This document shows positions 1-64,000 of a stretch of 64,000 bases of DNA, in pieces. The notes under the pieces were generated by a model. The model had not been told where the DNA came from, did no database searches, and worked only from the letters and a program-made list of their open reading frames with translations. The stretch comes from Thermoplasmata archaeon (GTDB lineage Archaea; Thermoplasmatota; Thermoplasmata; Lutacidiplasmatales; UBA184), in the NCBI GenBank assembly GCA_035933635.1, contig DASYYY010000030.1, forward strand, positions 2,911-66,910. Reading direction: 5' to 3'. The stretch's first letter is position 1, and every line of letters begins with the position of its first letter. A program made the position numbers and the translations under genes.

Positions 1-22
1 TCGGCGCGCCGAGGAAGCCGAG

Positions 23-301
23 ATGGTCTCCGTCGAGGTCGCCCACGCGAAGTGCACCGGCTGCACCCATTGCCGGGATGTCTGCCCGGTGACGGTGTTC
101 GAGATGCAACCGAGGGCCAACTTCGGCGACATCGTCGACGACGCCAACGTGGCCGCGAAGTTCCAGTTCCGCGCCGAGAAGTCCGCCGTGATCAACGGTC
201 CGGAATGCATCATGTGCGAGGCCTGCCTGTTCGAGTGCGAGGGTGAGTGCATCACCATCGTCGACGACGAAGGCAAGGTCCACCAGTCCACCTACAAGTA
301 G
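23..301 (+). CDS. Ferredoxin, 2x[4Fe-4S]-type (92 aa)
   Basis: Two Cys clusters, CTGCTHCRDVCP and CIMCEACLFEC. Purine-rich GAGGAAG lies just upstream of the ATG. Codon position 3 is G/C-rich. Confidence 0.8.
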   Translation: MVSVEVAHAKCTGCTHCRDVCPVTVFEMQPRANFGDIVDDANVAAKFQFRAEKSAVINGPECIMCEACLFECEGECITIVDDEGKVHQSTYK

Positions 302-387
302 GCCGGGATCCCTCCGGCCGGCTCGGCACCGGCCGTCTCGGGTGAAGGCATAACCCGCGGGGTCTTCGGACCGGCGGGAAGGCGTAC

Positions 388-1035
388 ATGAACGTCGGAG
401 TTCTCGGGACGGGCGACGTCGCCAAGGCGCTAGCGCGAGGATTCGTCGGCACCGGCCACTCGGTGCGGATCGGCACGCGGGACCCCCGATCGGAGAAGGC
501 GCGCGCGATCGCGGAGGCGGTCGGTCACGGTGCCTCCGCCGTCCCGTTCGCAGCGGCCGCCGAGTTCGGGGAGCTGAACGTGATCGCGGTCCAGGGACAC
601 GCGGTCGGCCCCGTGGTCGACCTGGCCGGACCCAAGGCGCTCGAGGGCAAGGACCTCCTCGACACGACCAATCCATTGGACTTCTCGCGGGGCATGCCCC
701 CCGGACTGTTCGTCGGGACGACCGATTCGCTGGGCGAGCAGATCCAACGCATGGTCGCGGGTGCGCGGGTGGTGAAGTGCTTCAACACGGTGCCGAACTC
801 TCAGATGTTCCGGCCCCGGGTCCCCGGGGGGCCGGCGGAGATGCTCATCTGCGGCAACGACGCGGACGCGAAGAAGCGGACCGACGCGCTCGTCCGATCG
901 TTCGGCTGGGCGGGAGCGCTCGACGTCGGAGGGATCGAGTCGGCGCGCTGGCTCGAGGCGCTCGTGCCCCTGTGGGTACGCACCGGGGTGGCGGTCAACT
1001 CCTTCGACCACGTGTTCCGGGTCGTCAAACCCTAG
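388..1035 (+). CDS. NADP-binding oxidoreductase of the F420-dependent NADP reductase (Npd/COG2085-like) family
   Basis: N-terminal Rossmann motif VGVLGTGDVAKALARGF. Conserved TTNPL and KCFNTV segments are typical of this family. GGGAAGG lies upstream of the ATG. Confidence 0.6.
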   Translation: MNVGVLGTGDVAKALARGFVGTGHSVRIGTRDPRSEKARAIAEAVGHGASAVPFAAAAEFGELNVIAVQGHAVGPVVDLAGPKALEGKDLLDTTNPLDFSRGMPPGLFVGTTDSLGEQIQRMVAGARVVKCFNTVPNSQMFRPRVPGGPAEMLICGNDADAKKRTDALVRSFGWAGALDVGGIESARWLEALVPLWVRTGVAVNSFDHVFRVVKP

Positions 1036-1076
1036 CCGGCCCTCGGGGGCGGTCGGGCACACGGCCGGCCGCGCGA

Positions 1077-1229
1077 TCAGGCCGTCGGCGAGCGGCACAG
1101 CCGCTCCCGCCCGGTTTCCCGGGTGCACTCCTCACAGACCATCACGTCCGGGCCGAGGGAGCGGTCCTTGGGGGGGTGGTGGTAGAGTACGGGGCAGCCG
1201 CACTCGGCGCACGGTTGGATCCGGTTCAT
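1077..1229 (-). CDS. Small zinc-ribbon protein (50 aa, below the ORF-track size cutoff)
   Basis: Hand translation gives MNRIQPCAECGCPVLYHHPPKDRSLGPDVMVCEECTRETGRERLCRSPTA, with a CxxC...CxxC pattern. Codon position 3 is high in G/C. An A/T-rich box (ATTTTTCC on the minus strand, about 1253-1260) sits about 28 nt upstream of the ATG, matching the leaderless promoter geometry seen elsewhere. Confidence 0.45.
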   Translation of the reverse strand: MNRIQPCAECGCPVLYHHPPKDRSLGPDVMVCEECTRETGRERLCRSPTA

Positions 1230-1315
1230 CGCGGGGCAGGCGAACGTCTGGGGGAAAAATCGTTGTCGACGAAAAACCGCCGGCGGAGAAGCCGCACTAC
1301 CGGCTACCGTTATGG

Positions 1316-2083
1316 GTGCTCAGAGTTGCCACGGGCAGGAACCGCGTGACCGAGCGACTCGTCTACGACGTCCTTCCCTCCACCCAGTCGCGCGCCGTCG
1401 AGCTGGTCCGTGCGGGGGCCGGCACGGAGACCTATGTGGTGGCGCGCTCCCAGAGCGAGGGACGCGGTCGCGGTGAGCACCGTTGGAGCTCGCCGCCCGG
1501 GGGGTTGTACCTTTCGTGGATCGGCCCGGACCTGTCGGCGTCGGGTCCTTCGGTCTCGCTGGCGCTGGCCGCTTCGCTCCACCAGCTGCTGGGCGAGCAG
1601 TGGGGAGTCCCGTCGGAGCTGAAGTGGCCGAATGACCTCGTATGCCCGGGCCCGTCCGGGCGGGTGCGCAAGATCGCCGGCCTCCTCCCCGAACGGATCG
1701 TCGGCCCGCGCGGGGCCCGCTCGGTCGTCGGGATCGGGCTGAACGTGGTCACGCCCCGCGTCGATTTCCCGCCGGAGCTCCGCGACCACGTGGCCGAGAT
1801 CTCCGACTATCACCAACCCCCGCCCCCGCTCGAGGAGGTCGAGGCCACCGTCGTCCGATGGCTCGGACGGACCTTGCCGGAGCTGGCGACCAGCGACGGG
1901 ATCTCCCGATGGCTTGCGGTGGGGAGGGCCATCCTCTACGGGCGCGGACGCGAGGCGAGGGTCGACGGTGTCCCGGCCGGACGCATCGTCGGTCTCCACG
2001 CCGATGGAGCGCTCTGGCTCGATGGTCCCCAGGGACCCTCCATTGTCCGATCGGGCGAGCTCTTCATCGAGGAGCCCACATGA
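1316..2083 (+). CDS. birA: Biotin-[acetyl-CoA-carboxylase] ligase
   Basis: Signature GRGRGEHRWSSPPGGLYLS (GRGRxxRxWxSPxGGLYxS) and KWPNDL. The stop overlaps the next gene start (ATGA at 2080-2083). The start is uncertain: GTG at 1316 or GTG at 1346. Confidence 0.8.
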   Translation: MLRVATGRNRVTERLVYDVLPSTQSRAVELVRAGAGTETYVVARSQSEGRGRGEHRWSSPPGGLYLSWIGPDLSASGPSVSLALAASLHQLLGEQWGVPSELKWPNDLVCPGPSGRVRKIAGLLPERIVGPRGARSVVGIGLNVVTPRVDFPPELRDHVAEISDYHQPPPPLEEVEATVVRWLGRTLPELATSDGISRWLAVGRAILYGRGREARVDGVPAGRIVGLHADGALWLDGPQGPSIVRSGELFIEEPT

Positions 2084-3630
2084 GCCGGCCGTTCGAGCGC
2101 TGGCGTCTCCAGCGGGCCAAGACCCTCGAAGGCGGCGGCGCCGATCGAGTGGCCAAGCACAAGGCCTCGGGGCGACTGACGGCCCGCGAGCGTCTCGAGG
2201 CGTTCTTCGACCCGGGGTCGTTCGTCGAGACCGGGCCGTACGTCACGCACCGCGTGAACACCTTCGGCCTGGAGGAACGGCGGATCGCCGGCGACGGGGT
2301 CGTCACCGGTTGGGGCGAGGTCGAGGGCCGGCCGGTGTGCGCCTTCGCCCAGGATGCGACGGTCTTCGGCGGCGCGCTGGGCGAGGCCCACGCCGAGAAG
2401 ATCGTGCGGGCGATGGAGCTCGCCCAGAAGGCCGGCGTGCCGATCGTCGGACTCAACGATTCCGGAGGCGCCCGGATCCAAGAGGGCGTGATGAGCCTGG
2501 GCGGCTACGGCGAGGTGTTCTTCCGCAATGTCCTCCTCAGCGGGGTCGTCCCGCAGGTCTCGGTCATCCTCGGGCCGTGCGCGGGCGGCGCCGTCTATTC
2601 CCCGGCCATCACCGACCTCGTCGTGATGGTCCGCGGCCAGGCGCAGATGTTCATCACCGGGCCCGACGTCATCCACGCGGTGACCGGCGAGTCGGTGACT
2701 ATGGAGGAGCTCGGGGGCGCCGACACCCACGGTGCGATCAGCGGCGTCTCCCACTTCGCCGTCGCCTCCGATACCGAGGCGCTCGCCCTGACCCGACGGA
2801 TCCTCGGTTTTCTGCCGCTCAACAACCTCGAAGAGGCGCCCGGCGCGGAACTACGCGAGCCCCCCGCGGAGGCCGCCGGTGAGCTCGCGGGGGTGGTGCC
2901 GGAAGACTCCAACTCGCCCTATGACGTGCACGACGTGCTGCGCCGGGTGATCGACCCCGAGAGCCTCTTGGAAGTTCACGCGCCGTGGGCGGGGAACATC
3001 ATCGTCGGCTTCGCCCGCCTCGGGGGCCGTGCCGTGGGGATCGTGGCCAATCAGCCCAAGGTGCTCGCCGGCACCCTCGACATCTCCGCCTCGACCAAGG
3101 CCGCCCGGTTCGTGCGGATGTGCGATGCGTTCAATCTTCCGCTCGTGACCTTCGTCGATGTACCGGGGTTCCTGCCCGGCACGCAGCAGGAGTTCGGGGG
3201 CATCATCCGTCACGGGGCCAAGCTCCTCTACGCCTACTCCGAGGCGACGGTCCCGAAGCTCACCGTCATCCTGCGCAAGGCCTACGGCGGCGCCTACGAC
3301 GTGATGTGTTCCAAGCACCTCGGCGGGGACCTCAATCTCGCCTGGCCGACGGCCGAGATCGCGGTGATGGGCGCCGAGGGTGCCGTCAACATCCTGTTCC
3401 GGCGTGAGCTCGAGAAGGAGGAGGGGCCCGCGCGCGGGGAGCTCCGCTCCCGGCTCATCGCGAACTACCGCGAGGAGTTCCTCAACCCCTACCTCGCCGC
3501 GGAGCGCGGATACCTCGACGACGTCATCGACCCGGCGGTAACCCGCCCGCGGCTGCTCCAGGGGCTGAGCGTGCTGGCGACCAAGCGGGAGGACCGACCC
3601 TCGCGCAAGCATGGGAACCTGCCCCTCTGA
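2080..3630 (+). CDS. Acyl-CoA carboxyltransferase, 12S/beta subunit (propionyl-CoA carboxylase beta / methylmalonyl-CoA carboxyltransferase family)
   Basis: 516 aa starting MSRPFERWRLQ. Conserved blocks are GRLTARERLEAFFDPGSF, GLNDSGGARIQEG, GPCAGGAVYSPA, FVDVPGFLPG and AYGGAYDVM. The track ORF 1642..3630 is an upstream in-frame extension that overlaps birA. Confidence 0.9.
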   Translation: MSRPFERWRLQRAKTLEGGGADRVAKHKASGRLTARERLEAFFDPGSFVETGPYVTHRVNTFGLEERRIAGDGVVTGWGEVEGRPVCAFAQDATVFGGALGEAHAEKIVRAMELAQKAGVPIVGLNDSGGARIQEGVMSLGGYGEVFFRNVLLSGVVPQVSVILGPCAGGAVYSPAITDLVVMVRGQAQMFITGPDVIHAVTGESVTMEELGGADTHGAISGVSHFAVASDTEALALTRRILGFLPLNNLEEAPGAELREPPAEAAGELAGVVPEDSNSPYDVHDVLRRVIDPESLLEVHAPWAGNIIVGFARLGGRAVGIVANQPKVLAGTLDISASTKAARFVRMCDAFNLPLVTFVDVPGFLPGTQQEFGGIIRHGAKLLYAYSEATVPKLTVILRKAYGGAYDVMCSKHLGGDLNLAWPTAEIAVMGAEGAVNILFRRELEKEEGPARGELRSRLIANYREEFLNPYLAAERGYLDDVIDPAVTRPRLLQGLSVLATKREDRPSRKHGNLPL

Positions 3631-3652
3631 CGGGGGGCCGACGGAAGGGGCC

Positions 3653-5176
3653 ATGGTCGGGATCACCGAGACCGTCCTCCGCGACGGGCACCAGTCGCTG
3701 ATCGCGACCCGGATGCGTACCCCCCACATGCTCCCGGCCGCCGAGCGGCTCGACGCGATCGGGTACCGTTCGCTCGAGGTCTGGGGCGGCGCGACGTTCG
3801 ACGTCTGCCTGCGCTTCCTGCACGAAGACCCCTGGGAGCGGCTGCGCCAGCTCAAGCGCGCGATGCCGCGGACGCCGCTGCAGATGCTCCTGCGCGGCCA
3901 GAACCTCGTCGGATACCGACATTACGCCGACGACGTCGTCGACCGCTTCGTCGCCCGAGCGGCCCACGACGGCGTCGACATCTTCCGGGTCTTCGACGCC
4001 CTCAACGACCCGCGCAACATGGCCGCGGCGCTGCGGGCCGTCAAGAAGGCGGGCGGCCGCGCCCAAGGGACGATCTGCTACACCCAGTCGCCCGTCCACA
4101 CGCTCGCGTCGTTCGTCGAGCTCGGCCGGACATTGGCCGGCCTAGGCGCCGACGAGCTGTGCGTCAAGGACATGGGCGGATTCATGCCGCCGGGCGACGG
4201 CGGCGCGCTTGTCCGAGCCCTCGTCAAGGAGGTGGGATTGCCCGTCGTCGTCCATACCCACTCCTCGAGCGGGCTCTCGACGCTGACCTCGCTCGCGGTC
4301 ACCGACGCCGGGGCCACCGCCTTCGACACGGCGCTGTCACCGTTCGCCGGGGGGACCTCCCAGCCGCCGACCGAGGCGCTCGTGGGGGCGCTACGGGGCT
4401 CCGACCACGACCCCAAGCTCGACCTCGGCGCTCTCGCCGACCTCGCCGAGTACTTTCGCGGCGTGCTCGACCACTACCTCCCGCTGCTCAACGTCCGCTC
4501 GCTCCAGACCGACCCGGGGATCCTCCTCCACCAGGTACCCGGGGGGATGCTCTCCAATCTGCTCAACCAGCTCAAGGAGTCGGAGGCCGCCGACCGGCTC
4601 GGCGAGGTGCTCGCGGAGGTCCCGCGCGTCCGTGCCGACCTCGGCTACCCGCCGCTCGTCACCCCCACGAGCCAGATCGTGGGGGTCCAGGCCGTCGTCA
4701 ACGTCCTTACGGGCGCACGATATCGCACGATCACCAAGGAGGTCCAGGACTACGTCCGGGGCCTGTACGGCCAGCCGCCCGGTCCGGTCGATCCGGATCT
4801 GGCCCGCAAGGTGCTGAACGGCGCTGCCCCCATCGCGGGTCGACCGGCCGATCTCCTCGGGCCCGAGTTCGAGAAATCAATGAACGAGGTACGCGCGCTC
4901 GTGCCGGCGGCCGACGAGGCCGAGGCCCTGTCCTACGCGATGTTCCCCTCGGTGTACAAAAGCTACGCCCGGGCCAAGGATCGCGGTTTGACCCCCGAGG
5001 TGCTCACGGCGGCCGGCCTCGGGATCGTGGCAGCGCTCCGGACACCGCGACCCCCTCCAGCGACCCCCGCCTCGAGCGCGCCGGGCGCCGGCGGGGTGAG
5101 CCGTTGGGCGCACGAGGGGCGCGTGCGACTCGGCTCCGGAGGGAGGTGGGTCGTTGCGCATCGAGATCCGCGTTGA
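3653..5176 (+). CDS. Carboxyltransferase 5S subunit (oxaloacetate decarboxylase alpha / pyruvate carboxylase B-like TIM-barrel domain)
   Basis: ITETVLRDGHQSL, EVWGGATFD, FRVFDALND and HTHSSSGLS motifs. GGAAGGGG precedes the ATG at 3653. A Pro/Ala-rich tail overlaps the next gene by 23 nt. Confidence 0.85.
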   Translation: MVGITETVLRDGHQSLIATRMRTPHMLPAAERLDAIGYRSLEVWGGATFDVCLRFLHEDPWERLRQLKRAMPRTPLQMLLRGQNLVGYRHYADDVVDRFVARAAHDGVDIFRVFDALNDPRNMAAALRAVKKAGGRAQGTICYTQSPVHTLASFVELGRTLAGLGADELCVKDMGGFMPPGDGGALVRALVKEVGLPVVVHTHSSSGLSTLTSLAVTDAGATAFDTALSPFAGGTSQPPTEALVGALRGSDHDPKLDLGALADLAEYFRGVLDHYLPLLNVRSLQTDPGILLHQVPGGMLSNLLNQLKESEAADRLGEVLAEVPRVRADLGYPPLVTPTSQIVGVQAVVNVLTGARYRTITKEVQDYVRGLYGQPPGPVDPDLARKVLNGAAPIAGRPADLLGPEFEKSMNEVRALVPAADEAEALSYAMFPSVYKSYARAKDRGLTPEVLTAAGLGIVAALRTPRPPPATPASSAPGAGGVSRWAHEGRVRLGSGGRWVVAHRDPR

Positions 5177-5717
5177 GGACCGCAACTCGGTCGCCGAGGT
5201 CGACCTCGCGGCAGGGACCGTCACCCTCGAAGGCCGCTCCCACCCGTTCACCATCGTCGGCACGCAGGGCGAGCGGGTCGAGCTGGACATCGACGGCGAC
5301 CGGATCGTCGTCGAGGGCTGGCCTCAGAACAACGAGCTCCCCTCTGCGCGACTGAGTGTGAACGGGGAGATCGTTCGGGTCGGAGAGGTCGTGCGAGGTC
5401 CGCTCGCGCGCGAGGCGGTCCCTCGCTCGGGGCCGTCGCCACCACCACCCGATCGCCCGAGGACCTCGCCCGCTCCCGTCGCGGCGAGCGACGGGCCGGG
5501 GATCGTGGTGCGCCCCCCGATGCCCGGGAAGGTGTTGGAGGTCCGGGTGGCCGAGGGATCCGCGGTGAAGCCGGGCGACATCTTGGTCGTGTTGGAAGCG
5601 ATGAAGATGCGCAACGAGGTCGCGAGCCCCGCGAGCGGCGTGGTACGGGGGCTCCAGGTCGCCCCGGGCACCAGTGTCAAGGCGCGAGACGTGATGCTCC
5701 GGATTGCGCCCGGTTAG
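5154..5717 (+). CDS. Biotin carboxyl carrier protein (1.3S-like) with an N-terminal extension of about 110 aa
   Basis: C-terminal biotinyl domain PGKVLEVRVAEG...LVVLEAMKMRNEV (EAMKM biotinylation motif). TTG start preceded by GGAGGGAGGTGGG. A Pro-rich linker precedes the biotinyl domain. Confidence 0.8.
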   Translation: MRIEIRVEDRNSVAEVDLAAGTVTLEGRSHPFTIVGTQGERVELDIDGDRIVVEGWPQNNELPSARLSVNGEIVRVGEVVRGPLAREAVPRSGPSPPPPDRPRTSPAPVAASDGPGIVVRPPMPGKVLEVRVAEGSAVKPGDILVVLEAMKMRNEVASPASGVVRGLQVAPGTSVKARDVMLRIAPG

Positions 5718-5808
5718 ATTCTTTTCACGCACTGTATACCGCGAATTTCAGCTCCGGCGTGTGACAGTGCATCGTGTCAGGCGATAGTACTGAACAACTT
5801 CCACGGAG

Positions 5809-5816
5809 AATTAAAT
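5809..5816 (+). promoter_or_regulatory. TATA-like box (AATTAAAT) about 28 nt upstream of ATG 5841
   Basis: The only A/T-rich octamer in a GC-rich intergenic region. The spacing fits a leaderless archaeal transcript. Confidence 0.4.
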
Positions 5817-5840
5817 CCTCGAACCTCTACGGCGGCGGCG

Positions 5841-8800
5841 ATGTCAACCTACCGCCGCATCGCCGTTGTCGCGCTCCTGGGGATACTCGCTCTCTCGTCC
5901 GTCGGATTCGCGGGGATCTTCCTCGTGACCTCCCACACGGGCGTCTCCGGCTACACCGTGGCCCCATCCAGCCGAGCCCCCGGGGTCCAATTCCTCTCCG
6001 GTCCGACCTGTAGCGTCACCGTGTCGTCGGAGAACCCGACGCACAACGCCATCGAGAACGAGATCCACAACTATTCCGGCACTCCTGGCTCGGTCGTCTG
6101 TATCGGAACCGGCACCTTCGACGAACAGTTGACCATCAACGGTTCGACCGACTTCACCCTCTGGGGCAATGGCAACGCGAGCACGCAACTCGTCCCATCG
6201 ACGATGGTCCTCAACGCCCACGACAACGACAGCTCCCCCGCCCTTCCGACCTACGCTGTGATCGCCGCGACGAACGACAGCGGACTGATCGTGGGGAACC
6301 TCGGCATCGATGGCTCGAGCGCCTACAGCTCCGTGCCCGGCTGCGACGCCTTCTACGGAGTCTTCTACAGCAACTCGTCGGGCGAGATCGTACAGACCTC
6401 GGTGAACGGAATCAACCAGCTCAACGGTTGCCAGTCACAGAACGCCATCTTCGCCGACAACGGCTTCCTCTCCTCCGGGGCGGCCCCCGCCGAATCGATC
6501 TACATCGGCAACAACACCGTCTCCGACTACGGCAAGAACGGGATCACCTGCAACGACCGCGGGCTGAACTGTGCGATTGTCGGCAACACGGTCTCCACGA
6601 CCGCGATGCCGCTCGGGGACTCGGCGACGAACGGTATCCAGCTCGCCTGGGGCGCCGACGGCTCCGTCGTCTCCAACCGCGTGAGCGGGAACGTCTTCCT
6701 TCCGTACAGCTGCACCGAAGGGAACTACTTCTTCACCGCGAACAGCACCTGCAACGGAGCCGCGATCTACAGCGCTTCAGGCATCCTGACCTACGCCGCC
6801 GGCGACCTGGTCCCGATCTCCCAGAACACGCTGTGGGACGACCAGTACCCGGTCGCGGTCGTGGGCAACCCGGCACAGGTCACCGGCAACACGATCGAGG
6901 GCGGCGCCTACGGGGTCGTCATCGACTTCAACGCCACTCCCGGCTGGCTGGGCACGCCCGTCTACGCCCATGCTCCCTACCAGAGCCTGGTCTCGGCGAA
7001 CACGATCGTCGGCTCGAACGTGGGCGTCCTGGCCTACGATTCCAACGTCACGGTCTCATTCGACGAGATCACCTCGACCAATGTCTCGGTCGAGTCCTCC
7101 ACGGACCTCCCGGTCCACTACATCGTCACGGTCTCGCACAGCGTCCTCGACGCGAACGTCAGCGGCGCCCTTCTCGGCGACGTCTCCTCGTTCCAGCCCG
7201 GCGACCACAGCATGCCGGTCGGAACGTTCACCGTCACCGGTGACACGATCACCAACGTCTCCGCCACCCCCGAGGGCGGTGTCCCGGTCTACGGGGTGCT
7301 CGCCACCGGCCTCGACGTCTCCGCCTCGCTGAGCAGCGTCGTCGGGTTCAGCCACGGCGTCGACGTCGTCGCGCCGGGCGCCGGGTCCGCCGACCTGGTC
7401 TCGCTGACCGTCAGCTCCCCGGCCACCGCCACCGCGGGCGAGGGGATCTACGCCTTCGCCGGCTCGGCGATCATCCAGGCCAACGAGGTCACGGGATACT
7501 CCTGGATGAACGGCGCCGGATGGTGGCCGAATTCCCAGGCGACGGGGATCTTCGCCCAGTGCCTGTCCAGCTGCACGGTCATCCAGAACTCCGTGAGCGA
7601 CAGCGCGATCGGCGTCGCGGTCCTCTCCTACCTCTACGGTCCCTTCCCGGCACCGTCGTGGCCGTTCGCGGCCCCGCCGAGCGCCGGTCCGATCAGCGTG
7701 ACCGACAACACGATCGTCGACTCCGGCGCCTTCGGCCTGGCGCTCGAGCTCAACCAGATGTCGAGCAGTTCGGTCGCGACCCCGAGTGTGACCGTCACGG
7801 GCAACACCATCGACCAGACCCTCTCCGGCGCGGTCGGTGCGATGTTCGACCAGGGCACCTACACGGTCGACGACAACGTGTTCCTGGGCACGAGCGCGTC
7901 GGGTTCGAGCGGCGTCAGCCAACCGACCGGCGTGGGCTCGATCGACACGGCGTCGATCCAGGTGCTGAACGCCTACGACAACATCACGAAGGCCACCCTC
8001 AACGCCAACCTGTTCGAGAACACCAACCTCTACGTCGCCGTGCTGAACCTGACCTCGACCGGCGGCTGGGCGAACGCCTCGTTCGGTGAGCCCGTGACCG
8101 TCAGCGAGACCGGCTTGGCGTCCTACGACAGCTGGTCGGCGAACGTCAGCGGCGCTCCCGCGATCGTCCTACCGGCCGGCGGCAGCGCGGTCCTGGACCT
8201 CCAGAACGGGAGCTACAACTACCTCGCCGCCACCCCCGACTCGCACTACGCGCCGACCGTCCCCTCGGGGTCGGTCTCGGTCAGCGGTGCGCCGGTCGGA
8301 CTGACCGTCGACTTCCAGCTCGTGACCTACGCGGTGACCTTCAGCGAGACGGGCCTGAGCTCCGGAACGAGCTGGTCGGTGACGCTCGGGGCCACGACCA
8401 AGAGCACCACGACGAGCTCCATCGTCTTTGACGAGGCGAACGCGAGCTACGCCTACTCGGTCGCCAACGTTCCGGGCTGGCACCTCTCCGGAGGTTCCTA
8501 CAGCGGCTCCGTCGTCGTCAACGGCGCGCCCGTGACCAAGAGCCTCACCTTCGTCCGGGTGATGTATTCTGTCGGGTTCAGCGAGTCGAACCTGCCCTCG
8601 GGCCTGAGTTGGTCGGTCACCTTCGACTCGGTGACCCACTCGCTGACGACCGATGGCGGTACCGATTCCGTGACCTTCTCGGTCCCGAACGGCACCTACA
8701 GCTACTCGATCGCGGACATCTCCGGCTGGCACATCTCGAGCGGATCCTACACCGGCTCGGTGGTCGTCAACGGCGCCGGCAGCACGACGGCCGTCACCTA

Positions 8801-9761
8801 CATGGAGGTGGTCTACTCCGTGAAGTTCTCCGAGAGCGGCATCCTTTCCGGTCACAACTGGAAGGTCACCTTCAACGGCACCGCGATGAGCCTGGCCACG
8901 GACGGCGCGACCGACACGCTCACCTTCGCGAGCGAGCCCAACGGTACCTATGTGTACGCGATCACTCCGAACGCGGGCTTCCAGCAGAGCACGATTGCTT
9001 ACTCCGGGAGTAAGACGGTCAACGGCGCGGCGCTCGCACAAGTCGTCGTGTACTCCGAGTTCACCTACTCGGTGGTCTTCGGCGAGACGGGGCTGTCCGC
9101 CGGCACGAGCTGGTCGGTGACGATCGGCGCCACCACGCTGAGCTCGACCGGCACCACGATCACCTTCGCCGAGCCGAACGGGACCTACGGGTACACCTAC
9201 GCCAACGTGCCCGGCTGGCACATCACCTCGGGCGGGTACACGGGAACGGTCGTCGTCAACGGCGCTGGGGCTTCGGCGTCGCGGAACTTCGGGCAGGTGG
9301 AGTACAAGATCACCGTCGTGGCCAAGGGACTTCCGGTCGGAAAGGCCTGGAGCGTCACCGTCGGGGCGACCACGATCTCGACCACCGTCCACACGGTCAG
9401 CTTCCTGGAGCCGAACGGGACGGTCGCTTACTCGATCGGCGACGTCCCGGGCTGGCACATCAAGGTCGGCGCCTACTCCGGCCACGTTGTGGTCAACGGG
9501 GCTCCGATCCAGCTGACCGAGAAGTTCATGCCGGTGAAGTACTCCGTCACGTTCACCGAGAGTGGGCTGCCGCTCGGCACGAGCTGGTCGGTGACGATCG
9601 GCTCGACGACGATCACGACCACCACGTCGAAGATCATCTTCCACCTCGCGAACGGGACCTATTCGTTCACGACGCACGCGACCGGCTACACCGCCCACCC
9701 GAGCTCCGGCTCGGTGACGGTCAACGGCGCGAAGAAGTTCGACCACATCACCTTCAGCTGA
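5841..9761 (+). CDS. Exported right-handed beta-helix (PbH1/NosD-like) surface protein with C-terminal tandem beta-sandwich modules (1306 aa)
   Basis: N-terminal hydrophobic signal/anchor RRIAVVALLGILALSSVGFAGIF. Repeated GN[TS][IV] beta-helix rungs (IGNNTVSDYGKNGITCND, VGNTVST, VTGNTIEGG, VTGNTIDQT). Many NxS/T sequons. Seven tandem modules at the C-terminus. Confidence 0.8.
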   Translation: MSTYRRIAVVALLGILALSSVGFAGIFLVTSHTGVSGYTVAPSSRAPGVQFLSGPTCSVTVSSENPTHNAIENEIHNYSGTPGSVVCIGTGTFDEQLTINGSTDFTLWGNGNASTQLVPSTMVLNAHDNDSSPALPTYAVIAATNDSGLIVGNLGIDGSSAYSSVPGCDAFYGVFYSNSSGEIVQTSVNGINQLNGCQSQNAIFADNGFLSSGAAPAESIYIGNNTVSDYGKNGITCNDRGLNCAIVGNTVSTTAMPLGDSATNGIQLAWGADGSVVSNRVSGNVFLPYSCTEGNYFFTANSTCNGAAIYSASGILTYAAGDLVPISQNTLWDDQYPVAVVGNPAQVTGNTIEGGAYGVVIDFNATPGWLGTPVYAHAPYQSLVSANTIVGSNVGVLAYDSNVTVSFDEITSTNVSVESSTDLPVHYIVTVSHSVLDANVSGALLGDVSSFQPGDHSMPVGTFTVTGDTITNVSATPEGGVPVYGVLATGLDVSASLSSVVGFSHGVDVVAPGAGSADLVSLTVSSPATATAGEGIYAFAGSAIIQANEVTGYSWMNGAGWWPNSQATGIFAQCLSSCTVIQNSVSDSAIGVAVLSYLYGPFPAPSWPFAAPPSAGPISVTDNTIVDSGAFGLALELNQMSSSSVATPSVTVTGNTIDQTLSGAVGAMFDQGTYTVDDNVFLGTSASGSSGVSQPTGVGSIDTASIQVLNAYDNITKATLNANLFENTNLYVAVLNLTSTGGWANASFGEPVTVSETGLASYDSWSANVSGAPAIVLPAGGSAVLDLQNGSYNYLAATPDSHYAPTVPSGSVSVSGAPVGLTVDFQLVTYAVTFSETGLSSGTSWSVTLGATTKSTTTSSIVFDEANASYAYSVANVPGWHLSGGSYSGSVVVNGAPVTKSLTFVRVMYSVGFSESNLPSGLSWSVTFDSVTHSLTTDGGTDSVTFSVPNGTYSYSIADISGWHISSGSYTGSVVVNGAGSTTAVTYMEVVYSVKFSESGILSGHNWKVTFNGTAMSLATDGATDTLTFASEPNGTYVYAITPNAGFQQSTIAYSGSKTVNGAALAQVVVYSEFTYSVVFGETGLSAGTSWSVTIGATTLSSTGTTITFAEPNGTYGYTYANVPGWHITSGGYTGTVVVNGAGASASRNFGQVEYKITVVAKGLPVGKAWSVTVGATTISTTVHTVSFLEPNGTVAYSIGDVPGWHIKVGAYSGHVVVNGAPIQLTEKFMPVKYSVTFTESGLPLGTSWSVTIGSTTITTTTSKIIFHLANGTYSFTTHATGYTAHPSSGSVTVNGAKKFDHITFS
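8100..9758 (+). repeat. Seven tandem coding repeats of 228-252 nt (76-84 aa modules, consensus Y-S-V-x-F-x-E-[ST]-G-L-x-x-G-T-S-W-S-V-T...NGTYxY...GWH[IL]..G.Y.G.V.VNGA)
   Basis: Module starts read from the sequence at about 8100, 8328, 8565, 8814, 9066, 9303 and 9540. The first module is degenerate. Confidence 0.85.
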
Positions 9762-9771
9762 AGGGGGGAAC

Positions 9772-9796
9772 GGGCGCTCCCCGACGGGGAGCGCTC
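9772..9796. terminator. GC-rich hairpin between convergent genes (stem gggcgctcccc / ggggagcgctc, loop gac)
   Basis: Inverted repeat with 9 Watson-Crick pairs plus 2 more, read directly from the sequence. A second short palindrome, GTGCCGAACGGCAC, lies at 9813-9826. Function is not established. Confidence 0.25.
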
Positions 9797-9833
9797 CCGG
9801 CGTCGCGGAGGGGTGCCGAACGGCACGCGCGCG

Positions 9834-10235
9834 CTACGGCGCGGCCGGCGGTAGGGTCCCGGGGGTCGGGGTAGGAGGCGTTTCGGCGTCGTCCTCCACG
9901 ACGTCCGGTAGGACCTCCCCGGAGGCGATCTGGTCGGCCTCGATCACCGGGTCGTCGAACTCCTCGTCGGCTCCCGTCTCCGCCGCCGTGACGGTCGGTT
10001 CCCCGGTCCCCGCCGCACCGGAAGCGGTGGAGCTCGGTGCCATGGGGGCTGCCGTGTGGAGCGGGCGGCTACTGTAGTCCCACAGGAACAGCACGGCCAC
10101 GACCACCACGACCGCCAGGCCACCGAACATCACCCACAAGCTGTGGACGGTGAACGACAGGTACACACTCACGACCAGGATGGCCGACAGGATCACGAGG
10201 ACGGCGGGCAGCGTCAGCCGCTCGAACCCGCGCAC
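9834..10235 (-). CDS. Hypothetical small membrane protein (2 predicted TM helices, acidic Pro/Thr-rich tail)
   Basis: LTLPAVLVILSAILVVSVYLSF and WVMFGGLAVVVVVAVLFLW hydrophobic helices. Codon position 3 is G/C-rich. No recognisable family. Confidence 0.45.
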   Translation of the reverse strand: MRGFERLTLPAVLVILSAILVVSVYLSFTVHSLWVMFGGLAVVVVVAVLFLWDYSSRPLHTAAPMAPSSTASGAAGTGEPTVTAAETGADEEFDDPVIEADQIASGEVLPDVVEDDAETPPTPTPGTLPPAAP

Positions 10236-10293
10236 GTTGGCACGAAGCCACCTTGCAGATAGGCGTGGCGAGACGCCGCGCGCTGACGAGGGG

Positions 10294-10299
10294 TTATAT
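10294..10299 (+). promoter_or_regulatory. TATA-like box (TTATAT) about 25 nt upstream of the rtcB ATG
   Basis: GGGTTATATGCC lies in an otherwise GC-rich spacer. The geometry is leaderless. Confidence 0.45.
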
Positions 10300-10321
10300 G
10301 CCGCACCCGTGACGGCCCGGC

Positions 10322-11776
10322 ATGGACGGCCCGGTCCCGCGTCTCGTCGAGCTGGACGAGTACCGTTGGGAGATCCCTACGGGTGAGCGGGCGGGGATGC
10401 GCGTGCCCGGGGTCCTGTTCTCCAGCCGCAAGTTGCTCGAGGGGGTCGAGCACGACCCGTCGCTCGAGCAGCTCGCGAATGTCGCGACGCTACCGGGGAT
10501 CCAGCGTTCCGCGCTCGCGATGCCTGACATCCACTTCGGCTACGGCTTCCCCGTCGGCGGGGTCGCGGCCTTCGACCTGGCCGAGGGAGTCGTCTCCCCC
10601 GGCGGGATCGGCTACGACATCAACTGCGGGGTCCGCCTCCTCCGGACCGGCCTGACGGTGGCCGAGGTCCGACCGCGGCTGAAGTCGCTGATGGACGCGC
10701 TCTACCGGGAGGTGCCGAGCGGCGTGGGCTCCAAGGGTGGGACCGCGTTGTCGGGCGCTCAGATGGACGAGGTGCTCGCCGGGGGCGCCGCGTGGGCGGT
10801 CGCCCAAGGACACGGCCGGCCCGAGGACCTGACCGTCCAGGAGGAGGAGGGCCGGATGCGCCGGGCCGACCCGGCCAAGGTCGGCGACAGCGCGCGCAAG
10901 CGCGGGCTGCGCCAGCTCGGGACGCTCGGCAGCGGCAATCACTTCCTCGAGGTCCAGGCCGTCGACGAGGTCTTCTTCCCGGAGTTCGCCGGGGCGCTCG
11001 GGCTCGTGCCCGAGTCGGTCGTCGTGATGCTCCACACCGGCTCGCGCGGCCTCGGTCATCAGGTCGCCACGGACTACATCGAGCGGATGAACCGCCGGCT
11101 CGCGAGCGAAGGAACGACGCTCGTCGACCGCCAGCTCTCGTGCGCCCCGATCGCGAGCGACGACGGGCAGGCCTACCTCGATGCGATGGCCGCCGGCGCG
11201 AACTTCGCGTGGGCGAACCGCCAGCTGATCACCGAAGGAGTGCGGGCGGCGTTCCGCTCGAGCTTCGCCGGCGCCAACGGCTCGGCCGACGTCTCGGTCG
11301 TCTACGACATCGCGCACAACATGGCCAAGGAGGAGGTCCACACCGTCGACGGGCAGCCGCGCGCGGTCCTCGTCCACCGCAAGGGGGCCACGCGGGCGTT
11401 CCCGCCGGGCCGCGAGGAGGTCCCCGCGTCGTACCGGTCCTTCGGCCAGCCGGTCCTCATCCCGGGCGACATGGGGACCGCGAGCTACGTGCTCGCCGGG
11501 CTCGACAGCGCGCTCGAGCGGTCGTTCGGCTCGTCCTGCCACGGTGCGGGTCGCCGGCTGAGCCGGCACGCCGCCGCCCGGCAGTTCCGCTACGACGAGG
11601 TGACCCGGAACCTGTCGATGAAGGGGATCGTCGTCCGGTCGGCGAGCCACGAAGGCGTCACCGAGGAAGCCCCCGGCGCCTACAAGGACGTCGACGAGGT
11701 CGTGCGCGTCGCCGAAGGCGCCGGTCTCACCCGGCGCGTGGCGCGTCTCCGCCCTCTCGGCGTGGTCAAGGGCTGA
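10322..11776 (+). CDS. rtcB: RNA-splicing ligase RtcB (3-prime-phosphate/5-prime-hydroxyl RNA ligase)
   Basis: 484 aa with MPDIHFGYGFPVGGV, GYDINCGVRLL, GSGNHFLEVQ, HTGSRGLGHQ and SSCHGAGR motifs. The length is normal, so there is no intein. Confidence 0.95.
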   Translation: MDGPVPRLVELDEYRWEIPTGERAGMRVPGVLFSSRKLLEGVEHDPSLEQLANVATLPGIQRSALAMPDIHFGYGFPVGGVAAFDLAEGVVSPGGIGYDINCGVRLLRTGLTVAEVRPRLKSLMDALYREVPSGVGSKGGTALSGAQMDEVLAGGAAWAVAQGHGRPEDLTVQEEEGRMRRADPAKVGDSARKRGLRQLGTLGSGNHFLEVQAVDEVFFPEFAGALGLVPESVVVMLHTGSRGLGHQVATDYIERMNRRLASEGTTLVDRQLSCAPIASDDGQAYLDAMAAGANFAWANRQLITEGVRAAFRSSFAGANGSADVSVVYDIAHNMAKEEVHTVDGQPRAVLVHRKGATRAFPPGREEVPASYRSFGQPVLIPGDMGTASYVLAGLDSALERSFGSSCHGAGRRLSRHAAARQFRYDEVTRNLSMKGIVVRSASHEGVTEEAPGAYKDVDEVVRVAEGAGLTRRVARLRPLGVVKG

Positions 11777-14700
11777 CCGGCGTCGTCGGGGGCGCCGGCT
11801 CCGGCGGAGGCGTCTGCCGGCGGGATCGGCTTCGCTCGTAGATCACCGCCAGCGCGGCGACGATCACTCCAGCGCCCACCCCGAGGAAGATCAATGCGAG
11901 GGCGAACCGGGAGGGAGACGACGGGACCGGCGGGCCGACGTTCAGGTGAAGCACGACGACGCCGGTGAAGTTCGGCGCCTGAGCGACGGCGGCGAGCCAG
12001 AACCCGCCCTGCAGCGGCGGGGCTGCGAACGACACCGGCACCGAGACGTTGGCCGTGAGCGGCCCGATCGGTCGGATGAGTTCCGGAGCTCCCGAGCTGT
12101 TGTTCAGCCGTACCTCGAGCTCGACGGCGATCGGCTCGTTGGCGCATTCCGGAACGGTGTACGCGACGCAGAGCGGATAGCCGGAGACCTCCAGCGGGAA
12201 GCTCCCACCGGCGGGCACGGTCGACCGGGAGGAGTAGGCCGTGAGCTGTACCGGCGTCGGATGGTAGACGGTGACCGACATCCGGGCGGTCACCACGTCG
12301 CCGAAGGTGTCGGTGGCGTTGACGGTCACGTTGAACCGACCGTGGTCGGGGAACGCGTGCAGTACCGACCGGCCGGTGCCGTTGGTGCCGTCGCCGAACG
12401 ACCAGTTGAAGGAGAAGGGCGGGACCCCCCCGGTCGCGTTGGCGGACAGGTTCAGCGAGCACGGGGTGAAGCAGCGCGTCAGGTTCGGTAGGATGCGGAC
12501 CGATGGGGGAGGGATCACGGCCCCCGTCACGGCCACCGCCTGGTCGAGCTGCCAGTGGTCGCCGCCGGCGTCGCCGACCGTGGCCACCGCCGTGAAATTG
12601 CCCGGCCGTAGGAAGGCGTGCCGGACCGAGGCGCCGGTGATCGCCGTCCCGTCCCCGAGCGACCAGTTCGTCGTGATCCCCGGAAGGCCCGAGGCCGTGA
12701 CCGTGCTCGTCCAGGGGAGCGGGGTCGACCCGCCGCGGCCGCCCCAGGTGACCGATGGCGTGATCGCACTCCAGAGCCCCCCGAAGAACGCCCCCAGAGC
12801 AGGTTGGACGATCAGTCGGGCGCCGGTAGAGTCACGGACCGTGAGCGAGACGTTCAGCATGCACCGGGTCCCGAGACTCGCGCACGACGGCGGGGCCGGA
12901 GACTCGGTGACCGACGGGCCGAAGGCGGAGGTGCCGTCGGAGAGGTTCCAGAGGTAGGTGTAGCTCCCCGACCCACCCGTCGCGGTCGCATTGAACGTCA
13001 TGGGCGCCCCGAGTCCGGCGAACGTTCCGGGGGAGATCGTGGCGGTGACGCCGAGCGGATTGCCGGAGCCGGTGGTGACATCGACCACCATGAGTTCGCT
13101 CGCGTTCCCGCCGGCCGTATCCTGCAGGTCGGCGAGGACGGAGTGTTCGCCCGGGGTCGAGAAGTTCAGGACCGGGTTCTGCCCGAGGACGGGAGTTCCG
13201 CCGTCGACCGACCAGGACGTGCGATTCGGGTCCACGCCGTGGCCGCCCGTGTGCGAGGTCTGGGAGAATCGAACGGACAGCGGCGCCGCGCCGGAGGTCG
13301 GTGCCGACAGGAACGTCGCCGACAGCCTCGGATAGAGCGTGACGGAGAGCGTGCGCGTGGTGACGTTGCCCAGGCTGTCGTTGGCGTACAGGGTCAGGGT
13401 GACGGTGCCGACCGTACGGAACACCCCGCACTGGCAAAGCGTCGAGTAGGGGTCGGCGCTGTCGATCCACGTGGTCAGCGGTCCCACGCCGCCCGACGCG
13501 TTCCAGCGCAGCGGCAGGTCGCCCGGCAGGTCGGCGGAGACCCTCGCCGACGTCAGATTGGCGAACACCGGCGGACCGGGAGCGCAGACCGGTCGGAACG
13601 GTGTCCCGATCGCCACGGAGACCGGCAGCGAGCCACCGGCATCGATCGGTCGCGCCGAATCGCTCGCCATGGCCAGAGCACAGTACCCTCCGGCGTTCCG
13701 GTAGGTGTGGGTGACCGACGAAACGCTGCCGGGGATCGAGTACGTCCCATCGCCGAACCAGATCTGGTAAGTGTACGGCGCGGTGCCGCCCGCGACCGAG
13801 ACCTGGAAGAGCACGGGGGTGCCGACCGGCCCACCGCTGGTGCTCGCCGTGAGCGTCACGGCCAGCGGCGTGCCGCCCCCGACCAGCACGATCACCGGCG
13901 CCGACAGCGTGGAGTTCCCCGCGGCGTCGAAGACCGTAACGGTGGCGTTGAAGACGCCGGCCCGGCGATATTCGTGCGTGGTGGTCGGACCGAGCGTCGG
14001 CGAGGCGTTGCCGTCGCCGAAGGTGAAGTCGTACCATGAGTACGGTGACGCACCACCGGACACCCTCGCGGTGAACGTGACGTTGAGCGGGACGGCGCCG
14101 GTGGTCCGATCCGCGGTGATGCGGGCGAATAGGTCGGAGACGCCGAACGGCGTCCGGGACAGTGCCGGAATCAGCCGCGCCACGTCCGGCGTTCCTATGC
14201 CGGTCACGGGATCCCAGCCGATCCCGGCCGCATAACCGTTCGAGCCGGAGATGATGTCGTGGAAGGCGGTCGAGTACGACCCGTTGCGGAGGATCGCGTA
14301 GAGGGCGGGATTGAGGAAACCCTCGCGACCCCGGATCGCCTGGTCCATCACGGCCGTCATCCCCGCCCAGGAAGGCGTGCCGACGCTGGTGCCGATCACC
14401 AGGTAGGTACCGTGGTCGAAGACGATCGGTACGCCCGTCTCCGCGTCGAGCGCGACATCGGGGGCCCCACGCAGGTCCGGCTTCGAGGGGAGGCCGGTCC
14501 CGGCCTGCCAGGAGGGGCGCGGGAACGGGCTCCAACCTCCGCCGGAACCGCCCTGGTTGACGCACCCCGAGCCGGTCGCACCGGAGGCGTTTCCGCTCCA
14601 AGCGACCTCGTTGACGTAGCCCCCGTTCGCGTTGACGTTCAGCGACGTGCCGCCGACCCCGGTCGCCCACGGGTCGGAGGAGGGATAGTTCGTCGACACT

Positions 14701-15983
14701 CCGTTGGTCCCGCCGGCGGCGCCGCAGTCCCCGCTCGCCACGAACACCGAGATCCCCTCGGCGGCGGCCGCCGCGAGCACCGGGTGCAGTAGACCGTAGG
14801 AGCCGTCGCTGGAGGCGTTGCAGGCGCTCGAGCACGGCGTGGTGACCGAGTTGAACACGCCGACGTCCGGCTCGCCCCAGCTCAGCGAGAGCACCTGGAC
14901 GGAGTCCTGGGCGACGAACCAGTCGACCGCGCCGTAGATCGCGGCGTTGGTCGGGGCGGTCAGTGCGATCGTGATGGCATCGCCCGGGGCAGTGGCCCGC
15001 GCCCACTCGAGGTCGAGCGCCTCCTCGTCGGCCCAGAGGTCACTGGCCGAGGTGTTCAGCGAGTTTCCGGCGGGGACCGGATAGGCGATCTGCACGTTGC
15101 CGCCGGGTAGGGCGAACGCCTTGGCGAACGAGGCGAAGTCACTCGACAGGAGCGGTTGCGGCTCGCTGCTGTCGTAGCCATCGACGATGCCGACGTGAAC
15201 ACCGGTCCCGTTCGTACCTCCGGCCAGAAGCCCGGAGTAGTCGTAGGCGTTCCAGAACGCGCAGGGCGGGAGCGGGCCACTGACCGTGCAGTTGGCGGCG
15301 GAACCCCGGATCGCGCCAGAGGGGAACGCTTGGGCCATCGGGTGGATGTTCGTGAGGTTCCCGAGGCCCACGGCACCATACCAAGGCAGACCGCTGGGGA
15401 GCGAGGCCGGGAGCGTGTGGGTGAAGACCGTACGCCCCCCGACCCTGTACCGGTCGAACTCCGTGTGGAACGCGGCGCCCAGCCCGCCGGAACTTCCCGT
15501 CACCCGCAGCAGGAAGCGATCCGGGCTCGGAACGACGGTCAGGCCGAAGGCCGCGAAGTAGGTCGCCGCGCTTGCGATCGAGGTCGGCGAGGCGCCGAAT
15601 TCGTCGGCGACCTGAGCGGGCGTCAGGAAGTGGTGATAGCTCGGAGCGCCGGGAGTGCTGACCGCCTGGGCGATGTTCTCGAGGGAGACGAGCGAGGCGG
15701 GACCCAGGGCCACATCGACCGCGAGGGGAGTCGAATTGGCAAGCCGGCCGAGATAACTCGCTCCGATTGGGGCGTCGAACCCGGGTGCGACCTGGACGAG
15801 CGCACTCGTCGGACCCTTCGAGCCCGGGCCGGAGAGTACGTTCGTCGACGAGGTCGGCGACCCATAGGAGGCGCCGGTGTTCAGGAGGACGACGAGGACC
15901 GCGTAGACGGTCGCGGCGCCCAGGAGCCGGCGGAACCCGAGACGGGATGACGGGACGGTGGCGGGGTCGGTCGGGCGTCGCAC
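11766..15983 (-). CDS. Sedolisin (peptidase S53)-like exoprotease 1: pro-domain, S53 domain, PKD-like array, C-terminal TM anchor (about 1405 aa)
   Basis: Signal/anchor FRRLLGAATVYAVLVVLL. Pro-kumamolisin-like pro-domain (HHFLTPAQVADEFG). Catalytic motifs EEALDLEW, ASGDCGA and IGTSVGTPSWAGM. C-terminal anchor ALALIFLGVGAGVIVAALAVIY followed by RSRSRR. The proposed GTG start at 15983 lies 25 nt downstream of a TATA box. The track ORF extension to 17672 is antisense to the S2P gene. Confidence 0.85.
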   Translation of the reverse strand: MRRPTDPATVPSSRLGFRRLLGAATVYAVLVVLLNTGASYGSPTSSTNVLSGPGSKGPTSALVQVAPGFDAPIGASYLGRLANSTPLAVDVALGPASLVSLENIAQAVSTPGAPSYHHFLTPAQVADEFGASPTSIASAATYFAAFGLTVVPSPDRFLLRVTGSSGGLGAAFHTEFDRYRVGGRTVFTHTLPASLPSGLPWYGAVGLGNLTNIHPMAQAFPSGAIRGSAANCTVSGPLPPCAFWNAYDYSGLLAGGTNGTGVHVGIVDGYDSSEPQPLLSSDFASFAKAFALPGGNVQIAYPVPAGNSLNTSASDLWADEEALDLEWARATAPGDAITIALTAPTNAAIYGAVDWFVAQDSVQVLSLSWGEPDVGVFNSVTTPCSSACNASSDGSYGLLHPVLAAAAAEGISVFVASGDCGAAGGTNGVSTNYPSSDPWATGVGGTSLNVNANGGYVNEVAWSGNASGATGSGCVNQGGSGGGWSPFPRPSWQAGTGLPSKPDLRGAPDVALDAETGVPIVFDHGTYLVIGTSVGTPSWAGMTAVMDQAIRGREGFLNPALYAILRNGSYSTAFHDIISGSNGYAAGIGWDPVTGIGTPDVARLIPALSRTPFGVSDLFARITADRTTGAVPLNVTFTARVSGGASPYSWYDFTFGDGNASPTLGPTTTHEYRRAGVFNATVTVFDAAGNSTLSAPVIVLVGGGTPLAVTLTASTSGGPVGTPVLFQVSVAGGTAPYTYQIWFGDGTYSIPGSVSSVTHTYRNAGGYCALAMASDSARPIDAGGSLPVSVAIGTPFRPVCAPGPPVFANLTSARVSADLPGDLPLRWNASGGVGPLTTWIDSADPYSTLCQCGVFRTVGTVTLTLYANDSLGNVTTRTLSVTLYPRLSATFLSAPTSGAAPLSVRFSQTSHTGGHGVDPNRTSWSVDGGTPVLGQNPVLNFSTPGEHSVLADLQDTAGGNASELMVVDVTTGSGNPLGVTATISPGTFAGLGAPMTFNATATGGSGSYTYLWNLSDGTSAFGPSVTESPAPPSCASLGTRCMLNVSLTVRDSTGARLIVQPALGAFFGGLWSAITPSVTWGGRGGSTPLPWTSTVTASGLPGITTNWSLGDGTAITGASVRHAFLRPGNFTAVATVGDAGGDHWQLDQAVAVTGAVIPPPSVRILPNLTRCFTPCSLNLSANATGGVPPFSFNWSFGDGTNGTGRSVLHAFPDHGRFNVTVNATDTFGDVVTARMSVTVYHPTPVQLTAYSSRSTVPAGGSFPLEVSGYPLCVAYTVPECANEPIAVELEVRLNNSSGAPELIRPIGPLTANVSVPVSFAAPPLQGGFWLAAVAQAPNFTGVVVLHLNVGPPVPSSPSRFALALIFLGVGAGVIVAALAVIYERSRSRRQTPPPEPAPPTTPVSP
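12265..14130 (-). repeat. Array of about 6-7 PKD-like domains within sedolisin 1
   Basis: Recurrent pattern [VL]xFxAxxxGGxxPYxYxWxFGDG....HxYxxxGxYxxxxxxxDxxG. Examples are NVTFTARVSGGASPYSWYDFTFGDGN and NLSANATGGVPPFSFNWSFGDGTNG. Confidence 0.75.
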
Positions 15984-16004
15984 ACCGGAAGATTGACCGG
16001 CCCT

Positions 16005-16012
16005 CCATATAG
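16005..16012 (-). promoter_or_regulatory. TATA box (CTATATGG on the minus strand) about 25 nt upstream of GTG 15983
   Basis: The plus strand reads ccatatag. It lies in the divergent spacer between sedolisin 1 and the S2P gene. Confidence 0.45.
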
Positions 16013-16061
16013 CGCCGGCAGAGTCCAAGGGAACCCTTTTGGCGGCACCCGGTTCGACGCG

Positions 16062-17408
16062 ATGATGGCTCCGCTCACGACGCTCGATGGCGTCGTCATC
16101 TTCCTGCTCCTGGTGCTGGCGTACGGCGGGATCGTCGCCTACCTCTACCGAACCCGCCGGATCGGCCCGGACAAAGCGCTCTCGCTGTTCGGTCCGGCGC
16201 TGATGATCAAGACCCGCCGGGGGCGCGGCTGGCTCGACCGCGTCGGCCGATTCCGCCGGTTCTGGTCGGTGGTCGCGGACGTCGGCATCCTCCTCGCGGC
16301 CCTCTCGATGCTCGTGACCGTCGTGATCCTCCTGCTCGAGGGGATCCTCGCCACCCAGGTCCCCGCCTCGGCGGCCGTCCCGCCGCAGGAGGCGCTGGGT
16401 CTGCCGGTCATCAACCCGATCATCCCCCTCGGCTACGGGGTCGTCGCCCTCGTCGTGGGCGTCGTCCTGCACGAGCTCGCCCACGGCGTCGTCGCCCGCT
16501 CCCAGCAGATCGGCGTCAAGAGTCTCGGGGTGCTCTGGTTCGTCGTCCCGGTCGGGGCGTTCGTCGAGCAGGACGACGAGCAGATGACCCAGGCCTCGCG
16601 CCGCCGGCGCACCCGGGTCGCCGCCGCCGGCGTGCTCGCGAACTTCGTCCTCGCGGTGGTCTTCTTCAGTCTGCTCGCCGCCGTCGTGTCGAGCTCGGTC
16701 CAACCGAACGCCACGGGAGTCGGCGTGCTGACGGTGGTACCGAACAGCCCTGCGTCGAACAATTCGCTCGTGGCCGGCGACATCATCACCAACGTCAACG
16801 GCGCCGCCACGCCCAACGCCGGCGCGCTCGACTCCGCGCTCGCCAATAGTACGCCCGGCGAACAGGTCGCGGTGACCTTCTACAGCGCCTCGTCCCAGAG
16901 GCTCGTCGTGATCCACCCCACGCTCGCCAAGAGCCAGTACAACGCCACGCGCGGGTTCCTCGGGGTGGAGATTTCGGAGCTCACGCCCGCCGACACGCTG
17001 CAGGAGCTGACCTGGCCCGCGGGCAGCCAGTACGGCGCGCTCTTCGGGCTCGTCACCTGGATCGCCCTGCCGATCATCGGGCTCGAGCCGGTCGGGGGCG
17101 TGGTCCCCTCCTTCTTCCATCTCGTCGGCCCGCTGGCCCTGCTCGGGAGCGGCGGGTTCTGGATCGTGGCCAACCTGCTCTACTGGCTGGCCTGGATGAA
17201 CCTCCTGCTCGGGCTCTCCAACACGCTGCCGCTCGTCCCCCTCGACGGGGGCCTCCTCGTCCGGGACTTCGCCGGCTCGATCCTGGCACGTCTGCGTCGC
17301 GGCTGGAGCGCCGCGCGGCTCGATGCGGTGACGGGAAGGCTGGCCGTCGCCTCCTCGCTCCTCGTCGTCTTCCTGCTGGTATGGATCCTGTTCGCGCCGC
17401 GCCTGTAG
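16062..17408 (+). CDS. Site-2 protease family (M50) intramembrane metalloprotease with PDZ domain
   Basis: HELAHGVVAR (HExxH) in a TM helix. PDZ-like segment GVLTVVPNSPASNNSLVAGDIITNVNG. NTLPLVPLDGG (NxxPxxxLDG) motif. Start taken at ATGATG 16062, just before the first TM helix. Confidence 0.85.
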   Translation: MMAPLTTLDGVVIFLLLVLAYGGIVAYLYRTRRIGPDKALSLFGPALMIKTRRGRGWLDRVGRFRRFWSVVADVGILLAALSMLVTVVILLLEGILATQVPASAAVPPQEALGLPVINPIIPLGYGVVALVVGVVLHELAHGVVARSQQIGVKSLGVLWFVVPVGAFVEQDDEQMTQASRRRRTRVAAAGVLANFVLAVVFFSLLAAVVSSSVQPNATGVGVLTVVPNSPASNNSLVAGDIITNVNGAATPNAGALDSALANSTPGEQVAVTFYSASSQRLVVIHPTLAKSQYNATRGFLGVEISELTPADTLQELTWPAGSQYGALFGLVTWIALPIIGLEPVGGVVPSFFHLVGPLALLGSGGFWIVANLLYWLAWMNLLLGLSNTLPLVPLDGGLLVRDFAGSILARLRRGWSAARLDAVTGRLAVASSLLVVFLLVWILFAPRL

Positions 17409-18535
17409 CGGAAGCCGCGTTCTACGGGGAGTACCCGTTCCTGCCGGGGGCGGAGGAGCTCGCCGAGGGACTCGCCGGCTCGATCCGGGTGCTGCTGGAG
17501 GACCCGGCGCTTGCCCGTGCCCGCGAGCTCGGACGGGCCCGGGTCCGCGCGGCACTCGACGACCCGCGCGGGGAGGCCGAGATCGCCGAGCTCGATCGGG
17601 CCGAGCCCGGCGAGAAGTTCCTCTCGTTCCAGTACGCCCGCATCCTGCTCGGAGCGGCGGGTTCGCCGGCACCCAACCGACGCTGGGCCGTGTCGGAATC
17701 GAAGCGGGCCTGGGGCCGTCTGGGGGGCGCCCCGGTCGAGGAGCTGGTGGAGGTTTCCCGCCGTCTCGGCGTAGAGCTGACCGAGAGCGGGGAGGGGATC
17801 GAGGTCCCGATCGTCGACTATGTCAAGCTCGCCACACCGATCCGCGAGGGCGAGTTCCGCCTGATCCAACAGCAGGTCGGAGGGGGGCGCGTGCACGTCA
17901 GCCGGACCCGTGCCGCACGTCTGATCCAGGAGGGGATCCGCCGGAAGCTGAGCCCGCCCGTCGAACTCACCCCCGAGGTCAAGGAATGGCTGAGCTCGAA
18001 CGAATCGTCGCTCTTGGGGGAAGTGACCGCCCGGCTGCCTCCCCCGGTAGCTCGTACCGACTTCCGAGGCACGCCGTTGAAGGCCGCGGCGTTCCCGCCG
18101 TGCATCCGCAAAATGCGACGAACGCTGCAGGAGGGGGAGAACCTCTCGCACGCCGGACGGTTCGCCCTCGCCGCATTCCTTCACCGGGTCGGTGCGGATA
18201 ACGAGACGATCGTCGACGCCTACCGCGGCGCGCCGGACTTCGACGAGGGGGTCACGCGCTACCAGGTCGAGCACATCACCCGGCACGACGAGGGGCGCGG
18301 GTACACACCCCCGGACTGCGAGACGCTGCGGTCGCACGGGCTCTGCGTTCGGGAGGGCGACCCCCACGCGCCGGCGCCGGAGGACCGGGCGCGCGACGCG
18401 CTCTGCTTCACGCCCGATCTGAAGAGCCCGTTCCGGTACTACCGGATCCGCTCGGGGGCCCGGGAGGCGCGGGGGGCAGCGCCCGATACGTCGCCAGCGC
18501 CCGCGAAAGGGCGGTCCACTGACCGGCGAGAATGA
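17381..18535 (+). CDS. priL: DNA primase large subunit PriL
   Basis: FPPCIRKMRRTLQEGENLSHAGRFALAAFLHRVG and the Cys ligands ...PPDCETLRSHGLC...ALCF typical of the PriL Fe-S domain. Overlaps the S2P end by 28 nt and the convergent downstream gene by 128 nt. Confidence 0.85.
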   Translation: MDPVRAAPVAEAAFYGEYPFLPGAEELAEGLAGSIRVLLEDPALARARELGRARVRAALDDPRGEAEIAELDRAEPGEKFLSFQYARILLGAAGSPAPNRRWAVSESKRAWGRLGGAPVEELVEVSRRLGVELTESGEGIEVPIVDYVKLATPIREGEFRLIQQQVGGGRVHVSRTRAARLIQEGIRRKLSPPVELTPEVKEWLSSNESSLLGEVTARLPPPVARTDFRGTPLKAAAFPPCIRKMRRTLQEGENLSHAGRFALAAFLHRVGADNETIVDAYRGAPDFDEGVTRYQVEHITRHDEGRGYTPPDCETLRSHGLCVREGDPHAPAPEDRARDALCFTPDLKSPFRYYRIRSGAREARGAAPDTSPAPAKGRSTDRRE

Positions 18536-19124
18536 AGTAGACCAGCACCACGTCGAGGACGGTGAAGGAGAGCCCGTAGCCGGCGATCCGGCTCAGCGGG
18601 GCCGTGGGCGCCCACGGCCAGGGCAGCGAGAGGTCGAACTCGAGGAACGTGGCCAGCGCCAGGAGCAGCAGGCGGTCGGCCCGCGACAACAGACCGCGGT
18701 AGAGCCGGCCCTGCCCGACCGCCTGCGCCTGCGTGCCCATGTAGCTGGTCAGGAGCAGACTCGCGAGGGCGAGCAGCGCGACGATGGGGTTGGCGAACCC
18801 GCTCGCCGCGATGCCCAGGACGAGCGCCAGGTCGGCGTACCGGTCGAACACATGGTCGAGAAAGTCGCCGCGTACCGAGGTCCGGCCGGTGCGCCGCGCG
18901 ACCTCACCGTCGAGGACGTCGAAGACCCCCCCGAAGAAGATCAGGAGCGCGACGGGGAGGAACAGGTAGACAGTCGTGAACCGGACGAGCGCGGACAGGC
19001 CGGCCGCGGCCAGGCTCAGCCCGAGAGAGAGCCAGCTCAGGGAGGCCGGCGACCAGCCGAGGAACGGACGCGAGAGTCGCGTAAGGTACGGCTCGAGACG
19101 ACGCCGGTAGCCCTCGGCGACCAT
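18408..19124 (-). CDS. CDP-alcohol phosphatidyltransferase (archaetidylserine/archaetidylinositol-phosphate synthase family)
   Basis: Motif DVLDGEVARRTGRTSVRGDFLDHVFDRYAD matches D-x2-DG-x2-AR-x8-G-x3-D-x3-D. Multiple TM helices. Confidence 0.85.
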   Translation of the reverse strand: MVAEGYRRRLEPYLTRLSRPFLGWSPASLSWLSLGLSLAAAGLSALVRFTTVYLFLPVALLIFFGGVFDVLDGEVARRTGRTSVRGDFLDHVFDRYADLALVLGIAASGFANPIVALLALASLLLTSYMGTQAQAVGQGRLYRGLLSRADRLLLLALATFLEFDLSLPWPWAPTAPLSRIAGYGLSFTVLDVVLVYFILAGQWTALSRALATYRALPPAPPGPPSGSGSTGTGSSDRA

Positions 19125-19133
19125 CCGAACGTG

Positions 19134-19757
19134 CTACGGACGTCGACGTAAGAGATACTCGGTGGTGGAGGGATCGGACAGCCAGTCGAAACTTCCCCAC
19201 CGGGGCGGAGGCCGCTCGCGGATGATCCGGGTGACCTCGCGGGCGACCTCCCCGGGGCTCCGGTCGGTGGCATCCAGCTCCCAGATCCGACGCCGGTGCT
19301 GGCGCGCTTCGATCAGGATCAGATCGATCGCCTCGCTCACCACGTTCTCGAGCCGTTCGCGAGGGGTACCGCGTCGCGATCGCGTGAGCCTTCGGTCCAG
19401 CTCGGAAGGGCGGCAACGCAGGATCAGCGTATCGCGCACCGGGAGTAGATGCGCGAGGTGGCCCACGAGAACCCGGATGGGGACCCCCGGGGAGACGAAT
19501 CGGTCCCGCAGCAGCCCCAAATCCACTCGGGTGTCGCCTCGCTCCGTCCGGCGCCCGGCCCGCAGCTCCAGAGCAAGGTCGGCCACCTCGATCGGCTCGA
19601 ACGAGCGCGGCAGCAGGCGGGCGACGGTGGACTTGCCGGTCCCCGGAGTGCCCGTGAGGGCGACCCACCGTCCCCGCCCCCGGTGGGGCCTCCCGCCGTC
19701 GGTCGCCCGGGAGTCTTTTGGTGCAATCCGAGCCGCGGGTCCCCCGCGAAGGTTCAT
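19134..19757 (-). CDS. Fap7/AK6-like nucleoside monophosphate kinase (putative adenylate kinase)
   Basis: P-loop LTGTPGTGKSTVA, short NMP-kinase length, and conserved LRCRP/L.RL segments. The Arg/Gly-rich N-terminal 30 aa may not be translated. Confidence 0.65.
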   Translation of the reverse strand: MNLRGGPAARIAPKDSRATDGGRPHRGRGRWVALTGTPGTGKSTVARLLPRSFEPIEVADLALELRAGRRTERGDTRVDLGLLRDRFVSPGVPIRVLVGHLAHLLPVRDTLILRCRPSELDRRLTRSRRGTPRERLENVVSEAIDLILIEARQHRRRIWELDATDRSPGEVAREVTRIIRERPPPRWGSFDWLSDPSTTEYLLRRRP

Positions 19758-19823
19758 AAGGACCCCTCGTTATGAAAACCGACCCCCTCCGGGGTCGACC
19801 CGCCGCCGAGAGAGTAGAATCCC

Positions 19824-22800
19824 ATGAGCACCCTCCTAGGTAGTAGTGTAGACACGAGCCGCACCTTGAACCGCCCCGCGTTCCGCCTGGCCCTGCCCTT
19901 CCTCGCGGTGGTCATCATGGCCCTCTCGGGGGTGTTCTTCGCCACCGCTGCCGGAACACCGACGCTCGCGGCCGGTGCTCCGCATGCCACCGGTGCGTCA
20001 CAGTTTGCGATCGCTCCCCGCACCGGGCAGGAGCTGCAGCACCAGCCGTACCTGAGCTCGCCGGGGACGGGCACCTCGTCCGTTCCGAACGCGACGGTCA
20101 TCGGCAATACCCCTTCCGACCAATCGACGATGTTCACCGTCGGTTTCGACATGCGCAATGCGGCCGAGGCGGTCCAGATCCTCAACGAGCAGCAGACGCC
20201 CGGCTCTCCGATGTTCCACCACTGGCTGACCCTGGACCAAGAGAAGGCGATGTTCGCGCCGGACCCGACCGTCGTCCAGGACACGATCAATTACTTCACC
20301 TCGCTCGGATTCCAGGTCCAGACCCAGGGGATCCTCTCGGTTTCCTTCAGCGGCAAGGCCGTCCAGACGAACTCGGCCTTCCGAACCAACATGGTCGAGA
20401 TGCAGACCGCGACCGGTCAGCGCCTCGCCGTCAACTCCCTGCCCCTGTCGCTCCCCGAGGGGATCGCCCCGTACGTCGCCACCGTCAACGGCCTCAACCA
20501 GTACGACCAGGCCCAGATCACCAGCTTCGTCGACCCGTGGGGAACGAGCCTCTCGACCTCCTCGACGGCGGCTTCGCTGGGGGCCGGAGCGGCCCCGTCG
20601 GTCGGCGCGAGCGCCGCGGTGGCGCCGTCGGTGAACACCCAGGCCCCGCCGGGCGCGAACGTCACCAACATCAGCAAGATGTACAACTTCACCAACCACG
20701 CGTTCGGGTGGGTCGACTACTACTCGCACACGTTCAAGCAGTACCGGCTGTACCAGGTCGTCACGCCGGGCGCGCTCAGCTACCTCTACGGCGCGACCCC
20801 GCTCCTCAACGAGGGGGTCAACGGCAACTCCACCCACACCCCGATCCAGATCGCCATCATCATGGCCGGCGGGATCAACCCCGACGACCTCAAGCAGTAC
20901 GGCTCCGAGGTCTGGAACAACCCCAACAACATCCTCCAGCGCCTCAGCGTGATCCCCATCGACGGGGCCTACCAGCTCAACGGTACGCTCTACTACACCG
21001 ACGGGGCCTCGGGCGAGATGGCGCTCGACATCGAGTACTCGAGCACGCTGGCTCCGGGCGCCCAGATCATCGCGGTCTACGGACCCGGTCTGTACACCAA
21101 CGTGCTGGACGACGATTACGCCAAGCTCGCGGGGCTGGCCACCCCCCCGAACATCGTCTCCAACAGCTGGGGCGGCGAGGAGGACCGGTTCGGCTCGCTC
21201 TACGGTCCGACGTGGGAGAACGCGCTCACGATGCACAGCTACATCATGCTCCTGACCCTCCGCGGCTCCACGGTCCTCGCCTCGAGCGCGGACGGCGGCG
21301 GGTTCGACAAGGGCACCGGGATGCTCTCGGGTAGCTACCCGGCCACCGACCCCTACGTGCTCTCGGTCAACGGGGTACGGACGGCGGTCGCCGGCGCCGA
21401 CGGCAACGTCTACCCGACCAACCCGAACCTCGGCTGGACGAACATCAGTCTCGCGCCGGGCTCGTCGTACGAGAACTACGAGATGCGGATCGCGACGGCG
21501 ACGCAGATCGTCTACCAGAGCTTCTGGTACACCCCGACCTCGAACTACACCCTGCTCCGCGCCCCGCCCTACGCGAGCGGCGGCTTCGGGATCAGCAACT
21601 GGTTCAACCAGAGCTGGTGGCAGCACGGGCCGTTCATGCCCGACCTGGGACGCTCGCTCGGTAGCGGCGTCGCCGCCGAGGCCGACTTCAACGAGTCGAT
21701 CTTCTTCGACGGCGTCTGGGAATTGCGGTACGGCGGGACGAGCTTCGCCTGTCCGACGACCGCCGGGATGCTCGCGCTCGTCGAGGACTACCTCGCCAAG
21801 CACGGGATGAGCCCATACCTGGGGAACGGCAACGCCGTCACCACCCTCGTCGGGAACGCCTGGTACAACGGCAACCTTACCCTGAACCCCTACTACGACG
21901 TGACCAACGGGACGAGCTACTGGGGCAACCAGGGCGTCGCCCACGGCTGGTCGTGGCCGCCCGGGGATGCGTTCCCCTACAACGCCTACGGACCGGTGTA
22001 CGGCAACACGACCGTCGGCTGGGACTTCCCGACCGGCTGGGGTGTCATCAACCCGAACACGTTCGCGATCGACCTCTACACCCTCTACTCGATGCCGGGC
22101 CAGTTCACCACCTTGACGTCAAATGGGCTCAGTTACAGCCCGAGTGCTTGGGGAAACCTGGCGCTTAACGACACGTACACGCTTCACGTGAACGCAAGTG
22201 CGACTCTCAAGCTGTCAAACCCGCATGTCACTGTGATTTTCACTGACAGCTTGGGACACCGGACTTCGTTCCAGCCATCCCTCGTGAACACGAGTCTAGG
22301 CCCGGGTTATGACTTCGCATTGATCACTTCGGGGCCCCCATTCGACAGCCCCGGGTACATCTACTTCGAGTTCGGCAACGCGGCCAACCCGTCGCTCGGG
22401 TTCGCGTACTCGTGGATCGCCAAGGACATCCCGTCCTCGGGGAACCTGCAGGTCCAGGTCGTCACGCCATCGACCAGCAGCTATCCGGGGGGGTCGACGA
22501 TCTACAACTCCTACCTCGGCTGGATCGGAAACGTCGGTGATGCGCCGGACGGAGTCGCGCAGCCGTACACGAACACCTTCACGGTGCTCGTGACGGACAA
22601 CGGCAACCCGGTCTACAACGCCTGGGTCACCGCGACGATCCCCACGGCCGCGGACATCGTCTGGATGAACTCCATCGCCGCGGCGCGCGTGGGTTACCAC
22701 GGCGGGCTCGGCTCGGCCGAGACCACGAACATCATCTCCGGCTCGTACACCAACGTCAACGGCCTGGCGCTCGTCTCGACCGTGAACGTCATCAAGCCGA

Positions 22801-24881
22801 CCCCGGTCGTGATCCAGGCGAGCTACGGGCCGCTGAACGCGAGCACGAACTACCAGCTGTCGCCGATGCCCAACATCCGGCCCGTGGACAACTACGGTGG
22901 CAACTACTCGCAGTTCAATTTCATCAACTACCTGCTGAACTACTTCCGGGCCCCCGTCACCTGCCAGTGGGAGGACCTGTACGACCCCAACTCGTGCGCC
23001 CAGTCCGACTACAACTCGATGATCTACGGCTGGCAGGGCGAGGAGCTCAACATCTCGGTCAACGACTACCAGAACCACCCGCTCGCCAACCAGAGCGTCT
23101 GGCTCGGGAACTGGGACTTCGGCGACCAGACCCGGTTCGTCAACTACGAACCGTCCTACGGCGTGTACGGCATCACCAACACCTCGGGGGTCTACAACCT
23201 CAACGGCGGGCCGAACATCACGACCTCCGGGATGACCTCGCAGAAGGGCCAGGCGACGCTCTACATCCCCGACAACATGACCCCGCAGATCGGGTTCAAC
23301 TTCGTCGGCGGCCCCTACGCGGGGAAGTTCGCCGGGATCGACTACGTCGCCGCCTCGCTGCCGGGTTTGGAGAACCGGACGTTCAGCTACAGCGAGCCGT
23401 GCTCCCCGTCGGACTCGGTGCCGGTCCCGCTCATCAGCTGCCAGTTCAACAACTCCTTCCAGCGCAACTACACGACGGCCGCGGTCCTGGTCTTCCCCGA
23501 CCCGATCCACACCTGGACGCAGACCCGGGCGGGCGCGCAGCGCGACTTCTTCAGTACCGGGACGAACATCTCCTGGGGACTGAACGTCTCACTGCCCAAC
23601 AACGACCCGTTCCTGAGCGGTCCGGGCACGAACTGGAACCCCGGGCTCGAGCACGTCGTCTCGGTCAACGCCTACGTCGACGGCGTCTGGGCCGGTTCGC
23701 TCTCGCCCCAGGAACCGGGCGAGCAGTTCTGGTACACCTACGGCAATCTCAGCACGCCCGGGGCGCAGGGATACGCCCCCGGCATCCACACGCTGCTCGT
23801 GGAGGTCACCGACAGCCTCGGCCACACCTTCACCGACCGGCACGTCTTCGTGGTCGGCTCGGTCGCCTACCGCGACATCAGCCCGAGCAACGTCTACTCG
23901 CAGATGCCGTTCAACCTGACCTGGAACCTGCCGGGCTTCCCCGACGGCCAGGTCTCGAACAAGACGTTCAACATGTCGCTGGAGATCCGGTACGTGACGG
24001 GCGGCTGCGGGGGCGTCGACAAGTGCCCGCAGGTGGTCAACCTGTCGATCCCGGTCCACCCGCAGCAGGTGAACTACAGCCAGAGCATCAACCGCTCGCT
24101 GCTAATCAAGAACAACTTCTACAGCGGGGCGGGCGATCTACCGCCCGGTCAGTACCAGCTCATCGTCTGGTGGAACGCCAATCATAGCGGAAGCGTCTCG
24201 GCCGAGGCCTCGACGTTCCTCGTCTTCGACCCGTTGACCGCGCAGATCAACGGGCCGGGGCCGAACGCGCTCATCCCGCTCGGGAACGTGACGATCTCCT
24301 ACGCCTACGGCGGCCAGTACATCTCGAACGCCGTCCTCTCGGTGTACTCCGCCAAGACGCCGGGGATACCGGTCTACCAGGTCGGCGCCTTCCTGCCCGG
24401 GCTGACCACGCGGGGTGGCTCGGCGAGCTGGACGAGCGTCTCGGCCGGGGCGTACCTGATCGCGCTCAACCTGACCACCCCCTACGGCAACTACACCGCC
24501 CGTGAGTGGGTGAACGTCACGCTGGGCGCCCCCCAGGCGTACATCAACGGCTCGACCGGCCAGAAGCCGATCGCCGGGCTCCCCATCGCACTGACCGGAA
24601 CGGTCCTCGCCATCGCGGCGGGAGTCATCGGGCTCCTGCTCGGGATGCTGTTGGCCCTACCGGTCCGGCAGAACGGCCGTGGGCCGAACGGCTCGCGGAC
24701 GGGTGCCGGCGGCTCCGCCAAGCCCTGGGATGAAGGCGCTGCGACCGGTGGCGCCGGTGCCGCCGCCACTGCCACTGGCGCCGCGGCCGGAGGGAGCGTC
24801 TGCCCGATCTGCCACGAGCGGTTCGAGACGCCGTACGCGTTGGCCCAGCACGGCAAGATCATGCACGGGATCGAGGAGTAG
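19824..24881 (+). CDS. Sedolisin (S53)-like exoprotease 2 with a long C-terminal extension, TM anchor and cytoplasmic C2H2 zinc finger (1685 aa)
   Basis: Signal peptide FRLALPFLAVVIMALSGVFFATAAG. Pro-domain (PMFHHWLTLDQEKAMFAP). Catalytic motifs GEMALDIEYS, ASSADGGG and GGTSFACPTTAGM. About 800 aa of sequon-rich uncharacterised region. TM helix at 24570-24665. CPICHERFETPYALAQHGKIMH at the extreme C-terminus. Confidence 0.85.
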   Translation: MSTLLGSSVDTSRTLNRPAFRLALPFLAVVIMALSGVFFATAAGTPTLAAGAPHATGASQFAIAPRTGQELQHQPYLSSPGTGTSSVPNATVIGNTPSDQSTMFTVGFDMRNAAEAVQILNEQQTPGSPMFHHWLTLDQEKAMFAPDPTVVQDTINYFTSLGFQVQTQGILSVSFSGKAVQTNSAFRTNMVEMQTATGQRLAVNSLPLSLPEGIAPYVATVNGLNQYDQAQITSFVDPWGTSLSTSSTAASLGAGAAPSVGASAAVAPSVNTQAPPGANVTNISKMYNFTNHAFGWVDYYSHTFKQYRLYQVVTPGALSYLYGATPLLNEGVNGNSTHTPIQIAIIMAGGINPDDLKQYGSEVWNNPNNILQRLSVIPIDGAYQLNGTLYYTDGASGEMALDIEYSSTLAPGAQIIAVYGPGLYTNVLDDDYAKLAGLATPPNIVSNSWGGEEDRFGSLYGPTWENALTMHSYIMLLTLRGSTVLASSADGGGFDKGTGMLSGSYPATDPYVLSVNGVRTAVAGADGNVYPTNPNLGWTNISLAPGSSYENYEMRIATATQIVYQSFWYTPTSNYTLLRAPPYASGGFGISNWFNQSWWQHGPFMPDLGRSLGSGVAAEADFNESIFFDGVWELRYGGTSFACPTTAGMLALVEDYLAKHGMSPYLGNGNAVTTLVGNAWYNGNLTLNPYYDVTNGTSYWGNQGVAHGWSWPPGDAFPYNAYGPVYGNTTVGWDFPTGWGVINPNTFAIDLYTLYSMPGQFTTLTSNGLSYSPSAWGNLALNDTYTLHVNASATLKLSNPHVTVIFTDSLGHRTSFQPSLVNTSLGPGYDFALITSGPPFDSPGYIYFEFGNAANPSLGFAYSWIAKDIPSSGNLQVQVVTPSTSSYPGGSTIYNSYLGWIGNVGDAPDGVAQPYTNTFTVLVTDNGNPVYNAWVTATIPTAADIVWMNSIAAARVGYHGGLGSAETTNIISGSYTNVNGLALVSTVNVIKPTPVVIQASYGPLNASTNYQLSPMPNIRPVDNYGGNYSQFNFINYLLNYFRAPVTCQWEDLYDPNSCAQSDYNSMIYGWQGEELNISVNDYQNHPLANQSVWLGNWDFGDQTRFVNYEPSYGVYGITNTSGVYNLNGGPNITTSGMTSQKGQATLYIPDNMTPQIGFNFVGGPYAGKFAGIDYVAASLPGLENRTFSYSEPCSPSDSVPVPLISCQFNNSFQRNYTTAAVLVFPDPIHTWTQTRAGAQRDFFSTGTNISWGLNVSLPNNDPFLSGPGTNWNPGLEHVVSVNAYVDGVWAGSLSPQEPGEQFWYTYGNLSTPGAQGYAPGIHTLLVEVTDSLGHTFTDRHVFVVGSVAYRDISPSNVYSQMPFNLTWNLPGFPDGQVSNKTFNMSLEIRYVTGGCGGVDKCPQVVNLSIPVHPQQVNYSQSINRSLLIKNNFYSGAGDLPPGQYQLIVWWNANHSGSVSAEASTFLVFDPLTAQINGPGPNALIPLGNVTISYAYGGQYISNAVLSVYSAKTPGIPVYQVGAFLPGLTTRGGSASWTSVSAGAYLIALNLTTPYGNYTAREWVNVTLGAPQAYINGSTGQKPIAGLPIALTGTVLAIAAGVIGLLLGMLLALPVRQNGRGPNGSRTGAGGSAKPWDEGAATGGAGAAATATGAAAGGSVCPICHERFETPYALAQHGKIMHGIEE
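24801..24866 (+). other. C2H2 zinc-finger motif CX2CX12HX4H (C-terminal tail of sedolisin 2)
   Basis: CPIC-HERFETPYALAQ-H-GKIM-H read directly from the translation. It lies downstream of a TM helix and a basic residue. Confidence 0.75.
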
Positions 24882-24997
24882 GTCCGACCGGCGGCTCACG
24901 GTCTCGGCGCGAACCCTTTCCCCCCTCGCCGGCCGACGGCGCCACCGGCCGCATACGGATGGATACATGCGCGCCGGTTTCGTCGGCTGTTCCGCGA

Positions 24998-25007
24998 AAT
25001 TTAAGTA
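24998..25007 (+). promoter_or_regulatory. TATA-like box (AAATTTAAGT) about 27 nt upstream of ATG 25029
   Basis: The only A/T-rich element in the 148-nt spacer. The geometry is leaderless. Confidence 0.45.
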
Positions 25008-25028
25008 ACGAAAGTCGTCCCCATCGCC

Positions 25029-26603
25029 ATGGTCCGCTCTCGTTGGGCAGTCCTAGGTCTAATCGGCACCGCGGCACTCGTCCTGCTGGGTTTGGGAACG
25101 GCTCTGGCCGGCCTCCCCTCCCACAGCGGCGAGCTCCGGGCCGCGCCGGTCGGCCCTGCGGCGGCGCCCCATGCCTTGGTCTCCCATGCGAGCCCTGCGA
25201 CGGTCCGAGGGGCAGCCCCGCTCCCAGTACCTTGGATCAACGTCACTATCACGAACACGCTGCCGGCGTCGGCCGCCCCCCCGATCACCCTGAATTTCAC
25301 GATCAACGTCACCGGCGTGCCGATCAGTCCCAAGAACGAGAGTGCCACCATCCTGATCACCGCCGGGCCGAGCGCGACGCTCATCGGTAGCCACGGGGTC
25401 GCGATCACCGCGGGCCAGGCCAACTACAGCGTGGTCATGGACTACCTCTACATCGGCGGTGAGTCGCCGATGCCCACCTCGACCTACGTGTTCAACGTCA
25501 GCGTCAGCGCCTGGAACAACCTCATCGCCCCGGGAAACCCCGGCGCACCGGGTGGAACCGCGATCAAGAACTACACGACCCAGTCGATGGCGACGATGCT
25601 CGTGGACAACCCGGGCATCTCGATCACCAGCACCATCGCGGTCTACGACACGCTCCCGATCCAGGTGAACTTCCTGACCAGCTTCGACCCCGCCAATTCC
25701 GGAATCGTTGCGAATGCGATGAACATGACCATCGTGTTCACGTTCGCGTACACCGTGACCGGGGCGGAACTGATCAACCTCACCTTGCCGTTCAACGCGA
25801 GCGGCGGCTATGCCGTGACCATCAACGCCTCGAACCTCGCGATCCTCAACTACAACAACGGCGTCTACGCGAGCGGCGTCGGTTCGGACAGCTACGCCAT
25901 CACCGCGTCGATCACGGCCCAGAACTCCTCGGACCCATCGTTCCCGACCCGGACGGTGGAGGCGCAGGACGTCGTCCTGTTCACGACGAACACTCCGACG
26001 GTCAGCATCCTGTCGCCGACGAACAAGACCACGGGGCTCTACGTGGGCAACAACGTGACCATCACTACGGGCTACCAGGGCGACTTCGTCACCGGCGCGA
26101 ACGTGACGGTCACCCCGGCCGGGGGCGGACAGGCGGTCTACACCCAGGGTATCTTCACCCCGGGTCCGGGCGGTCATGCCTCGGCCGTGCTCTGGGTCCC
26201 GGGTCTCGCGGGGAAGTACACGATCACGGCCCAGATCCTGACCCCCTACGGATCGTTCAGTTCGACGAATACCAACGTCACGATCCTCGCCGCGAGTGCC
26301 AACTCCGGCTCGGGGATCTCCTACGTCAACAGCACCACCTGGCACAACGCCTCGCTGTTGGGCGGGTTGAGCCCCGGTGTCGCCAGCGCGCTCCTCCTCG
26401 TCGTGGGGCTCGTCATCGGCATGATCGTGGCGCTCGCGCTCGGCCGGATGATGTGGGCCAGCGGCAAGCCGGCCGGTGCCCAGCCCTGGAGCGCTTCCAA
26501 GGGCGGCGCGGGCGGGGCGAACGAGTGCTCGGTCTGTCACCAGACGTTCGGCACGCCCGAGGAGCTCAAGGACCACCAGAAGCAGGCCCACGGGATGGGT
26601 TAG
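25029..26603 (+). CDS. Exported, sequon-rich surface protein with C-terminal TM anchor and cytoplasmic C2H2 zinc finger (524 aa)
   Basis: Signal peptide WAVLGLIGTAALVLLGLGTALAG. Many NxS/T sites (NVTITNT, NFTINVTG, NYSVV, NVSVS...). TM helix at about 26367-26447. Tail CSVCHQTFGTPEELKDHQKQAH. Confidence 0.75.
   Translation: MVRSRWAVLGLIGTAALVLLGLGTALAGLPSHSGELRAAPVGPAAAPHALVSHASPATVRGAAPLPVPWINVTITNTLPASAAPPITLNFTINVTGVPISPKNESATILITAGPSATLIGSHGVAITAGQANYSVVMDYLYIGGESPMPTSTYVFNVSVSAWNNLIAPGNPGAPGGTAIKNYTTQSMATMLVDNPGISITSTIAVYDTLPIQVNFLTSFDPANSGIVANAMNMTIVFTFAYTVTGAELINLTLPFNASGGYAVTINASNLAILNYNNGVYASGVGSDSYAITASITAQNSSDPSFPTRTVEAQDVVLFTTNTPTVSILSPTNKTTGLYVGNNVTITTGYQGDFVTGANVTVTPAGGGQAVYTQGIFTPGPGGHASAVLWVPGLAGKYTITAQILTPYGSFSSTNTNVTILAASANSGSGISYVNSTTWHNASLLGGLSPGVASALLLVVGLVIGMIVALALGRMMWASGKPAGAQPWSASKGGAGGANECSVCHQTFGTPEELKDHQKQAHGMG
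26526..26591 (+). other. C2H2 zinc-finger motif CX2CX12HX4H (C-terminal tail)
   Basis: CSVC-HQTFGTPEELKD-H-QKQA-H. Same spacing and same conserved F, TP and L positions as at 24801-24866. Confidence 0.75.
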
Positions 26604-26630
26604 GACGACCCCTCCCGCCGGCAGGTCCAA

Positions 26631-26655
26631 CCTCTTCGATCCCTTTCTTCCCGAC
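26631..26655 (+). terminator. Pyrimidine-rich tract after the stop codon (cctcttcgatccctttcttcccgac)
   Basis: T/C-rich run about 30 nt after stop 26603. Shares the 11-mer TTCTTCCCGAC with the tract after the SBP-1 gene. Confidence 0.3.
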
Positions 26656-26690
26656 GTTCAACGGACGGGGCCAGCGCCTGGGCGAGATCG

Positions 26691-27920
26691 CTACTGGAAC
26701 CGAAGCGCCGGAAACTCGGCCCGCCACGACCGGACCTCCGGAGCCACGTTCTCGGCCCGGATCCCGGCGCGGACCATCAGCTCGGCGAGTCGCGGCATTT
26801 CCGGCGGAGTGAGGCCCAGTCGGGCCGCCTCCGCCGTCCCGATCCTCCCGACCAGGTCGGTCAGGAGGCCCTGGGACTCCCATCGACGGGCCAGAGCTCC
26901 GGGCAACAGGCCGTGGCGCTGCCGAAGCGCCCCCCGGTCGAGATGGAGCTGGTGGGATTCCGTGAAGCCGTGCTCCTCGGCGAGGACCGGGAGACCCCTC
27001 TCATGAAGGGCGGCGGCGAGCGCCCGGGCGTTGCCGACGGTCGTCCGCGCGTACTCGGGTGCCCAACGTTCGAGCTCCAATAGGGTCTGGCCCAGCGCGG
27101 CGATCCGGTGCCAGTGGGCGTTGTCGAAGATCCGCCAGACAAGCGCGGGCTCGATCTGCCGGTAGAGGTCCTCGCGGTCGGTGTAGAGCAACCCTCCCTG
27201 CGGACCAGGGAAGGACTTGTGAGTGCTCCCGAACACCACGTCGGCCCCGTCGCGCAGGGGGTCCTGGAACTCCCCGCCCGCGATCAGACCGAGAACGTGG
27301 GAGGCGTCGTAGAGGACGAGAGCTCCGCGGGCATGCGCCTCTTGGGCGATGGCCCGTAGCGGGTAGGGGAACAGAACGAAGCTCTGTCCGAGGATGACCG
27401 CGTCCGGCTTCTCGCGCCGGATCTCCTCCAGGACCACCTCCTCCGGTAGCGGGATCTCCGGACCCGGAGCGGGGATGGGCCGGACGGTGTAGCCCAGGAC
27501 CGCGTTGAGGAATCCGGGCGCGTAGCCGTCGTAACCGCCCATCTCCGAGGGGATGGCGAGGAACTTCGCGCCCCGCGGCAAGAGCGGGGCCATGGCGCTC
27601 ATCGCGGCGATGTGCCCCGAAAGGGGTCGGGTCGTGGCGCACCGGGCGTGGAACAGCCGCCGCGCGGCGGCGTCGGCGAGCTGCTCGACCTGGTCGGTGT
27701 AGCGCGTGCCGGTGTAGCTGTTGTCGACGTGCTCGCCGTGGAAGACGGTCTTGATCGGCAGGGTGTAGCGGCCGGCGAGGTCGCTCGACAGGTAGCTCCG
27801 CGCCCTCGGGGAGACGGCGTTCTCGCTGGGGAGTAGGTTGAACACCTCGCTCCCGCGCCAGCGGTCGTGGGCGCGGACGAGGTCGGCGAGCCGCTCCTCC
27901 TCAGTGGGCGGAGGGGCCAT
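26691..27920 (-). CDS. glyA: Serine hydroxymethyltransferase family protein
   Basis: LLPSENAVSPRA, GSTHKSFPGPQGG (PLP-lysine motif) and YDASHVLGLIAGG. Start taken at ATG 27920 (MAPPPTEEE), overlapping the csl4 stop by 20 nt. Confidence 0.8.
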   Translation of the reverse strand: MAPPPTEEERLADLVRAHDRWRGSEVFNLLPSENAVSPRARSYLSSDLAGRYTLPIKTVFHGEHVDNSYTGTRYTDQVEQLADAAARRLFHARCATTRPLSGHIAAMSAMAPLLPRGAKFLAIPSEMGGYDGYAPGFLNAVLGYTVRPIPAPGPEIPLPEEVVLEEIRREKPDAVILGQSFVLFPYPLRAIAQEAHARGALVLYDASHVLGLIAGGEFQDPLRDGADVVFGSTHKSFPGPQGGLLYTDREDLYRQIEPALVWRIFDNAHWHRIAALGQTLLELERWAPEYARTTVGNARALAAALHERGLPVLAEEHGFTESHQLHLDRGALRQRHGLLPGALARRWESQGLLTDLVGRIGTAEAARLGLTPPEMPRLAELMVRAGIRAENVAPEVRSWRAEFPALRFQ

Positions 27921-28512
27921 GGACGCCGGCGAGCTTGGTGTGGAGCGAACCGTAGTCGGCCGAGAGCTTGCGCCGCTCGACCTCGCCGCAGCGCGGGCAG
28001 CGGAGCCCGCCCTTGCCATCGAGGGTGAGCTGCCCGTGACAGTTCTGGCAGCGGGCGGCGACGACGCCGAGCGCCGAGGGGGCGGTGGTGAGCTTGATCG
28101 TGGGCCGGCCCTGCAGCACCTTGGCGAGCACGATGTCGCCGACGCCGAACTCCGTCTGGAGCGACTCGGTGTAACCGTCGCGGGCCTTGGAGATGTGCAC
28201 GGTGCCCTCCGGTGCGCCGGGGACGCTGCGATTGGTCTGGGCCGAGGCCAGGATCGTGCAGATCGCCATGGCGCTCTTGATCTCGTCGACGCGCGCGTAG
28301 ACGAGATCGCCCTCGGCGATGCGCGGGATGGCGTTCAGCGCGCGGACGGAGATCGCGCGGGCCTGGGGGTCGACCTGGGTATGGCCGAACAGCGCAGCGT
28401 AGACCCGGCCGTTGTCCTCGTAGGTGCCCTGACCGGGCACGAACTCCTCCGCCGTGCCCAGGAAGTCGCCGGGAAGTACGAGGTCGCCGCGTCCGTGCGT
28501 GGAGGTGCTCAT
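27901..28512 (-). CDS. csl4: Exosome complex RNA-binding subunit Csl4
   Basis: LVLPGDFLGTAEEFVPGQGTY N-terminal domain, S1-like core (GDLVYARV...GDIVLAKV), and C-terminal zinc ribbon CQNCHG...LRCPRCG. The ATG at 28512 overlaps the upstream gene stop (ATGA). Confidence 0.85.
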   Translation of the reverse strand: MSTSTHGRGDLVLPGDFLGTAEEFVPGQGTYEDNGRVYAALFGHTQVDPQARAISVRALNAIPRIAEGDLVYARVDEIKSAMAICTILASAQTNRSVPGAPEGTVHISKARDGYTESLQTEFGVGDIVLAKVLQGRPTIKLTTAPSALGVVAARCQNCHGQLTLDGKGGLRCPRCGEVERRKLSADYGSLHTKLAGVHGPSAH

Positions 28513-29120
28513 GGGTTCTTTGCCGCCCCGAGCACCCAGAGGTCGACCGGGATCGGCACCTGCGGCTTCGTGTGGTGGGGGAAGCTCGCGGGCAGGACCC
28601 AACGTACCGGCCGGTTCTCGGCGATCGATGCGGCGCGCTCGACCGCCCTTCGAGCTATAAAGGTTCGGGAGTCGGCGAGGGCGAAGGCGTACGTCCCGCG
28701 CTGCGCGGAGCGGAGCGCGGCGTCCCAGAACGGCAGATCGGCATGGCGCCGCTGGGCGCCGAACGGCGGGTTCATCACCACCGTGTCGACCTTCTCGGCG
28801 AACCGTTCGACGTCCATCTTCTCGACCCTCAGATCGACCTTGGCCTTGGTCGCGTTGCGCCGGGCGACCTCGACCGCGTCCGGGTCGACCTCGATGGCCA
28901 CGACCTCGCGCGCGCCGAGGAGCTTGGCGCCGATGCCGAGGAGCCCCGTGCCCGCCCCGAGGTCGGCCACCGACCTCCCCTCGAGATCACCCCGTTGGAG
29001 GGCGAGATTCAGCAACTCGGCGGCCGCCTCGGGAGGGGTGGCGACCTGCTCGAGCTTCGGGTCCGGTCGGTCGAACGTTTCCAGCCCGCTGAGCCGGCGG
29101 ATGAGCGCAGCGTTCTTCAT
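28509..29120 (-). CDS. SAM-dependent methyltransferase, METTL5/COG2263-like (NPPF motif)
   Basis: SAM-binding VADLGAGTGLLGIGA, EVDPDA, and the catalytic VVMNPPFG tetrad motif. Confidence 0.8.
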   Translation of the reverse strand: MKNAALIRRLSGLETFDRPDPKLEQVATPPEAAAELLNLALQRGDLEGRSVADLGAGTGLLGIGAKLLGAREVVAIEVDPDAVEVARRNATKAKVDLRVEKMDVERFAEKVDTVVMNPPFGAQRRHADLPFWDAALRSAQRGTYAFALADSRTFIARRAVERAASIAENRPVRWVLPASFPHHTKPQVPIPVDLWVLGAAKNP

Positions 29121-29169
29121 CGGTGCCCGGCCCGTCGATCCCCCTCGTCGACCCCCGCGTTCGAGAGTA

Positions 29170-29288
29170 TGCGGGGAGCCGGATTTGAACCGGCGAACGC
29201 CTACGCGGCAGGATCTCTTTCGGGTCGCCGAGCGCGACCGCCGGACCCGTTTAAGTCCTGCGCCGTTTCCGGGCTTGGCTATCCCCGC
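29170..29288 (-). tRNA. tRNA-Leu (anticodon UAA) with an intron of about 35 nt in the anticodon loop
   Basis: The minus strand reads GCGGGGA-TA-GCCAAGCCCGGAAACGGC-G-CAGGA-CTTAA[intron]GA-TCCTG-CCGCGTAGGCGTTC-GCCGG-TTCAAAT-CCGGC-TCCCCGC-A. The 7-bp acceptor, 5-bp anticodon and T stems pair perfectly. The long variable arm is typical of tRNA-Leu. No encoded CCA. Confidence 0.85.
29215..29250 (-). other. tRNA intron (canonical 37/38 region of the anticodon loop)
   Basis: Removing about 35 nt (ACGGGTCCGGCGGTCGCGCTCGGCGACCCGAAAGA, give or take 1 nt) restores a 7-nt loop CTTAAGA closed by CAGGA/TCCTG. The intron has an internal helix CGGGTC...GACCCG. Confidence 0.6.
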
Positions 29289-29294
29289 GTCGAC

Positions 29295-29609
29295 CTAGCG
29301 GGCTGGAGCCGGCGCGGGCGCCGCCGTCGCGACCGCTTCCTTGGGCGTCGCCCGGGAGGGGGCCTTCTTCATGGAGACCCGCTTCGGGAAGAAGCGCAGC
29401 AGCACGACGTCGTTCACCGCGGAGACCCAGCGGTAGGGGATGTTGATCGGGCGCGACTCCTCGACTAACAACGGGCTCGGCTCGTCCAGGAAGATGCCGT
29501 CGACCTTGGAGCCCTCCACATCGATGACCAGGTTCCCGACCTCCCCGAGCAGCCTTCCGTCCGGGGTGTACACCTGACGCCCGACAAGCTCCGTCGACTC
29601 GACCAGCAT
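29295..29609 (-). CDS. PRC-barrel domain protein (104 aa)
   Basis: ELVGRQVYTPDGRLLGEVGNLVIDVEGSKVDGIFL matches the usual PRC-barrel pattern. Lys/Ala/Pro-rich tail. Confidence 0.65.
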   Translation of the reverse strand: MLVESTELVGRQVYTPDGRLLGEVGNLVIDVEGSKVDGIFLDEPSPLLVEESRPINIPYRWVSAVNDVVLLRFFPKRVSMKKAPSRATPKEAVATAAPAPAPAR

Positions 29610-29687
29610 GTTTGCGCGATCTCCGACGGTGCGACGATGCTACCCCCTTTTACGTCTTTTGATGGAGCGGACGCATCGGTGGGTCGC

Positions 29688-31466
29688 TCAGGCGGCCGGT
29701 GACTCCGGGGAAGAGTGCCGGGGCTGGATCCGGTACATCCGGAGCAGCTCGTCGGACTCGGTCGCCTCGGTCGCCGACTTGTCGTCGCGGAATCTCCCGG
29801 TGAAGCGCGGGAATCGGAGCGCCAGCCCGGTACCGGCCCGGATCTTGCCGAACCCCGCGCGGTGGATCGGACTCAGGCTGAGCTCGGCTCCGCGGAGCTC
29901 GAGTACGAGGGACGGTCGGATCCATCGATCGGGCTCGAGGCCGGTCTCGACGCCTTGGGGCCGCTCGTCCACCTCGAACGACTTCAGACGCTGGGGCAGC
30001 TCGGCGAGGGTCGCGTCGTCGAAGCCGCTGCCGACCTTGCAGAAGCTCTCGAACCGATCGAGCTGCTTGTCGTAGGTGGCCATCAGGAGCGCGCCGAAGG
30101 TCCCCGCCCGACGGCCGCGACCGAAGAAGCCCCCCACGACGACGCCGTCGATGGTATCCCCGAGGGTGTGGGTGTACTCGCGCTTGTACTTGATCCACCA
30201 GAAGCCGCGCGCGCCGGCCCGGTAGGAGCTGCCCTCGGCGAGGGACTTCGCCATGACCCCCTCGCAACCTTCGGCGATGGCCAGGTCGAAGAACTTGGTC
30301 GCCTGCTCGAGGTTCTCGACGACCTTCTGGGTCGCGAGGCGCACCCGGTCGGTGGGGGTCACCAGCTTCTCAAGCCGCGCGCGCCGGTCCGCGAAGTCCT
30401 GGGCCAGGACCTCGTCCTTGCCCTCGAGCAGGACATCGAACAGGAAGAGCCGGACGGGGACCTCGGTCTCCATGCGTTCGAGGTCGTACTTCCGACCCCG
30501 CCGGCGGGAGATCTCCTGGAACGGCTCGAGCTCGTCGGTATCGAGGTCGACGGCGACGCACTCGCCCTCGACGATGGCCGGACGGTGGCGGATCGCCTTG
30601 GGCAGCTCGCGCACGAGCTCGGGGAATTGACCGGTGATGTTCTCGAGGCGACGGGAGAAGAGCGTCGCCGACCCTTCGGCGGGGATGTGCGCTTGGATCC
30701 GGAGGCCGTCGTACTTGAATTCGAGCGCCGCCCGCCCTTCCATTCGCTTCAGGACATCGGTCAGGTCCGGCGAGCGCTCCGCCAGCATGGGCCGGATCGG
30801 CCGGCCGACGCTCAGGTGGATCGAGGAGAGCCCCTCCAGGCCCGAGGCGGCGACGGTGCTGGCCACGATCCCGAGGTCGCTGCAGAGATTGTAGGCGCCC
30901 TCGAGCCGCGTCCGCGCCTCCTTGGACCCGTCGGCGAACGCCTCGGCAAGGGCGTCGAGCAGCGACATCTCGCGGATGCCGAGGCGGAGCTGTCCCATCG
31001 CGAACCGGATCGCGTACTTCGCCTCGATCGGGCTCGCGCCCTCGACGAGCTCGGCGAGGAGCCGGATCTTCGTTTCTTGCGAGCCCTCCCCGGAGGAGGA
31101 GGCGACCTGCTGGAAGTGGCGGTAGACGTCCTGCACGGAGCGTTCTTTCGTCGGCGTTCCCGACCTCCCGGCGACCAGCCGCTCGGCGGTGGTCCCCAAG
31201 TCCCCCGTCTCTCGGGCGAGCAAGGCTACCTCCGACTCCTTCGCCCCGGTGGCCAAGACCAGGGCGCGCCGGACCAGCGAATCGGCCAGCCCCAATTCGA
31301 CGCCCTCGTACTCGGGGCGGAGCATCCCCTGCGAGAGGTAGAGGATCTCGGGGAGCTCCGAGCGCGGGGCGTTGGAGATCAGCTCGACGAGGATCTTGCG
31401 GAGCTCGAGACGCTTCTTGGTGGCGCCCAGCTTCTCGTAGGCGGCGACCAGGTCAACGAACCGCAT
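29688..31466 (-). CDS. lig: ATP-dependent DNA ligase
   Basis: 592 aa from MRFVDLVAAYEKL. Adenylation motif I ALEFKYDGLRIQ (KYDG), plus LFDVLLEG, EGVMAK and WWIKYKREY. The track ORF extension to 31655 overlaps rpe. Confidence 0.92.
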   Translation of the reverse strand: MRFVDLVAAYEKLGATKKRLELRKILVELISNAPRSELPEILYLSQGMLRPEYEGVELGLADSLVRRALVLATGAKESEVALLARETGDLGTTAERLVAGRSGTPTKERSVQDVYRHFQQVASSSGEGSQETKIRLLAELVEGASPIEAKYAIRFAMGQLRLGIREMSLLDALAEAFADGSKEARTRLEGAYNLCSDLGIVASTVAASGLEGLSSIHLSVGRPIRPMLAERSPDLTDVLKRMEGRAALEFKYDGLRIQAHIPAEGSATLFSRRLENITGQFPELVRELPKAIRHRPAIVEGECVAVDLDTDELEPFQEISRRRGRKYDLERMETEVPVRLFLFDVLLEGKDEVLAQDFADRRARLEKLVTPTDRVRLATQKVVENLEQATKFFDLAIAEGCEGVMAKSLAEGSSYRAGARGFWWIKYKREYTHTLGDTIDGVVVGGFFGRGRRAGTFGALLMATYDKQLDRFESFCKVGSGFDDATLAELPQRLKSFEVDERPQGVETGLEPDRWIRPSLVLELRGAELSLSPIHRAGFGKIRAGTGLALRFPRFTGRFRDDKSATEATESDELLRMYRIQPRHSSPESPAA

Positions 31467-32181
31467 GGAGCGCCCCGTCGGTGACCGATTCGCGCAACCG
31501 CGCCAGATTGTCGGCGACCTGCCCGTCGGCGTAGACTGAGTTGCCGCACACGAAGAAGGTCGCCCCCGAGGCCGCGGCCCGGCGGGCCGTCTCCACCGTG
31601 ATGCCCCCGTCCATCGACAGATCGGCGCCGGAGCCGATGGCGTCGAGCGCATCACGCACCCGCTGCACTTTCGGCAGAACCTCGGACCGGAACGTCTGGC
31701 CGGAGAATCCGGGGTAGACGCTCATGACTTGGACCTGGTCGAGCTCGGCGAGCAGGGGCTCGACCCGCTCGAACGGGGTGTCCGGGCGCAGCGCGGCACC
31801 GGCCTCGGCGCCGAGCTCGTGGGCTTCGCGCACGAGCGCGCGCGGATCGCCGTCGGCCTCCACGTGGAAGACCAGCGTGTCCCCTCCCGCCTCCCGGAAC
31901 GCCCGGAGGTACTTCTGGGGGTGCTGGATCATCAGGTGGATGTCGAGCGGCTTGCGGGTCCGGGCGCGGACGGCCCGGACGAGGGCGGGGCCGAAGGAGA
32001 TGTTCGGGACGAAGTGGCCGTCCATCACATCGAGGTGGAACGCATCGGCGCCGCCGGAGTCCGCGGCTTCCACCGCCTCACCGAGCCGCGCGAAATCGGC
32101 GCTCAACAACGACGGGGCGAGCCGAAGCGCGCGTCGAGTCGGCGGCACGCGCGCGCCACTTCGTTGGGGTATATATACCAC
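31453..32181 (-). CDS. rpe: Ribulose-phosphate 3-epimerase
   Basis: APSLLSADFARLGE, HLDVMDGHFVPNISFG, HLMI and VMSVYPGFSGQ motifs. The true start is probably GTG 32148, about 25 nt downstream of the TATATATA box, rather than ATG 32181. Confidence 0.85.
   Translation of the reverse strand: MVYIPQRSGARVPPTRRALRLAPSLLSADFARLGEAVEAADSGGADAFHLDVMDGHFVPNISFGPALVRAVRARTRKPLDIHLMIQHPQKYLRAFREAGGDTLVFHVEADGDPRALVREAHELGAEAGAALRPDTPFERVEPLLAELDQVQVMSVYPGFSGQTFRSEVLPKVQRVRDALDAIGSGADLSMDGGITVETARRAAASGATFFVCGNSVYADGQVADNLARLRESVTDGALHAVR
32170..32177. promoter_or_regulatory. TATATATA box in a divergent spacer (GGTATATATACC). It may serve rpe (minus strand) and the SBP-1 gene (plus strand).
   Basis: Near-palindromic TATA element. 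The same GGTATATAT core recurs upstream of oppB (41433-41439) and SBP-2 (50350-50358). Confidence 0.5.
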
Positions 32182-32202
32182 CTCCCGGCTTTAACGTCGA
32201 AG

Positions 32203-32219
32203 TTCCGGAGGCTCCGGAA
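32203..32219 (+). promoter_or_regulatory. 17-nt palindrome TTCCGGAG-G-CTCCGGAA between the TATA box and the SBP-1 start
   Basis: Perfect 8-nt arms read directly. It lies about 26-42 nt downstream of the TATA box and 16 nt upstream of ATG 32235. It is either an operator candidate or a 5-prime-UTR hairpin. Confidence 0.3.
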
Positions 32220-32234
32220 TCAGGTGAGTCAAAA

Positions 32235-35200
32235 ATGGGGGAAGGGACCATAACGAACGAATCGGACCGCTGGCGGAGTCGTCGCGCGCTGTCGACGATC
32301 ACCGCGGCGATCGTGATGATTGTCGTTGTCGTCGTCGTGGGCGCGGCCGCCTACGTCGCGCTCGGCAACGCCGGCAAGGGAGGGAACGAGACCAAGCTGA
32401 CCTGCTGGCCTCCCAATAGCCAGGGGTGTGCGAAGATCGCGTCGAACCACGATCTGAAGGTCTTGGCACCGTTCAAGACCACTCAGACCGGCAACCCCGT
32501 GCCCTTCACCGTCATTGTTCCGACGGGATCGGCCTCTTCCTACAGTTTCAATTTCGGTGACGGAGCCACCGCCACCTCGACCACGCCCACCGTCGACCAC
32601 ACCTACGGCCAGCCGGGGAACTACCTCGTGCAGGTGTCCGCGTCGGTGAGCGGAGCTACCCATGACAATCTGAAGGCGCTCGCCTCGATCACGGTCAAGG
32701 CCTCCTACGCCTCGTTGACCGCGGGCAACGCTCCGAGCGTCGGCGGCGCCATCGTTTCCAACAGTTCAGCCTCGTCGGCCGCCACGGCGGTCCTCAGCCC
32801 GGGCAACACCGTGACCGTTTCGGGCAGTTATCTCGGTGCCCCGACCAACCCGAACTTCCTACCAGTGAACCCGCGCATCTACTCCGAGCCCAACGCATCG
32901 AGCCAGTCGAACTCCAGTAAATCGGCGACCGCGATCACCTCGGCTCTGACCTACGCCAACCCCGGGACCTACGTGGTGACCATGGTCGGCCAGGCTAACG
33001 GCGCCGGTCCCAGCGCCGGCCAGACCGCCTTCCAGGACTACAGCTGGACCGTCATCGTCGCACCGAGCGGCGTGTCGGCGGGCGTCGCGGGGGCCAACGT
33101 GGCCTCCGACCCCCACCCGGGCACGGTCATCTACTACAGCACAGCCCAGGGTGGAGCATCCTCGCTCGACCCGGCGATCGCTTACGACACGGTCAGCTAC
33201 GAGCCGATCCTCTCGGTCTATGAGGCGCTGATCATGTACAACGGTTCGCAGACCGGGCCGGACCCCTCGAACTACCTGCCGGTCCTGTCGACGTGCGTAC
33301 CTGGCCCGGCCAGCGCGTCGTGCCAGGCGCTCTACGGTTCGGGGAGCACGCTCTACGACCCGTCCACTCAGAGCTACACGTTCCCCATCGTCCAGAACGC
33401 CCGGTTCTACGACCCGAACACGAAAGCCAGCTGGCCCGTCTACCCAAGCGACGTGTTCTTCTCGATCGCCCGGACGTTGGCTTTCGGCAACATCCCTGGA
33501 TTCGGATCGCACAATGGCTGGATCATCGCGCAGTCGTTGCTTCCGGCTGGCAACCCGCTGTGGGACGGTGGTATCCACGCTCCGGTCAACAACACACCGC
33601 AGGCGATTGCGGCATCGATGACGGTGAACGGGACGGACTGCACCGCGGCCATCCTGAAGGACTCGAATGGATGTATCACCTTCCACGTAAATGGGGAGGG
33701 ACTGACGTGGCCGTACTTCCTCGAGCTCATTGCTGACCAGCTTGGCGGCTCCGTGGTCTCCTGCGGCTGGGTAAGCGCTATGGGCTCGACCGAAGGCTCG
33801 GCGCCAATCCCCGGCTGGACAGGCACCGCAAATGACCAACCGTGCCTGCTGCCTGGCGGTGCGCATTCGACCAACGACGCCTCCTTTACGACCTGGCTCG
33901 CCGCCCAGGCGCCGGAGTCGTGGGACGGTTACGAGGCGACAGGCGCAGGTCCGGCCAGCCTCGGGAATGTGATCAGCCAGATGGTCGGAACGGGACCCTT
34001 CTATCTCTCGGGCTACAGCATCGGGCAGTCCTACGCCCTCGCGTCAAGCCCGGCTTATCAGCCGAATCCGTTCTGCACGTGGCAGAACTGCATGCCGGCG
34101 GCCAACACGCAGAGCTCCAAGCACTACCCGCAGAAGGTCGAGGTCACCTGGGAGACGGACATCTCCGAAGGGGAGCAGGCGCTCGCGGCCGGTGTCGCCG
34201 ACACCGCCGGGATTCCTGCGACCGACACGGCGCTCGAACTGCAGTTGATCCAACAGGGCAAGGTGAACGCGCTGAGCTTCCCGTCGATCAGCATCTACTT
34301 CTTCCCCTACGACCTGTCGTTCAACCTCGCGCTGGCGCAGCACTACACGACGAACCCGATCACGGTGCCACCGGACTGGTTCACCTCCGTGGGGATGCGG
34401 AACTTCTTCACGGACGCGTACCCCTACTCCACGATCGAGTCCACGGTGCTGACCGTCGACGGAATCCAAACAGGGTTCGAGTATGGCGGTGCGATTCCGC
34501 AGTTCATGGCGAACTACTACCCGACGAACGTCTCCTGGCCGAGCCAGGACCCGGCGCAGGCCTGCGCGGCGGACGCCAGCGGGCCGAACTGTGCGTCGTG
34601 GTGGTGGACGCAGTTGACCACGCCCTCGAGCCCGTACTACGACCCCGAGGCAGCGAAGTGTACCACGAGCGCGCCGTGCCAGCTCCCGCTGGTCGGTGAG
34701 ACCGGTTCACCGCCGCTCGACCAGCAAGAGAACCTGTGGGTGAACTCCATCAACGCGCTCTCCGGCGGCAAGCTCAAGGTCGTGTACACGGACATCAACT
34801 TCGGGCAGCTCGTGACGAACTCCCTGTTCGCTGCGCCGTACCAGAACTCGATGCCCTTCTACACGCTGGGCTGGGCGCCCGACTACCCCGACCCGACGGA
34901 CTACGTCAACCCGCTGTTTATTCCGAACAGTACCTACACCTACGGCGACGCGGTGGCGGAGCAACTGAGCTCTCTCAATAGCTCGAGCTGCGACCAGAAC
35001 CTGTGGGACTACTCCAACGGGAAGGCGTCGGTCACCCAGGCCTGCCAGGGCGCAGCGTACAACCTGATGACCAACGCCCTCACCGTCGCGGCGGTCACTC
35101 CGGCGGGTCCGTACCGGGTCCTGCTCTACAACGCGGCCGAGCACATCGCCAAGGAGCTCGCGCTCTACACCTACCAGTACCAGTCGAACCAGCAGTTCGT

Positions 35201-35309
35201 CATGTCCAGCTGGGTGAGCATCTCGTCGATCAACACCAACGTGACCACGGGTGGCGGCGGGGACTTCATCTGGTGGGGCCTGAGCGGCAACGGAGTCTGG
35301 GGTAGCTAG
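32235..35309 (+). CDS. ABC transporter substrate-binding protein 1, family 5 (OppA/DppA-like), double-sized (1024 aa), with N-terminal PKD-like module
   Basis: N-terminus RWRSRRALSTITAAIVMIVVVVVVGAAAYV. PKD-like SYSFNFGDGATATSTTPTVDHTYGQPGNYLV. Family-5 core blocks DPAIAYDTVSYEPILSVYEALI and GWAPDYPDPTDYVNPLF. GGTGA lies 9 nt upstream of the ATG. Confidence 0.85.
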   Translation: MGEGTITNESDRWRSRRALSTITAAIVMIVVVVVVGAAAYVALGNAGKGGNETKLTCWPPNSQGCAKIASNHDLKVLAPFKTTQTGNPVPFTVIVPTGSASSYSFNFGDGATATSTTPTVDHTYGQPGNYLVQVSASVSGATHDNLKALASITVKASYASLTAGNAPSVGGAIVSNSSASSAATAVLSPGNTVTVSGSYLGAPTNPNFLPVNPRIYSEPNASSQSNSSKSATAITSALTYANPGTYVVTMVGQANGAGPSAGQTAFQDYSWTVIVAPSGVSAGVAGANVASDPHPGTVIYYSTAQGGASSLDPAIAYDTVSYEPILSVYEALIMYNGSQTGPDPSNYLPVLSTCVPGPASASCQALYGSGSTLYDPSTQSYTFPIVQNARFYDPNTKASWPVYPSDVFFSIARTLAFGNIPGFGSHNGWIIAQSLLPAGNPLWDGGIHAPVNNTPQAIAASMTVNGTDCTAAILKDSNGCITFHVNGEGLTWPYFLELIADQLGGSVVSCGWVSAMGSTEGSAPIPGWTGTANDQPCLLPGGAHSTNDASFTTWLAAQAPESWDGYEATGAGPASLGNVISQMVGTGPFYLSGYSIGQSYALASSPAYQPNPFCTWQNCMPAANTQSSKHYPQKVEVTWETDISEGEQALAAGVADTAGIPATDTALELQLIQQGKVNALSFPSISIYFFPYDLSFNLALAQHYTTNPITVPPDWFTSVGMRNFFTDAYPYSTIESTVLTVDGIQTGFEYGGAIPQFMANYYPTNVSWPSQDPAQACAADASGPNCASWWWTQLTTPSSPYYDPEAAKCTTSAPCQLPLVGETGSPPLDQQENLWVNSINALSGGKLKVVYTDINFGQLVTNSLFAAPYQNSMPFYTLGWAPDYPDPTDYVNPLFIPNSTYTYGDAVAEQLSSLNSSSCDQNLWDYSNGKASVTQACQGAAYNLMTNALTVAAVTPAGPYRVLLYNAAEHIAKELALYTYQYQSNQQFVMSSWVSISSINTNVTTGGGGDFIWWGLSGNGVWGS

Positions 35310-35336
35310 GCGGAGAGCCCCCGATCTCCGGGCCAA

Positions 35337-35358
35337 CCTTTTCCTTCTTCTTCCCGAC
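35337..35358 (+). terminator. Pyrimidine-rich tract after the stop codon (ccttttccttcttcttcccgac)
   Basis: T/C run about 28 nt after stop 35309. Archaeal terminators are typically T-rich. Contains the shared 11-mer TTCTTCCCGAC. Confidence 0.3.
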
Positions 35359-35414
35359 CGAAATTCCTGCGGAGAGCTCCGCTCCAGAGCGGTCGCGTCG
35401 ACCGCCCGCCGGGT

Positions 35415-35852
35415 TCAGAGGAACTCGGTCGGGTCCGGTCCCGTCACCGGGATGGGGTCGACGCCCCGGCGCATCGTCTCGCCCTCGATCGTCCAGCGCC
35501 CGAACCGGAACGGACGGTACCAGGTCGGGTGGAACGGCCCGCGCCGCCACTCCTTCTCGAGGTTGGGGCGGTACCAGAGGTACTCGTAGCCGAGGTACTC
35601 GAGATAGGTCGCGAGCACGAGGCTCGGGATCATGGCCGCGAGGATCAGCGGCCGGACGAACGACGTGACGATCAGGGCGTCGACGACGAAGAACCCCAGC
35701 AGGCCCCACCAGCGGAGGAAATCGTAGTAGAAGTACTGCGTCCAGGACGGACCGGGGTCATCGACGAGCTTCTGGCGCTCCTCGTCGGAGAGCGGGGAGC
35801 GGTAGACCTGCCACCAGCTCTGTTTGGCGCGTCGGGAACCGCCGTCGGCCAT
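35415..35852 (-). CDS. Hypothetical small membrane protein (2 TM helices, Trp/Tyr-rich), last gene of the opp operon
   Basis: FLRWWGLLGFFVVDALIVTSFV and LILAAMIPSLVLATYLEYL helices. Good G/C at codon position 3. Starts 26 nt downstream of the oppF stop. Confidence 0.5.
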   Translation of the reverse strand: MADGGSRRAKQSWWQVYRSPLSDEERQKLVDDPGPSWTQYFYYDFLRWWGLLGFFVVDALIVTSFVRPLILAAMIPSLVLATYLEYLGYEYLWYRPNLEKEWRRGPFHPTWYRPFRFGRWTIEGETMRRGVDPIPVTGPDPTEFL

Positions 35853-35877
35853 GGGCTCGGGGCCCTCCTCCCGCGCC

Positions 35878-37110
35878 CTACGGGGCGACCGGCGGGGCCA
35901 CGGCGGCGGGGCCCGGTGCGGACGCAGCGGTCAGCTTGCCGTGGACCTCGGTCTTGGCACTGACGGGCAGCCCGCCCTCCCCGCCCAGCGTCTCGGCCGG
36001 GTAGAGGTGGCAGGCGACGAAGTGGCCGGGCTTGACGGCGAGCAGCGGCGGCTCGACCTTGGAGCAGATGGGCATCACCGCCGGGCAGCGGGTGTGGAAG
36101 CGGCAGCCCGGCGGTGGCGCGGCCGGACTCGGGACGTCGCCGGAGAGGATGATCCGTTCGCGCTTGAGGTCCGGGTCCGGGATCGGGATGGCCGCGAGCA
36201 GCGCCTGGGTGTACGGATGGAGAGGGCGGGTGAACAGCTCCTCGGTGGGTGCCTGCTCGGCGACCTTGCCGAGGTACATCACCACGACCCGGTGGGAGAC
36301 GGCGCGCACCACCGACAGGTGGTGGGAGATGAACAGGTAGCTCAGCTCCTGCTCGAGCTGGAGCTTTTTCAGGATGTTGAGGATCTGCGCCTGGACCGAG
36401 ACGTCCAGCGCGCTCGTCGGCTCGTCGAGCACGATGAAATCCGGTCGCAACGCGAGCGCCCGGGCGATCCCGATGCGTTGGCGTTGCCCGCCGGAGAACT
36501 CGTGGGGGAACCTCCAGAGGTGCTCGGGGTTGAGCCCGACGGCCTGGAGCAGTTCGGCGACCCGCTTGTAGCGCTCGGCGCGGGTGCCCATGTGGTGGAT
36601 CTCGAGCGGCTCGGAGACGATGTCCCGCACCAGGAGGCGGGGGCTGAGGGAGGAGAACGGGTCCTGGAAGACGATCTGGAGCTTCCCCCTCAGGTCGTGG
36701 AGCCGGCGCCCGGACATCCGGTAGATGGAGTACTTCTGGGCCAAGCCGTCGAGCTCCTTGGCGATGGCGCCGCCGGCCTTGCGGTCGGCGTGGCCGTTGT
36801 CCCCGGCGGCCTGGGTCTGGGCGAGCTCGCCGTAGAGGGTATCGAGCCGAGCCTGGACTTCGGGCGGGGGTCGGTAGAAGGTGTGGCCGCTCGTCGGTTC
36901 GATGAGCCTCAGGATGAGCCGGCCGGCGGTGGTCTTACCGCATCCGCTCTCGCCGACGAGGCCGACGGTCTCGCCCTTGTAGATGTCGAAACTGATCCCA
37001 TCGACCGCCCGGACGTCGCCGATGTGGGAGGAGAAGATCCCGCCCCGGATGGGGAAATACTTCCGTACGTTCCGTACGGACAGCAGGACTTCTTTCGAAC
37101 CGTTTTCCAT
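35878..37110 (-). CDS. oppF: Oligopeptide/dipeptide ABC transporter ATPase (OppF-like)
   Basis: Walker A GESGCGKTT, signature FSGGQRQR, Walker B FIVLDEPTSALD, and C-terminal oligopeptide-transporter motif HPYTQALL...PPGCRFHTRCP. Has an extra segment of about 60 aa after Walker A and a Pro/Ala-rich tail. Confidence 0.9.
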   Translation of the reverse strand: MENGSKEVLLSVRNVRKYFPIRGGIFSSHIGDVRAVDGISFDIYKGETVGLVGESGCGKTTAGRLILRLIEPTSGHTFYRPPPEVQARLDTLYGELAQTQAAGDNGHADRKAGGAIAKELDGLAQKYSIYRMSGRRLHDLRGKLQIVFQDPFSSLSPRLLVRDIVSEPLEIHHMGTRAERYKRVAELLQAVGLNPEHLWRFPHEFSGGQRQRIGIARALALRPDFIVLDEPTSALDVSVQAQILNILKKLQLEQELSYLFISHHLSVVRAVSHRVVVMYLGKVAEQAPTEELFTRPLHPYTQALLAAIPIPDPDLKRERIILSGDVPSPAAPPPGCRFHTRCPAVMPICSKVEPPLLAVKPGHFVACHLYPAETLGGEGGLPVSAKTEVHGKLTAASAPGPAAVAPPVAP

Positions 37111-37131
37111 TCCGACGGACCCCTGCGACCC

Positions 37132-38970
<1,839 letters not shown>

Positions 38971-38980
38971 CGGACCGGGC

Positions 38981-40129
38981 TCACCGCCTCAGGCGCGGGT
39001 CGAGGGCGTCGCGGAGCCCGTCGGAGAGGAAATTGACCGAGATGGCGAAGAAGAACAACGTCAGACCCGGCAGGAAGATCTGCCACCAGGGGAACACGCA
39101 CGACGTGTCCGACAGGCAGTAGGTCAGGATGCTCTTCATGAACGTCTCGTTCACGCTCAGCGCGGTGATCGAGCCCCATTCGGGGAAGTAGGTGCTCGGG
39201 AAGATCGAGAACCCGAGGAACACCAGCACCGCCAGCGACAACGGGATGGTCCCGACGTCGAGCGACATCTGGACGAAGACCGGGTACAGGCTGTTGGGCA
39301 CGATGTGCTTGCGCAGGATGCGCGTCGAACGCGCCCCGCTCGCCTTGGCCGCCTCGACGTACTTCTGCTCGCGCGTGACCAACACCTGGCCGCGGACGAT
39401 ACGGGTGTAGATCGGCCAGTCGGTGATGATGAACGCGATGATCAACAGCCACAGATGGCCGTAGAGCCCGGGGATGACCGTCCCCGCCGTCGAGAGGATG
39501 ACGATGAGGAGCAACAGCCCCGGGATGGAGAGGAAGATGTCGGTGAACCGCATGATGCCCTCGTCGACATACCCGCCGCTGTAGCCGGCGATCGAGCCGA
39601 GCAGCAGCCCAATCAGCGAGCCGGAGATGACCACCGAGGCCGCGATCCCGAGCGACCACGGGGCGCCCTTGATCAGCCCGGCGTACAGGTTGAAGAAGTA
39701 GGGGCCTCCGGCCGAGACGGTGAGCGAGCCCATCGGCAAGGGGCCCGGATGGTAGGGCACGAAAGTGAACGTCGGAGCGATCAGCGACTTGTCGTTCAGC
39801 GGCACGGGGTAGCAGGTCGAGTTCGCCGGCGCGGGCGAGCCGATCGGGTAGGTGCAGATGCATCCCTGGGTCGGGCCGCCGAAGGTCCCGCACAGCTGAG
39901 AGAGACCTCCGCTCGAATCGAGCGGGGTCGAGAAGAAGAACGAGTACAGGGCGATGCCGATGAAGAACAGCAGGATCCCGAGCCCGACGATGGCCAGCCG
40001 GTTGCGCCGCAGCAGGTAGAGCGTCCGCTTCAGCTGCTGGATCTGGGGGCTCGGCCGCTTGCCCCGGAGGACGGCGCCCTCGGTCCCCCCGGAGGTCGGC
40101 GCCGTACCGGAGGGCAGCGCGGGCGTCAT
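38981..40129 (-). CDS. oppC: Oligopeptide ABC transporter permease (OppC-like)
   Basis: Six hydrophobic segments. EAA-like region YVEAAKASGARSTRILRKHIVPN. The start overlaps the oppB stop (ATGA). Confidence 0.9.
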   Translation of the reverse strand: MTPALPSGTAPTSGGTEGAVLRGKRPSPQIQQLKRTLYLLRRNRLAIVGLGILLFFIGIALYSFFFSTPLDSSGGLSQLCGTFGGPTQGCICTYPIGSPAPANSTCYPVPLNDKSLIAPTFTFVPYHPGPLPMGSLTVSAGGPYFFNLYAGLIKGAPWSLGIAASVVISGSLIGLLLGSIAGYSGGYVDEGIMRFTDIFLSIPGLLLLIVILSTAGTVIPGLYGHLWLLIIAFIITDWPIYTRIVRGQVLVTREQKYVEAAKASGARSTRILRKHIVPNSLYPVFVQMSLDVGTIPLSLAVLVFLGFSIFPSTYFPEWGSITALSVNETFMKSILTYCLSDTSCVFPWWQIFLPGLTLFFFAISVNFLSDGLRDALDPRLRR

Positions 40130-41376
40130 CCGAGCCGCACCCTCGGGTCGAGGTAGGCGTAGAGGATGTCGACGATGATGTTCGCAATGACCACGATGAA
40201 GGTGAACAACAGCGTCGTGCCGAAGATCAGCCCGTAGTCGAGCTCCATCGCCGGATTGACCGCCTGCACGAGCAGTTGTCCGATCCCTTTGATCCCGAAG
40301 ACCGACTCGTAGACGGGGAATCCGCCGACGAACGCGGCGAAGACCAGACCGAGCACGGTGATGGTGACGTTCAGACTGTTACGACCGGCGTGCTTGCTGA
40401 CCACGACGGCCTCGGGCACGCCCTTGGCCCGCGCGGTGCGCACGAAATCCAGGTTCATGACCTCGAGCATGCTGTTGCGGACGAATCGCAGGATCAGCGC
40501 GACCGAGCCGAAGGCGATGGCGAAGGCGGGGAGCAGCAGCCGCTTGACCGACTCCCCGGCGAGATACCAGTCTTGCGCGCGGTACTGCGAACCGGAATCG
40601 GTCAGAGCATGAAAGACCGCGTCGATGGTCGGGAATCCGGTAGGACTGGTGTGGTAATGATTGGAGTAACCGACCCATGAGGGGTACACGCCGTTGATCA
40701 TGCAGTTCTGGTCGGGCCAGCTGCCGAACCACAGGTCGTAGGGGGTGGCGAGGTGATTGCACAAATTGGTCGAGATCCCTCCCGATAACACCACCGCGGC
40801 GAACAGCAGGAGGACGGCGAGGAGGAACCCCGGGAAGGCGAAACCGGAGAAGGACAGCACCCGGGCGCCTTGGTCGAACGGCCGATTTCGGTAGACCGCC
40901 GAGTAGTTACCCACCGGGATCGCGAGCAACAAGATCAGGGTCAACGCGATGGCGGCCAGCTCGAGCGTGTACGGAAGGTACCAACTGAGCACGGTCAGGA
41001 CGGGGACCGATTGATCTTGCGTTCCGGCAAAGACGGCGGCGGTACTATGCGGATCCGTGTACCCCCAATTCAAAGTCAGACTATCGTAGATGTATCGACC
41101 CCATTGTACCGGAATCGGTTGGTCGAGCCCGAGTTGGTGCACCGCCCGGGTATAGGTCGGGTTCGTGCAGTTTACCGGCGAGTTCGTTGGGCACGGGCCG
41201 GAGCCCGGCGGACAGGTGGGGTTGTACCCGCAGGGGGCGCGCGTCGGGCCAAGGTAGGCCAGAATGTGGCTGGGGATGGGAACGGCGTTGACGAGCACGA
41301 ACGTGATCGTCATCACGCCGATGACGACCGGTATCAAAAGCAGGCAGCGTCGAATGATGTAGACCCACATCTTCAT
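40126..41376 (-). CDS. oppB: Oligopeptide ABC transporter permease (OppB-like) with enlarged Cys-containing extracytoplasmic loops
   Basis: N-terminus MKMWVYIIRRCLLLIPVVIGV. EAA-like DFVRTARAKGVPEAVVVSKHAGRN. C-terminus DILYAYLDPRVR. GGGGTG lies 7 nt upstream of ATG 41376. The track start at 41421 is too close to the TATA box. Confidence 0.9.
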   Translation of the reverse strand: MKMWVYIIRRCLLLIPVVIGVMTITFVLVNAVPIPSHILAYLGPTRAPCGYNPTCPPGSGPCPTNSPVNCTNPTYTRAVHQLGLDQPIPVQWGRYIYDSLTLNWGYTDPHSTAAVFAGTQDQSVPVLTVLSWYLPYTLELAAIALTLILLLAIPVGNYSAVYRNRPFDQGARVLSFSGFAFPGFLLAVLLLFAAVVLSGGISTNLCNHLATPYDLWFGSWPDQNCMINGVYPSWVGYSNHYHTSPTGFPTIDAVFHALTDSGSQYRAQDWYLAGESVKRLLLPAFAIAFGSVALILRFVRNSMLEVMNLDFVRTARAKGVPEAVVVSKHAGRNSLNVTITVLGLVFAAFVGGFPVYESVFGIKGIGQLLVQAVNPAMELDYGLIFGTTLLFTFIVVIANIIVDILYAYLDPRVRLG

Positions 41377-41432
41377 GGGAGAACACCCCGTGCTAGCACT
41401 CGACTCGGACCGCCGGTCCACCCGACCCGGGG

Positions 41433-41439
41433 TATATAT
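41433..41439 (-). promoter_or_regulatory. TATA box (CCATATATACC on the minus strand) about 60 nt upstream of the oppB ATG
   Basis: Same GGTATATAT core and same TATA-to-ATG distance as the two SBP genes. Palindromes GGACCG-C-CGGTCC (41407-41419) and GTGCTAGCAC (41390-41399) lie in the predicted 5-prime UTR. Confidence 0.5.
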
Positions 41440-41570
41440 GGATTTGAACGGATTCTGCCCGTGAATACGCGCCCGACCGGGCGGTCAGGCCTTCCGTTAG
41501 GAATCCGCAGCTCCGGGGTCGAGGTGTCGGTCGTTGGGCCGGAAGCGCCCGGCGGGGACCGAGGGGGCGT

Positions 41571-41912
41571 TCAGTACAGCGGCAGACTACGTGTGATCGG
41601 ATCGATCTCCGCCGCCGGTGCCGGACCGACCCCGAGGCAGGTCTTGGTGCCGGGGGGGACCTCGGTGAACCCCGCGTCCTCCACCAGGACCGTCGGTATC
41701 CCGCGGTTCGCGGCTCGACGGCGGATCGACTCGAGCTCGTCCAGGGTCGACACCACGAGCACGATCTTCTTCTGACCGGCCCGTTCCCACGCGGCGAGCC
41801 ACTCGCCCCGGCGCCGCTCGGCCTCGCGCACCAGCATCACCGCCGCGTGCGCAACCTGCGCGGCGGCCTTGCCCGGCGTGAGTCGCAACTCCCCGCGCAG
41901 CACCACGACCAT
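41571..41912 (-). CDS. pth2: Peptidyl-tRNA hydrolase, archaeal type (Pth2)
   Basis: 113 aa with MVVVLRGELRLTPGKAAAQVAHAAV...GQKKIVL...VEDAGFTEVPPGTKTCLGVGP, the conserved Pth2 pattern. Confidence 0.9.
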   Translation of the reverse strand: MVVVLRGELRLTPGKAAAQVAHAAVMLVREAERRRGEWLAAWERAGQKKIVLVVSTLDELESIRRRAANRGIPTVLVEDAGFTEVPPGTKTCLGVGPAPAAEIDPITRSLPLY

Positions 41913-41940
41913 CTTCAGGTCGGAGGCGGCACCGGAACGA

Positions 41941-42480
41941 TCAGTCGGCGTAATCGGCGGACCTCCGCTCTTTCAGCGCTTCGACCTCCGTGTCGATTGA
42001 CCGCAGTCGTTCGCGCAACATGGATTGCTCGGCGGCGGACCGGTTCCCGTGACGGAGCTGGCGTTGGACCGAGCGTGCCTCCACCCGTAACCGGGCGAGC
42101 TCGCGCAGGGTCGATTCGGGAGAATCGGCTCCCGGGGCGGGCTCGAGGGGGGGTGCGGCGGGCGGTTCGGCCGCGAAACCGCCTCGAAGGAACGCCACCG
42201 TCGCCGCGAGCGCGGTGACCGCCGCCAGGATCGACTCGAGCAGCGGGTCGGACCAACCGGCGGGGAACGTGCCCGTGGATCCGAACGTCAGGCCGAACCC
42301 CACCAGGATCGTCAGGGTGAGGCTGAGCAGGAACCCCAGCGTCGCCGTCTCGATGGCCCGGGTGATGGCGAGCGCGCCCGCGATCCTCCACTCGGGGAAG
42401 ACCGCCCGGACGATCGCGAGCCCGGGCAGGGCGAAGAAGAGCGCCCCGGCCGCGATCGCTTCGAGCGTGTCGAGGACCAT
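41941..42480 (-). CDS. Hypothetical membrane protein (3-4 TM helices) with C-terminal coiled-coil tail
   Basis: Hydrophobic helices (AIAAGALFFALPGLAIV, ATLGFLLSLTLTILVGFGL, ILAAVTALAATVAFL) followed by a charged heptad-like tail LRELARLRVEARSVQRQL...EVEALKERR. Confidence 0.5.
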   Translation of the reverse strand: MVLDTLEAIAAGALFFALPGLAIVRAVFPEWRIAGALAITRAIETATLGFLLSLTLTILVGFGLTFGSTGTFPAGWSDPLLESILAAVTALAATVAFLRGGFAAEPPAAPPLEPAPGADSPESTLRELARLRVEARSVQRQLRHGNRSAAEQSMLRERLRSIDTEVEALKERRSADYAD

Positions 42481-42490
42481 GCCGCCTCGG

Positions 42491-43828
42491 CTAAGCCGGC
42501 GGAGCGCCCTGGCGGAACTGGTGCTCGAGCTGTCGACGAAGCTTGCGGTTGCTCGTGATGCCGTGGGCGGCCTTGCGCGTCGCCTCCCAGTACTTCAGGA
42601 GCGAGCGCACCTCCTGGGGCTTCTGGCCGCTGCCCCGCGCGATGCGCTGGATCCGGTCGCTCTTGATCAGGTGCCCGTCGTCGAGCTCGGCGGGGGTCAT
42701 GGAATCGAGGATCGCCCGGAATCGCTTGAGCCGGGCTTGGGTCTCTTCGAGCTGGCCCTCGGCCATCTTCTGCTGCCCCATCCCGGGGAGGAAACTGAGC
42801 AGCTTGGAGACCGGGCCCATCTCCCCGAGCGAGTCGAGCTGCGCGCGCATGTCGCGCAATGAGAACCGCCCCCCGAGGAGATGCTCGGCCGCCTCCTGGG
42901 CCTTCTCCTTGTCGGCCAGCTCCTCGAACCGCTCGAGGAGCGTCTGGATATCGCCCATTCCGAGCAGGCGCGAAACGAATCGGGTCGGCTCGAACAGTTC
43001 GAGCTCGTCGAGATGCTCGCCGGTGGCGAGGAAGAGGATCGGCGCGCCGCTGACCGCGACCGCCGAGAGCGCGCCGCCGCCCTTGGCCGAGCCGTCCATC
43101 TTGGTGAGGACGACGCCGGTCAGGCCGACCGCCTCGTGGAACGCCTGGGCGCTGCGGCCGGCGCTCTGGCCCATGGCCGCGTCCAGCACGAGCAGCGTCT
43201 CGTCCGGCTCGACGACCGAGCGCACCCGCTTGAGCTCGGAGATCAACTCCTCGTCGATGCCGGATCGACCGGCGGTGTCGACGATGACGGTCATGTGGGG
43301 CGGCACGGACGCGAGCGCGTTCCGTACGATCACCTCGGCCTTGCGCTCGTTGCGATCGGCGTAGAACTCGCAGCCGACCTTCTTGGAGAGCTGTTCGAGC
43401 TGGTCGATGGCCGCGGGTCGGTGGATATCCGCCGCCACGAGCAGGGTGCGCACGCCTTTCTTCTGGTAGAAGCGGGCGAGCTTGCCGGCGGTCGTGGTCT
43501 TGCCTTGGCCGAACAGCCCGGCGAGCAGGATCTTGCGGGGTCGGGTGTCGAACGTGCGCTCGGTTCCGAGGATGCGCCGGACCTCCTCGTAGATGATCCG
43601 GACGAGGAAGTCGCGGACGCTCGCGCCCGCCGGAGGACGCTCCTCGGTCGCCCGGGTCCGGACCCGCTTGGTCAGGTCCAGGGCGAGCTGGACATTGACG
43701 TCCGCCTGGAGCAACGCGCGCTGGATGTCGCGGACGACCTCCGCCAGGAGCGCCTCGTCGACGTTGCTGCTTCGGGCGATCTTTTGGAGCACCCCCCGAA
43801 GCGATTTTCCGAGCGAATCGAGCACCAT
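42491..43828 (-). CDS. srp54: Signal recognition particle protein SRP54
   Basis: 445 aa from MVLDSLGKSLRGVLQKI. GTPase motifs GLFGQGKTTTAGKLA, DTAGR and TKMDGSAKGGGALS. Met-rich M domain with PGMGQ. The upstream track extension to 43939 is discarded. Confidence 0.95.
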   Translation of the reverse strand: MVLDSLGKSLRGVLQKIARSSNVDEALLAEVVRDIQRALLQADVNVQLALDLTKRVRTRATEERPPAGASVRDFLVRIIYEEVRRILGTERTFDTRPRKILLAGLFGQGKTTTAGKLARFYQKKGVRTLLVAADIHRPAAIDQLEQLSKKVGCEFYADRNERKAEVIVRNALASVPPHMTVIVDTAGRSGIDEELISELKRVRSVVEPDETLLVLDAAMGQSAGRSAQAFHEAVGLTGVVLTKMDGSAKGGGALSAVAVSGAPILFLATGEHLDELELFEPTRFVSRLLGMGDIQTLLERFEELADKEKAQEAAEHLLGGRFSLRDMRAQLDSLGEMGPVSKLLSFLPGMGQQKMAEGQLEETQARLKRFRAILDSMTPAELDDGHLIKSDRIQRIARGSGQKPQEVRSLLKYWEATRKAAHGITSNRKLRRQLEHQFRQGAPPA

Positions 43829-43995
43829 GGTGGACCGCGGCGCAGAGGCGGCGCCCTCGATACAGTATCGCCCCCGCCAAAAGACCTTCCCGGTCGGTTC
43901 GAGGCTCACCGGGGAGGTCGCTTCACGAGAGCGCGCCACACGGTGAGGAAAGGGCTTATGGCGTGCCCCCCGGTAGATTCGAGCGGTAACGGTCG

Positions 43996-45462
43996 ATGGC
44001 CGACGCTCCCCCCGCCGCGGCCAAGCCTCCTACGGTCACGCCCCCCAAGCTCAATCCGGTCCGGGTGCCGATCGTCGAAGAGCCGGTCGTGGAACGGATC
44101 ACCGATTTCCGGGAGATCCAGCACGCCTACTCGCCCCAGGACGCCGTCCTGGAGGCCAAGCGATGCATCCAGTGCCGGAGGCCCTGGTGCGTGGAGGCCT
44201 GCCCGATCTCCCAGGACTGCCGCGAGTACATCAAGCTCGTCGCGGCCGAGGACTACGATGGCGCCGCCAAGGTCACCCTGGACGGCAACCCGCTCGCCAC
44301 CTCCCTGTGCAAGGTCTGCTACCGGTACTGCGAGGACTCCTGCGTCGTGAAGAAGAAGGGGGTTCCCATCGCGATCCGACACCTCAAGCGCTCCTCGCTC
44401 GAGCTCGGCAACTCCGACCTCGCCTACGTCGCCTCGGCCCCGAAGGGCCAGCGGGTGGCGGTCGTCGGTGGCGGTCCGGCGGGCATGATGACCGCCTGGG
44501 AGCTCGGCATCCGCGGCTACGCGGTCACGGTCTACGAAGAGGAGCCGCGTGTCGGCGGCCTGATGCAGACGATCCCGGCCTACCGCATGACCGACGCCGA
44601 CGTGCAGACCGACCGCGCCCGGTTCCGCAACCTCGATGTCACCTGGGTCGTGGACCGCCGCATCGGCGACGGCCTCACGCCCGAGGGGCTCCTCAAGGAC
44701 GGGTACCTGGCGGTCGTCGTCACGATCGGCACCTCGGCCCATCGCGTGCTCGGGCTCGCCGGCGAAGATCTCCCCGGCGTCTTCCCGGCCCTCCAGCTGC
44801 TCAAGAAGCTCAATCGCGGGGAACCCGTCCAGCTGGGGTCGAAGGTCGTGGTCGTGGGCGGAGGCGATGTCGCCATGGATTCGATCCGCAGCGCGATGCG
44901 ACTGTGCCAGGAGCGCGACATCACCCTGGTGTACCGGCGCAGCCGGGCCGAGATGCCCGCCGACCACGAGGAGCTGCACGGCGCCGAGGAGGAAGGCGTC
45001 AAGTTCCTCTTCCAGAGGGCCCCGGTCCAGATCGTCGGCAACGGCCACGTGTCGGGGTTGGTCGTCCAGTCCATGGAGCTCGGCCCGCCGGATGCGAGCG
45101 GGCGACGCGCCCCCGTTCCCGTCGCTGGGTCCGAGGAGACGATCCCCTGCGACACGCTGATCATCGCCGTCGGTCAGAAGGCCGACCTCCACGGCTTCGA
45201 GCCGGCGCTCGACCTCCGGATCGCCTCCGGCGGTTGGCCGGAGGGTAAGCAGGCCGGATACGAGACCGGGATCCCCGGCATCTTCGCGACGGGCGGCCGC
45301 TCGGTCGTCTATGCGATGGGCGCGGCGACGGACGCTGCGATCGCGGTCGACAAGTACCTCTGCGCCAAGCGCGGGGCGACCCCGGAGGCCCGACCGGATC
45401 CGTTCGGTGGCGCCGGCCACTTCCAACTCCCGGCCGGTTACACCGCCCCCATCCGCTCCTGA
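43996..45462 (+). CDS. GltD-family NAD(P)H-dependent FAD/Fe-S oxidoreductase (glutamate synthase small-subunit / SudA-like)
   Basis: Cys clusters CIQCRRPWCVEACP and CKVCYRYCEDSC. Two dinucleotide folds VAVVGGGPAGM and VVVVGGGDVAMD. GGLM...IPAYR motif. Confidence 0.85.
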   Translation: MADAPPAAAKPPTVTPPKLNPVRVPIVEEPVVERITDFREIQHAYSPQDAVLEAKRCIQCRRPWCVEACPISQDCREYIKLVAAEDYDGAAKVTLDGNPLATSLCKVCYRYCEDSCVVKKKGVPIAIRHLKRSSLELGNSDLAYVASAPKGQRVAVVGGGPAGMMTAWELGIRGYAVTVYEEEPRVGGLMQTIPAYRMTDADVQTDRARFRNLDVTWVVDRRIGDGLTPEGLLKDGYLAVVVTIGTSAHRVLGLAGEDLPGVFPALQLLKKLNRGEPVQLGSKVVVVGGGDVAMDSIRSAMRLCQERDITLVYRRSRAEMPADHEELHGAEEEGVKFLFQRAPVQIVGNGHVSGLVVQSMELGPPDASGRRAPVPVAGSEETIPCDTLIIAVGQKADLHGFEPALDLRIASGGWPEGKQAGYETGIPGIFATGGRSVVYAMGAATDAAIAVDKYLCAKRGATPEARPDPFGGAGHFQLPAGYTAPIRS

Positions 45463-45551
45463 GCAGGCCCGCCGCCGGCAGCACCGGTTGACGACCCACG
45501 CCCCAGAAAGTTCATCCCGTGCCCGTCACCTTCTCGACTCGGGACCCGTAG

Positions 45552-48104
45552 ATGCGTCCACGTTCGACAGTGGCGGCGATCGCGGCCGTCGCCCTGTGCG
45601 CGCTCCTGGTCGTCCCGGGAGCGTTCGCCGAAACGGTGGGGGCCCCGGCGTCCACCGCGGTCCAATTCTCCTCGGGGACGGGCGCGGCCACGAGCCTTCC
45701 GGCCGCGCTCGCGGCCCCGTGGGCGGCCCGCGCCGGGTACGACCCATCCTGGTCGGCGGAGGTCTCGGATCAGGGTGCGATGACCGGTACGGCGACCGTG
45801 GTCATCTCCCTCTTCCCGAGAGATCTGTCGCTGTTCGACGGGACGCAGGGGCTGGGCGCGCCCCTCAGCCTCGCCGCCTTCCAGGCGCGTTTCAGTCCGA
45901 CGCCTACGGAGTACGCCGCGTTCGAGTCGTACTTCGAGCACTCGGGCCTGAACGTGACGCATACCTTCGCGGACCGGATGTCGCTCACGGTGAGCGGCCC
46001 GGCGCAGCGCCTCGGTCCCGCCTTCAGCACCTCCCTCGTGGGCGGGGACTGGCGGGGACAGCCGGTCCACTTCCCAACCTCCCTGCCGACCCTTCCGGCC
46101 GACTTGCAATCGTCCGTGGCGGCCGTCACGGGGCTGTCGGACGGCTTCACTCGGTTCACCATCCCGTTCGCCCGGATGTCGCTCCCGAGCCCGAGCGGCG
46201 CAGGGATCGCACCGGCGCAAGGGCGCTCCGACAGCTTGGTCACCCCCGATGCGGTGCACTCGATTTACCAACTGGACGCCCTCTACAACTTCTCGGGCCG
46301 GACCCATTTCGCCTCCAGCCAATCGATCGCATTGGTGCTCTGGGGCGACGGCTACGACCCGAGCGACATCTCGAGCTTCTACTCGAACTACTACCCCTCG
46401 GGATTCCCGCTCCCGAAGGTCTACGCGGTGCCGGTCGACGGCGCACCGCAGCCCAGTGCGGGCGCGGTGAACGACCCGAGCCAGGCGCCGCTCGAGCTGA
46501 CCCTCGACCTCGAGTGGAGCGGTTCGATCGCCCCGGGCGCCTCGCTCTACGCCGTCTACGCGCCCGACGGCTCCGCGTCGAACGGCTACTCCCCCACCGA
46601 CGCCTCGCTCGAGGACGCGCTCAACACCGCGATCGGCGAGCCGGGAGTGCACGTCGTGTCGATGTCCTTCGCGACCGAGGCCGGCGCCGACCCGTCGTTC
46701 GAGGCCGCGTTCGAGACGAGTTTCCAGTCCGCCCTCGCGCGCGGGATCACGCCGGTCGCCGCGAGCGGCGACAACGGCGGTACGAACAACGACAAGGGCG
46801 CCTGCACGAACACCGCCCAGCCGGAGTTCCCGGCGGCCTCGCCGCTGGTGGTCGCTGCCGGCGGGACCGACCCGACCCTCTCCCAGTCCCTGACCGGCGG
46901 CGTCACCGGCCTCAGCAGCGAGCCGGCGTGGAAGGACTCCGGCGGCGGGTTCGCACCGGAGTACTCCGCCCCCAGCTGGCAGCTGCAGGGGTCGGCGCGA
47001 TCTCCGATCTCCTCGAACGGCCACCGCGGGATCCCCGACGTCGCCGGCCCGGCGGCGTACAACTTCCTGTACTTCGGAGGCCAACCCGGCGCCGGCAATG
47101 GCACGAGCTTCGCGGCCCCGATCTGGGGCGGCATCCTCGCCGAGATGGACGCGATCCGCGGGACCCCGTTCGGGTTCGTCACGCCCCATCTGTATTCGGT
47201 GGGTGCGCGCGAGCCCTCCGGGTCCGTTGCGCAGGGGCTCATCGACATCACCTCCGGGGCCAATTGCCTCGGACCGGCCGGGACGGGCTGGGATACGGCC
47301 ACCGGCTGGGGGTCGCCGCGCGCCGGTTTGCTCTACCAGGACCTCTCGAGCTCCTACGTGCTGGTCAATCTGACCGCGGCCTCTTCCGCGGTCGCGCCCG
47401 GAGGATCGTTCACCGCGCGCGTGACGATCCTCAATTCCACGAGCCATGCACCGATCACGGGGGTGCCGGTGAACGTGACGCTCACCGCCCCCGGCTACCT
47501 CGGCCCGTGCGGGGGCACGCTCAGCTCGACCAACGGCACCACCGACGCGACCGGCTCGACGCAAGTGCAGGTCTCGGTCCCCGCCTGCTACTTCGGGACC
47601 CACGCCACGGTCACCGCGACGGTCCTCGCGCTCGGCCTGTTCGGTAGCAACACCACCTCGGTCTCGGTCAACCTGCTCGGCCTGGCCGGCTTCCTCGCGT
47701 TCCTCCAGACCTACCCGTACAACCTGTTCCTGTTCGTGGTCATCGTCGCCGTGGCCGGAGGGGTCGGCTGGGTGGCCGGAAGCCGCCGTCGACGCCGCCG
47801 CGCCCTCCGTGCCACGCGAGAGGCGGCCGCGGTCCCGGCGTCCGTCGCCGCAGCGCCGACGATGGGTCCTCCCGGGCCCGGTCCTCCACTCCCTCCCGAG
47901 ACCGAGGCCGGCGGTTACCCCGCGGTGGAACCGGCTCCGCCGATGGGAGCCCCCGCGCCGGGGGCGGCCGAGTCGACCGGGTCGGTGACCTGCCCGATCT
48001 GCAAGTTCGAGTTCGAGCCGGAGTTCGACTTCTGCCCGCGGTGCGGCCACTACCTTCCCGGCCGGAGCGGCGACCCTGAGGCCGGGCCGCCGTCCACCGG
48101 ATAG
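45552..48104 (+). CDS. Sedolisin (S53)-like exoprotease 3 with TM anchor and cytoplasmic zinc-ribbon tail (850 aa)
   Basis: Sec signal AAVALCALLVVPGAFA-ETV. Pro-domain. Catalytic motifs LELTLDLEWS, AASGDNGG and GNGTSFAAPIWGG. TM helix at about 47680-47779 followed by RRRRRR. Pro-rich linker. CPICKFEFEPEFDFCPRCGH. Confidence 0.85.
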   Translation: MRPRSTVAAIAAVALCALLVVPGAFAETVGAPASTAVQFSSGTGAATSLPAALAAPWAARAGYDPSWSAEVSDQGAMTGTATVVISLFPRDLSLFDGTQGLGAPLSLAAFQARFSPTPTEYAAFESYFEHSGLNVTHTFADRMSLTVSGPAQRLGPAFSTSLVGGDWRGQPVHFPTSLPTLPADLQSSVAAVTGLSDGFTRFTIPFARMSLPSPSGAGIAPAQGRSDSLVTPDAVHSIYQLDALYNFSGRTHFASSQSIALVLWGDGYDPSDISSFYSNYYPSGFPLPKVYAVPVDGAPQPSAGAVNDPSQAPLELTLDLEWSGSIAPGASLYAVYAPDGSASNGYSPTDASLEDALNTAIGEPGVHVVSMSFATEAGADPSFEAAFETSFQSALARGITPVAASGDNGGTNNDKGACTNTAQPEFPAASPLVVAAGGTDPTLSQSLTGGVTGLSSEPAWKDSGGGFAPEYSAPSWQLQGSARSPISSNGHRGIPDVAGPAAYNFLYFGGQPGAGNGTSFAAPIWGGILAEMDAIRGTPFGFVTPHLYSVGAREPSGSVAQGLIDITSGANCLGPAGTGWDTATGWGSPRAGLLYQDLSSSYVLVNLTAASSAVAPGGSFTARVTILNSTSHAPITGVPVNVTLTAPGYLGPCGGTLSSTNGTTDATGSTQVQVSVPACYFGTHATVTATVLALGLFGSNTTSVSVNLLGLAGFLAFLQTYPYNLFLFVVIVAVAGGVGWVAGSRRRRRRALRATREAAAVPASVAAAPTMGPPGPGPPLPPETEAGGYPAVEPAPPMGAPAPGAAESTGSVTCPICKFEFEPEFDFCPRCGHYLPGRSGDPEAGPPSTG
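47991..48044 (+). other. Zinc-ribbon motif CX2C-X10-CX2C (C-terminal tail of sedolisin 3)
   Basis: GSVTCPIC-KFEFEPEFDF-CPRC. The leading GSV.CPIC knuckle is shared with the sedolisin 2 tail (GSVCPIC). Confidence 0.7.
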
Positions 48105-48166
48105 GGCCGTCCCACCGTCCTACCCCCGGGGCGCACGCTCAAGAACGGGATTCCCCTCGGCGCGCT

Positions 48167-48892
48167 GTGCTCCGCCCGAAGTCCCGGCCTCCGTCCTCGG
48201 CGGACGCGACGCGCGCTTACGTCGACGAGCACCCGAGCATCCGCGACGCGCTCCGCGAGGACATCGTCAACTTCGCCTTCCTCGCCCGCAAGATCCAGGC
48301 CGAACGGGGCCTAACGAACGAGGAGGCGATCGAGATCGCGCTCCGCCGGCTCCAGCAGGAGTACCGCCTCGCCACGCCGGACCGCGCGGCGGTCCGCTCG
48401 GTCCTCTCCCGGAGCCGGTTGGAGGTGCGCAGTCGGGTGGCGCTGCTGCGGATCCGCGAGGACGGGGCGACGATCGATCGCCTCTACCAGATCGGCAAGG
48501 GATTGCTCCCGGAGCTGCGCCGCCGCGGGGTCTTCCAGATGTTCCAGGGGACCCGCGCGCTCACGATCCTGTGCGAGGACGACCTCCTCGCCGAGCTGCT
48601 CGGCGCGATCCCGGAGGCGAACCTGATCAGCTACGAGCGCGGGCTCGCCAGCGTGGCGTTCCGCAGCGCCTCCGACGTCTCCGAGACCCCCGGGGTCATC
48701 TCGACGATGGCCGAGGTGCTCTTCCGACAGGGGATCAACTGCCTGGAGAGCGTCAGCGTGCACAACGACTCGATCTTCGTATTCAAGGACTCCGAGGTGA
48801 TCCGCGCGTACGCCGCGCTCTCGAATCTGATCGCGCCGGCCGAATCGGGGCCTCCCCCCACCCCGCCGCGTAGGACGAACTCCGCGTCCTAG
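48167..48892 (+). CDS. Predicted regulator, N-terminal HTH-like region plus C-terminal ACT-like domain (paralogue A)
   Basis: YVDEHPSIRDALREDIVNFAFLARKI N-terminal region. C-terminal ETPGVISTMAEVLFRQGINCLESVSVHNDSIFVFKDSEV resembles ACT_7-type ligand-binding domains. Colinear with paralogue B. GTG start. Confidence 0.6.
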   Translation: MLRPKSRPPSSADATRAYVDEHPSIRDALREDIVNFAFLARKIQAERGLTNEEAIEIALRRLQQEYRLATPDRAAVRSVLSRSRLEVRSRVALLRIREDGATIDRLYQIGKGLLPELRRRGVFQMFQGTRALTILCEDDLLAELLGAIPEANLISYERGLASVAFRSASDVSETPGVISTMAEVLFRQGINCLESVSVHNDSIFVFKDSEVIRAYAALSNLIAPAESGPPPTPPRRTNSAS

Positions 48893-48970
48893 CCGCCCAC
48901 GCCCACGGTACCGAGGCGCGAAGGAATCATTCGAACTCCGCCCCCGACGGGGCCGAACCACAGACTCGGA

Positions 48971-49345
48971 CTACGCCGGGCTCGCTTCGATGGGTGTGGC
49001 CACCGACTGGCCCCAGGCGTTCTGGCCGTTGAGCGCGCCCTGGAGGAGCGTCGAACGCTCCCGCGCGCTCAGCCCCGGATGTTGTCCGTAAAGGTGGATC
49101 TCGAGGCTCGCCCGGGTCGCGTACTCCCTGGAACAGACCGGGCAGAGGAAGACGGCGGAGTCGCCGATGAACCGGGAGCACTGGCAGCCCAGCACATGGC
49201 AGGGCATCGGCGTGGTACGGTCCCGCGGACGGCTGAAGTGCCGACGGTTGCGCCCGTCCTGCGGCGCCAGAAGGTAGTGGCTGGCCCGAAGATGCGTGCA
49301 TCCGGTGCAAGCCAGCAGCCTCAGATGCCGCCGCTGCGTGACCAT
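48971..49345 (-). CDS. Small Cys/His-rich protein with a C2H2 zinc finger (124 aa from ATG 49345; in-frame extension possible to 49468)
   Basis: CPVC-SREYATRASLEI-H-LYGQ-H, the same CX2CX12HX4H spacing as the two membrane-protein tails. Additional CTGCTH....H and CHVLGCQC clusters. Codon position 3 is G/C-rich in this frame only. Confidence 0.55.
   Translation of the reverse strand: MVTQRRHLRLLACTGCTHLRASHYLLAPQDGRNRRHFSRPRDRTTPMPCHVLGCQCSRFIGDSAVFLCPVCSREYATRASLEIHLYGQHPGLSARERSTLLQGALNGQNAWGQSVATPIEASPA
49079..49144 (-). other. C2H2 zinc-finger motif CX2CX12HX4H
   Basis: Read from the minus-strand translation FLCPVCSREYATRASLEIHLYGQHPG. Confidence 0.65.
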
Positions 49346-49610
49346 TCGGTACCCCTCGCGGACCTCCCGGATTGCCTCGTGAGCGTGGCCGCGCCGACGT
49401 CGGCCGCGCACGCGGGGGTCCCGGCCCCTCGTCGGGCCGAATGGCGTACATATGCATATAGCCAGCATGTCACACTACCGACAGGCGCACGCACGCGACC
49501 GGCGGTCCGGGCGCCGTTCGGCTGCCTCCATCGTGCACGGGTGAGAGCAGAAACCGTCACCGGGCGGCGGCAACCTTCATCGTGGCGGTCGCGTAGGCGG
49601 TCCTCGACCG

Positions 49611-50315
49611 ATGCCCACCGCCAAGACCCCGCCGCCGACGGCCGCCGAGATCGCGCGACGGTACATCGAGGACCACCCCTCGATCCGCGACTGCCTCGGC
49701 TACGACATCATCAACTTCACCTCGCTCGGGCGGAAGATCCGGGCGGACACCGGCCTCGCCAACCAGGAAGCCGTCGAGGTCGCGTGCCGACGCTACCGGC
49801 GCCAGATGCGCACCGAGCATCCGCTCGAGACGAGGGTGCTCGAGGTCGTCAAGTCGAGCCGGATCGAGGTCCGCACCCGTGTGGTGATCATCACCTGTCC
49901 CAACGACTGGGACCTCCTTGGCCATGTGTTGGAGGTCGGCCGCTCGCTCCTCGCGGACCGCCGCCATCTCCTGCAGCTTCTCCAGGGTCCGGGGGCGCTG
50001 ACGGTGCTCTGTGAGGAGGACCTTGCCGACACGATCCTCAGCTCGCTCGGGCGCCGGACGCCGCTCGCCGTACACCGCCATCTTTCCGCCGTGACGGTCC
50101 GGAGCCCCGAGTCGATCGTCGAGACGCCCGGGGTGCTGGCGTTCCTCGCGGGGGCGCTCTTCCGGGCCGGGATCAACAGCCTGGAGTTGATGAGCGTCTA
50201 CACCGATTCGACGTTCGTGGTGCGCGAGAAGGACGTCCTCCACGCGTTCCAGGTGCTCTCGCAGCTGGTCCACCCGGCCGAGCCGTCCGAGGAGGAAGTC
50301 GGGCGGGCAGCTTGA
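49611..50315 (+). CDS. Predicted regulator, HTH-like plus ACT-like domain (paralogue B)
   Basis: YIEDHPSIRDCLGYDIINFTSLGRKI and ETPGVLAFLAGALFRAGINSLELMSVYTDSTFVVREKDV. Aligns along its full length with 48167..48892. Confidence 0.6.
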   Translation: MPTAKTPPPTAAEIARRYIEDHPSIRDCLGYDIINFTSLGRKIRADTGLANQEAVEVACRRYRRQMRTEHPLETRVLEVVKSSRIEVRTRVVIITCPNDWDLLGHVLEVGRSLLADRRHLLQLLQGPGALTVLCEEDLADTILSSLGRRTPLAVHRHLSAVTVRSPESIVETPGVLAFLAGALFRAGINSLELMSVYTDSTFVVREKDVLHAFQVLSQLVHPAEPSEEEVGRAA

Positions 50316-50349
50316 GGCGCCCGCCGGGGTCGCAATTCACCCACTGAGG

Positions 50350-50358
50350 TATATATAA
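50350..50358 (+). promoter_or_regulatory. TATA box (GAGGTATATATAAC) about 65 nt upstream of the SBP-2 ATG 50420
   Basis: Same GGTATATAT core as at 32170 and 41433. GGTGA lies 8 nt upstream of ATG 50420. The track start at 50366 is only about 8 nt from the TATA box and is therefore unlikely. Confidence 0.5.
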
Positions 50359-50419
50359 CGCCCGAATGCTCGGACCGCAATCCGCGACTTGTCGTCGGCC
50401 AGAAACTGGTGAAGTTGTC

Positions 50420-53400
50420 ATGACAACCGCCCTGCAGGGAACGAACGCGTCGTATCGAATCGCCGGCCGCCGGGGTCTCTCAACCATCACCTCGGTCATC
50501 GTCATCGTGGTGGTGCTCGCCCTCGTCGGGGTCACCGCCTACGGCATCCTGGGCGGGTTCTCGCCCAACGGCAAGTCGTCCTGCCAGCCGGCAAACTCGG
50601 TGGTCTGTGGCCAGTTCATCAACCTGCACGACGTGACGCTGCTCGTACCGTTCCAATCCGTTCAGCAGGGCGCCTCGGTGCCGTTCACCGTCACGGTTCC
50701 CTCGGGGGAGTCGGCGAGCCAGTATACCTACAACTTCGGCGACGGAACCCCTCTCGAGAAGTCCGCCTCACCGACCCTCTCCCACGCGTTCAACACTCCC
50801 GGTGTGTACCTGCTGAGCGTCCAGGCGCTCGTGAGCGGCCAGTTGCACGACAACTACCAGAGCCTCGTGATCCTCAAGGTCAGCCCCTCGTTCGCCACCG
50901 ACACCAACCAGAACCTGCCCGGTGTCGCCGGCAATGTCGTCTCCAACGGCTCGACCTCGACCGGTTCGCCGACCCCGACGGCGGTGCTCCAGCCCGGGGA
51001 GTCGGTCACGCTCGGAGCGTCCTACACGAGCTCGCCGACCAACCCGCTCTGGCGCGAGGTGCCACCGACCCTCCAGATCCCCTCGAGCGCCGAGAAGGTC
51101 TCGACCCCCAACGTTACCGCCGTGAACGCGACCACCACGCTCCGGTTCACCGCCCCGGGCACCTACCAGGTCAGCTTCATCGGCGGCTCCAGTAACGCCA
51201 ATTCAACGTCCAGTTCCACTCCGGTCGTCTTCCAGAACTTCACCTGGACGGTCTTCGTCGCCGCGACGGGTCTCCACGCCGGCGTCGTCGGACTCACCCA
51301 GCCCAAGAGCCCGCACCCGGGCACGATCCTCGACTACGAGCTCGCTCCCGGTGGGGCGCGCACGGAAGACCCGGCGATCGCCTACGACACCGTCAGCTAC
51401 GAGCCGATCCTGAACGTCTACCAGCCGCTCATCACCTACAACGGCAGCAACGTCGGGCCGAGCTGGGAGTCGTTCGTCCCGGCCCTCGCCACCTGCGTAC
51501 CGGGCAGCCCGCAGTGCCAGGCGCTCTACTCCGGCAGCCAGGACCCGACGCTCATCGACGGGTACAACTACACCTTCGTGATCAACGGCGCCTCCAAGTT
51601 CTACGACGCCAAGAGCGGCGCGAGCTGGGGCGTCTACCCGACCGACGTACTGTTCTCCATCGCACGCACGCTCGGCTTCTCGACGCTACCGTGCGTGAGC
51701 TGCAACAACGGCTGGATCCTCGCCCAGGCGTTGCTCGACTCGGGCAACGCCACGTGGGATACGATCCACCAGGCGTTCAACAACACCCCGCAGAACATCC
51801 TCGATTCCATGACGGTCAACGAGACCGGGCTGTGCCCGCAGGCCGCCATGACCAACGACCACGGCTGCATCACCTTCCATGCCTACGGCCGCCACCAGCC
51901 CTGGCCGTACTTCCTCGAGCTCATCGCCGACCCGCTCGGAGGCGCGGTCGTCCCGTGCGGCTGGTACAGCGCCATGAGCCAGGATGCGGGCATTCCCTAC
52001 TGGACCAGCGGCAACTCCAGCGGGTCCGGCGACCACCCCTGTCAGCTTCCCGGAACGAACGGCTACGGCGAGCCCGTCAGCTCGATCCCGTTCCAAGGGT
52101 GGGACCAGTGGGAGACGATCGGTTCCGGTGAGACCGGCCGCTTCGGCGGAACGGTCCAGTACAGCATGGTGGGAAGCGGTCCGTACTACCTCTCGCAGTA
52201 CTCGGTCGGGCTGTCCTACACGCTCTCGGCGAGCCCGGCCTACGTCCAGAACCCCTACTGCACGTGGGCGACCTGCCAGCCGAAGGCCGGCGCCTACGCC
52301 CATACGATCGAGGTCACCTGGGAGACCGACCCGACCCAGGGCGAGCAGGCCCTCGCCGCGGGCGCGGCGGACTTCGCGAGCGTCCCGTCGACCGACCTCG
52401 CCCTCGTCCTCCAGCTGATCAGCCAGCAGAAGGTCAACGCGATCACCAACCCGACGCTCAACATCGGCTTCCAGGCGTTCGACATGCTGTTCAACCTGGA
52501 GGGCGCCCAGCGGTTCTCCAACCAGCCGATCACGGTCAAGTCCGACTTCTTCAGCTACCTCGGGATGCGCCAGTTCTTCGCCCACGCCTACCCCTACGCG
52601 ACGATCCAGAACACGATCAATACCGTCGACGGGATCGTCCTCGGGTTCGACTACGGCGGGGCCATCCCGCAGTTCATGGGCAACTACTACCCGCCGTCGA
52701 TCAACTGGCCCTCGGGTGACCCGTGCACCGACACCACCAACACCGCCTGCGCGGGCTACTGGTGGAACGCCATGCACGACAAGACCAGCGTCTACTACGA
52801 CCCCGAGGTCGGCTCCTGCACGTCGTCCAACCCGTGCGAGTTCCCGATGTTCGGGCAGACCGGCAACCCCACGGGCGATGTGATCAACTCGCTGTGGGCC
52901 CGCCAGGTCAGCACCCTCAGCGGTAATGCGATCATCATGAACCCCGTCGACATCAACTTCGTCACCGAGATCATCAACACGCAGGACTGCGGCGCCTCGC
53001 AGTGCGCGCTGCCCCTCTACGGGCTCGGCTGGGCGCCGGACTATCCGGACCCGACCGACTACGTCACGCCGCTGTACCTGGAGAACTCCACCTACACCTA
53101 CGGTGACGCGGTCGCCCAGGCGATGTATCAGCCCGAGTTCAGCATGGGCTGCTCGCGCGGTACGACGGACTACAATTACTACGCGAACCTGACCGACCCG
53201 GTCCCCCAGGCCTGCCAGGGGGTCGCGTACAAGGCGATGATCAAACTGCTGGGGATCGCCGCGCAGACGCCGGACGGTCCGTACCGGGTCCTGCTCTACG
53301 ACCTCGCCGAGAAGATCGCCAATCAGCTGGCGCTCTACGTCTACACCTCGCAGACCAACGGGCTCGGCGTGGCCGCGGCCTGGGTCGATATCGCCTCGCT

Positions 53401-53476
53401 CAACACCAACCCCACGATGGGGGGCGGGGGCGACACGCCGTTCTTCTGGCTGACCGGGAACGGCCTCGCCGGTTGA
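50420..53476 (+). CDS. ABC transporter substrate-binding protein 2, family 5 (OppA/DppA-like), double-sized (1018 aa), with N-terminal PKD-like module
   Basis: N-terminus YRIAGRRGLSTITSVIVIVVVLALVGV. PKD-like YTYNFGDGTPLEKSASPTLSHAFNTPGVYLL. Core blocks DPAIAYDTVSYEPILNVYQPLI and GWAPDYPDPTDYVTPLY. Colinear paralogue of 32235..35309. Confidence 0.85.
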   Translation: MTTALQGTNASYRIAGRRGLSTITSVIVIVVVLALVGVTAYGILGGFSPNGKSSCQPANSVVCGQFINLHDVTLLVPFQSVQQGASVPFTVTVPSGESASQYTYNFGDGTPLEKSASPTLSHAFNTPGVYLLSVQALVSGQLHDNYQSLVILKVSPSFATDTNQNLPGVAGNVVSNGSTSTGSPTPTAVLQPGESVTLGASYTSSPTNPLWREVPPTLQIPSSAEKVSTPNVTAVNATTTLRFTAPGTYQVSFIGGSSNANSTSSSTPVVFQNFTWTVFVAATGLHAGVVGLTQPKSPHPGTILDYELAPGGARTEDPAIAYDTVSYEPILNVYQPLITYNGSNVGPSWESFVPALATCVPGSPQCQALYSGSQDPTLIDGYNYTFVINGASKFYDAKSGASWGVYPTDVLFSIARTLGFSTLPCVSCNNGWILAQALLDSGNATWDTIHQAFNNTPQNILDSMTVNETGLCPQAAMTNDHGCITFHAYGRHQPWPYFLELIADPLGGAVVPCGWYSAMSQDAGIPYWTSGNSSGSGDHPCQLPGTNGYGEPVSSIPFQGWDQWETIGSGETGRFGGTVQYSMVGSGPYYLSQYSVGLSYTLSASPAYVQNPYCTWATCQPKAGAYAHTIEVTWETDPTQGEQALAAGAADFASVPSTDLALVLQLISQQKVNAITNPTLNIGFQAFDMLFNLEGAQRFSNQPITVKSDFFSYLGMRQFFAHAYPYATIQNTINTVDGIVLGFDYGGAIPQFMGNYYPPSINWPSGDPCTDTTNTACAGYWWNAMHDKTSVYYDPEVGSCTSSNPCEFPMFGQTGNPTGDVINSLWARQVSTLSGNAIIMNPVDINFVTEIINTQDCGASQCALPLYGLGWAPDYPDPTDYVTPLYLENSTYTYGDAVAQAMYQPEFSMGCSRGTTDYNYYANLTDPVPQACQGVAYKAMIKLLGIAAQTPDGPYRVLLYDLAEKIANQLALYVYTSQTNGLGVAAAWVDIASLNTNPTMGGGGDTPFFWLTGNGLAG

Positions 53477-53535
53477 CGGAGCGTTCGGCGCGGCCGGTCG
53501 CGCCCTCGGCGGAGGCCCGAGGGCGCCGGCCCAAG

Positions 53536-53543
53536 CTATAAAT
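53536..53543 (+). promoter_or_regulatory. TATA box (CTATAAAT) about 26 nt upstream of the pheS GTG 53566
   Basis: Clear A/T-rich octamer in a GC-rich spacer. The geometry is leaderless. Confidence 0.5.
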
Positions 53544-53565
53544 CGCGCGCCCGGGTCCCCGCGCG

Positions 53566-55095
53566 GTGCCCGATGCCGACGAGCCGGACGGTCCGGTCCG
53601 GAGCGCCGAGCTCTCGCTCTCCGACCCGGAGCGGCGGCTCTTGGCCGCGCTCCAGGGCGCGACCGGTCCGCGCGAGGAGGACGAGCTGTCGACGGCGACC
53701 GCGCTCGCTCCCGACACGACCCGCAGCTCGTTGCAACGGTTACGCTCCAAGCACCTGGCCCTGGTCGAGGAGGAGCACCAGGAGTCCGTCCAGCTCACCG
53801 CCCGCGGGCGGTCCGCACGTGAGCACGGGCTGCCGGAGCGACGCATGCTCGACGCGCTCGTCCGCGCCGGGGGCACCATGCCGGCCGAGCAGCTCGGAGG
53901 GGCGGCCGGCCTCGACGACGAGGAGCGCGCGGTCGCGATCGGTGTGCTGCGCCGCGCCGGCTATCTCGACCAAGGCTCGCCCTTCCGCCTCCGGGCGGAC
54001 GCTCCCGATCCGTCGAGCCCGCTGGCCGAGGAGGAGTTCTTGCGTTCGGCCGGGACAGCGGTCGGGCCCGAGGCCAAGCTCCTCGCCGCCCTCAAGCGTC
54101 GCGGGCTCGTGGAGGTCGCTCGGCGGACCACGCGTCGCTGGCGGGTGGCCCCGGAAGGCGCACGGCTCGTCCTGCCGGCCGAGGGCACCACCCTCCTCGG
54201 CGCGCTGAGCCCGGAGGACCTCCGCTCGGGTCGGTGGAGGAGCGCCGGGTTCCGGCCCTACGACGTCCGGGCGGAAGTGCCCTACCGGTCCGGTCCCGCT
54301 CCCCACCCCTACGCACGCTTCCTCGACGAGTTCGCCGAGATCCTCGTCGGGCTCGGATTCGAGGAGTCCGAGGGGCCGCTCGTGGAGACGGAGTTCTGGA
54401 ACGGCGACGTACTGAACATGCCGCAGGACCACCCGGCCCGCTCGGTCCACGACGTCTTCTTCCTCACCGGCATCGACGGACACGCTCCCCCGGCGGGCCT
54501 TGTCGACCGGGTCGCCGCGGCGCAGGAGGGCCGCCCGATGCCCGGGGAAAGCGAACCGATCTCCCGAGGGTGGCGCGTCCCCTACCGGCCCGACGTGGCC
54601 CGACGACCCGTGATGCGGTCCCAGACGACGGCGGTCTCCGCCCGGTTCCTGGCGGCGCACCCCACGCCGCCGTTCCGGATGTTCTGCCTGGACCGCAACT
54701 TCCGGCCCGACGCGTTGGACGCGACCCACCACGTGGAGTTCGCCCAGGCCGAGGGGGTACTCGGTGGGGAAGGGACGAGCCTGCGGGACCTCGTGGGGGT
54801 CTTCCGCGAGCTCGCCGAGGCCATCGGGATCCGCGAGCTCAAGGTCCGTCCGAGCTACTTCCCGTTCACCGAACCCTCCGTCGAAGCCTACGTTCGGCAC
54901 CCCCGGCTCGGATGGATGGAGATCTTCCCCGGCGGGATGCTGCGACCGGAGGTCCTCCGTCCCCTGGGGATCGAGGTACCGGTCGCGGCCTGGGGGATCG
55001 GGGTCACCCGACTGGCCATGGTGGCGCTCCAGGTCGCGGACATCCGTGACCTCTTCTCCGACGACCTCGGCCGCCTGACCGGCAGGGAGGGGTGA
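53566..55095 (+). CDS. pheS: Phenylalanine-tRNA ligase alpha subunit (archaeal type)
   Basis: About 509 aa with N-terminal winged-helix repeats. Class II core motifs HPYARFLDEFAEILVGLGF, MPQDHPARSVHDVFF, FRPDALDATHHVEFAQAEG and FPFTEPSVE. Confidence 0.92.
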   Translation: MPDADEPDGPVRSAELSLSDPERRLLAALQGATGPREEDELSTATALAPDTTRSSLQRLRSKHLALVEEEHQESVQLTARGRSAREHGLPERRMLDALVRAGGTMPAEQLGGAAGLDDEERAVAIGVLRRAGYLDQGSPFRLRADAPDPSSPLAEEEFLRSAGTAVGPEAKLLAALKRRGLVEVARRTTRRWRVAPEGARLVLPAEGTTLLGALSPEDLRSGRWRSAGFRPYDVRAEVPYRSGPAPHPYARFLDEFAEILVGLGFEESEGPLVETEFWNGDVLNMPQDHPARSVHDVFFLTGIDGHAPPAGLVDRVAAAQEGRPMPGESEPISRGWRVPYRPDVARRPVMRSQTTAVSARFLAAHPTPPFRMFCLDRNFRPDALDATHHVEFAQAEGVLGGEGTSLRDLVGVFRELAEAIGIRELKVRPSYFPFTEPSVEAYVRHPRLGWMEIFPGGMLRPEVLRPLGIEVPVAAWGIGVTRLAMVALQVADIRDLFSDDLGRLTGREG

Positions 55096-55098
55096 GCG

Positions 55099-56781
55099 GT
55101 GGTCCAGAGCACGCTCTCGCTCGCGCGCACGGTGCAGGGGCTCGAACCCCGGCCGTCGGACCGGGAGATCGAGGAGGTGTTGTTCGCCTACTCGAAGGCC
55201 GAGGCCAAGCGGTTCGAGGGCGACGACCTGAGCATCGAAGTCACCCCCGATCGACTCGACCTGCTTTCGGAGGGAGGTCTCCGCCAGCATCTCGAGGGGC
55301 TCCTGGACCGACGCCAGGACCTGCCCGCCCTCGCGGTGCACGCCGGGATCGCCCCGCACCTCCGCATACGCGTCGATCGCTCGGTGGAACGGAAGCGGCC
55401 GGCGATCGCCGCGGTGCAGCTCGAGGCTCCCCCGGGCGGAGCGCTCGACTCCGGGCTCTTGACCGAGGCCGTTCGCTTCCAAGAGCTGTTGCATGCCACG
55501 ATCGGCTCGGACCGCCGGAGCGCGAGCCTCGGTATCTACCCCGTCGAGCGGATCACCGGGCCGATCGAGTACACCTTCGCGCCCGTCGCCGCGATCCGAT
55601 TCACCCCGCTCGAGGGTGACCGACCCCGGTCGGGTCCGGAGTTCTTCGCCGAACACCCCTACGCCCAGCAGTACGGTGCGCTCGGACGCGAGGTCGAGGA
55701 GACTCTGGTCCTGCGGGACGCTCGCGGGACGATCCTCAGCCTGCCCCCGATCCTCAACAGCCGCGAGGCCGGCGAGGCACGGGTCGGGGATCGAACGCTC
55801 CTGTTGGAATCGACGGGAACGCGCGCCGCTCGCGTGGAGGACGCGCTCGGGCTCCTGGAGCTGCCCTTCGTGGCGGCGGGCTGGAGCGCGGCCCCGGTCG
55901 CCGTCGAATTCCCCGATCGGGCGGATACGGGTGAGCGCTTCGTCCGGCCGCGCCGGATGGAGCTCGGCGTCGAGCACGTCCGGCGGGTCACGGGCCTGCC
56001 GTTGTCGAGCGAGGAAGTGTCGGGACTGCTGCGCCGGGCCCGGCTCGGCCCGTCGTCGTCCGGATCGGGCTGGGAGGTCGCGGTCCCCCCGTGGCGCCCG
56101 GACCTGATCAGCGGCGACGACCTCGTCGAGGAGGTCGCGCTCGCCCGCGGGGTCCGCGTCGAGGAGGCCCGGCTCCCCGTCTCCTCCACCCGCGGACGCC
56201 GGCTGGCGCAACGCGGGCTTCGGGAGGCGATGCGCGACCGGCTCCTGGGTCTCGGCTACGTGCCGCTCTTTTCGACGGTCCTCTCCTCCGAGTCGACCGT
56301 GGAACTGCTCGGGCACGACGCGCTCCGCCTGGCCAACCCGGTCTCCCTCGAACTGTCCCGGGTACGTAGCGCGCTGCAGATCCCGCTCCTCACCGCGTTG
56401 CGGCACAACATCCGGTTCGCCTACCCGCAGCGGTTCAGCGAGGTGGGACCCGTGGTCCTCAAGGACCCCAAGGCCGAGAGCGGGGCGGCGACGCACGTGC
56501 GCGCCGGTTGGGTGATCGCGGCGGAGGGCGCCGGGTTCGCCGATGCGGCGGCCACCCTCGACTATCTTCTGCGCCGCGAGCAGCTGCTCGCGGTCCGCGA
56601 GCCGGCCGAGCTTCCCGGGACGATCCCGGGCCGGGCCGCTCGCGTGCGGCTCGCCGGGGAGGCCATCGGAGAGATCGGTGAGATCCACCCCGCGGTCCTC
56701 GACGAGCTCGGGATCCCCGTGCCCGCCGCGTGGGCGGAGATCGACCTGACGGCCCTGCAGCCCCTCCTCCGAGGCCCGTAG
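55099..56781 (+). CDS. pheT: Phenylalanine-tRNA ligase beta subunit (archaeal type)
   Basis: 560 aa starting 4 nt after the pheS stop. B3/4 and B5-like blocks (VTPDRLDLLSEGGL, PPWRPDLISGDDLVEEVALARG, NPVSLELSRVRSAL). Confidence 0.9.
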   Translation: MVQSTLSLARTVQGLEPRPSDREIEEVLFAYSKAEAKRFEGDDLSIEVTPDRLDLLSEGGLRQHLEGLLDRRQDLPALAVHAGIAPHLRIRVDRSVERKRPAIAAVQLEAPPGGALDSGLLTEAVRFQELLHATIGSDRRSASLGIYPVERITGPIEYTFAPVAAIRFTPLEGDRPRSGPEFFAEHPYAQQYGALGREVEETLVLRDARGTILSLPPILNSREAGEARVGDRTLLLESTGTRAARVEDALGLLELPFVAAGWSAAPVAVEFPDRADTGERFVRPRRMELGVEHVRRVTGLPLSSEEVSGLLRRARLGPSSSGSGWEVAVPPWRPDLISGDDLVEEVALARGVRVEEARLPVSSTRGRRLAQRGLREAMRDRLLGLGYVPLFSTVLSSESTVELLGHDALRLANPVSLELSRVRSALQIPLLTALRHNIRFAYPQRFSEVGPVVLKDPKAESGAATHVRAGWVIAAEGAGFADAAATLDYLLRREQLLAVREPAELPGTIPGRAARVRLAGEAIGEIGEIHPAVLDELGIPVPAAWAEIDLTALQPLLRGP

Positions 56782-56784
56782 CCC

Positions 56785-56790
56785 TTTTTT
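56785..56790 (+). terminator. T6 run immediately after the pheT stop (tagcccTTTTTTgcc)
   Basis: An oligo-T tract is the usual archaeal termination signal. It lies 4 nt after stop 56781. Confidence 0.4.
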
Positions 56791-56812
56791 GCCGAGGGGA
56801 GGTCGGAGCCCG

Positions 56813-58486
56813 ATGGCGAGCCGGCGCTCCCGCTCCGAACCCGCCCGGACCGCGTGGGAGAAGGCCGCCCACGAGGCGATCGGAGATCGCGCCGAGGGCG
56901 GCGCCGTGCCGTTGCTGAGCGTGCCGGCGGAAGATCCGCTCGCCGAATCGCTCGAGGCGATCGGGCTGCCGGCCCGGTCTCCGTTCACCCGGGGGATCCA
57001 GCCGACGATGTACCGCGGCCGGCTCTGGACGTTCCGCCAGTACTCCGGGTTCGGCACGGCCGCCGAGACCAACCGGCGCTACCGCTACCTGCTGAAGAGC
57101 GGCCAGACCGGACTGTCGGTCGCCTTCGACCTTCCCACACAGATCGGCTACGACTCCGACCATCCCCGGGCTCGGGGTGAGGTCGGCCGCTGCGGGGTGG
57201 CGATCAGCTCGGTCGCCGACATGGAGACGCTGTTCCACGAGATCCCGCTCGACCGCGCGACCGTCTCGATGACGATCAACGCGACCGCGCCGATCCTCAC
57301 CGCGCTGATCGTCAGCGTCGCGGAATCCCACGGGGTGCCCCGGGCGCGGCTCGGCGGGACCGTCCAGAACGACATCCTCAAGGAGTACGTCGCCCGCGGG
57401 ACCTACATCTACCCGCCCGAGGCGTCGATCCGGCTCACCGTCGACCTGATCGAGTTCGCGACGCGCGAGATGCCGCAGTGGAACTACATCAGCGTCTCCG
57501 GCTACCACATGCGCGAGGCCGGCGCCACCGCCGTCCAGGAGGTGGCGTTCACCGTCGCCAACGCCATCGCCTACGTGCGCGCCGTCAAGGACCGCGGGCT
57601 CGACGTCGACGAGTTCCTCCCCCGGCTGTCGTTCTTCTTCAGCTCGGACCGCAATTTCCTGGAGGAGATCGCGAAGTTCCGGGCCGCCCGACGGCTCTGG
57701 TCGATCGTGACCCGCGAGGTGCTGGGCGCCCGGCTCGCACGATCGCAGCAGCTGCGCTTCCACACGCAGACCGCCGGCTCGTCGCTGACCGCCCAGCAGC
57801 CCGAGCTCAACGTCATCCGCACGACCCTCGAGGGACTCGCCGGTGTCCTCGGGGGCACGCAATCGCTCCACACCAACGCCCTCGACGAGGCGCTCGGCCT
57901 GCCGACGCCGGAGTCGGCCCGGCTCGCGCTGAGGACCCAGCAGCTCCTCGCCGAGGAGTCCGGGGTGACCTCGACCGTCGACCCCCTCGGCGGGTCCTAC
58001 GCCATCGAGGAGCTCACCGACCGGATCGTCCAGGACGCGCGGGCCTACCTCGACCGTATCGAGTCGATGGGCGGCTCGTTGAAAGCGGTCGAGCGCGGCT
58101 TCTTCCAGTCCGAGATCGCCCACGAGGCCTACCGCACCGCGCGGGCCCGGGAGGCGAAGACCGAGCTCGTCGTCGGTGTCAACACCCTCGAGGAGGGCAA
58201 TCCCGAGTTCTCGCTCTTCCCTCGACGGGGGAAGAAGGGCGTCGAGGTCCTGCGGGTCACCCCCGAGCAGGAGGCCGCCCAGGTGCACCGCGTCGAGAGG
58301 TTCCGGGCGCGCCGATCGTCTTCCGAGGCCGAGGCGGCCCTCGGCCGGTTGGGCCAGGTCACCGACGCCGGGGGCAACGTGATGGCCCCGCTGCTCCAGG
58401 CCCTCCAAGCCCACGCGACGCTGGGCGAGGTCGCCGACCTCTGGCGGAGCCGGTTCGGCGAGTACCAGCCCTCGCGGGCGTTCTGA
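56813..58486 (+). CDS. Methylmalonyl-CoA mutase, large (catalytic, substrate-binding) subunit
   Basis: FTRGIQPTMYRGRLWTFRQYSGFGTAAETNRRYRYLL..GQTGLSVAFDLPTQIGYDSD and NTLEEG blocks. GGAGGT lies 8 nt upstream of ATG 56813. No B12-binding domain is present in this ORF or in the window. Confidence 0.92.
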   Translation: MASRRSRSEPARTAWEKAAHEAIGDRAEGGAVPLLSVPAEDPLAESLEAIGLPARSPFTRGIQPTMYRGRLWTFRQYSGFGTAAETNRRYRYLLKSGQTGLSVAFDLPTQIGYDSDHPRARGEVGRCGVAISSVADMETLFHEIPLDRATVSMTINATAPILTALIVSVAESHGVPRARLGGTVQNDILKEYVARGTYIYPPEASIRLTVDLIEFATREMPQWNYISVSGYHMREAGATAVQEVAFTVANAIAYVRAVKDRGLDVDEFLPRLSFFFSSDRNFLEEIAKFRAARRLWSIVTREVLGARLARSQQLRFHTQTAGSSLTAQQPELNVIRTTLEGLAGVLGGTQSLHTNALDEALGLPTPESARLALRTQQLLAEESGVTSTVDPLGGSYAIEELTDRIVQDARAYLDRIESMGGSLKAVERGFFQSEIAHEAYRTARAREAKTELVVGVNTLEEGNPEFSLFPRRGKKGVEVLRVTPEQEAAQVHRVERFRARRSSSEAEAALGRLGQVTDAGGNVMAPLLQALQAHATLGEVADLWRSRFGEYQPSRAF

Positions 58487-58500
58487 ACGGAGTCCTGGGA

Positions 58501-58899
58501 ATGGAAGTCGACCACATCGGCATCGCGGTACACGACCTCGCGGCGGCACTCCCCCGTTGGGAGCGGACCCTGGGCAGCGCGGCCAGTCCCCCCGAGGAGG
58601 TCCCGACGCAGAAGGTCCGGGTCGCCTTTCTGGAGGCCGGCGCGACGCACATCGAGTTCCTCGAGCCGACCGACCCGAGCTCCGCCGTGGGGCGGTTCCT
58701 CGAGTCGCGGGGGGAGGGGATGCACCACATCGCCTACCTGGTCCCGAGCGTCGACAAGATGCTCGCCCAGCTCGTGGCCGAGGGGGCGCGCGTGATCGAT
58801 CCGGTCTCGCGCCCGGGGGCCCGCGGACGCCGCGTCGGCTTCGCCCATCCCTCGGCCTTCGGTGGGGTGCTCGTCGAGTTCGTGGAGAAGGGCCGATGA
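58501..58899 (+). CDS. mce: Methylmalonyl-CoA epimerase (glyoxalase/VOC fold)
   Basis: 132 aa with MEVDHIGIAVHDL...IEFLEP......FLE.RGEGMHHIAY.V....GFAHPSAFGGVLVEFVE. Embedded in the longer off-target track ORF 57478..58899. Confidence 0.85.
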   Translation: MEVDHIGIAVHDLAAALPRWERTLGSAASPPEEVPTQKVRVAFLEAGATHIEFLEPTDPSSAVGRFLESRGEGMHHIAYLVPSVDKMLAQLVAEGARVIDPVSRPGARGRRVGFAHPSAFGGVLVEFVEKGR

Positions 58900-60113
58900 G
58901 CCAGGTCGTCGAGGCGACCCTCCGGCAGGTCTACGACAGCCGCGGAAAGCCGACGGTCGAGGCGACCGTGGCGACCGAAGCCGGGGCCGTCGGACGGGCG
59001 GCGGCGCCCAGCGGGGCGAGCACGGGGACCCACGAGGTGCAGGCGTTCCCGGCGGGCGGAGTGGCCGAGGCGCTCGCCACGTTCGGCGCTCGGCTCCGAA
59101 GCCGGCTGATCGGCCATCGGACCGACGACCAGACCGGGTGGGACCGGACGCTCCACGAGGTCGATGGGAGTCCGTCGTTCGAGCGGATCGGCGGGAACAC
59201 GGCCACGGCGCTCTCGCTCGCTCTGTCCCTCGCGCGGAGCATCGAGGACGACGCGCCGCTCTGGGAGCTTTGGCGCCGGCCCGGCGTGGCCCGCAAGCAG
59301 TACCCGGCCATCGTCGGCAACTGCCTGAACGGCGGGCGACACGCGATCGGCGGACCGGAGTTCCAGGAGTTCATCGCCTTCGCCCACGCCCAGGACCCCG
59401 CCGATTCGGTGCGGGCCGCCCTCGAGGTGCACCATCGGGTGGGCGAGGCGCTCCACCAGCGCTTCCCCAACGCCTCGCTGGGCCGAGGGGACGAGGGGGG
59501 CTGGGTGGCGCCGGTGTCGAGCCTCGAGGGGCTCGAGGTGCTGGCCGCGGCGTGCACGGCGGTCCGCGACGAGCTCCGGCTTCCCGTCCACCCCGGCGTG
59601 GACTTGGCCGCCAGCGAGTTCTTCCGCGACGGGAAGTACCGCTATCGCGACCGGGCCCTCGATCCCGAAGGTCAGCTCGGGTTCCTGACCGAGCTGGTCG
59701 ACCGGTTCGAGCTCCACTACGTCGAGGACCCGTTCGAACAGGAGGGCTTCGATTCCTTCGCCAAGTTCACCGAGGCGGTCGGGAAGCGTACGTTGGTGGT
59801 CGGGGACGATCTCTACACCACGAGCGTGCGCCGGATCGAGCGGGGCGTCAAGGCCCGTGCGACGAACTCGGTGCTGATCAAGGTCAACCAGGTGGGCACG
59901 CTGACCGACACGTTCGCCGCGGTCGACCTGGCCCGCGCCACGGGCTGGACCACGGTCAGCTCGCACCGCTCCGGGGACGTCCCGGAAGGCTGGCTGGCCC
60001 ACCTGGCCGTCGCCAGCGCCGCCGCGGGCATCAAATGCGGACTTCTCGGCGGAGAACGGGTGGCAAAGCTAAATGAACTCCTACGCGTCGCGGCCCCGTC
60101 CGAGGCGACCTAA
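58896..60113 (+). CDS. eno: Enolase (phosphopyruvate hydratase)
   Basis: REVYDSRGKPTVE-like RQVYDSRGKPTVEATV, APSGASTGTHE, GDDLYTT, LIKVNQVGTLT and SHRSGD motifs. The ATG overlaps the mce stop (ATGA). Confidence 0.92.
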   Translation: MSQVVEATLRQVYDSRGKPTVEATVATEAGAVGRAAAPSGASTGTHEVQAFPAGGVAEALATFGARLRSRLIGHRTDDQTGWDRTLHEVDGSPSFERIGGNTATALSLALSLARSIEDDAPLWELWRRPGVARKQYPAIVGNCLNGGRHAIGGPEFQEFIAFAHAQDPADSVRAALEVHHRVGEALHQRFPNASLGRGDEGGWVAPVSSLEGLEVLAAACTAVRDELRLPVHPGVDLAASEFFRDGKYRYRDRALDPEGQLGFLTELVDRFELHYVEDPFEQEGFDSFAKFTEAVGKRTLVVGDDLYTTSVRRIERGVKARATNSVLIKVNQVGTLTDTFAAVDLARATGWTTVSSHRSGDVPEGWLAHLAVASAAAGIKCGLLGGERVAKLNELLRVAAPSEAT

Positions 60114-60779
60114 GTGATGAATGCGGAGGAGGCGGTCCCGGAGGCTCCGCCCACCGACACCGAAGGGCAGGATACCCGCCCCGGGGAGCTGCTCATCCCC
60201 GAGGACACCTACCTCACCTCGGGCGTGCACATCGGCACGCAGCAGAAGTCGGCGAGCATGCGCCGCTTCGTCTACAAGATCCGCTACGACGGCCTGTACG
60301 TTCTCGACATCAAGGAGACCGACCGGCGGATCCGGCTCGCCGCCCAGTTCCTCGCCCGCTTCCCCCCCGACAAGATCCTCGCCGTCAGCCAGCGCCAGTA
60401 CGGCCAGAAGCCCGTCCGGTTGTTCTCCAAGAGCATCGGGGCGGTCTCGTTCTCCGAGCGGTTCGTTCCCGGTTGCCTGACCAACCCCGCCCTCGCCGAG
60501 TACATCGAGCCCAAGGTCCTGATGGTCACCGACCCGGCGACCGATCAGCAGGCGCTGAGCGAGGCGGTCTCCATCGGGATCCCGGTCGTGGGGATCTGCG
60601 ACGTCAACAACGAGACGCGCAACGTCGACCTCGTCATCCCCGCCAACAACAAGGGACGAGTCGCCCTCGCCACGGTCTACTGGCTGCTCACCCGCGAGAT
60701 CCTCAAGATCCGCGCCGGGAACGCCGCCGAGGCGCCCGGCTTCACGCTGGGTATCGAGGACTTCCAGGCCGCCCTGTAG
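60114..60779 (+). CDS. rps2: 30S ribosomal protein S2 (uS2)
   Basis: [34 protein letters not shown] and [29 protein letters not shown]. Starts directly after the eno stop (GTG 60114 or ATG 60117). eno-rps2 linkage is conserved in archaea. Confidence 0.92.
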
Positions 60780-60862
60780 GCCCGGCGCGGGCCACGCGCG
60801 CAGCGGCCACGGCTCCCCTTCAAGCCATCGGCGCGCGCGACGAGCGTCGGCGCTCCGGCCCC

Positions 60863-60868
60863 TTTATT
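60863..60868 (+). promoter_or_regulatory. TATA-like box (TTTATT) about 25 nt upstream of GTG 60891
   Basis: cccTTTATTcc lies in a GC-rich spacer. The geometry is leaderless. Confidence 0.4.
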
Positions 60869-60890
60869 CCGTTCTGCGCCAGTTCGGGGC

Positions 60891-62162
60891 GTGCCCAAGC
60901 CCAAGAACGGTCTCCTCGAGATCCTCGTCGCGCGCGGCGTGGCCGAGCCGGCCGCTCGGATCTACCTGGTGGCGGCCCGCGGCTCGCCGCTGACCGCCGC
61001 GGAGCTGGCGCGCTCGACGGCGATCCACCGCGTGCACGGCTACCGGTTCATCCGTGAACTGGTGGCCGAAGGGCTGCTGCGGCCGGTCGGCCAGCGTCCC
61101 ATGCGATTTGCCGCCCTACCGGTCGAGGAGCTCGTCGATCAGTGGATCGAACGGACCTCCGGCGAGCTCGAGCGCCTGCGCAAGGACCGCGAGCATCTCC
61201 TCGAGGAATCCCGTGCCCCCGGGACGGGGTGGGGCGGCTCCGATGTACGCCGGTTCAACATCATCGAAGGGCAGACGGCGATCCAGACCTTCCTCCGTAA
61301 GCAGATCGGCGCGGCCCGCCGGGAACTGCTGATCTCGGTCGGAGGCTTCGCCATCGCCCGGGCCATCGACGGCGGACTCGACCGGGCGATCCGGGAGGCG
61401 GCCGAGCGCGGCATCCGCGTCCGCCTGGTCACCGAGGTCACGGCCTCCAATCTCGGCGAGATCAAGCTGTTCACGCCCGGCACCGAGGTCCGCGCGGCCA
61501 CACGGATGGTGACCAACCGGGCGATCCTGATCGACCGCAGCCAGGCGGCGCTGTTCGTCTCGGGTGAGGAGGGGTTCGGCGCGACCGGCGAGGCGCAGGT
61601 GCTCCTGGTGACCACCGACCCGCACTTCCTGACGCTGACCCGCGAGTACCACCAGCGGCTGTGGGCCCACTCGGTCCCGTTCACCGAGCGGGTCGTCGAG
61701 CTCGAGAGCCCGGCCCGGGCGCTGTTGCCCGTCGCGCGGGGCCAGCTCGAGGAGACGTTCCAGCGACTCCGCGAGATCACCGAGCTCGGGATGGCGGCGA
61801 CCGGGATGCAAGAGCTCGCGCTCGACCTGCCCGACCTCATCCAGGCGGTCGCGACGCAGATCGGCCATCAGATGGGTGAAGGGATCGAAGGGCGCACCCC
61901 CGAGGAGGTGGCGCGTTCGCTCTCGGAGTTCTATGCCCGCCACGCCACCGGCCGATTGAACGTGATCAAGGACGACCCGCTGACGCTCAAGGTGACGAAC
62001 TGCTTCGCCTGCCGCGCGTCGCCCGAGATCGGGCGCGTACTCTGCCCGGGGATGATCGGGGCCGCGCTCGAACGACGGCTCGGGGAGGCGTGGGATGTCT
62101 CCAAGCCCGACCCGAGTCACCACGCGACGCGCGGTTGCCTGTTCACGTTGACCCAAGGTTGA
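60891..62162 (+). CDS. TrmB-like transcriptional regulator with a C-terminal Cys-containing (V4R-like) domain
   Basis: N-terminal wHTH LEILVARGVAEPAARIYLVAARGSPLTAAELARSTAIHRVHGYRFIRELVAEGLL, then a coiled segment. The C-terminal NCFACRASPEIGRVLCPGMIGAALE...GCLFTL pattern is reminiscent of V4R domains. Confidence 0.65.
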   Translation: MPKPKNGLLEILVARGVAEPAARIYLVAARGSPLTAAELARSTAIHRVHGYRFIRELVAEGLLRPVGQRPMRFAALPVEELVDQWIERTSGELERLRKDREHLLEESRAPGTGWGGSDVRRFNIIEGQTAIQTFLRKQIGAARRELLISVGGFAIARAIDGGLDRAIREAAERGIRVRLVTEVTASNLGEIKLFTPGTEVRAATRMVTNRAILIDRSQAALFVSGEEGFGATGEAQVLLVTTDPHFLTLTREYHQRLWAHSVPFTERVVELESPARALLPVARGQLEETFQRLREITELGMAATGMQELALDLPDLIQAVATQIGHQMGEGIEGRTPEEVARSLSEFYARHATGRLNVIKDDPLTLKVTNCFACRASPEIGRVLCPGMIGAALERRLGEAWDVSKPDPSHHATRGCLFTLTQG

Positions 62163-62221
62163 CCGGCACCTCGGTAGGCCCGGGTCAACCCGGGCGCAGG
62201 GGACGGCCGACGTCGATCCGC

Positions 62222-63250
62222 TCACGGGGCGGATACCGGTCCGCCGCCGGGTGGGACGAAGCGGCCGGTCACTGCGGGTACCACCCGGTCGATTGTCGTA
62301 CGGAAGATCTCGATGTTGGCGAGCGTGGAGCGAAGCGTGGGGAGCACTCCCGTTCGACGCGCCGGCGTCGATCCGGCGCTGCCCATCGCGCCGAGGAGAA
62401 CTCGGGAGTGGTCTTCGACGTAGAAGAAGGGAGAAACCTCCGCCTCGCCCCGCAGTTTTGTCAGCGTCTCCAACGGCCGCCCCGCCGATCGGATCTGCCC
62501 GGTGACGACCACGACCGTAGGAGAAGGGACCGAGGCGATCTCCGGCATCTTCGGCGGAAGGAGCTGCCATCGAGGTTCCAGCCACCCGGCGTCCACGAAC
62601 CAGTTCCTCCATCTCCGGTCCCGGATCACCTGCCAGGGCAGGACGGACGTGCCCGACGCGCGGGATCCGATCCTCCGTTCGAGGTAGCGAACGAGCGCTG
62701 CCGCAGCGCCTGAGCGGACGCGGCCGGAGCCGGTCGGCGGTGCGAACGAGAGCCCGCGCGGATAGCTGGGCAACGGGCCCATCGCCACCCGCTGCGACCA
62801 GAACCCTTCGAAGTCGAAGAACGCCGCCAGCGCCCCCTGCTCCGCGGTGACGGTAACGCTCCGGTGCGACCGTGCCCAACTCGTGGCGGCGGCGCTTCCC
62901 CGACCGGTTGCGGGGGGCGACATCTCGTGCCGGAGGGTCACGGCAAGGAACGCCTCACCCAGGTCCCAGAGAGCGGCGACCTCGGGGCGCCGTACCCACT
63001 CCGCCACGGCCGACGAATGGAACTCGGCAAAGGGGTGGACCAGCGAGACGCGAAGTGCGTTCACTCCGAGGGGAGCGAGCGCAGGGACTTCGCTCGGGAG
63101 CAACCAGCCGTCGACCTGAGCACGCCGTCGGATCCGCTGGAGGGTGGTGCGCGGAACTCCGGAGCGGGCGATCAATCCCCGGTCGCCGTCGGAGCTGCGG
63201 CCGAGTAGGACCCGGACCACGGCCGCTTCCGACGGGGTGAGTGGTCGCAT
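62222..63250 (-). CDS. Hypothetical protein with N-terminal wHTH-like segment and an apparent internal duplication
   Basis: SEAAVVRVLLG....GLIARSGVPRTTLQRIRRRAQVDGWLLP. A second half begins ...FVDAGWLEPRWQLLP. No recognised family. The sequence is Arg-rich, so coding status is less certain. Confidence 0.45.
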   Translation of the reverse strand: MRPLTPSEAAVVRVLLGRSSDGDRGLIARSGVPRTTLQRIRRRAQVDGWLLPSEVPALAPLGVNALRVSLVHPFAEFHSSAVAEWVRRPEVAALWDLGEAFLAVTLRHEMSPPATGRGSAAATSWARSHRSVTVTAEQGALAAFFDFEGFWSQRVAMGPLPSYPRGLSFAPPTGSGRVRSGAAAALVRYLERRIGSRASGTSVLPWQVIRDRRWRNWFVDAGWLEPRWQLLPPKMPEIASVPSPTVVVVTGQIRSAGRPLETLTKLRGEAEVSPFFYVEDHSRVLLGAMGSAGSTPARRTGVLPTLRSTLANIEIFRTTIDRVVPAVTGRFVPPGGGPVSAP

Positions 63251-63362
63251 CCGGCCCAGCAGGAGAACCGGAGGCTTACCCCCATCGTCGGAAGCTCGCT
63301 CCGGTTCCGGCGCCGCGGGCGGAGCTAGCGTTCATCCCGCCGAAGCGTCTTCATGGCCGCAC

Positions 63363-64000
63363 ATGACTCGAGGCACCGAGGGGTGGACGCGTTCGCGATC
63401 CGGATCGACTCGAGTCGCTCGATCCGACGTGTTCCGCTCGGCGGTCGTCGTCGCGCTCGGCGTGTTGGCGCTCGGCCTTCCCGCGACGACGGTGAGCGGG
63501 CTCTCCCACTCCGGAACTCTCTTCTCAGCGGGCGGACCGGCGAACCCGCCCACGGTCGCCTGCGGCCTCCTGCCGAACATGTACCCCATACTGAACACAG
63601 GTGCCAACAGCACTCCCTTTCCGAGTCCCTTCCCCAAGTTCCCAACCCTGAACTTCACGAACAACTCGAGCGGTGGCCGGGGCAACGTGACGATGCCGCC
63701 GGGACTGAACTTCTCGTGGTGGAACGTGACCGTCGGTCAGGTGCGACTCGTATGGTCGGAGGTGTGCACGGCCCCCGCGTTCGTGCAGCTCGTCACCTCC
63801 CAGCCGCCTCAGAATTTCTCCCAAGGATGGTCGGGGAACACCATCAACCATACCGCCGCGATCTCGGTCGGCTACGACTGGGTGGCCGCGTGCCAAGGGA
63901 ATCTCTCCTCTCCTTGGGGGTCCGCCAACGCCTCGAGCCGCGTTCCCTCCTATGCCAATGGCACCCAGTGCACCAACCAGGAGTACTGGAGCGGGGAGTT
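63363..64000 (+). CDS. Exported sequon-rich protein, 5-prime partial (runs off the window end; not in the ORF track)
   Basis: Hand translation gives MTRGTEGWTRSRSGSTRVARSDVFRSAVVVALGVLALGLPATTVSGLSHS...NFTNNSSGGRGNVTMPPGLNFSWWNVTVGQ...NGTQCTNQEYWSGE. It has a signal peptide, many NxS/T sites and no stop through 64000. Alternative GTG start at 63429. Confidence 0.55.
   Translation, partial: MTRGTEGWTRSRSGSTRVARSDVFRSAVVVALGVLALGLPATTVSGLSHSGTLFSAGGPANPPTVACGLLPNMYPILNTGANSTPFPSPFPKFPTLNFTNNSSGGRGNVTMPPGLNFSWWNVTVGQVRLVWSEVCTAPAFVQLVTSQPPQNFSQGWSGNTINHTAAISVGYDWVAACQGNLSSPWGSANASSRVPSYANGTQCTNQEYWSGE

Follow-up and report, generated by a model that had tools for sequence, protein, structure and literature searches.

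What does a classical-type C2H2 zinc finger do at the extreme C-terminus of two adjacent archaeal genes for exported proteins? Such fingers are regarded as essentially eukaryotic and nucleic-acid-binding, with few prokaryotic examples. Archaeal instances of the classical type are rare; one is a DNA-binding protein with the eukaryotic-type finger fold (PMC3541406). The two genes considered here, A and B, belong to an acid-soil archaeon and are neighbours in the 64 000-nucleotide stretch of DNA that was analysed (the window).

Two neighbouring genes and their common C-terminal module

Judged by its domains, gene A encodes a sedolisin (peptidase S53), with an activation domain (Pfam Pro-kuma_activ, PF09286, 2.9e-20) followed by a subtilisin-like catalytic domain (Peptidase_S8, PF00082, 1.1e-7). 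The protein begins with an N-terminal signal anchor, ahead of the pro-kumamolisin activation and subtilase-like catalytic domains; a long extension rich in sequons leads from these to the shared module. It carries 42 N-x-S/T sequons, compared to 20 expected from composition. Gene B runs from a signal anchor through a variable ectodomain to the shared module, and its 18 sequons (6.5 expected) all lie N-terminal of the transmembrane (TM) helix. The features are as follows.

19824..24881, + strand: gene A, ORF of 1685 aa, exported sedolisin (S53)
23892..24263, + strand: A penultimate beta-sandwich domain of the shared module, aa ~1357-1480 (hhalign of orthologue alignments against B aa ~205-332)
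24285..24539, + strand: A membrane-proximal stalk beta-sandwich, aa 1488-1572 (BLASTP against the B stalk; shuffle z=12.9)
24585..24659, + strand: A TM helix IALTGTVLAIAAGVIGLLLGMLLAL with GxxxG (hydrophobic run; aligns with the B TM helix in alignment A1)
24720..24728, + strand: A juxtamembrane KPW motif (alignment A1: W invariant, P nearly invariant)
24801..24878, + strand: A C-terminal C2H2 finger CPICHERFETPYALAQHGKIMH plus terminal GIEE (motif scan; stop codon 24879..24881)
24997..25008, + strand: AT-rich box AAATTTAAGTAA (read from the sequence; centre ~27 nt upstream of the B start codon)
25029..26603, + strand: gene B, ORF of 524 aa, predicted type I surface glycoprotein
25047..25115, + strand: B N-terminal signal peptide or signal anchor AVLGLIGTAALVLLGLGTALAGL (hydrophobic run following MVRSRW)
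25641..26024, + strand: B penultimate beta-sandwich domain of the shared module, aa ~205-332 (hhalign against A aa ~1357-1480)
26037..26291, + strand: B membrane-proximal stalk beta-sandwich, aa 337-421 (AlphaFold2 strands 337-420, pLDDT 70-87)
26373..26459, + strand: B TM helix, aa 449-477, core ALLLVVGLVIGMIVALALG with GxxxG (AlphaFold2 helix, pLDDT 84-90)
26481..26489, + strand: B juxtamembrane QPW, part of PAQPW (PAQPW is the consensus in alignment A2)
26526..26600, + strand: B C-terminal classical C2H2 finger CSVCHQTFGTPEELKDHQKQAH plus terminal GMG (motif scan, AlphaFold2; stop codon 26601..26603)

Both ORFs were confirmed, and the sequence strings quoted in a first-pass annotation of the region were all found where it had placed them. 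The AT-rich box is a candidate archaeal TATA/BRE element of B, read from its sequence; it would mean that B is transcribed from a promoter of its own, into an mRNA with a short leader or none. The DNA is 69% G+C, and the strand opposite B has a mirror ORF of 523 aa.

The first-pass annotation had proposed that the two neighbours share a C-terminal cassette of stalk, TM helix, [KQ]PW motif and C2H2 finger, and pairwise comparison bears this out. By BLASTP, the last 200 aa of A and B are 28% identical over ~200 columns (E=3e-14), the stalks 35% over 85 aa (E=1.2e-8), and the zinc-finger tails 46% over 24 aa (E=1.6e-5). In a shuffle test (n=1000), the z-scores were 12.9 for the stalk, 11.4 for the post-TM tail and 20.2 for the whole 160 aa, with no shuffle reaching the observed value; the TM helix alone gave z=1.9, reflecting composition only. 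When C-x2-C-x(8-14)-H-x(3-5)-H was searched in all six frames of the window, it occurred only three times, twice in the A and B tails, where it ends 3-4 residues before the stop.

It had also been suggested that the ectodomains are otherwise unrelated. BLAST found no significant match to A for B aa 1-340, yet profile-profile comparison by hhalign matched B aa ~205-332 to A aa ~1357-1480 (probability 97.9%, E=6.5e-13), so that the module starts near 25641 rather than at 26120. The common module is thus ~320 aa long and includes one extra beta-sandwich domain. The suggestion of unrelated ectodomains survives for B aa 1-204, which has no counterpart in the sedolisin and whose homology to the rest of it was rejected, but fails for this further domain of ~125 aa.

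The tails fall into a sedolisin type (“...KPWEEG...HGIEE”) and a B type (“...PAQPW...HGM”), and the HGIEE terminus of sedolisin A is retained in orthologues P0004-P0008. These are two old, distinct subtypes, without recent exchange between the neighbours. Two other sedolisins of the window end differently: sedolisin 1 in a TM helix and a Pro-rich tail without a zinc motif, and the third in a CxxC...CxxC ribbon, a different zinc module, at the position of the finger.

Anatomy of the module and class of the finger

In order, the module comprises a pair of Ig-like domains, a short spacer with sequons, a TM helix that contains GxxxG and is followed by Arg, [KQ]PW, a flexible, low-complexity linker of 10-45 aa, and a single C2H2 finger that in nearly every tail ends 1-5 residues before the stop. 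In B the helix is followed by R and MMW, and one of its glycines is invariant in 54 tails. Sequons are ~2-3 fold enriched and confined to the extracellular side. A Foldseek search of the B model against the PDB returned only generic Ig-like, CARDB and MG (macroglobulin-type) domains, the best at E=1.6e-3 and none at E<=1e-3, which says no more than that the fold is a beta-sandwich.

The spacing C-x2-C-x12-H-x4-H is found in both window tails and in 114/114 representative tails. Among the latter, both cysteines and both histidines are invariant, Phe is conserved in 112, Leu in 103 (Met in 8), and Gly in 112. For B, AlphaFold2 predicts two short strands and a helix (beta-beta-alpha) over aa 498-521, at pLDDT 74-87. 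Family profile A2 matches solved Krueppel-type C2H2 fingers (Aart, 4.5e-22 summed, ~18 bits per finger), whereas single tails score 16-22 bits against Pfam zf-C2H2, below its gathering score of 25.2 (the A tail alone has E=5.6e-4, likewise under the gathering score); this mixed outcome is usual for single fingers. By spacing, hydrophobic core and predicted fold, the tail classes as a classical C2H2 finger (Krueppel/TFIIIA, PF00096) with a Phe/Leu core, Phe following the second Cys and Leu preceding the first His. It departs from that class in being single rather than arrayed, in its place at the cytoplasmic, extreme C-terminal end of a type I membrane protein, in its acidity, and in its invariant H-x4-H, where the eukaryotic consensus usually has H-x3-H. 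The CxxCG subtype of the finger reads “CSVCGKSF”, resembling the eukaryotic consensus.

Net charge is -1 to -5 in 114/114 fingers, and helix positions -1/+2/+3/+6, occupied by T/S, E/D/A, E/A and E/A/Q/D in the 114 tails, are non-basic. Uniformly acidic and lacking basic residues at the base-contacting helix positions, the finger is unlikely to bind DNA, and as a single acidic finger it was not placed in the DNA-binding C2H2 subclass.

Three prokaryotic assignments were rejected. Ros/MucR fingers also present a Cys2His2 zinc site in a prokaryote, but Ros has C-x2-C-x9-H-x3/4-H within a basic 58-aa DNA-binding globule, as opposed to x12 in an acidic domain here. A ZAS anti-sigma domain does not fit a C-terminal zinc motif of C2H2 type. 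A PGF-CTERM/archaeosortase signal does not fit either: the residues before the helix are G-L-S-P-G-V-A-S rather than PGF, and 50-70 residues with a folded domain come after it.

Archaeal surface proteins with a C-terminal anchor include Sulfolobus SlaB, the haloarchaeal S-layer glycoproteins and the PGF-CTERM/archaeosortase substrates. The module proteins resemble these in having a signal, a sequon-rich, fast-evolving Ig-like ectodomain, a stalk and one C-terminal TM helix. They differ in lacking a PGF motif, in the conserved, finger-bearing tail of 50-70 aa that replaces a few basic residues after the helix, and in the few carriers per genome apparent from narrow pattern scans.

Distribution, gene neighbourhood and selection

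At E<=1e-3 a profile search gave 440 matches, and among these the module is present in ~132 representative clusters (50% identity). In 113 of these ~132, TM helix and PW are followed by a single finger no more than 12 residues from the C-terminus; in ~15/132 a Ser/Gly/Thr-rich tail replaces the finger while stalk, TM helix and PAQPW are kept, which indicates that the finger is dispensable for anchoring. The expectation that the cassette is transferable was upheld: both beta-sandwich domains, TM helix and finger end proteins with five kinds of ectodomain, namely sedolisin, thermopsin (P0077), DUF4397 (P0025), PKD-containing (P0132) and Ig-like repeats without a Pfam match.

Carriers were found at 33 + 31 MAG loci, gathered by two degenerate DNA patterns; a single narrow peptide pattern from alignment A1 retrieved only 4 loci, and the A2 tail profile (54 tails) retrieved at least five matches from a database of 5.8 billion proteins, with no extra architectures or names. 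All the MAG loci belong to Thermoplasmata, including AcS/SubAcS and UBA184, which are placed in the Lutacidiplasmatales (PMC9287336). The cassette is thus present in other genomes, named Lutacidiplasmatales among them, rather than peculiar to this one. Each narrow DNA pattern scan gave one or two matches per species genome (8-20 kb loci), and as estimated from these patterns the module looks low-copy, not a general sorting tag on dozens of proteins.

B is a syntenic gene in >60 species genomes, in the order primase large subunit, sedolisin, B, SHMT, Csl4, methyltransferase. The sedolisin-B tandem occurs at no fewer than 20 loci; in the clade with CxxCG-type fingers B has no adjacent sedolisin, and B adjoins SHMT in both clades. 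Where the source records name these proteins, they do so as “hypothetical”, and the stalk is not covered by any Pfam model. No description of this architecture was found in the literature searched, and a paper on the Thermoplasmatales cell surface (PMC12448462) does not mention it.

Among 21 B orthologues the finger is the most conserved region, at 74% aa identity compared to 29% for the fast-evolving ectodomain. It also has the lowest dN/dS of the regions compared (0.16, against 0.34 for TM helix plus linker and 0.40 for the ectodomain), as estimated from the 10 closest pairs, which are non-independent, and over only ~26 codons for the finger. Pooled pN/pS across all 21 orthologues is ~1, a value distorted by saturation and poor ectodomain alignment; within the zinc-finger tail, pS is 0.35 and pN 0.07. 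Together with the invariant ligands, the values for the finger support the earlier proposal that it is selected for.

They also bear on whether the tail might have no function, a high-GC genome having extended the ORF by chance or misled its annotation. DNA of this G+C content often has long spurious ORFs, as the mirror ORF of B illustrates, but the frame, ligands and core are conserved in ~114 clusters and >60 species genomes, synonymous change in the tail goes with little nonsynonymous change, and AlphaFold2 folds the tail confidently. The conservation data refute a spurious ORF, and its probability is practically nil.

A proposed docking finger and its alternatives

We give about even odds (a probability near 0.5) to the reading that Lutacidiplasmatales have a surface-display module specific to their lineage and that the region is its C-terminal end, with a predicted zinc-binding, protein-docking finger in the cytoplasm. 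The N-terminal signal would lead to export of an ectodomain that is either variable and sequon-rich or enzymatic, which the two Ig-like stalk domains and the GxxxG helix would display, with the finger on the cytoplasmic side. Joined to sedolisin or thermopsin ectodomains, the module would hold these acid proteases on the cell surface; it would likewise serve the order-wide, fast-evolving glycoprotein B. The finger most likely binds zinc and acts as a protein-protein docking knob, through which a few surface proteins would engage one common partner, in the cytoplasm or at the membrane periphery, and so be positioned, retained or clustered, perhaps as sedolisin-B assemblies.

We favor docking because the finger is acidic, lacks basic base-contacting residues, and is nearly identical across unrelated ectodomains. 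The conserved sedolisin-B tandem and B-SHMT synteny were counted for a conserved partnership. Against this, the ligand of an acidic finger might still be RNA, the head group of a lipid or a basic patch on a protein, as charge by itself does not identify it.

The best functional analogy for such docking at the membrane is CdpC of Haloferax volcanii, the FtsZ1 membrane anchor, whose C-terminal zinc ribbon binds FtsZ1, whose zinc ligands are essential, and in which a disordered linker separates the zinc module from the membrane-binding part (bioRxiv 10.64898/2026.07.16.738847). Like the module proteins, CdpC is archaeal and membrane-associated, and docks a cytoplasmic protein by a small C-terminal zinc module past a linker; unlike them, it has C3H/C4 ribbons, an amphipathic helix in place of a TM helix, and no ectodomain, and its sequence is unrelated. 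A wider role, in an order-wide system of transmembrane coupling where the finger either physically ties the main surface glycoprotein B, together with the acid proteases held at the surface, to a scaffold inside the cell (that of the cytoskeleton, of division or of vesicles) or relays surface events inward, is in our view doubtful.

The gene pair could also be read without a separate partner. Here the fingers, GxxxG helices and stalks would join chains to one another, as sedolisin-B pairs or homo-oligomers, in a protease-scaffold complex or surface lattice. The conserved pairing of the genes, GxxxG in the TM helix of both chains with its one invariant Gly, and the two stalk domains common to both are consistent with such oligomerisation, and zinc-mediated pairing of tails occurs elsewhere, as in the CD4/CD8-Lck zinc clasp. 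Yet each finger has four ligands and a classical core and should fold alone instead of sharing zinc, and B is without an adjacent sedolisin in the CxxCG-type clade; we consider the idea improbable.

The location of the finger invites a reading in terms of biogenesis or topology, in which the finger would take up its zinc fold on emerging from the ribosome and then plug the cytoplasmic side, or be recognised as a tag by machinery for insertion, quality control or processing, fixing the C-terminal helix as a stop-transfer anchor in organisms that live at low external pH. In 114/114 tails the finger is at the extreme C-terminus, the TM helix always precedes it at a short, flexible distance, the third sedolisin of the window has its ribbon at the same position, and the motif-TM-tail layout loosely recalls PGF-CTERM sorting signals. 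However, a general device would be expected on many proteins and few carriers per genome are apparent; sedolisin 1 is anchored without any zinc motif, and finger-less module variants exist; and the tail lacks a PGF-like motif and is far longer than known sortase signals. This, too, seems quite unlikely.

Elsewhere, too, a domain outside the cytoplasm is joined by one TM helix to a small cytoplasm-facing zinc domain used for protein-protein contact, in ZAS anti-sigma factors of bacteria and in PA-TM-RING E3 ligases of eukaryotes. The module proteins match them in this overall layout and differ in zinc fold (HxxxCxxC in ZAS, C3H2C3 in RING), in its position (N-terminal in ZAS) and in showing no homology. 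The resemblance to ZAS anti-sigma and to eukaryotic membrane-tethered factors favors outside-in signalling by regulated intramembrane proteolysis: the ectodomain would be shed or sense a substrate, an intramembrane protease would cut the TM helix, and the freed PW-linker-finger fragment would act as a cytoplasmic regulator, like a membrane-tethered transcription factor or anti-sigma factor. Both TM helix and juxtamembrane motif show strong conservation, and at one syntenic locus (L001) an M50 site-2-type protease with PDZ domains is encoded ~3 kb upstream of the sedolisin; M50 is, however, a common housekeeping gene, and a DNA primase gene stands between it and the pair. Being single, and having an acidic recognition helix but no basic residues flanking it, the finger would bind nucleic acids poorly, its near-identity across different ectodomains leaves no signal specificity, and no indication of a cleavage site was found. 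We regard this mechanism as very unlikely.

Throughout Lutacidiplasmatales, an uncultured archaeal order globally common in acid soil and peat, exported proteins end on the predicted cytoplasmic side in one acidic finger of classical type, which is also their best-conserved part. Defining this unannotated module makes the order's surface-anchored proteases and its major variable surface protein recognisable, and the 25-residue finger could serve as bait for finding sub-membrane components of these archaea. It may add a case to the emerging theme of small archaeal zinc modules as membrane protein-docking devices. Lutacidiplasmatales are thought to scavenge peptides with sedolisin and thermopsin (PMC9287336); these proteases would be cell-bound rather than freely secreted. 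If the finger does couple the surface to the cell interior, this would be a function that classical C2H2 fingers were not previously known to serve in prokaryotes, and a new organising principle of the archaeal envelope.

Extent of the homology between the two C-termini

The window has a G+C content of ~69%, and the nearest relatives of its proteins come from MAGs recorded as Thermoplasmata or as Candidatus Lutacidiplasmatales archaeon. The Lutacidiplasmatales are described as an order of ~69% G+C and ~2.1 Mb from acid soil, in which extracellular peptidases of the S53 and thermopsin types are widespread (PMC9287336). The two genes studied here, and the module that their products share, lie as follows:

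19824..24881 (+), gene A: sedolisin of 1685 aa, with pro-kumamolisin activation (2.9e-20) and subtilase-like (1.1e-7) domains
25029..26603 (+), gene B: protein of 524 aa with an N-terminal signal anchor, starting 147 bp downstream of gene A
centre ~27 nt upstream of the B start codon: AT-rich box AAATTTAAGTAA
~23892..24878 (+): shared module in A (BLASTP and hhalign)
~25641..26600 (+): shared module in B (BLASTP and hhalign)

The position of the AT-rich box suggests that B may have its own archaeal promoter. Protein B carries 18 N-x-S/T sequons, as compared to 6.5 expected, and all 18 are N-terminal of its C-terminal hydrophobic helix. A 523-aa ORF (25059..26630, -) is antisense to the entire gene B; we do not take it as a gene, since it is a typical mirror ORF of 69% G+C DNA.

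The first-pass annotation had proposed that A and B share a C-terminal cassette of stalk, transmembrane (TM) helix, [KQ]PW motif and C2H2 finger. All the strings that it quoted are present. The C-terminal 200 aa of the two proteins align by BLASTP with 28% identity at E=3e-14; taken piecewise, the stalk aligns at E=1.2e-8 and the tail with the finger at E=1.6e-5. None of 1000 shuffles reached the observed score of the stalk (z=12.9), of the post-membrane tail (z=11.4) or of the full 160 aa (z=20.2); the TM helix alone (z=1.9) did no better than its composition allows. A six-frame scan found only three C2H2-type motifs in the 64 kb, two of them those of the A and B tails, 3–4 codons away from the stop. 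The pairwise, shuffle and six-frame results together confirm the observation. The homology is real, yet the cassette as proposed was too short: when B-orthologue and sedolisin-orthologue alignments, both with the cassette removed, were compared by hhalign, B aa ~205–332 matched A aa ~1357–1480 (97.9%, E=6.5e-13), so that the shared module spans ~320 aa, about 61% of B. Residues 1–204 of B have no match anywhere in the sedolisin.

Family, distribution and selection

Searched exhaustively with a profile, 1.84 billion representatives yielded 440 proteins at E<=1e-3, 111 of them reaching E<=1e-30; matches below ~1e-21 with many matching stretches are eukaryote-type poly-finger proteins. The module is carried by ~132 representatives (50%-identity clusters) of ~190 aa (fragments) to 1700 aa, called “hypothetical” in such source records as give them a name. 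In 113 of these, TM helix and PW motif are followed by a single finger at most 12, and nearly always 1–5, residues from the C-terminus. The “CxxCH” form (64 of the 113) reads “…NECSVCHQTF.TE.ELK.H.K.AHGM” in the B type and “…CPICHERFET…HGIEE” in the sedolisin type; the “CxxCG” form (39 of the 113) reads “NTCSVCGKSF.TPEELAAH.KSEHGM”. About 15 of the ~132 have stalk, TM helix and PAQPW and finish, finger-less, in a Ser/Gly/Thr-rich tail; such tails end in ...NPPS or ...TNKP/DTPKP.

Finger-less subfamily (handles of representative proteins): P0038, P0039, P0045, P0050, P0103, P0109, P0112, P0115, P0116, P0120, P0122, P0127, P0129, P0130, P0136, P0139

Ectodomains include sedolisin, thermopsin (P0077, 4.2e-56), DUF4397 (P0025, 1.2e-39) and one PKD-containing case (P0132), and many are Ig-like without a Pfam match. 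The suggestion of a transferable anchor behind unrelated ectodomains thus stands for the family, but the A and B ectodomains themselves have one further domain in common.

We also scanned one genome per prokaryotic species for the finger with two degenerate DNA patterns. The cassette, sought in this way in other genomes, was present in 33 and 31 loci of Thermoplasmata MAGs, all of them with TM helix, PW, finger and stop; the genomes include AcS/SubAcS MAGs and UBA184, which are assigned to Lutacidiplasmatales (PMC9287336). The matches outside Thermoplasmata are either due to chance or to small, soluble C2H2 proteins that are unrelated. JASHSI is the only assembly common to both scans, so CxxCH and CxxCG correspond to two clades within the order and not to paralogues. 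The module has two old subtypes, the sedolisin type and the B type, and it looks low-copy. At least 20 loci have a B-type gene ~100 bp downstream of a sedolisin whose tail reads HG[IV]E[ED], and a 1.66-Mb contig has the gene order of the window (primase large subunit, sedolisin, B, SHMT, Csl4, methyltransferase, PRC, ligase). The CxxCG clade keeps B at the same place beside SHMT and Csl4, without the sedolisin. This synteny in both clades makes B a conserved, apparently single-copy gene of the order, with an ectodomain highly variable in length and sequence. In one long-read MAG (L001, contig CAVPSE010000002.1) two ORFs make up the sedolisin orthologue, one of 1430 aa (5286..9578) and one of 271 aa (9914..10816, P0004) that carries stalk, TM helix and finger; a frameshift or a faulty assembly is the probable cause, a pseudogene the alternative.

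Mean amino acid identity among 21 B orthologues is 29% in the ectodomain, 37% in the stalk, 64% in the TM helix, 50% in the linker and 74% in the finger. Nei-Gojobori estimates from the 10 closest pairs put dN/dS at 0.40 for ectodomain plus stalk, 0.34 for TM plus linker and 0.16 for the finger (pS 0.35, pN 0.07), the last being only indicative because the pairs are non-independent and the finger is short. Across 114 clusters C, C, H and H are invariant; F is kept in 112 of them, L in 103 and the Gly that follows the final His in 112. The low ratio and the residue invariance exclude a chance ORF tail or a non-functional tail, and bear out the earlier claim that the zinc finger is selected for. 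Overall, the first interpretation was essentially right, with corrections to length, subtypes and copy number.

Other zinc tails and neighbouring genes

~11766..15860 (-): sedolisin 1, with Pro-kuma_activ and several PKD domains
45552..48104 (+): third sedolisin-like protein, 850 aa (Pro-kuma_activ 5.8e-7)
47991..48044 (+): zinc ribbon CPICKFEFEPEFDFCPRC of the third sedolisin-like protein, 19 aa before its stop
48971..49468 (-): candidate 165-aa ORF, with a stand-alone C2H2 motif CPVCSREYATRASLEIHLYGQH at 49079..49144
L049 (Halorussus aquaticus chromosome) 5611..6252 (-), and L071 (Haloarculaceae MAG): inverse-layout proteins

The third sedolisin-like protein closes with a TM helix, a stretch rich in Arg, a long Pro/Ala linker and the ribbon, which weakly matches DUF7575, Zn_ribbon_15 and DZR; with the C2H2 tail of A, exported proteases in one 64-kb window thus have predicted cytoplasmic zinc tails of two unrelated forms. 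The candidate ORF is Cys/His-rich before its motif, overlaps a long + strand ORF and has no Pfam match. Two paralogue pairs occur in the window: 48167..48892 (+) and 49611..50315 (+), of ~235 aa with a common “...EHPSIRD.L..DI.NF..L.RKI...”, and 32235..35309 (+) and 50366..53476 (+), of ~1030 aa, N-terminally anchored and solute-binding-protein-like. In the second set the small gene (49611..50315) is directly upstream of the large one (50366..53476).

Elsewhere, Acidobacteriaceae and Ca. Sulfotelmatobacter MAGs (L016, L023, L028, L030, L035), from soil bacteria that have habitats in common with Lutacidiplasmatales, encode small soluble ~57-aa proteins (MNQNP...CEVCHQSFGSAQELQAHRQSAHGENKPGD...) with a finger closely resembling the archaeal tail (zf-C2H2 E=4.7e-4). 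The haloarchaeal proteins have an N-terminal cytoplasmic C2H2 finger MEDCEHCGASFDDEAAYLRHLRDEHG, a TM helix and an extracytoplasmic domain, and no named Pfam family covers them.

Anatomy of the module and a proposed docking role for the finger

AlphaFold2 modelling of B aa 325–524 (10-sequence alignment, mean pLDDT 70) gave:

aa 337–420: beta-sandwich stalk, pLDDT 70–87
stalk-to-helix interval: disordered spacer with conserved sequons, pLDDT below 50
aa 449–477: transmembrane helix, pLDDT 84–90
helix-to-finger interval: disordered linker, pLDDT below 50
aa 498–521: beta-beta-alpha unit, pLDDT 74–87

Structure comparison matched the modelled stalk only to generic Ig-like/CARDB/macroglobulin folds. 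GxxxG is present in the TM helices, with one Gly invariant in 54 tails; oligomerization of the sedolisin with B through stalk, GxxxG helix and tail is a weaker explanation of the module than docking by the finger. The helix is followed by Arg, “MMW”, the conserved PAQPW (KPW in sedolisin-type tails), a linker of low complexity and the finger. Judged by where the sequons lie, by the positive residue that follows the helix and by the requirement for a reducing compartment, the finger would be cytoplasmic. Release of the tail for signalling by intramembrane proteolysis is likewise a weaker reading, as is a topology, insertion or sorting device: the defining features of the PGF-CTERM sorting signal are lacking, and sedolisin 1 is anchored by a C-terminal TM helix and a short Pro-rich tail without a zinc motif, so anchoring as such can do without a zinc tail.

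In sequence and predicted fold the finger is of the classical C2H2 kind. A 54-tail profile scores ~18 bits per finger against solved Krueppel-type fingers (Aart, 4.5e-22 summed), and single tails fall just below the Pfam zf-C2H2 threshold (16–22 vs 25.2 bits). It lacks the defining features of the DNA-binding subclass, being single in each protein, acidic in 114/114 cases (net charge -1 to -5) and with T/S, E/D/A, E/A and E/A/Q/D at the base-contacting helix positions; nor does it have the defining features of a Ros/MucR finger or a ZAS domain. Because it is also almost identical across proteins with unrelated ectodomains, we infer that it is most likely a protein-docking knob, and this near-identity fits one shared partner rather than specific targets. 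Haloferax CdpC, whose C-terminal zinc ribbon is membrane-tethered by a long disordered linker and binds FtsZ1, with essential zinc ligands (bioRxiv 10.64898/2026.07.16.738847), is an archaeal functional precedent.

We found no description of the module in the searchable literature. Its overall layout is like that of C-terminally anchored archaeal surface proteins (SlaB, S-layer glycoproteins), with the structured zinc tail as an extra; PA-TM-RING ligases show a remoter likeness in their ectodomain-TM-zinc-module layout. Two known kinds, the membrane-anchored archaeal surface protein and the classical C2H2 finger, are joined here in an undescribed combination conserved across the order. As predicted from sequence, this type I anchoring module would hold a few exported proteins, acid proteases among them, on the cell surface, and would present a small zinc-finger-like domain to the cytoplasm.
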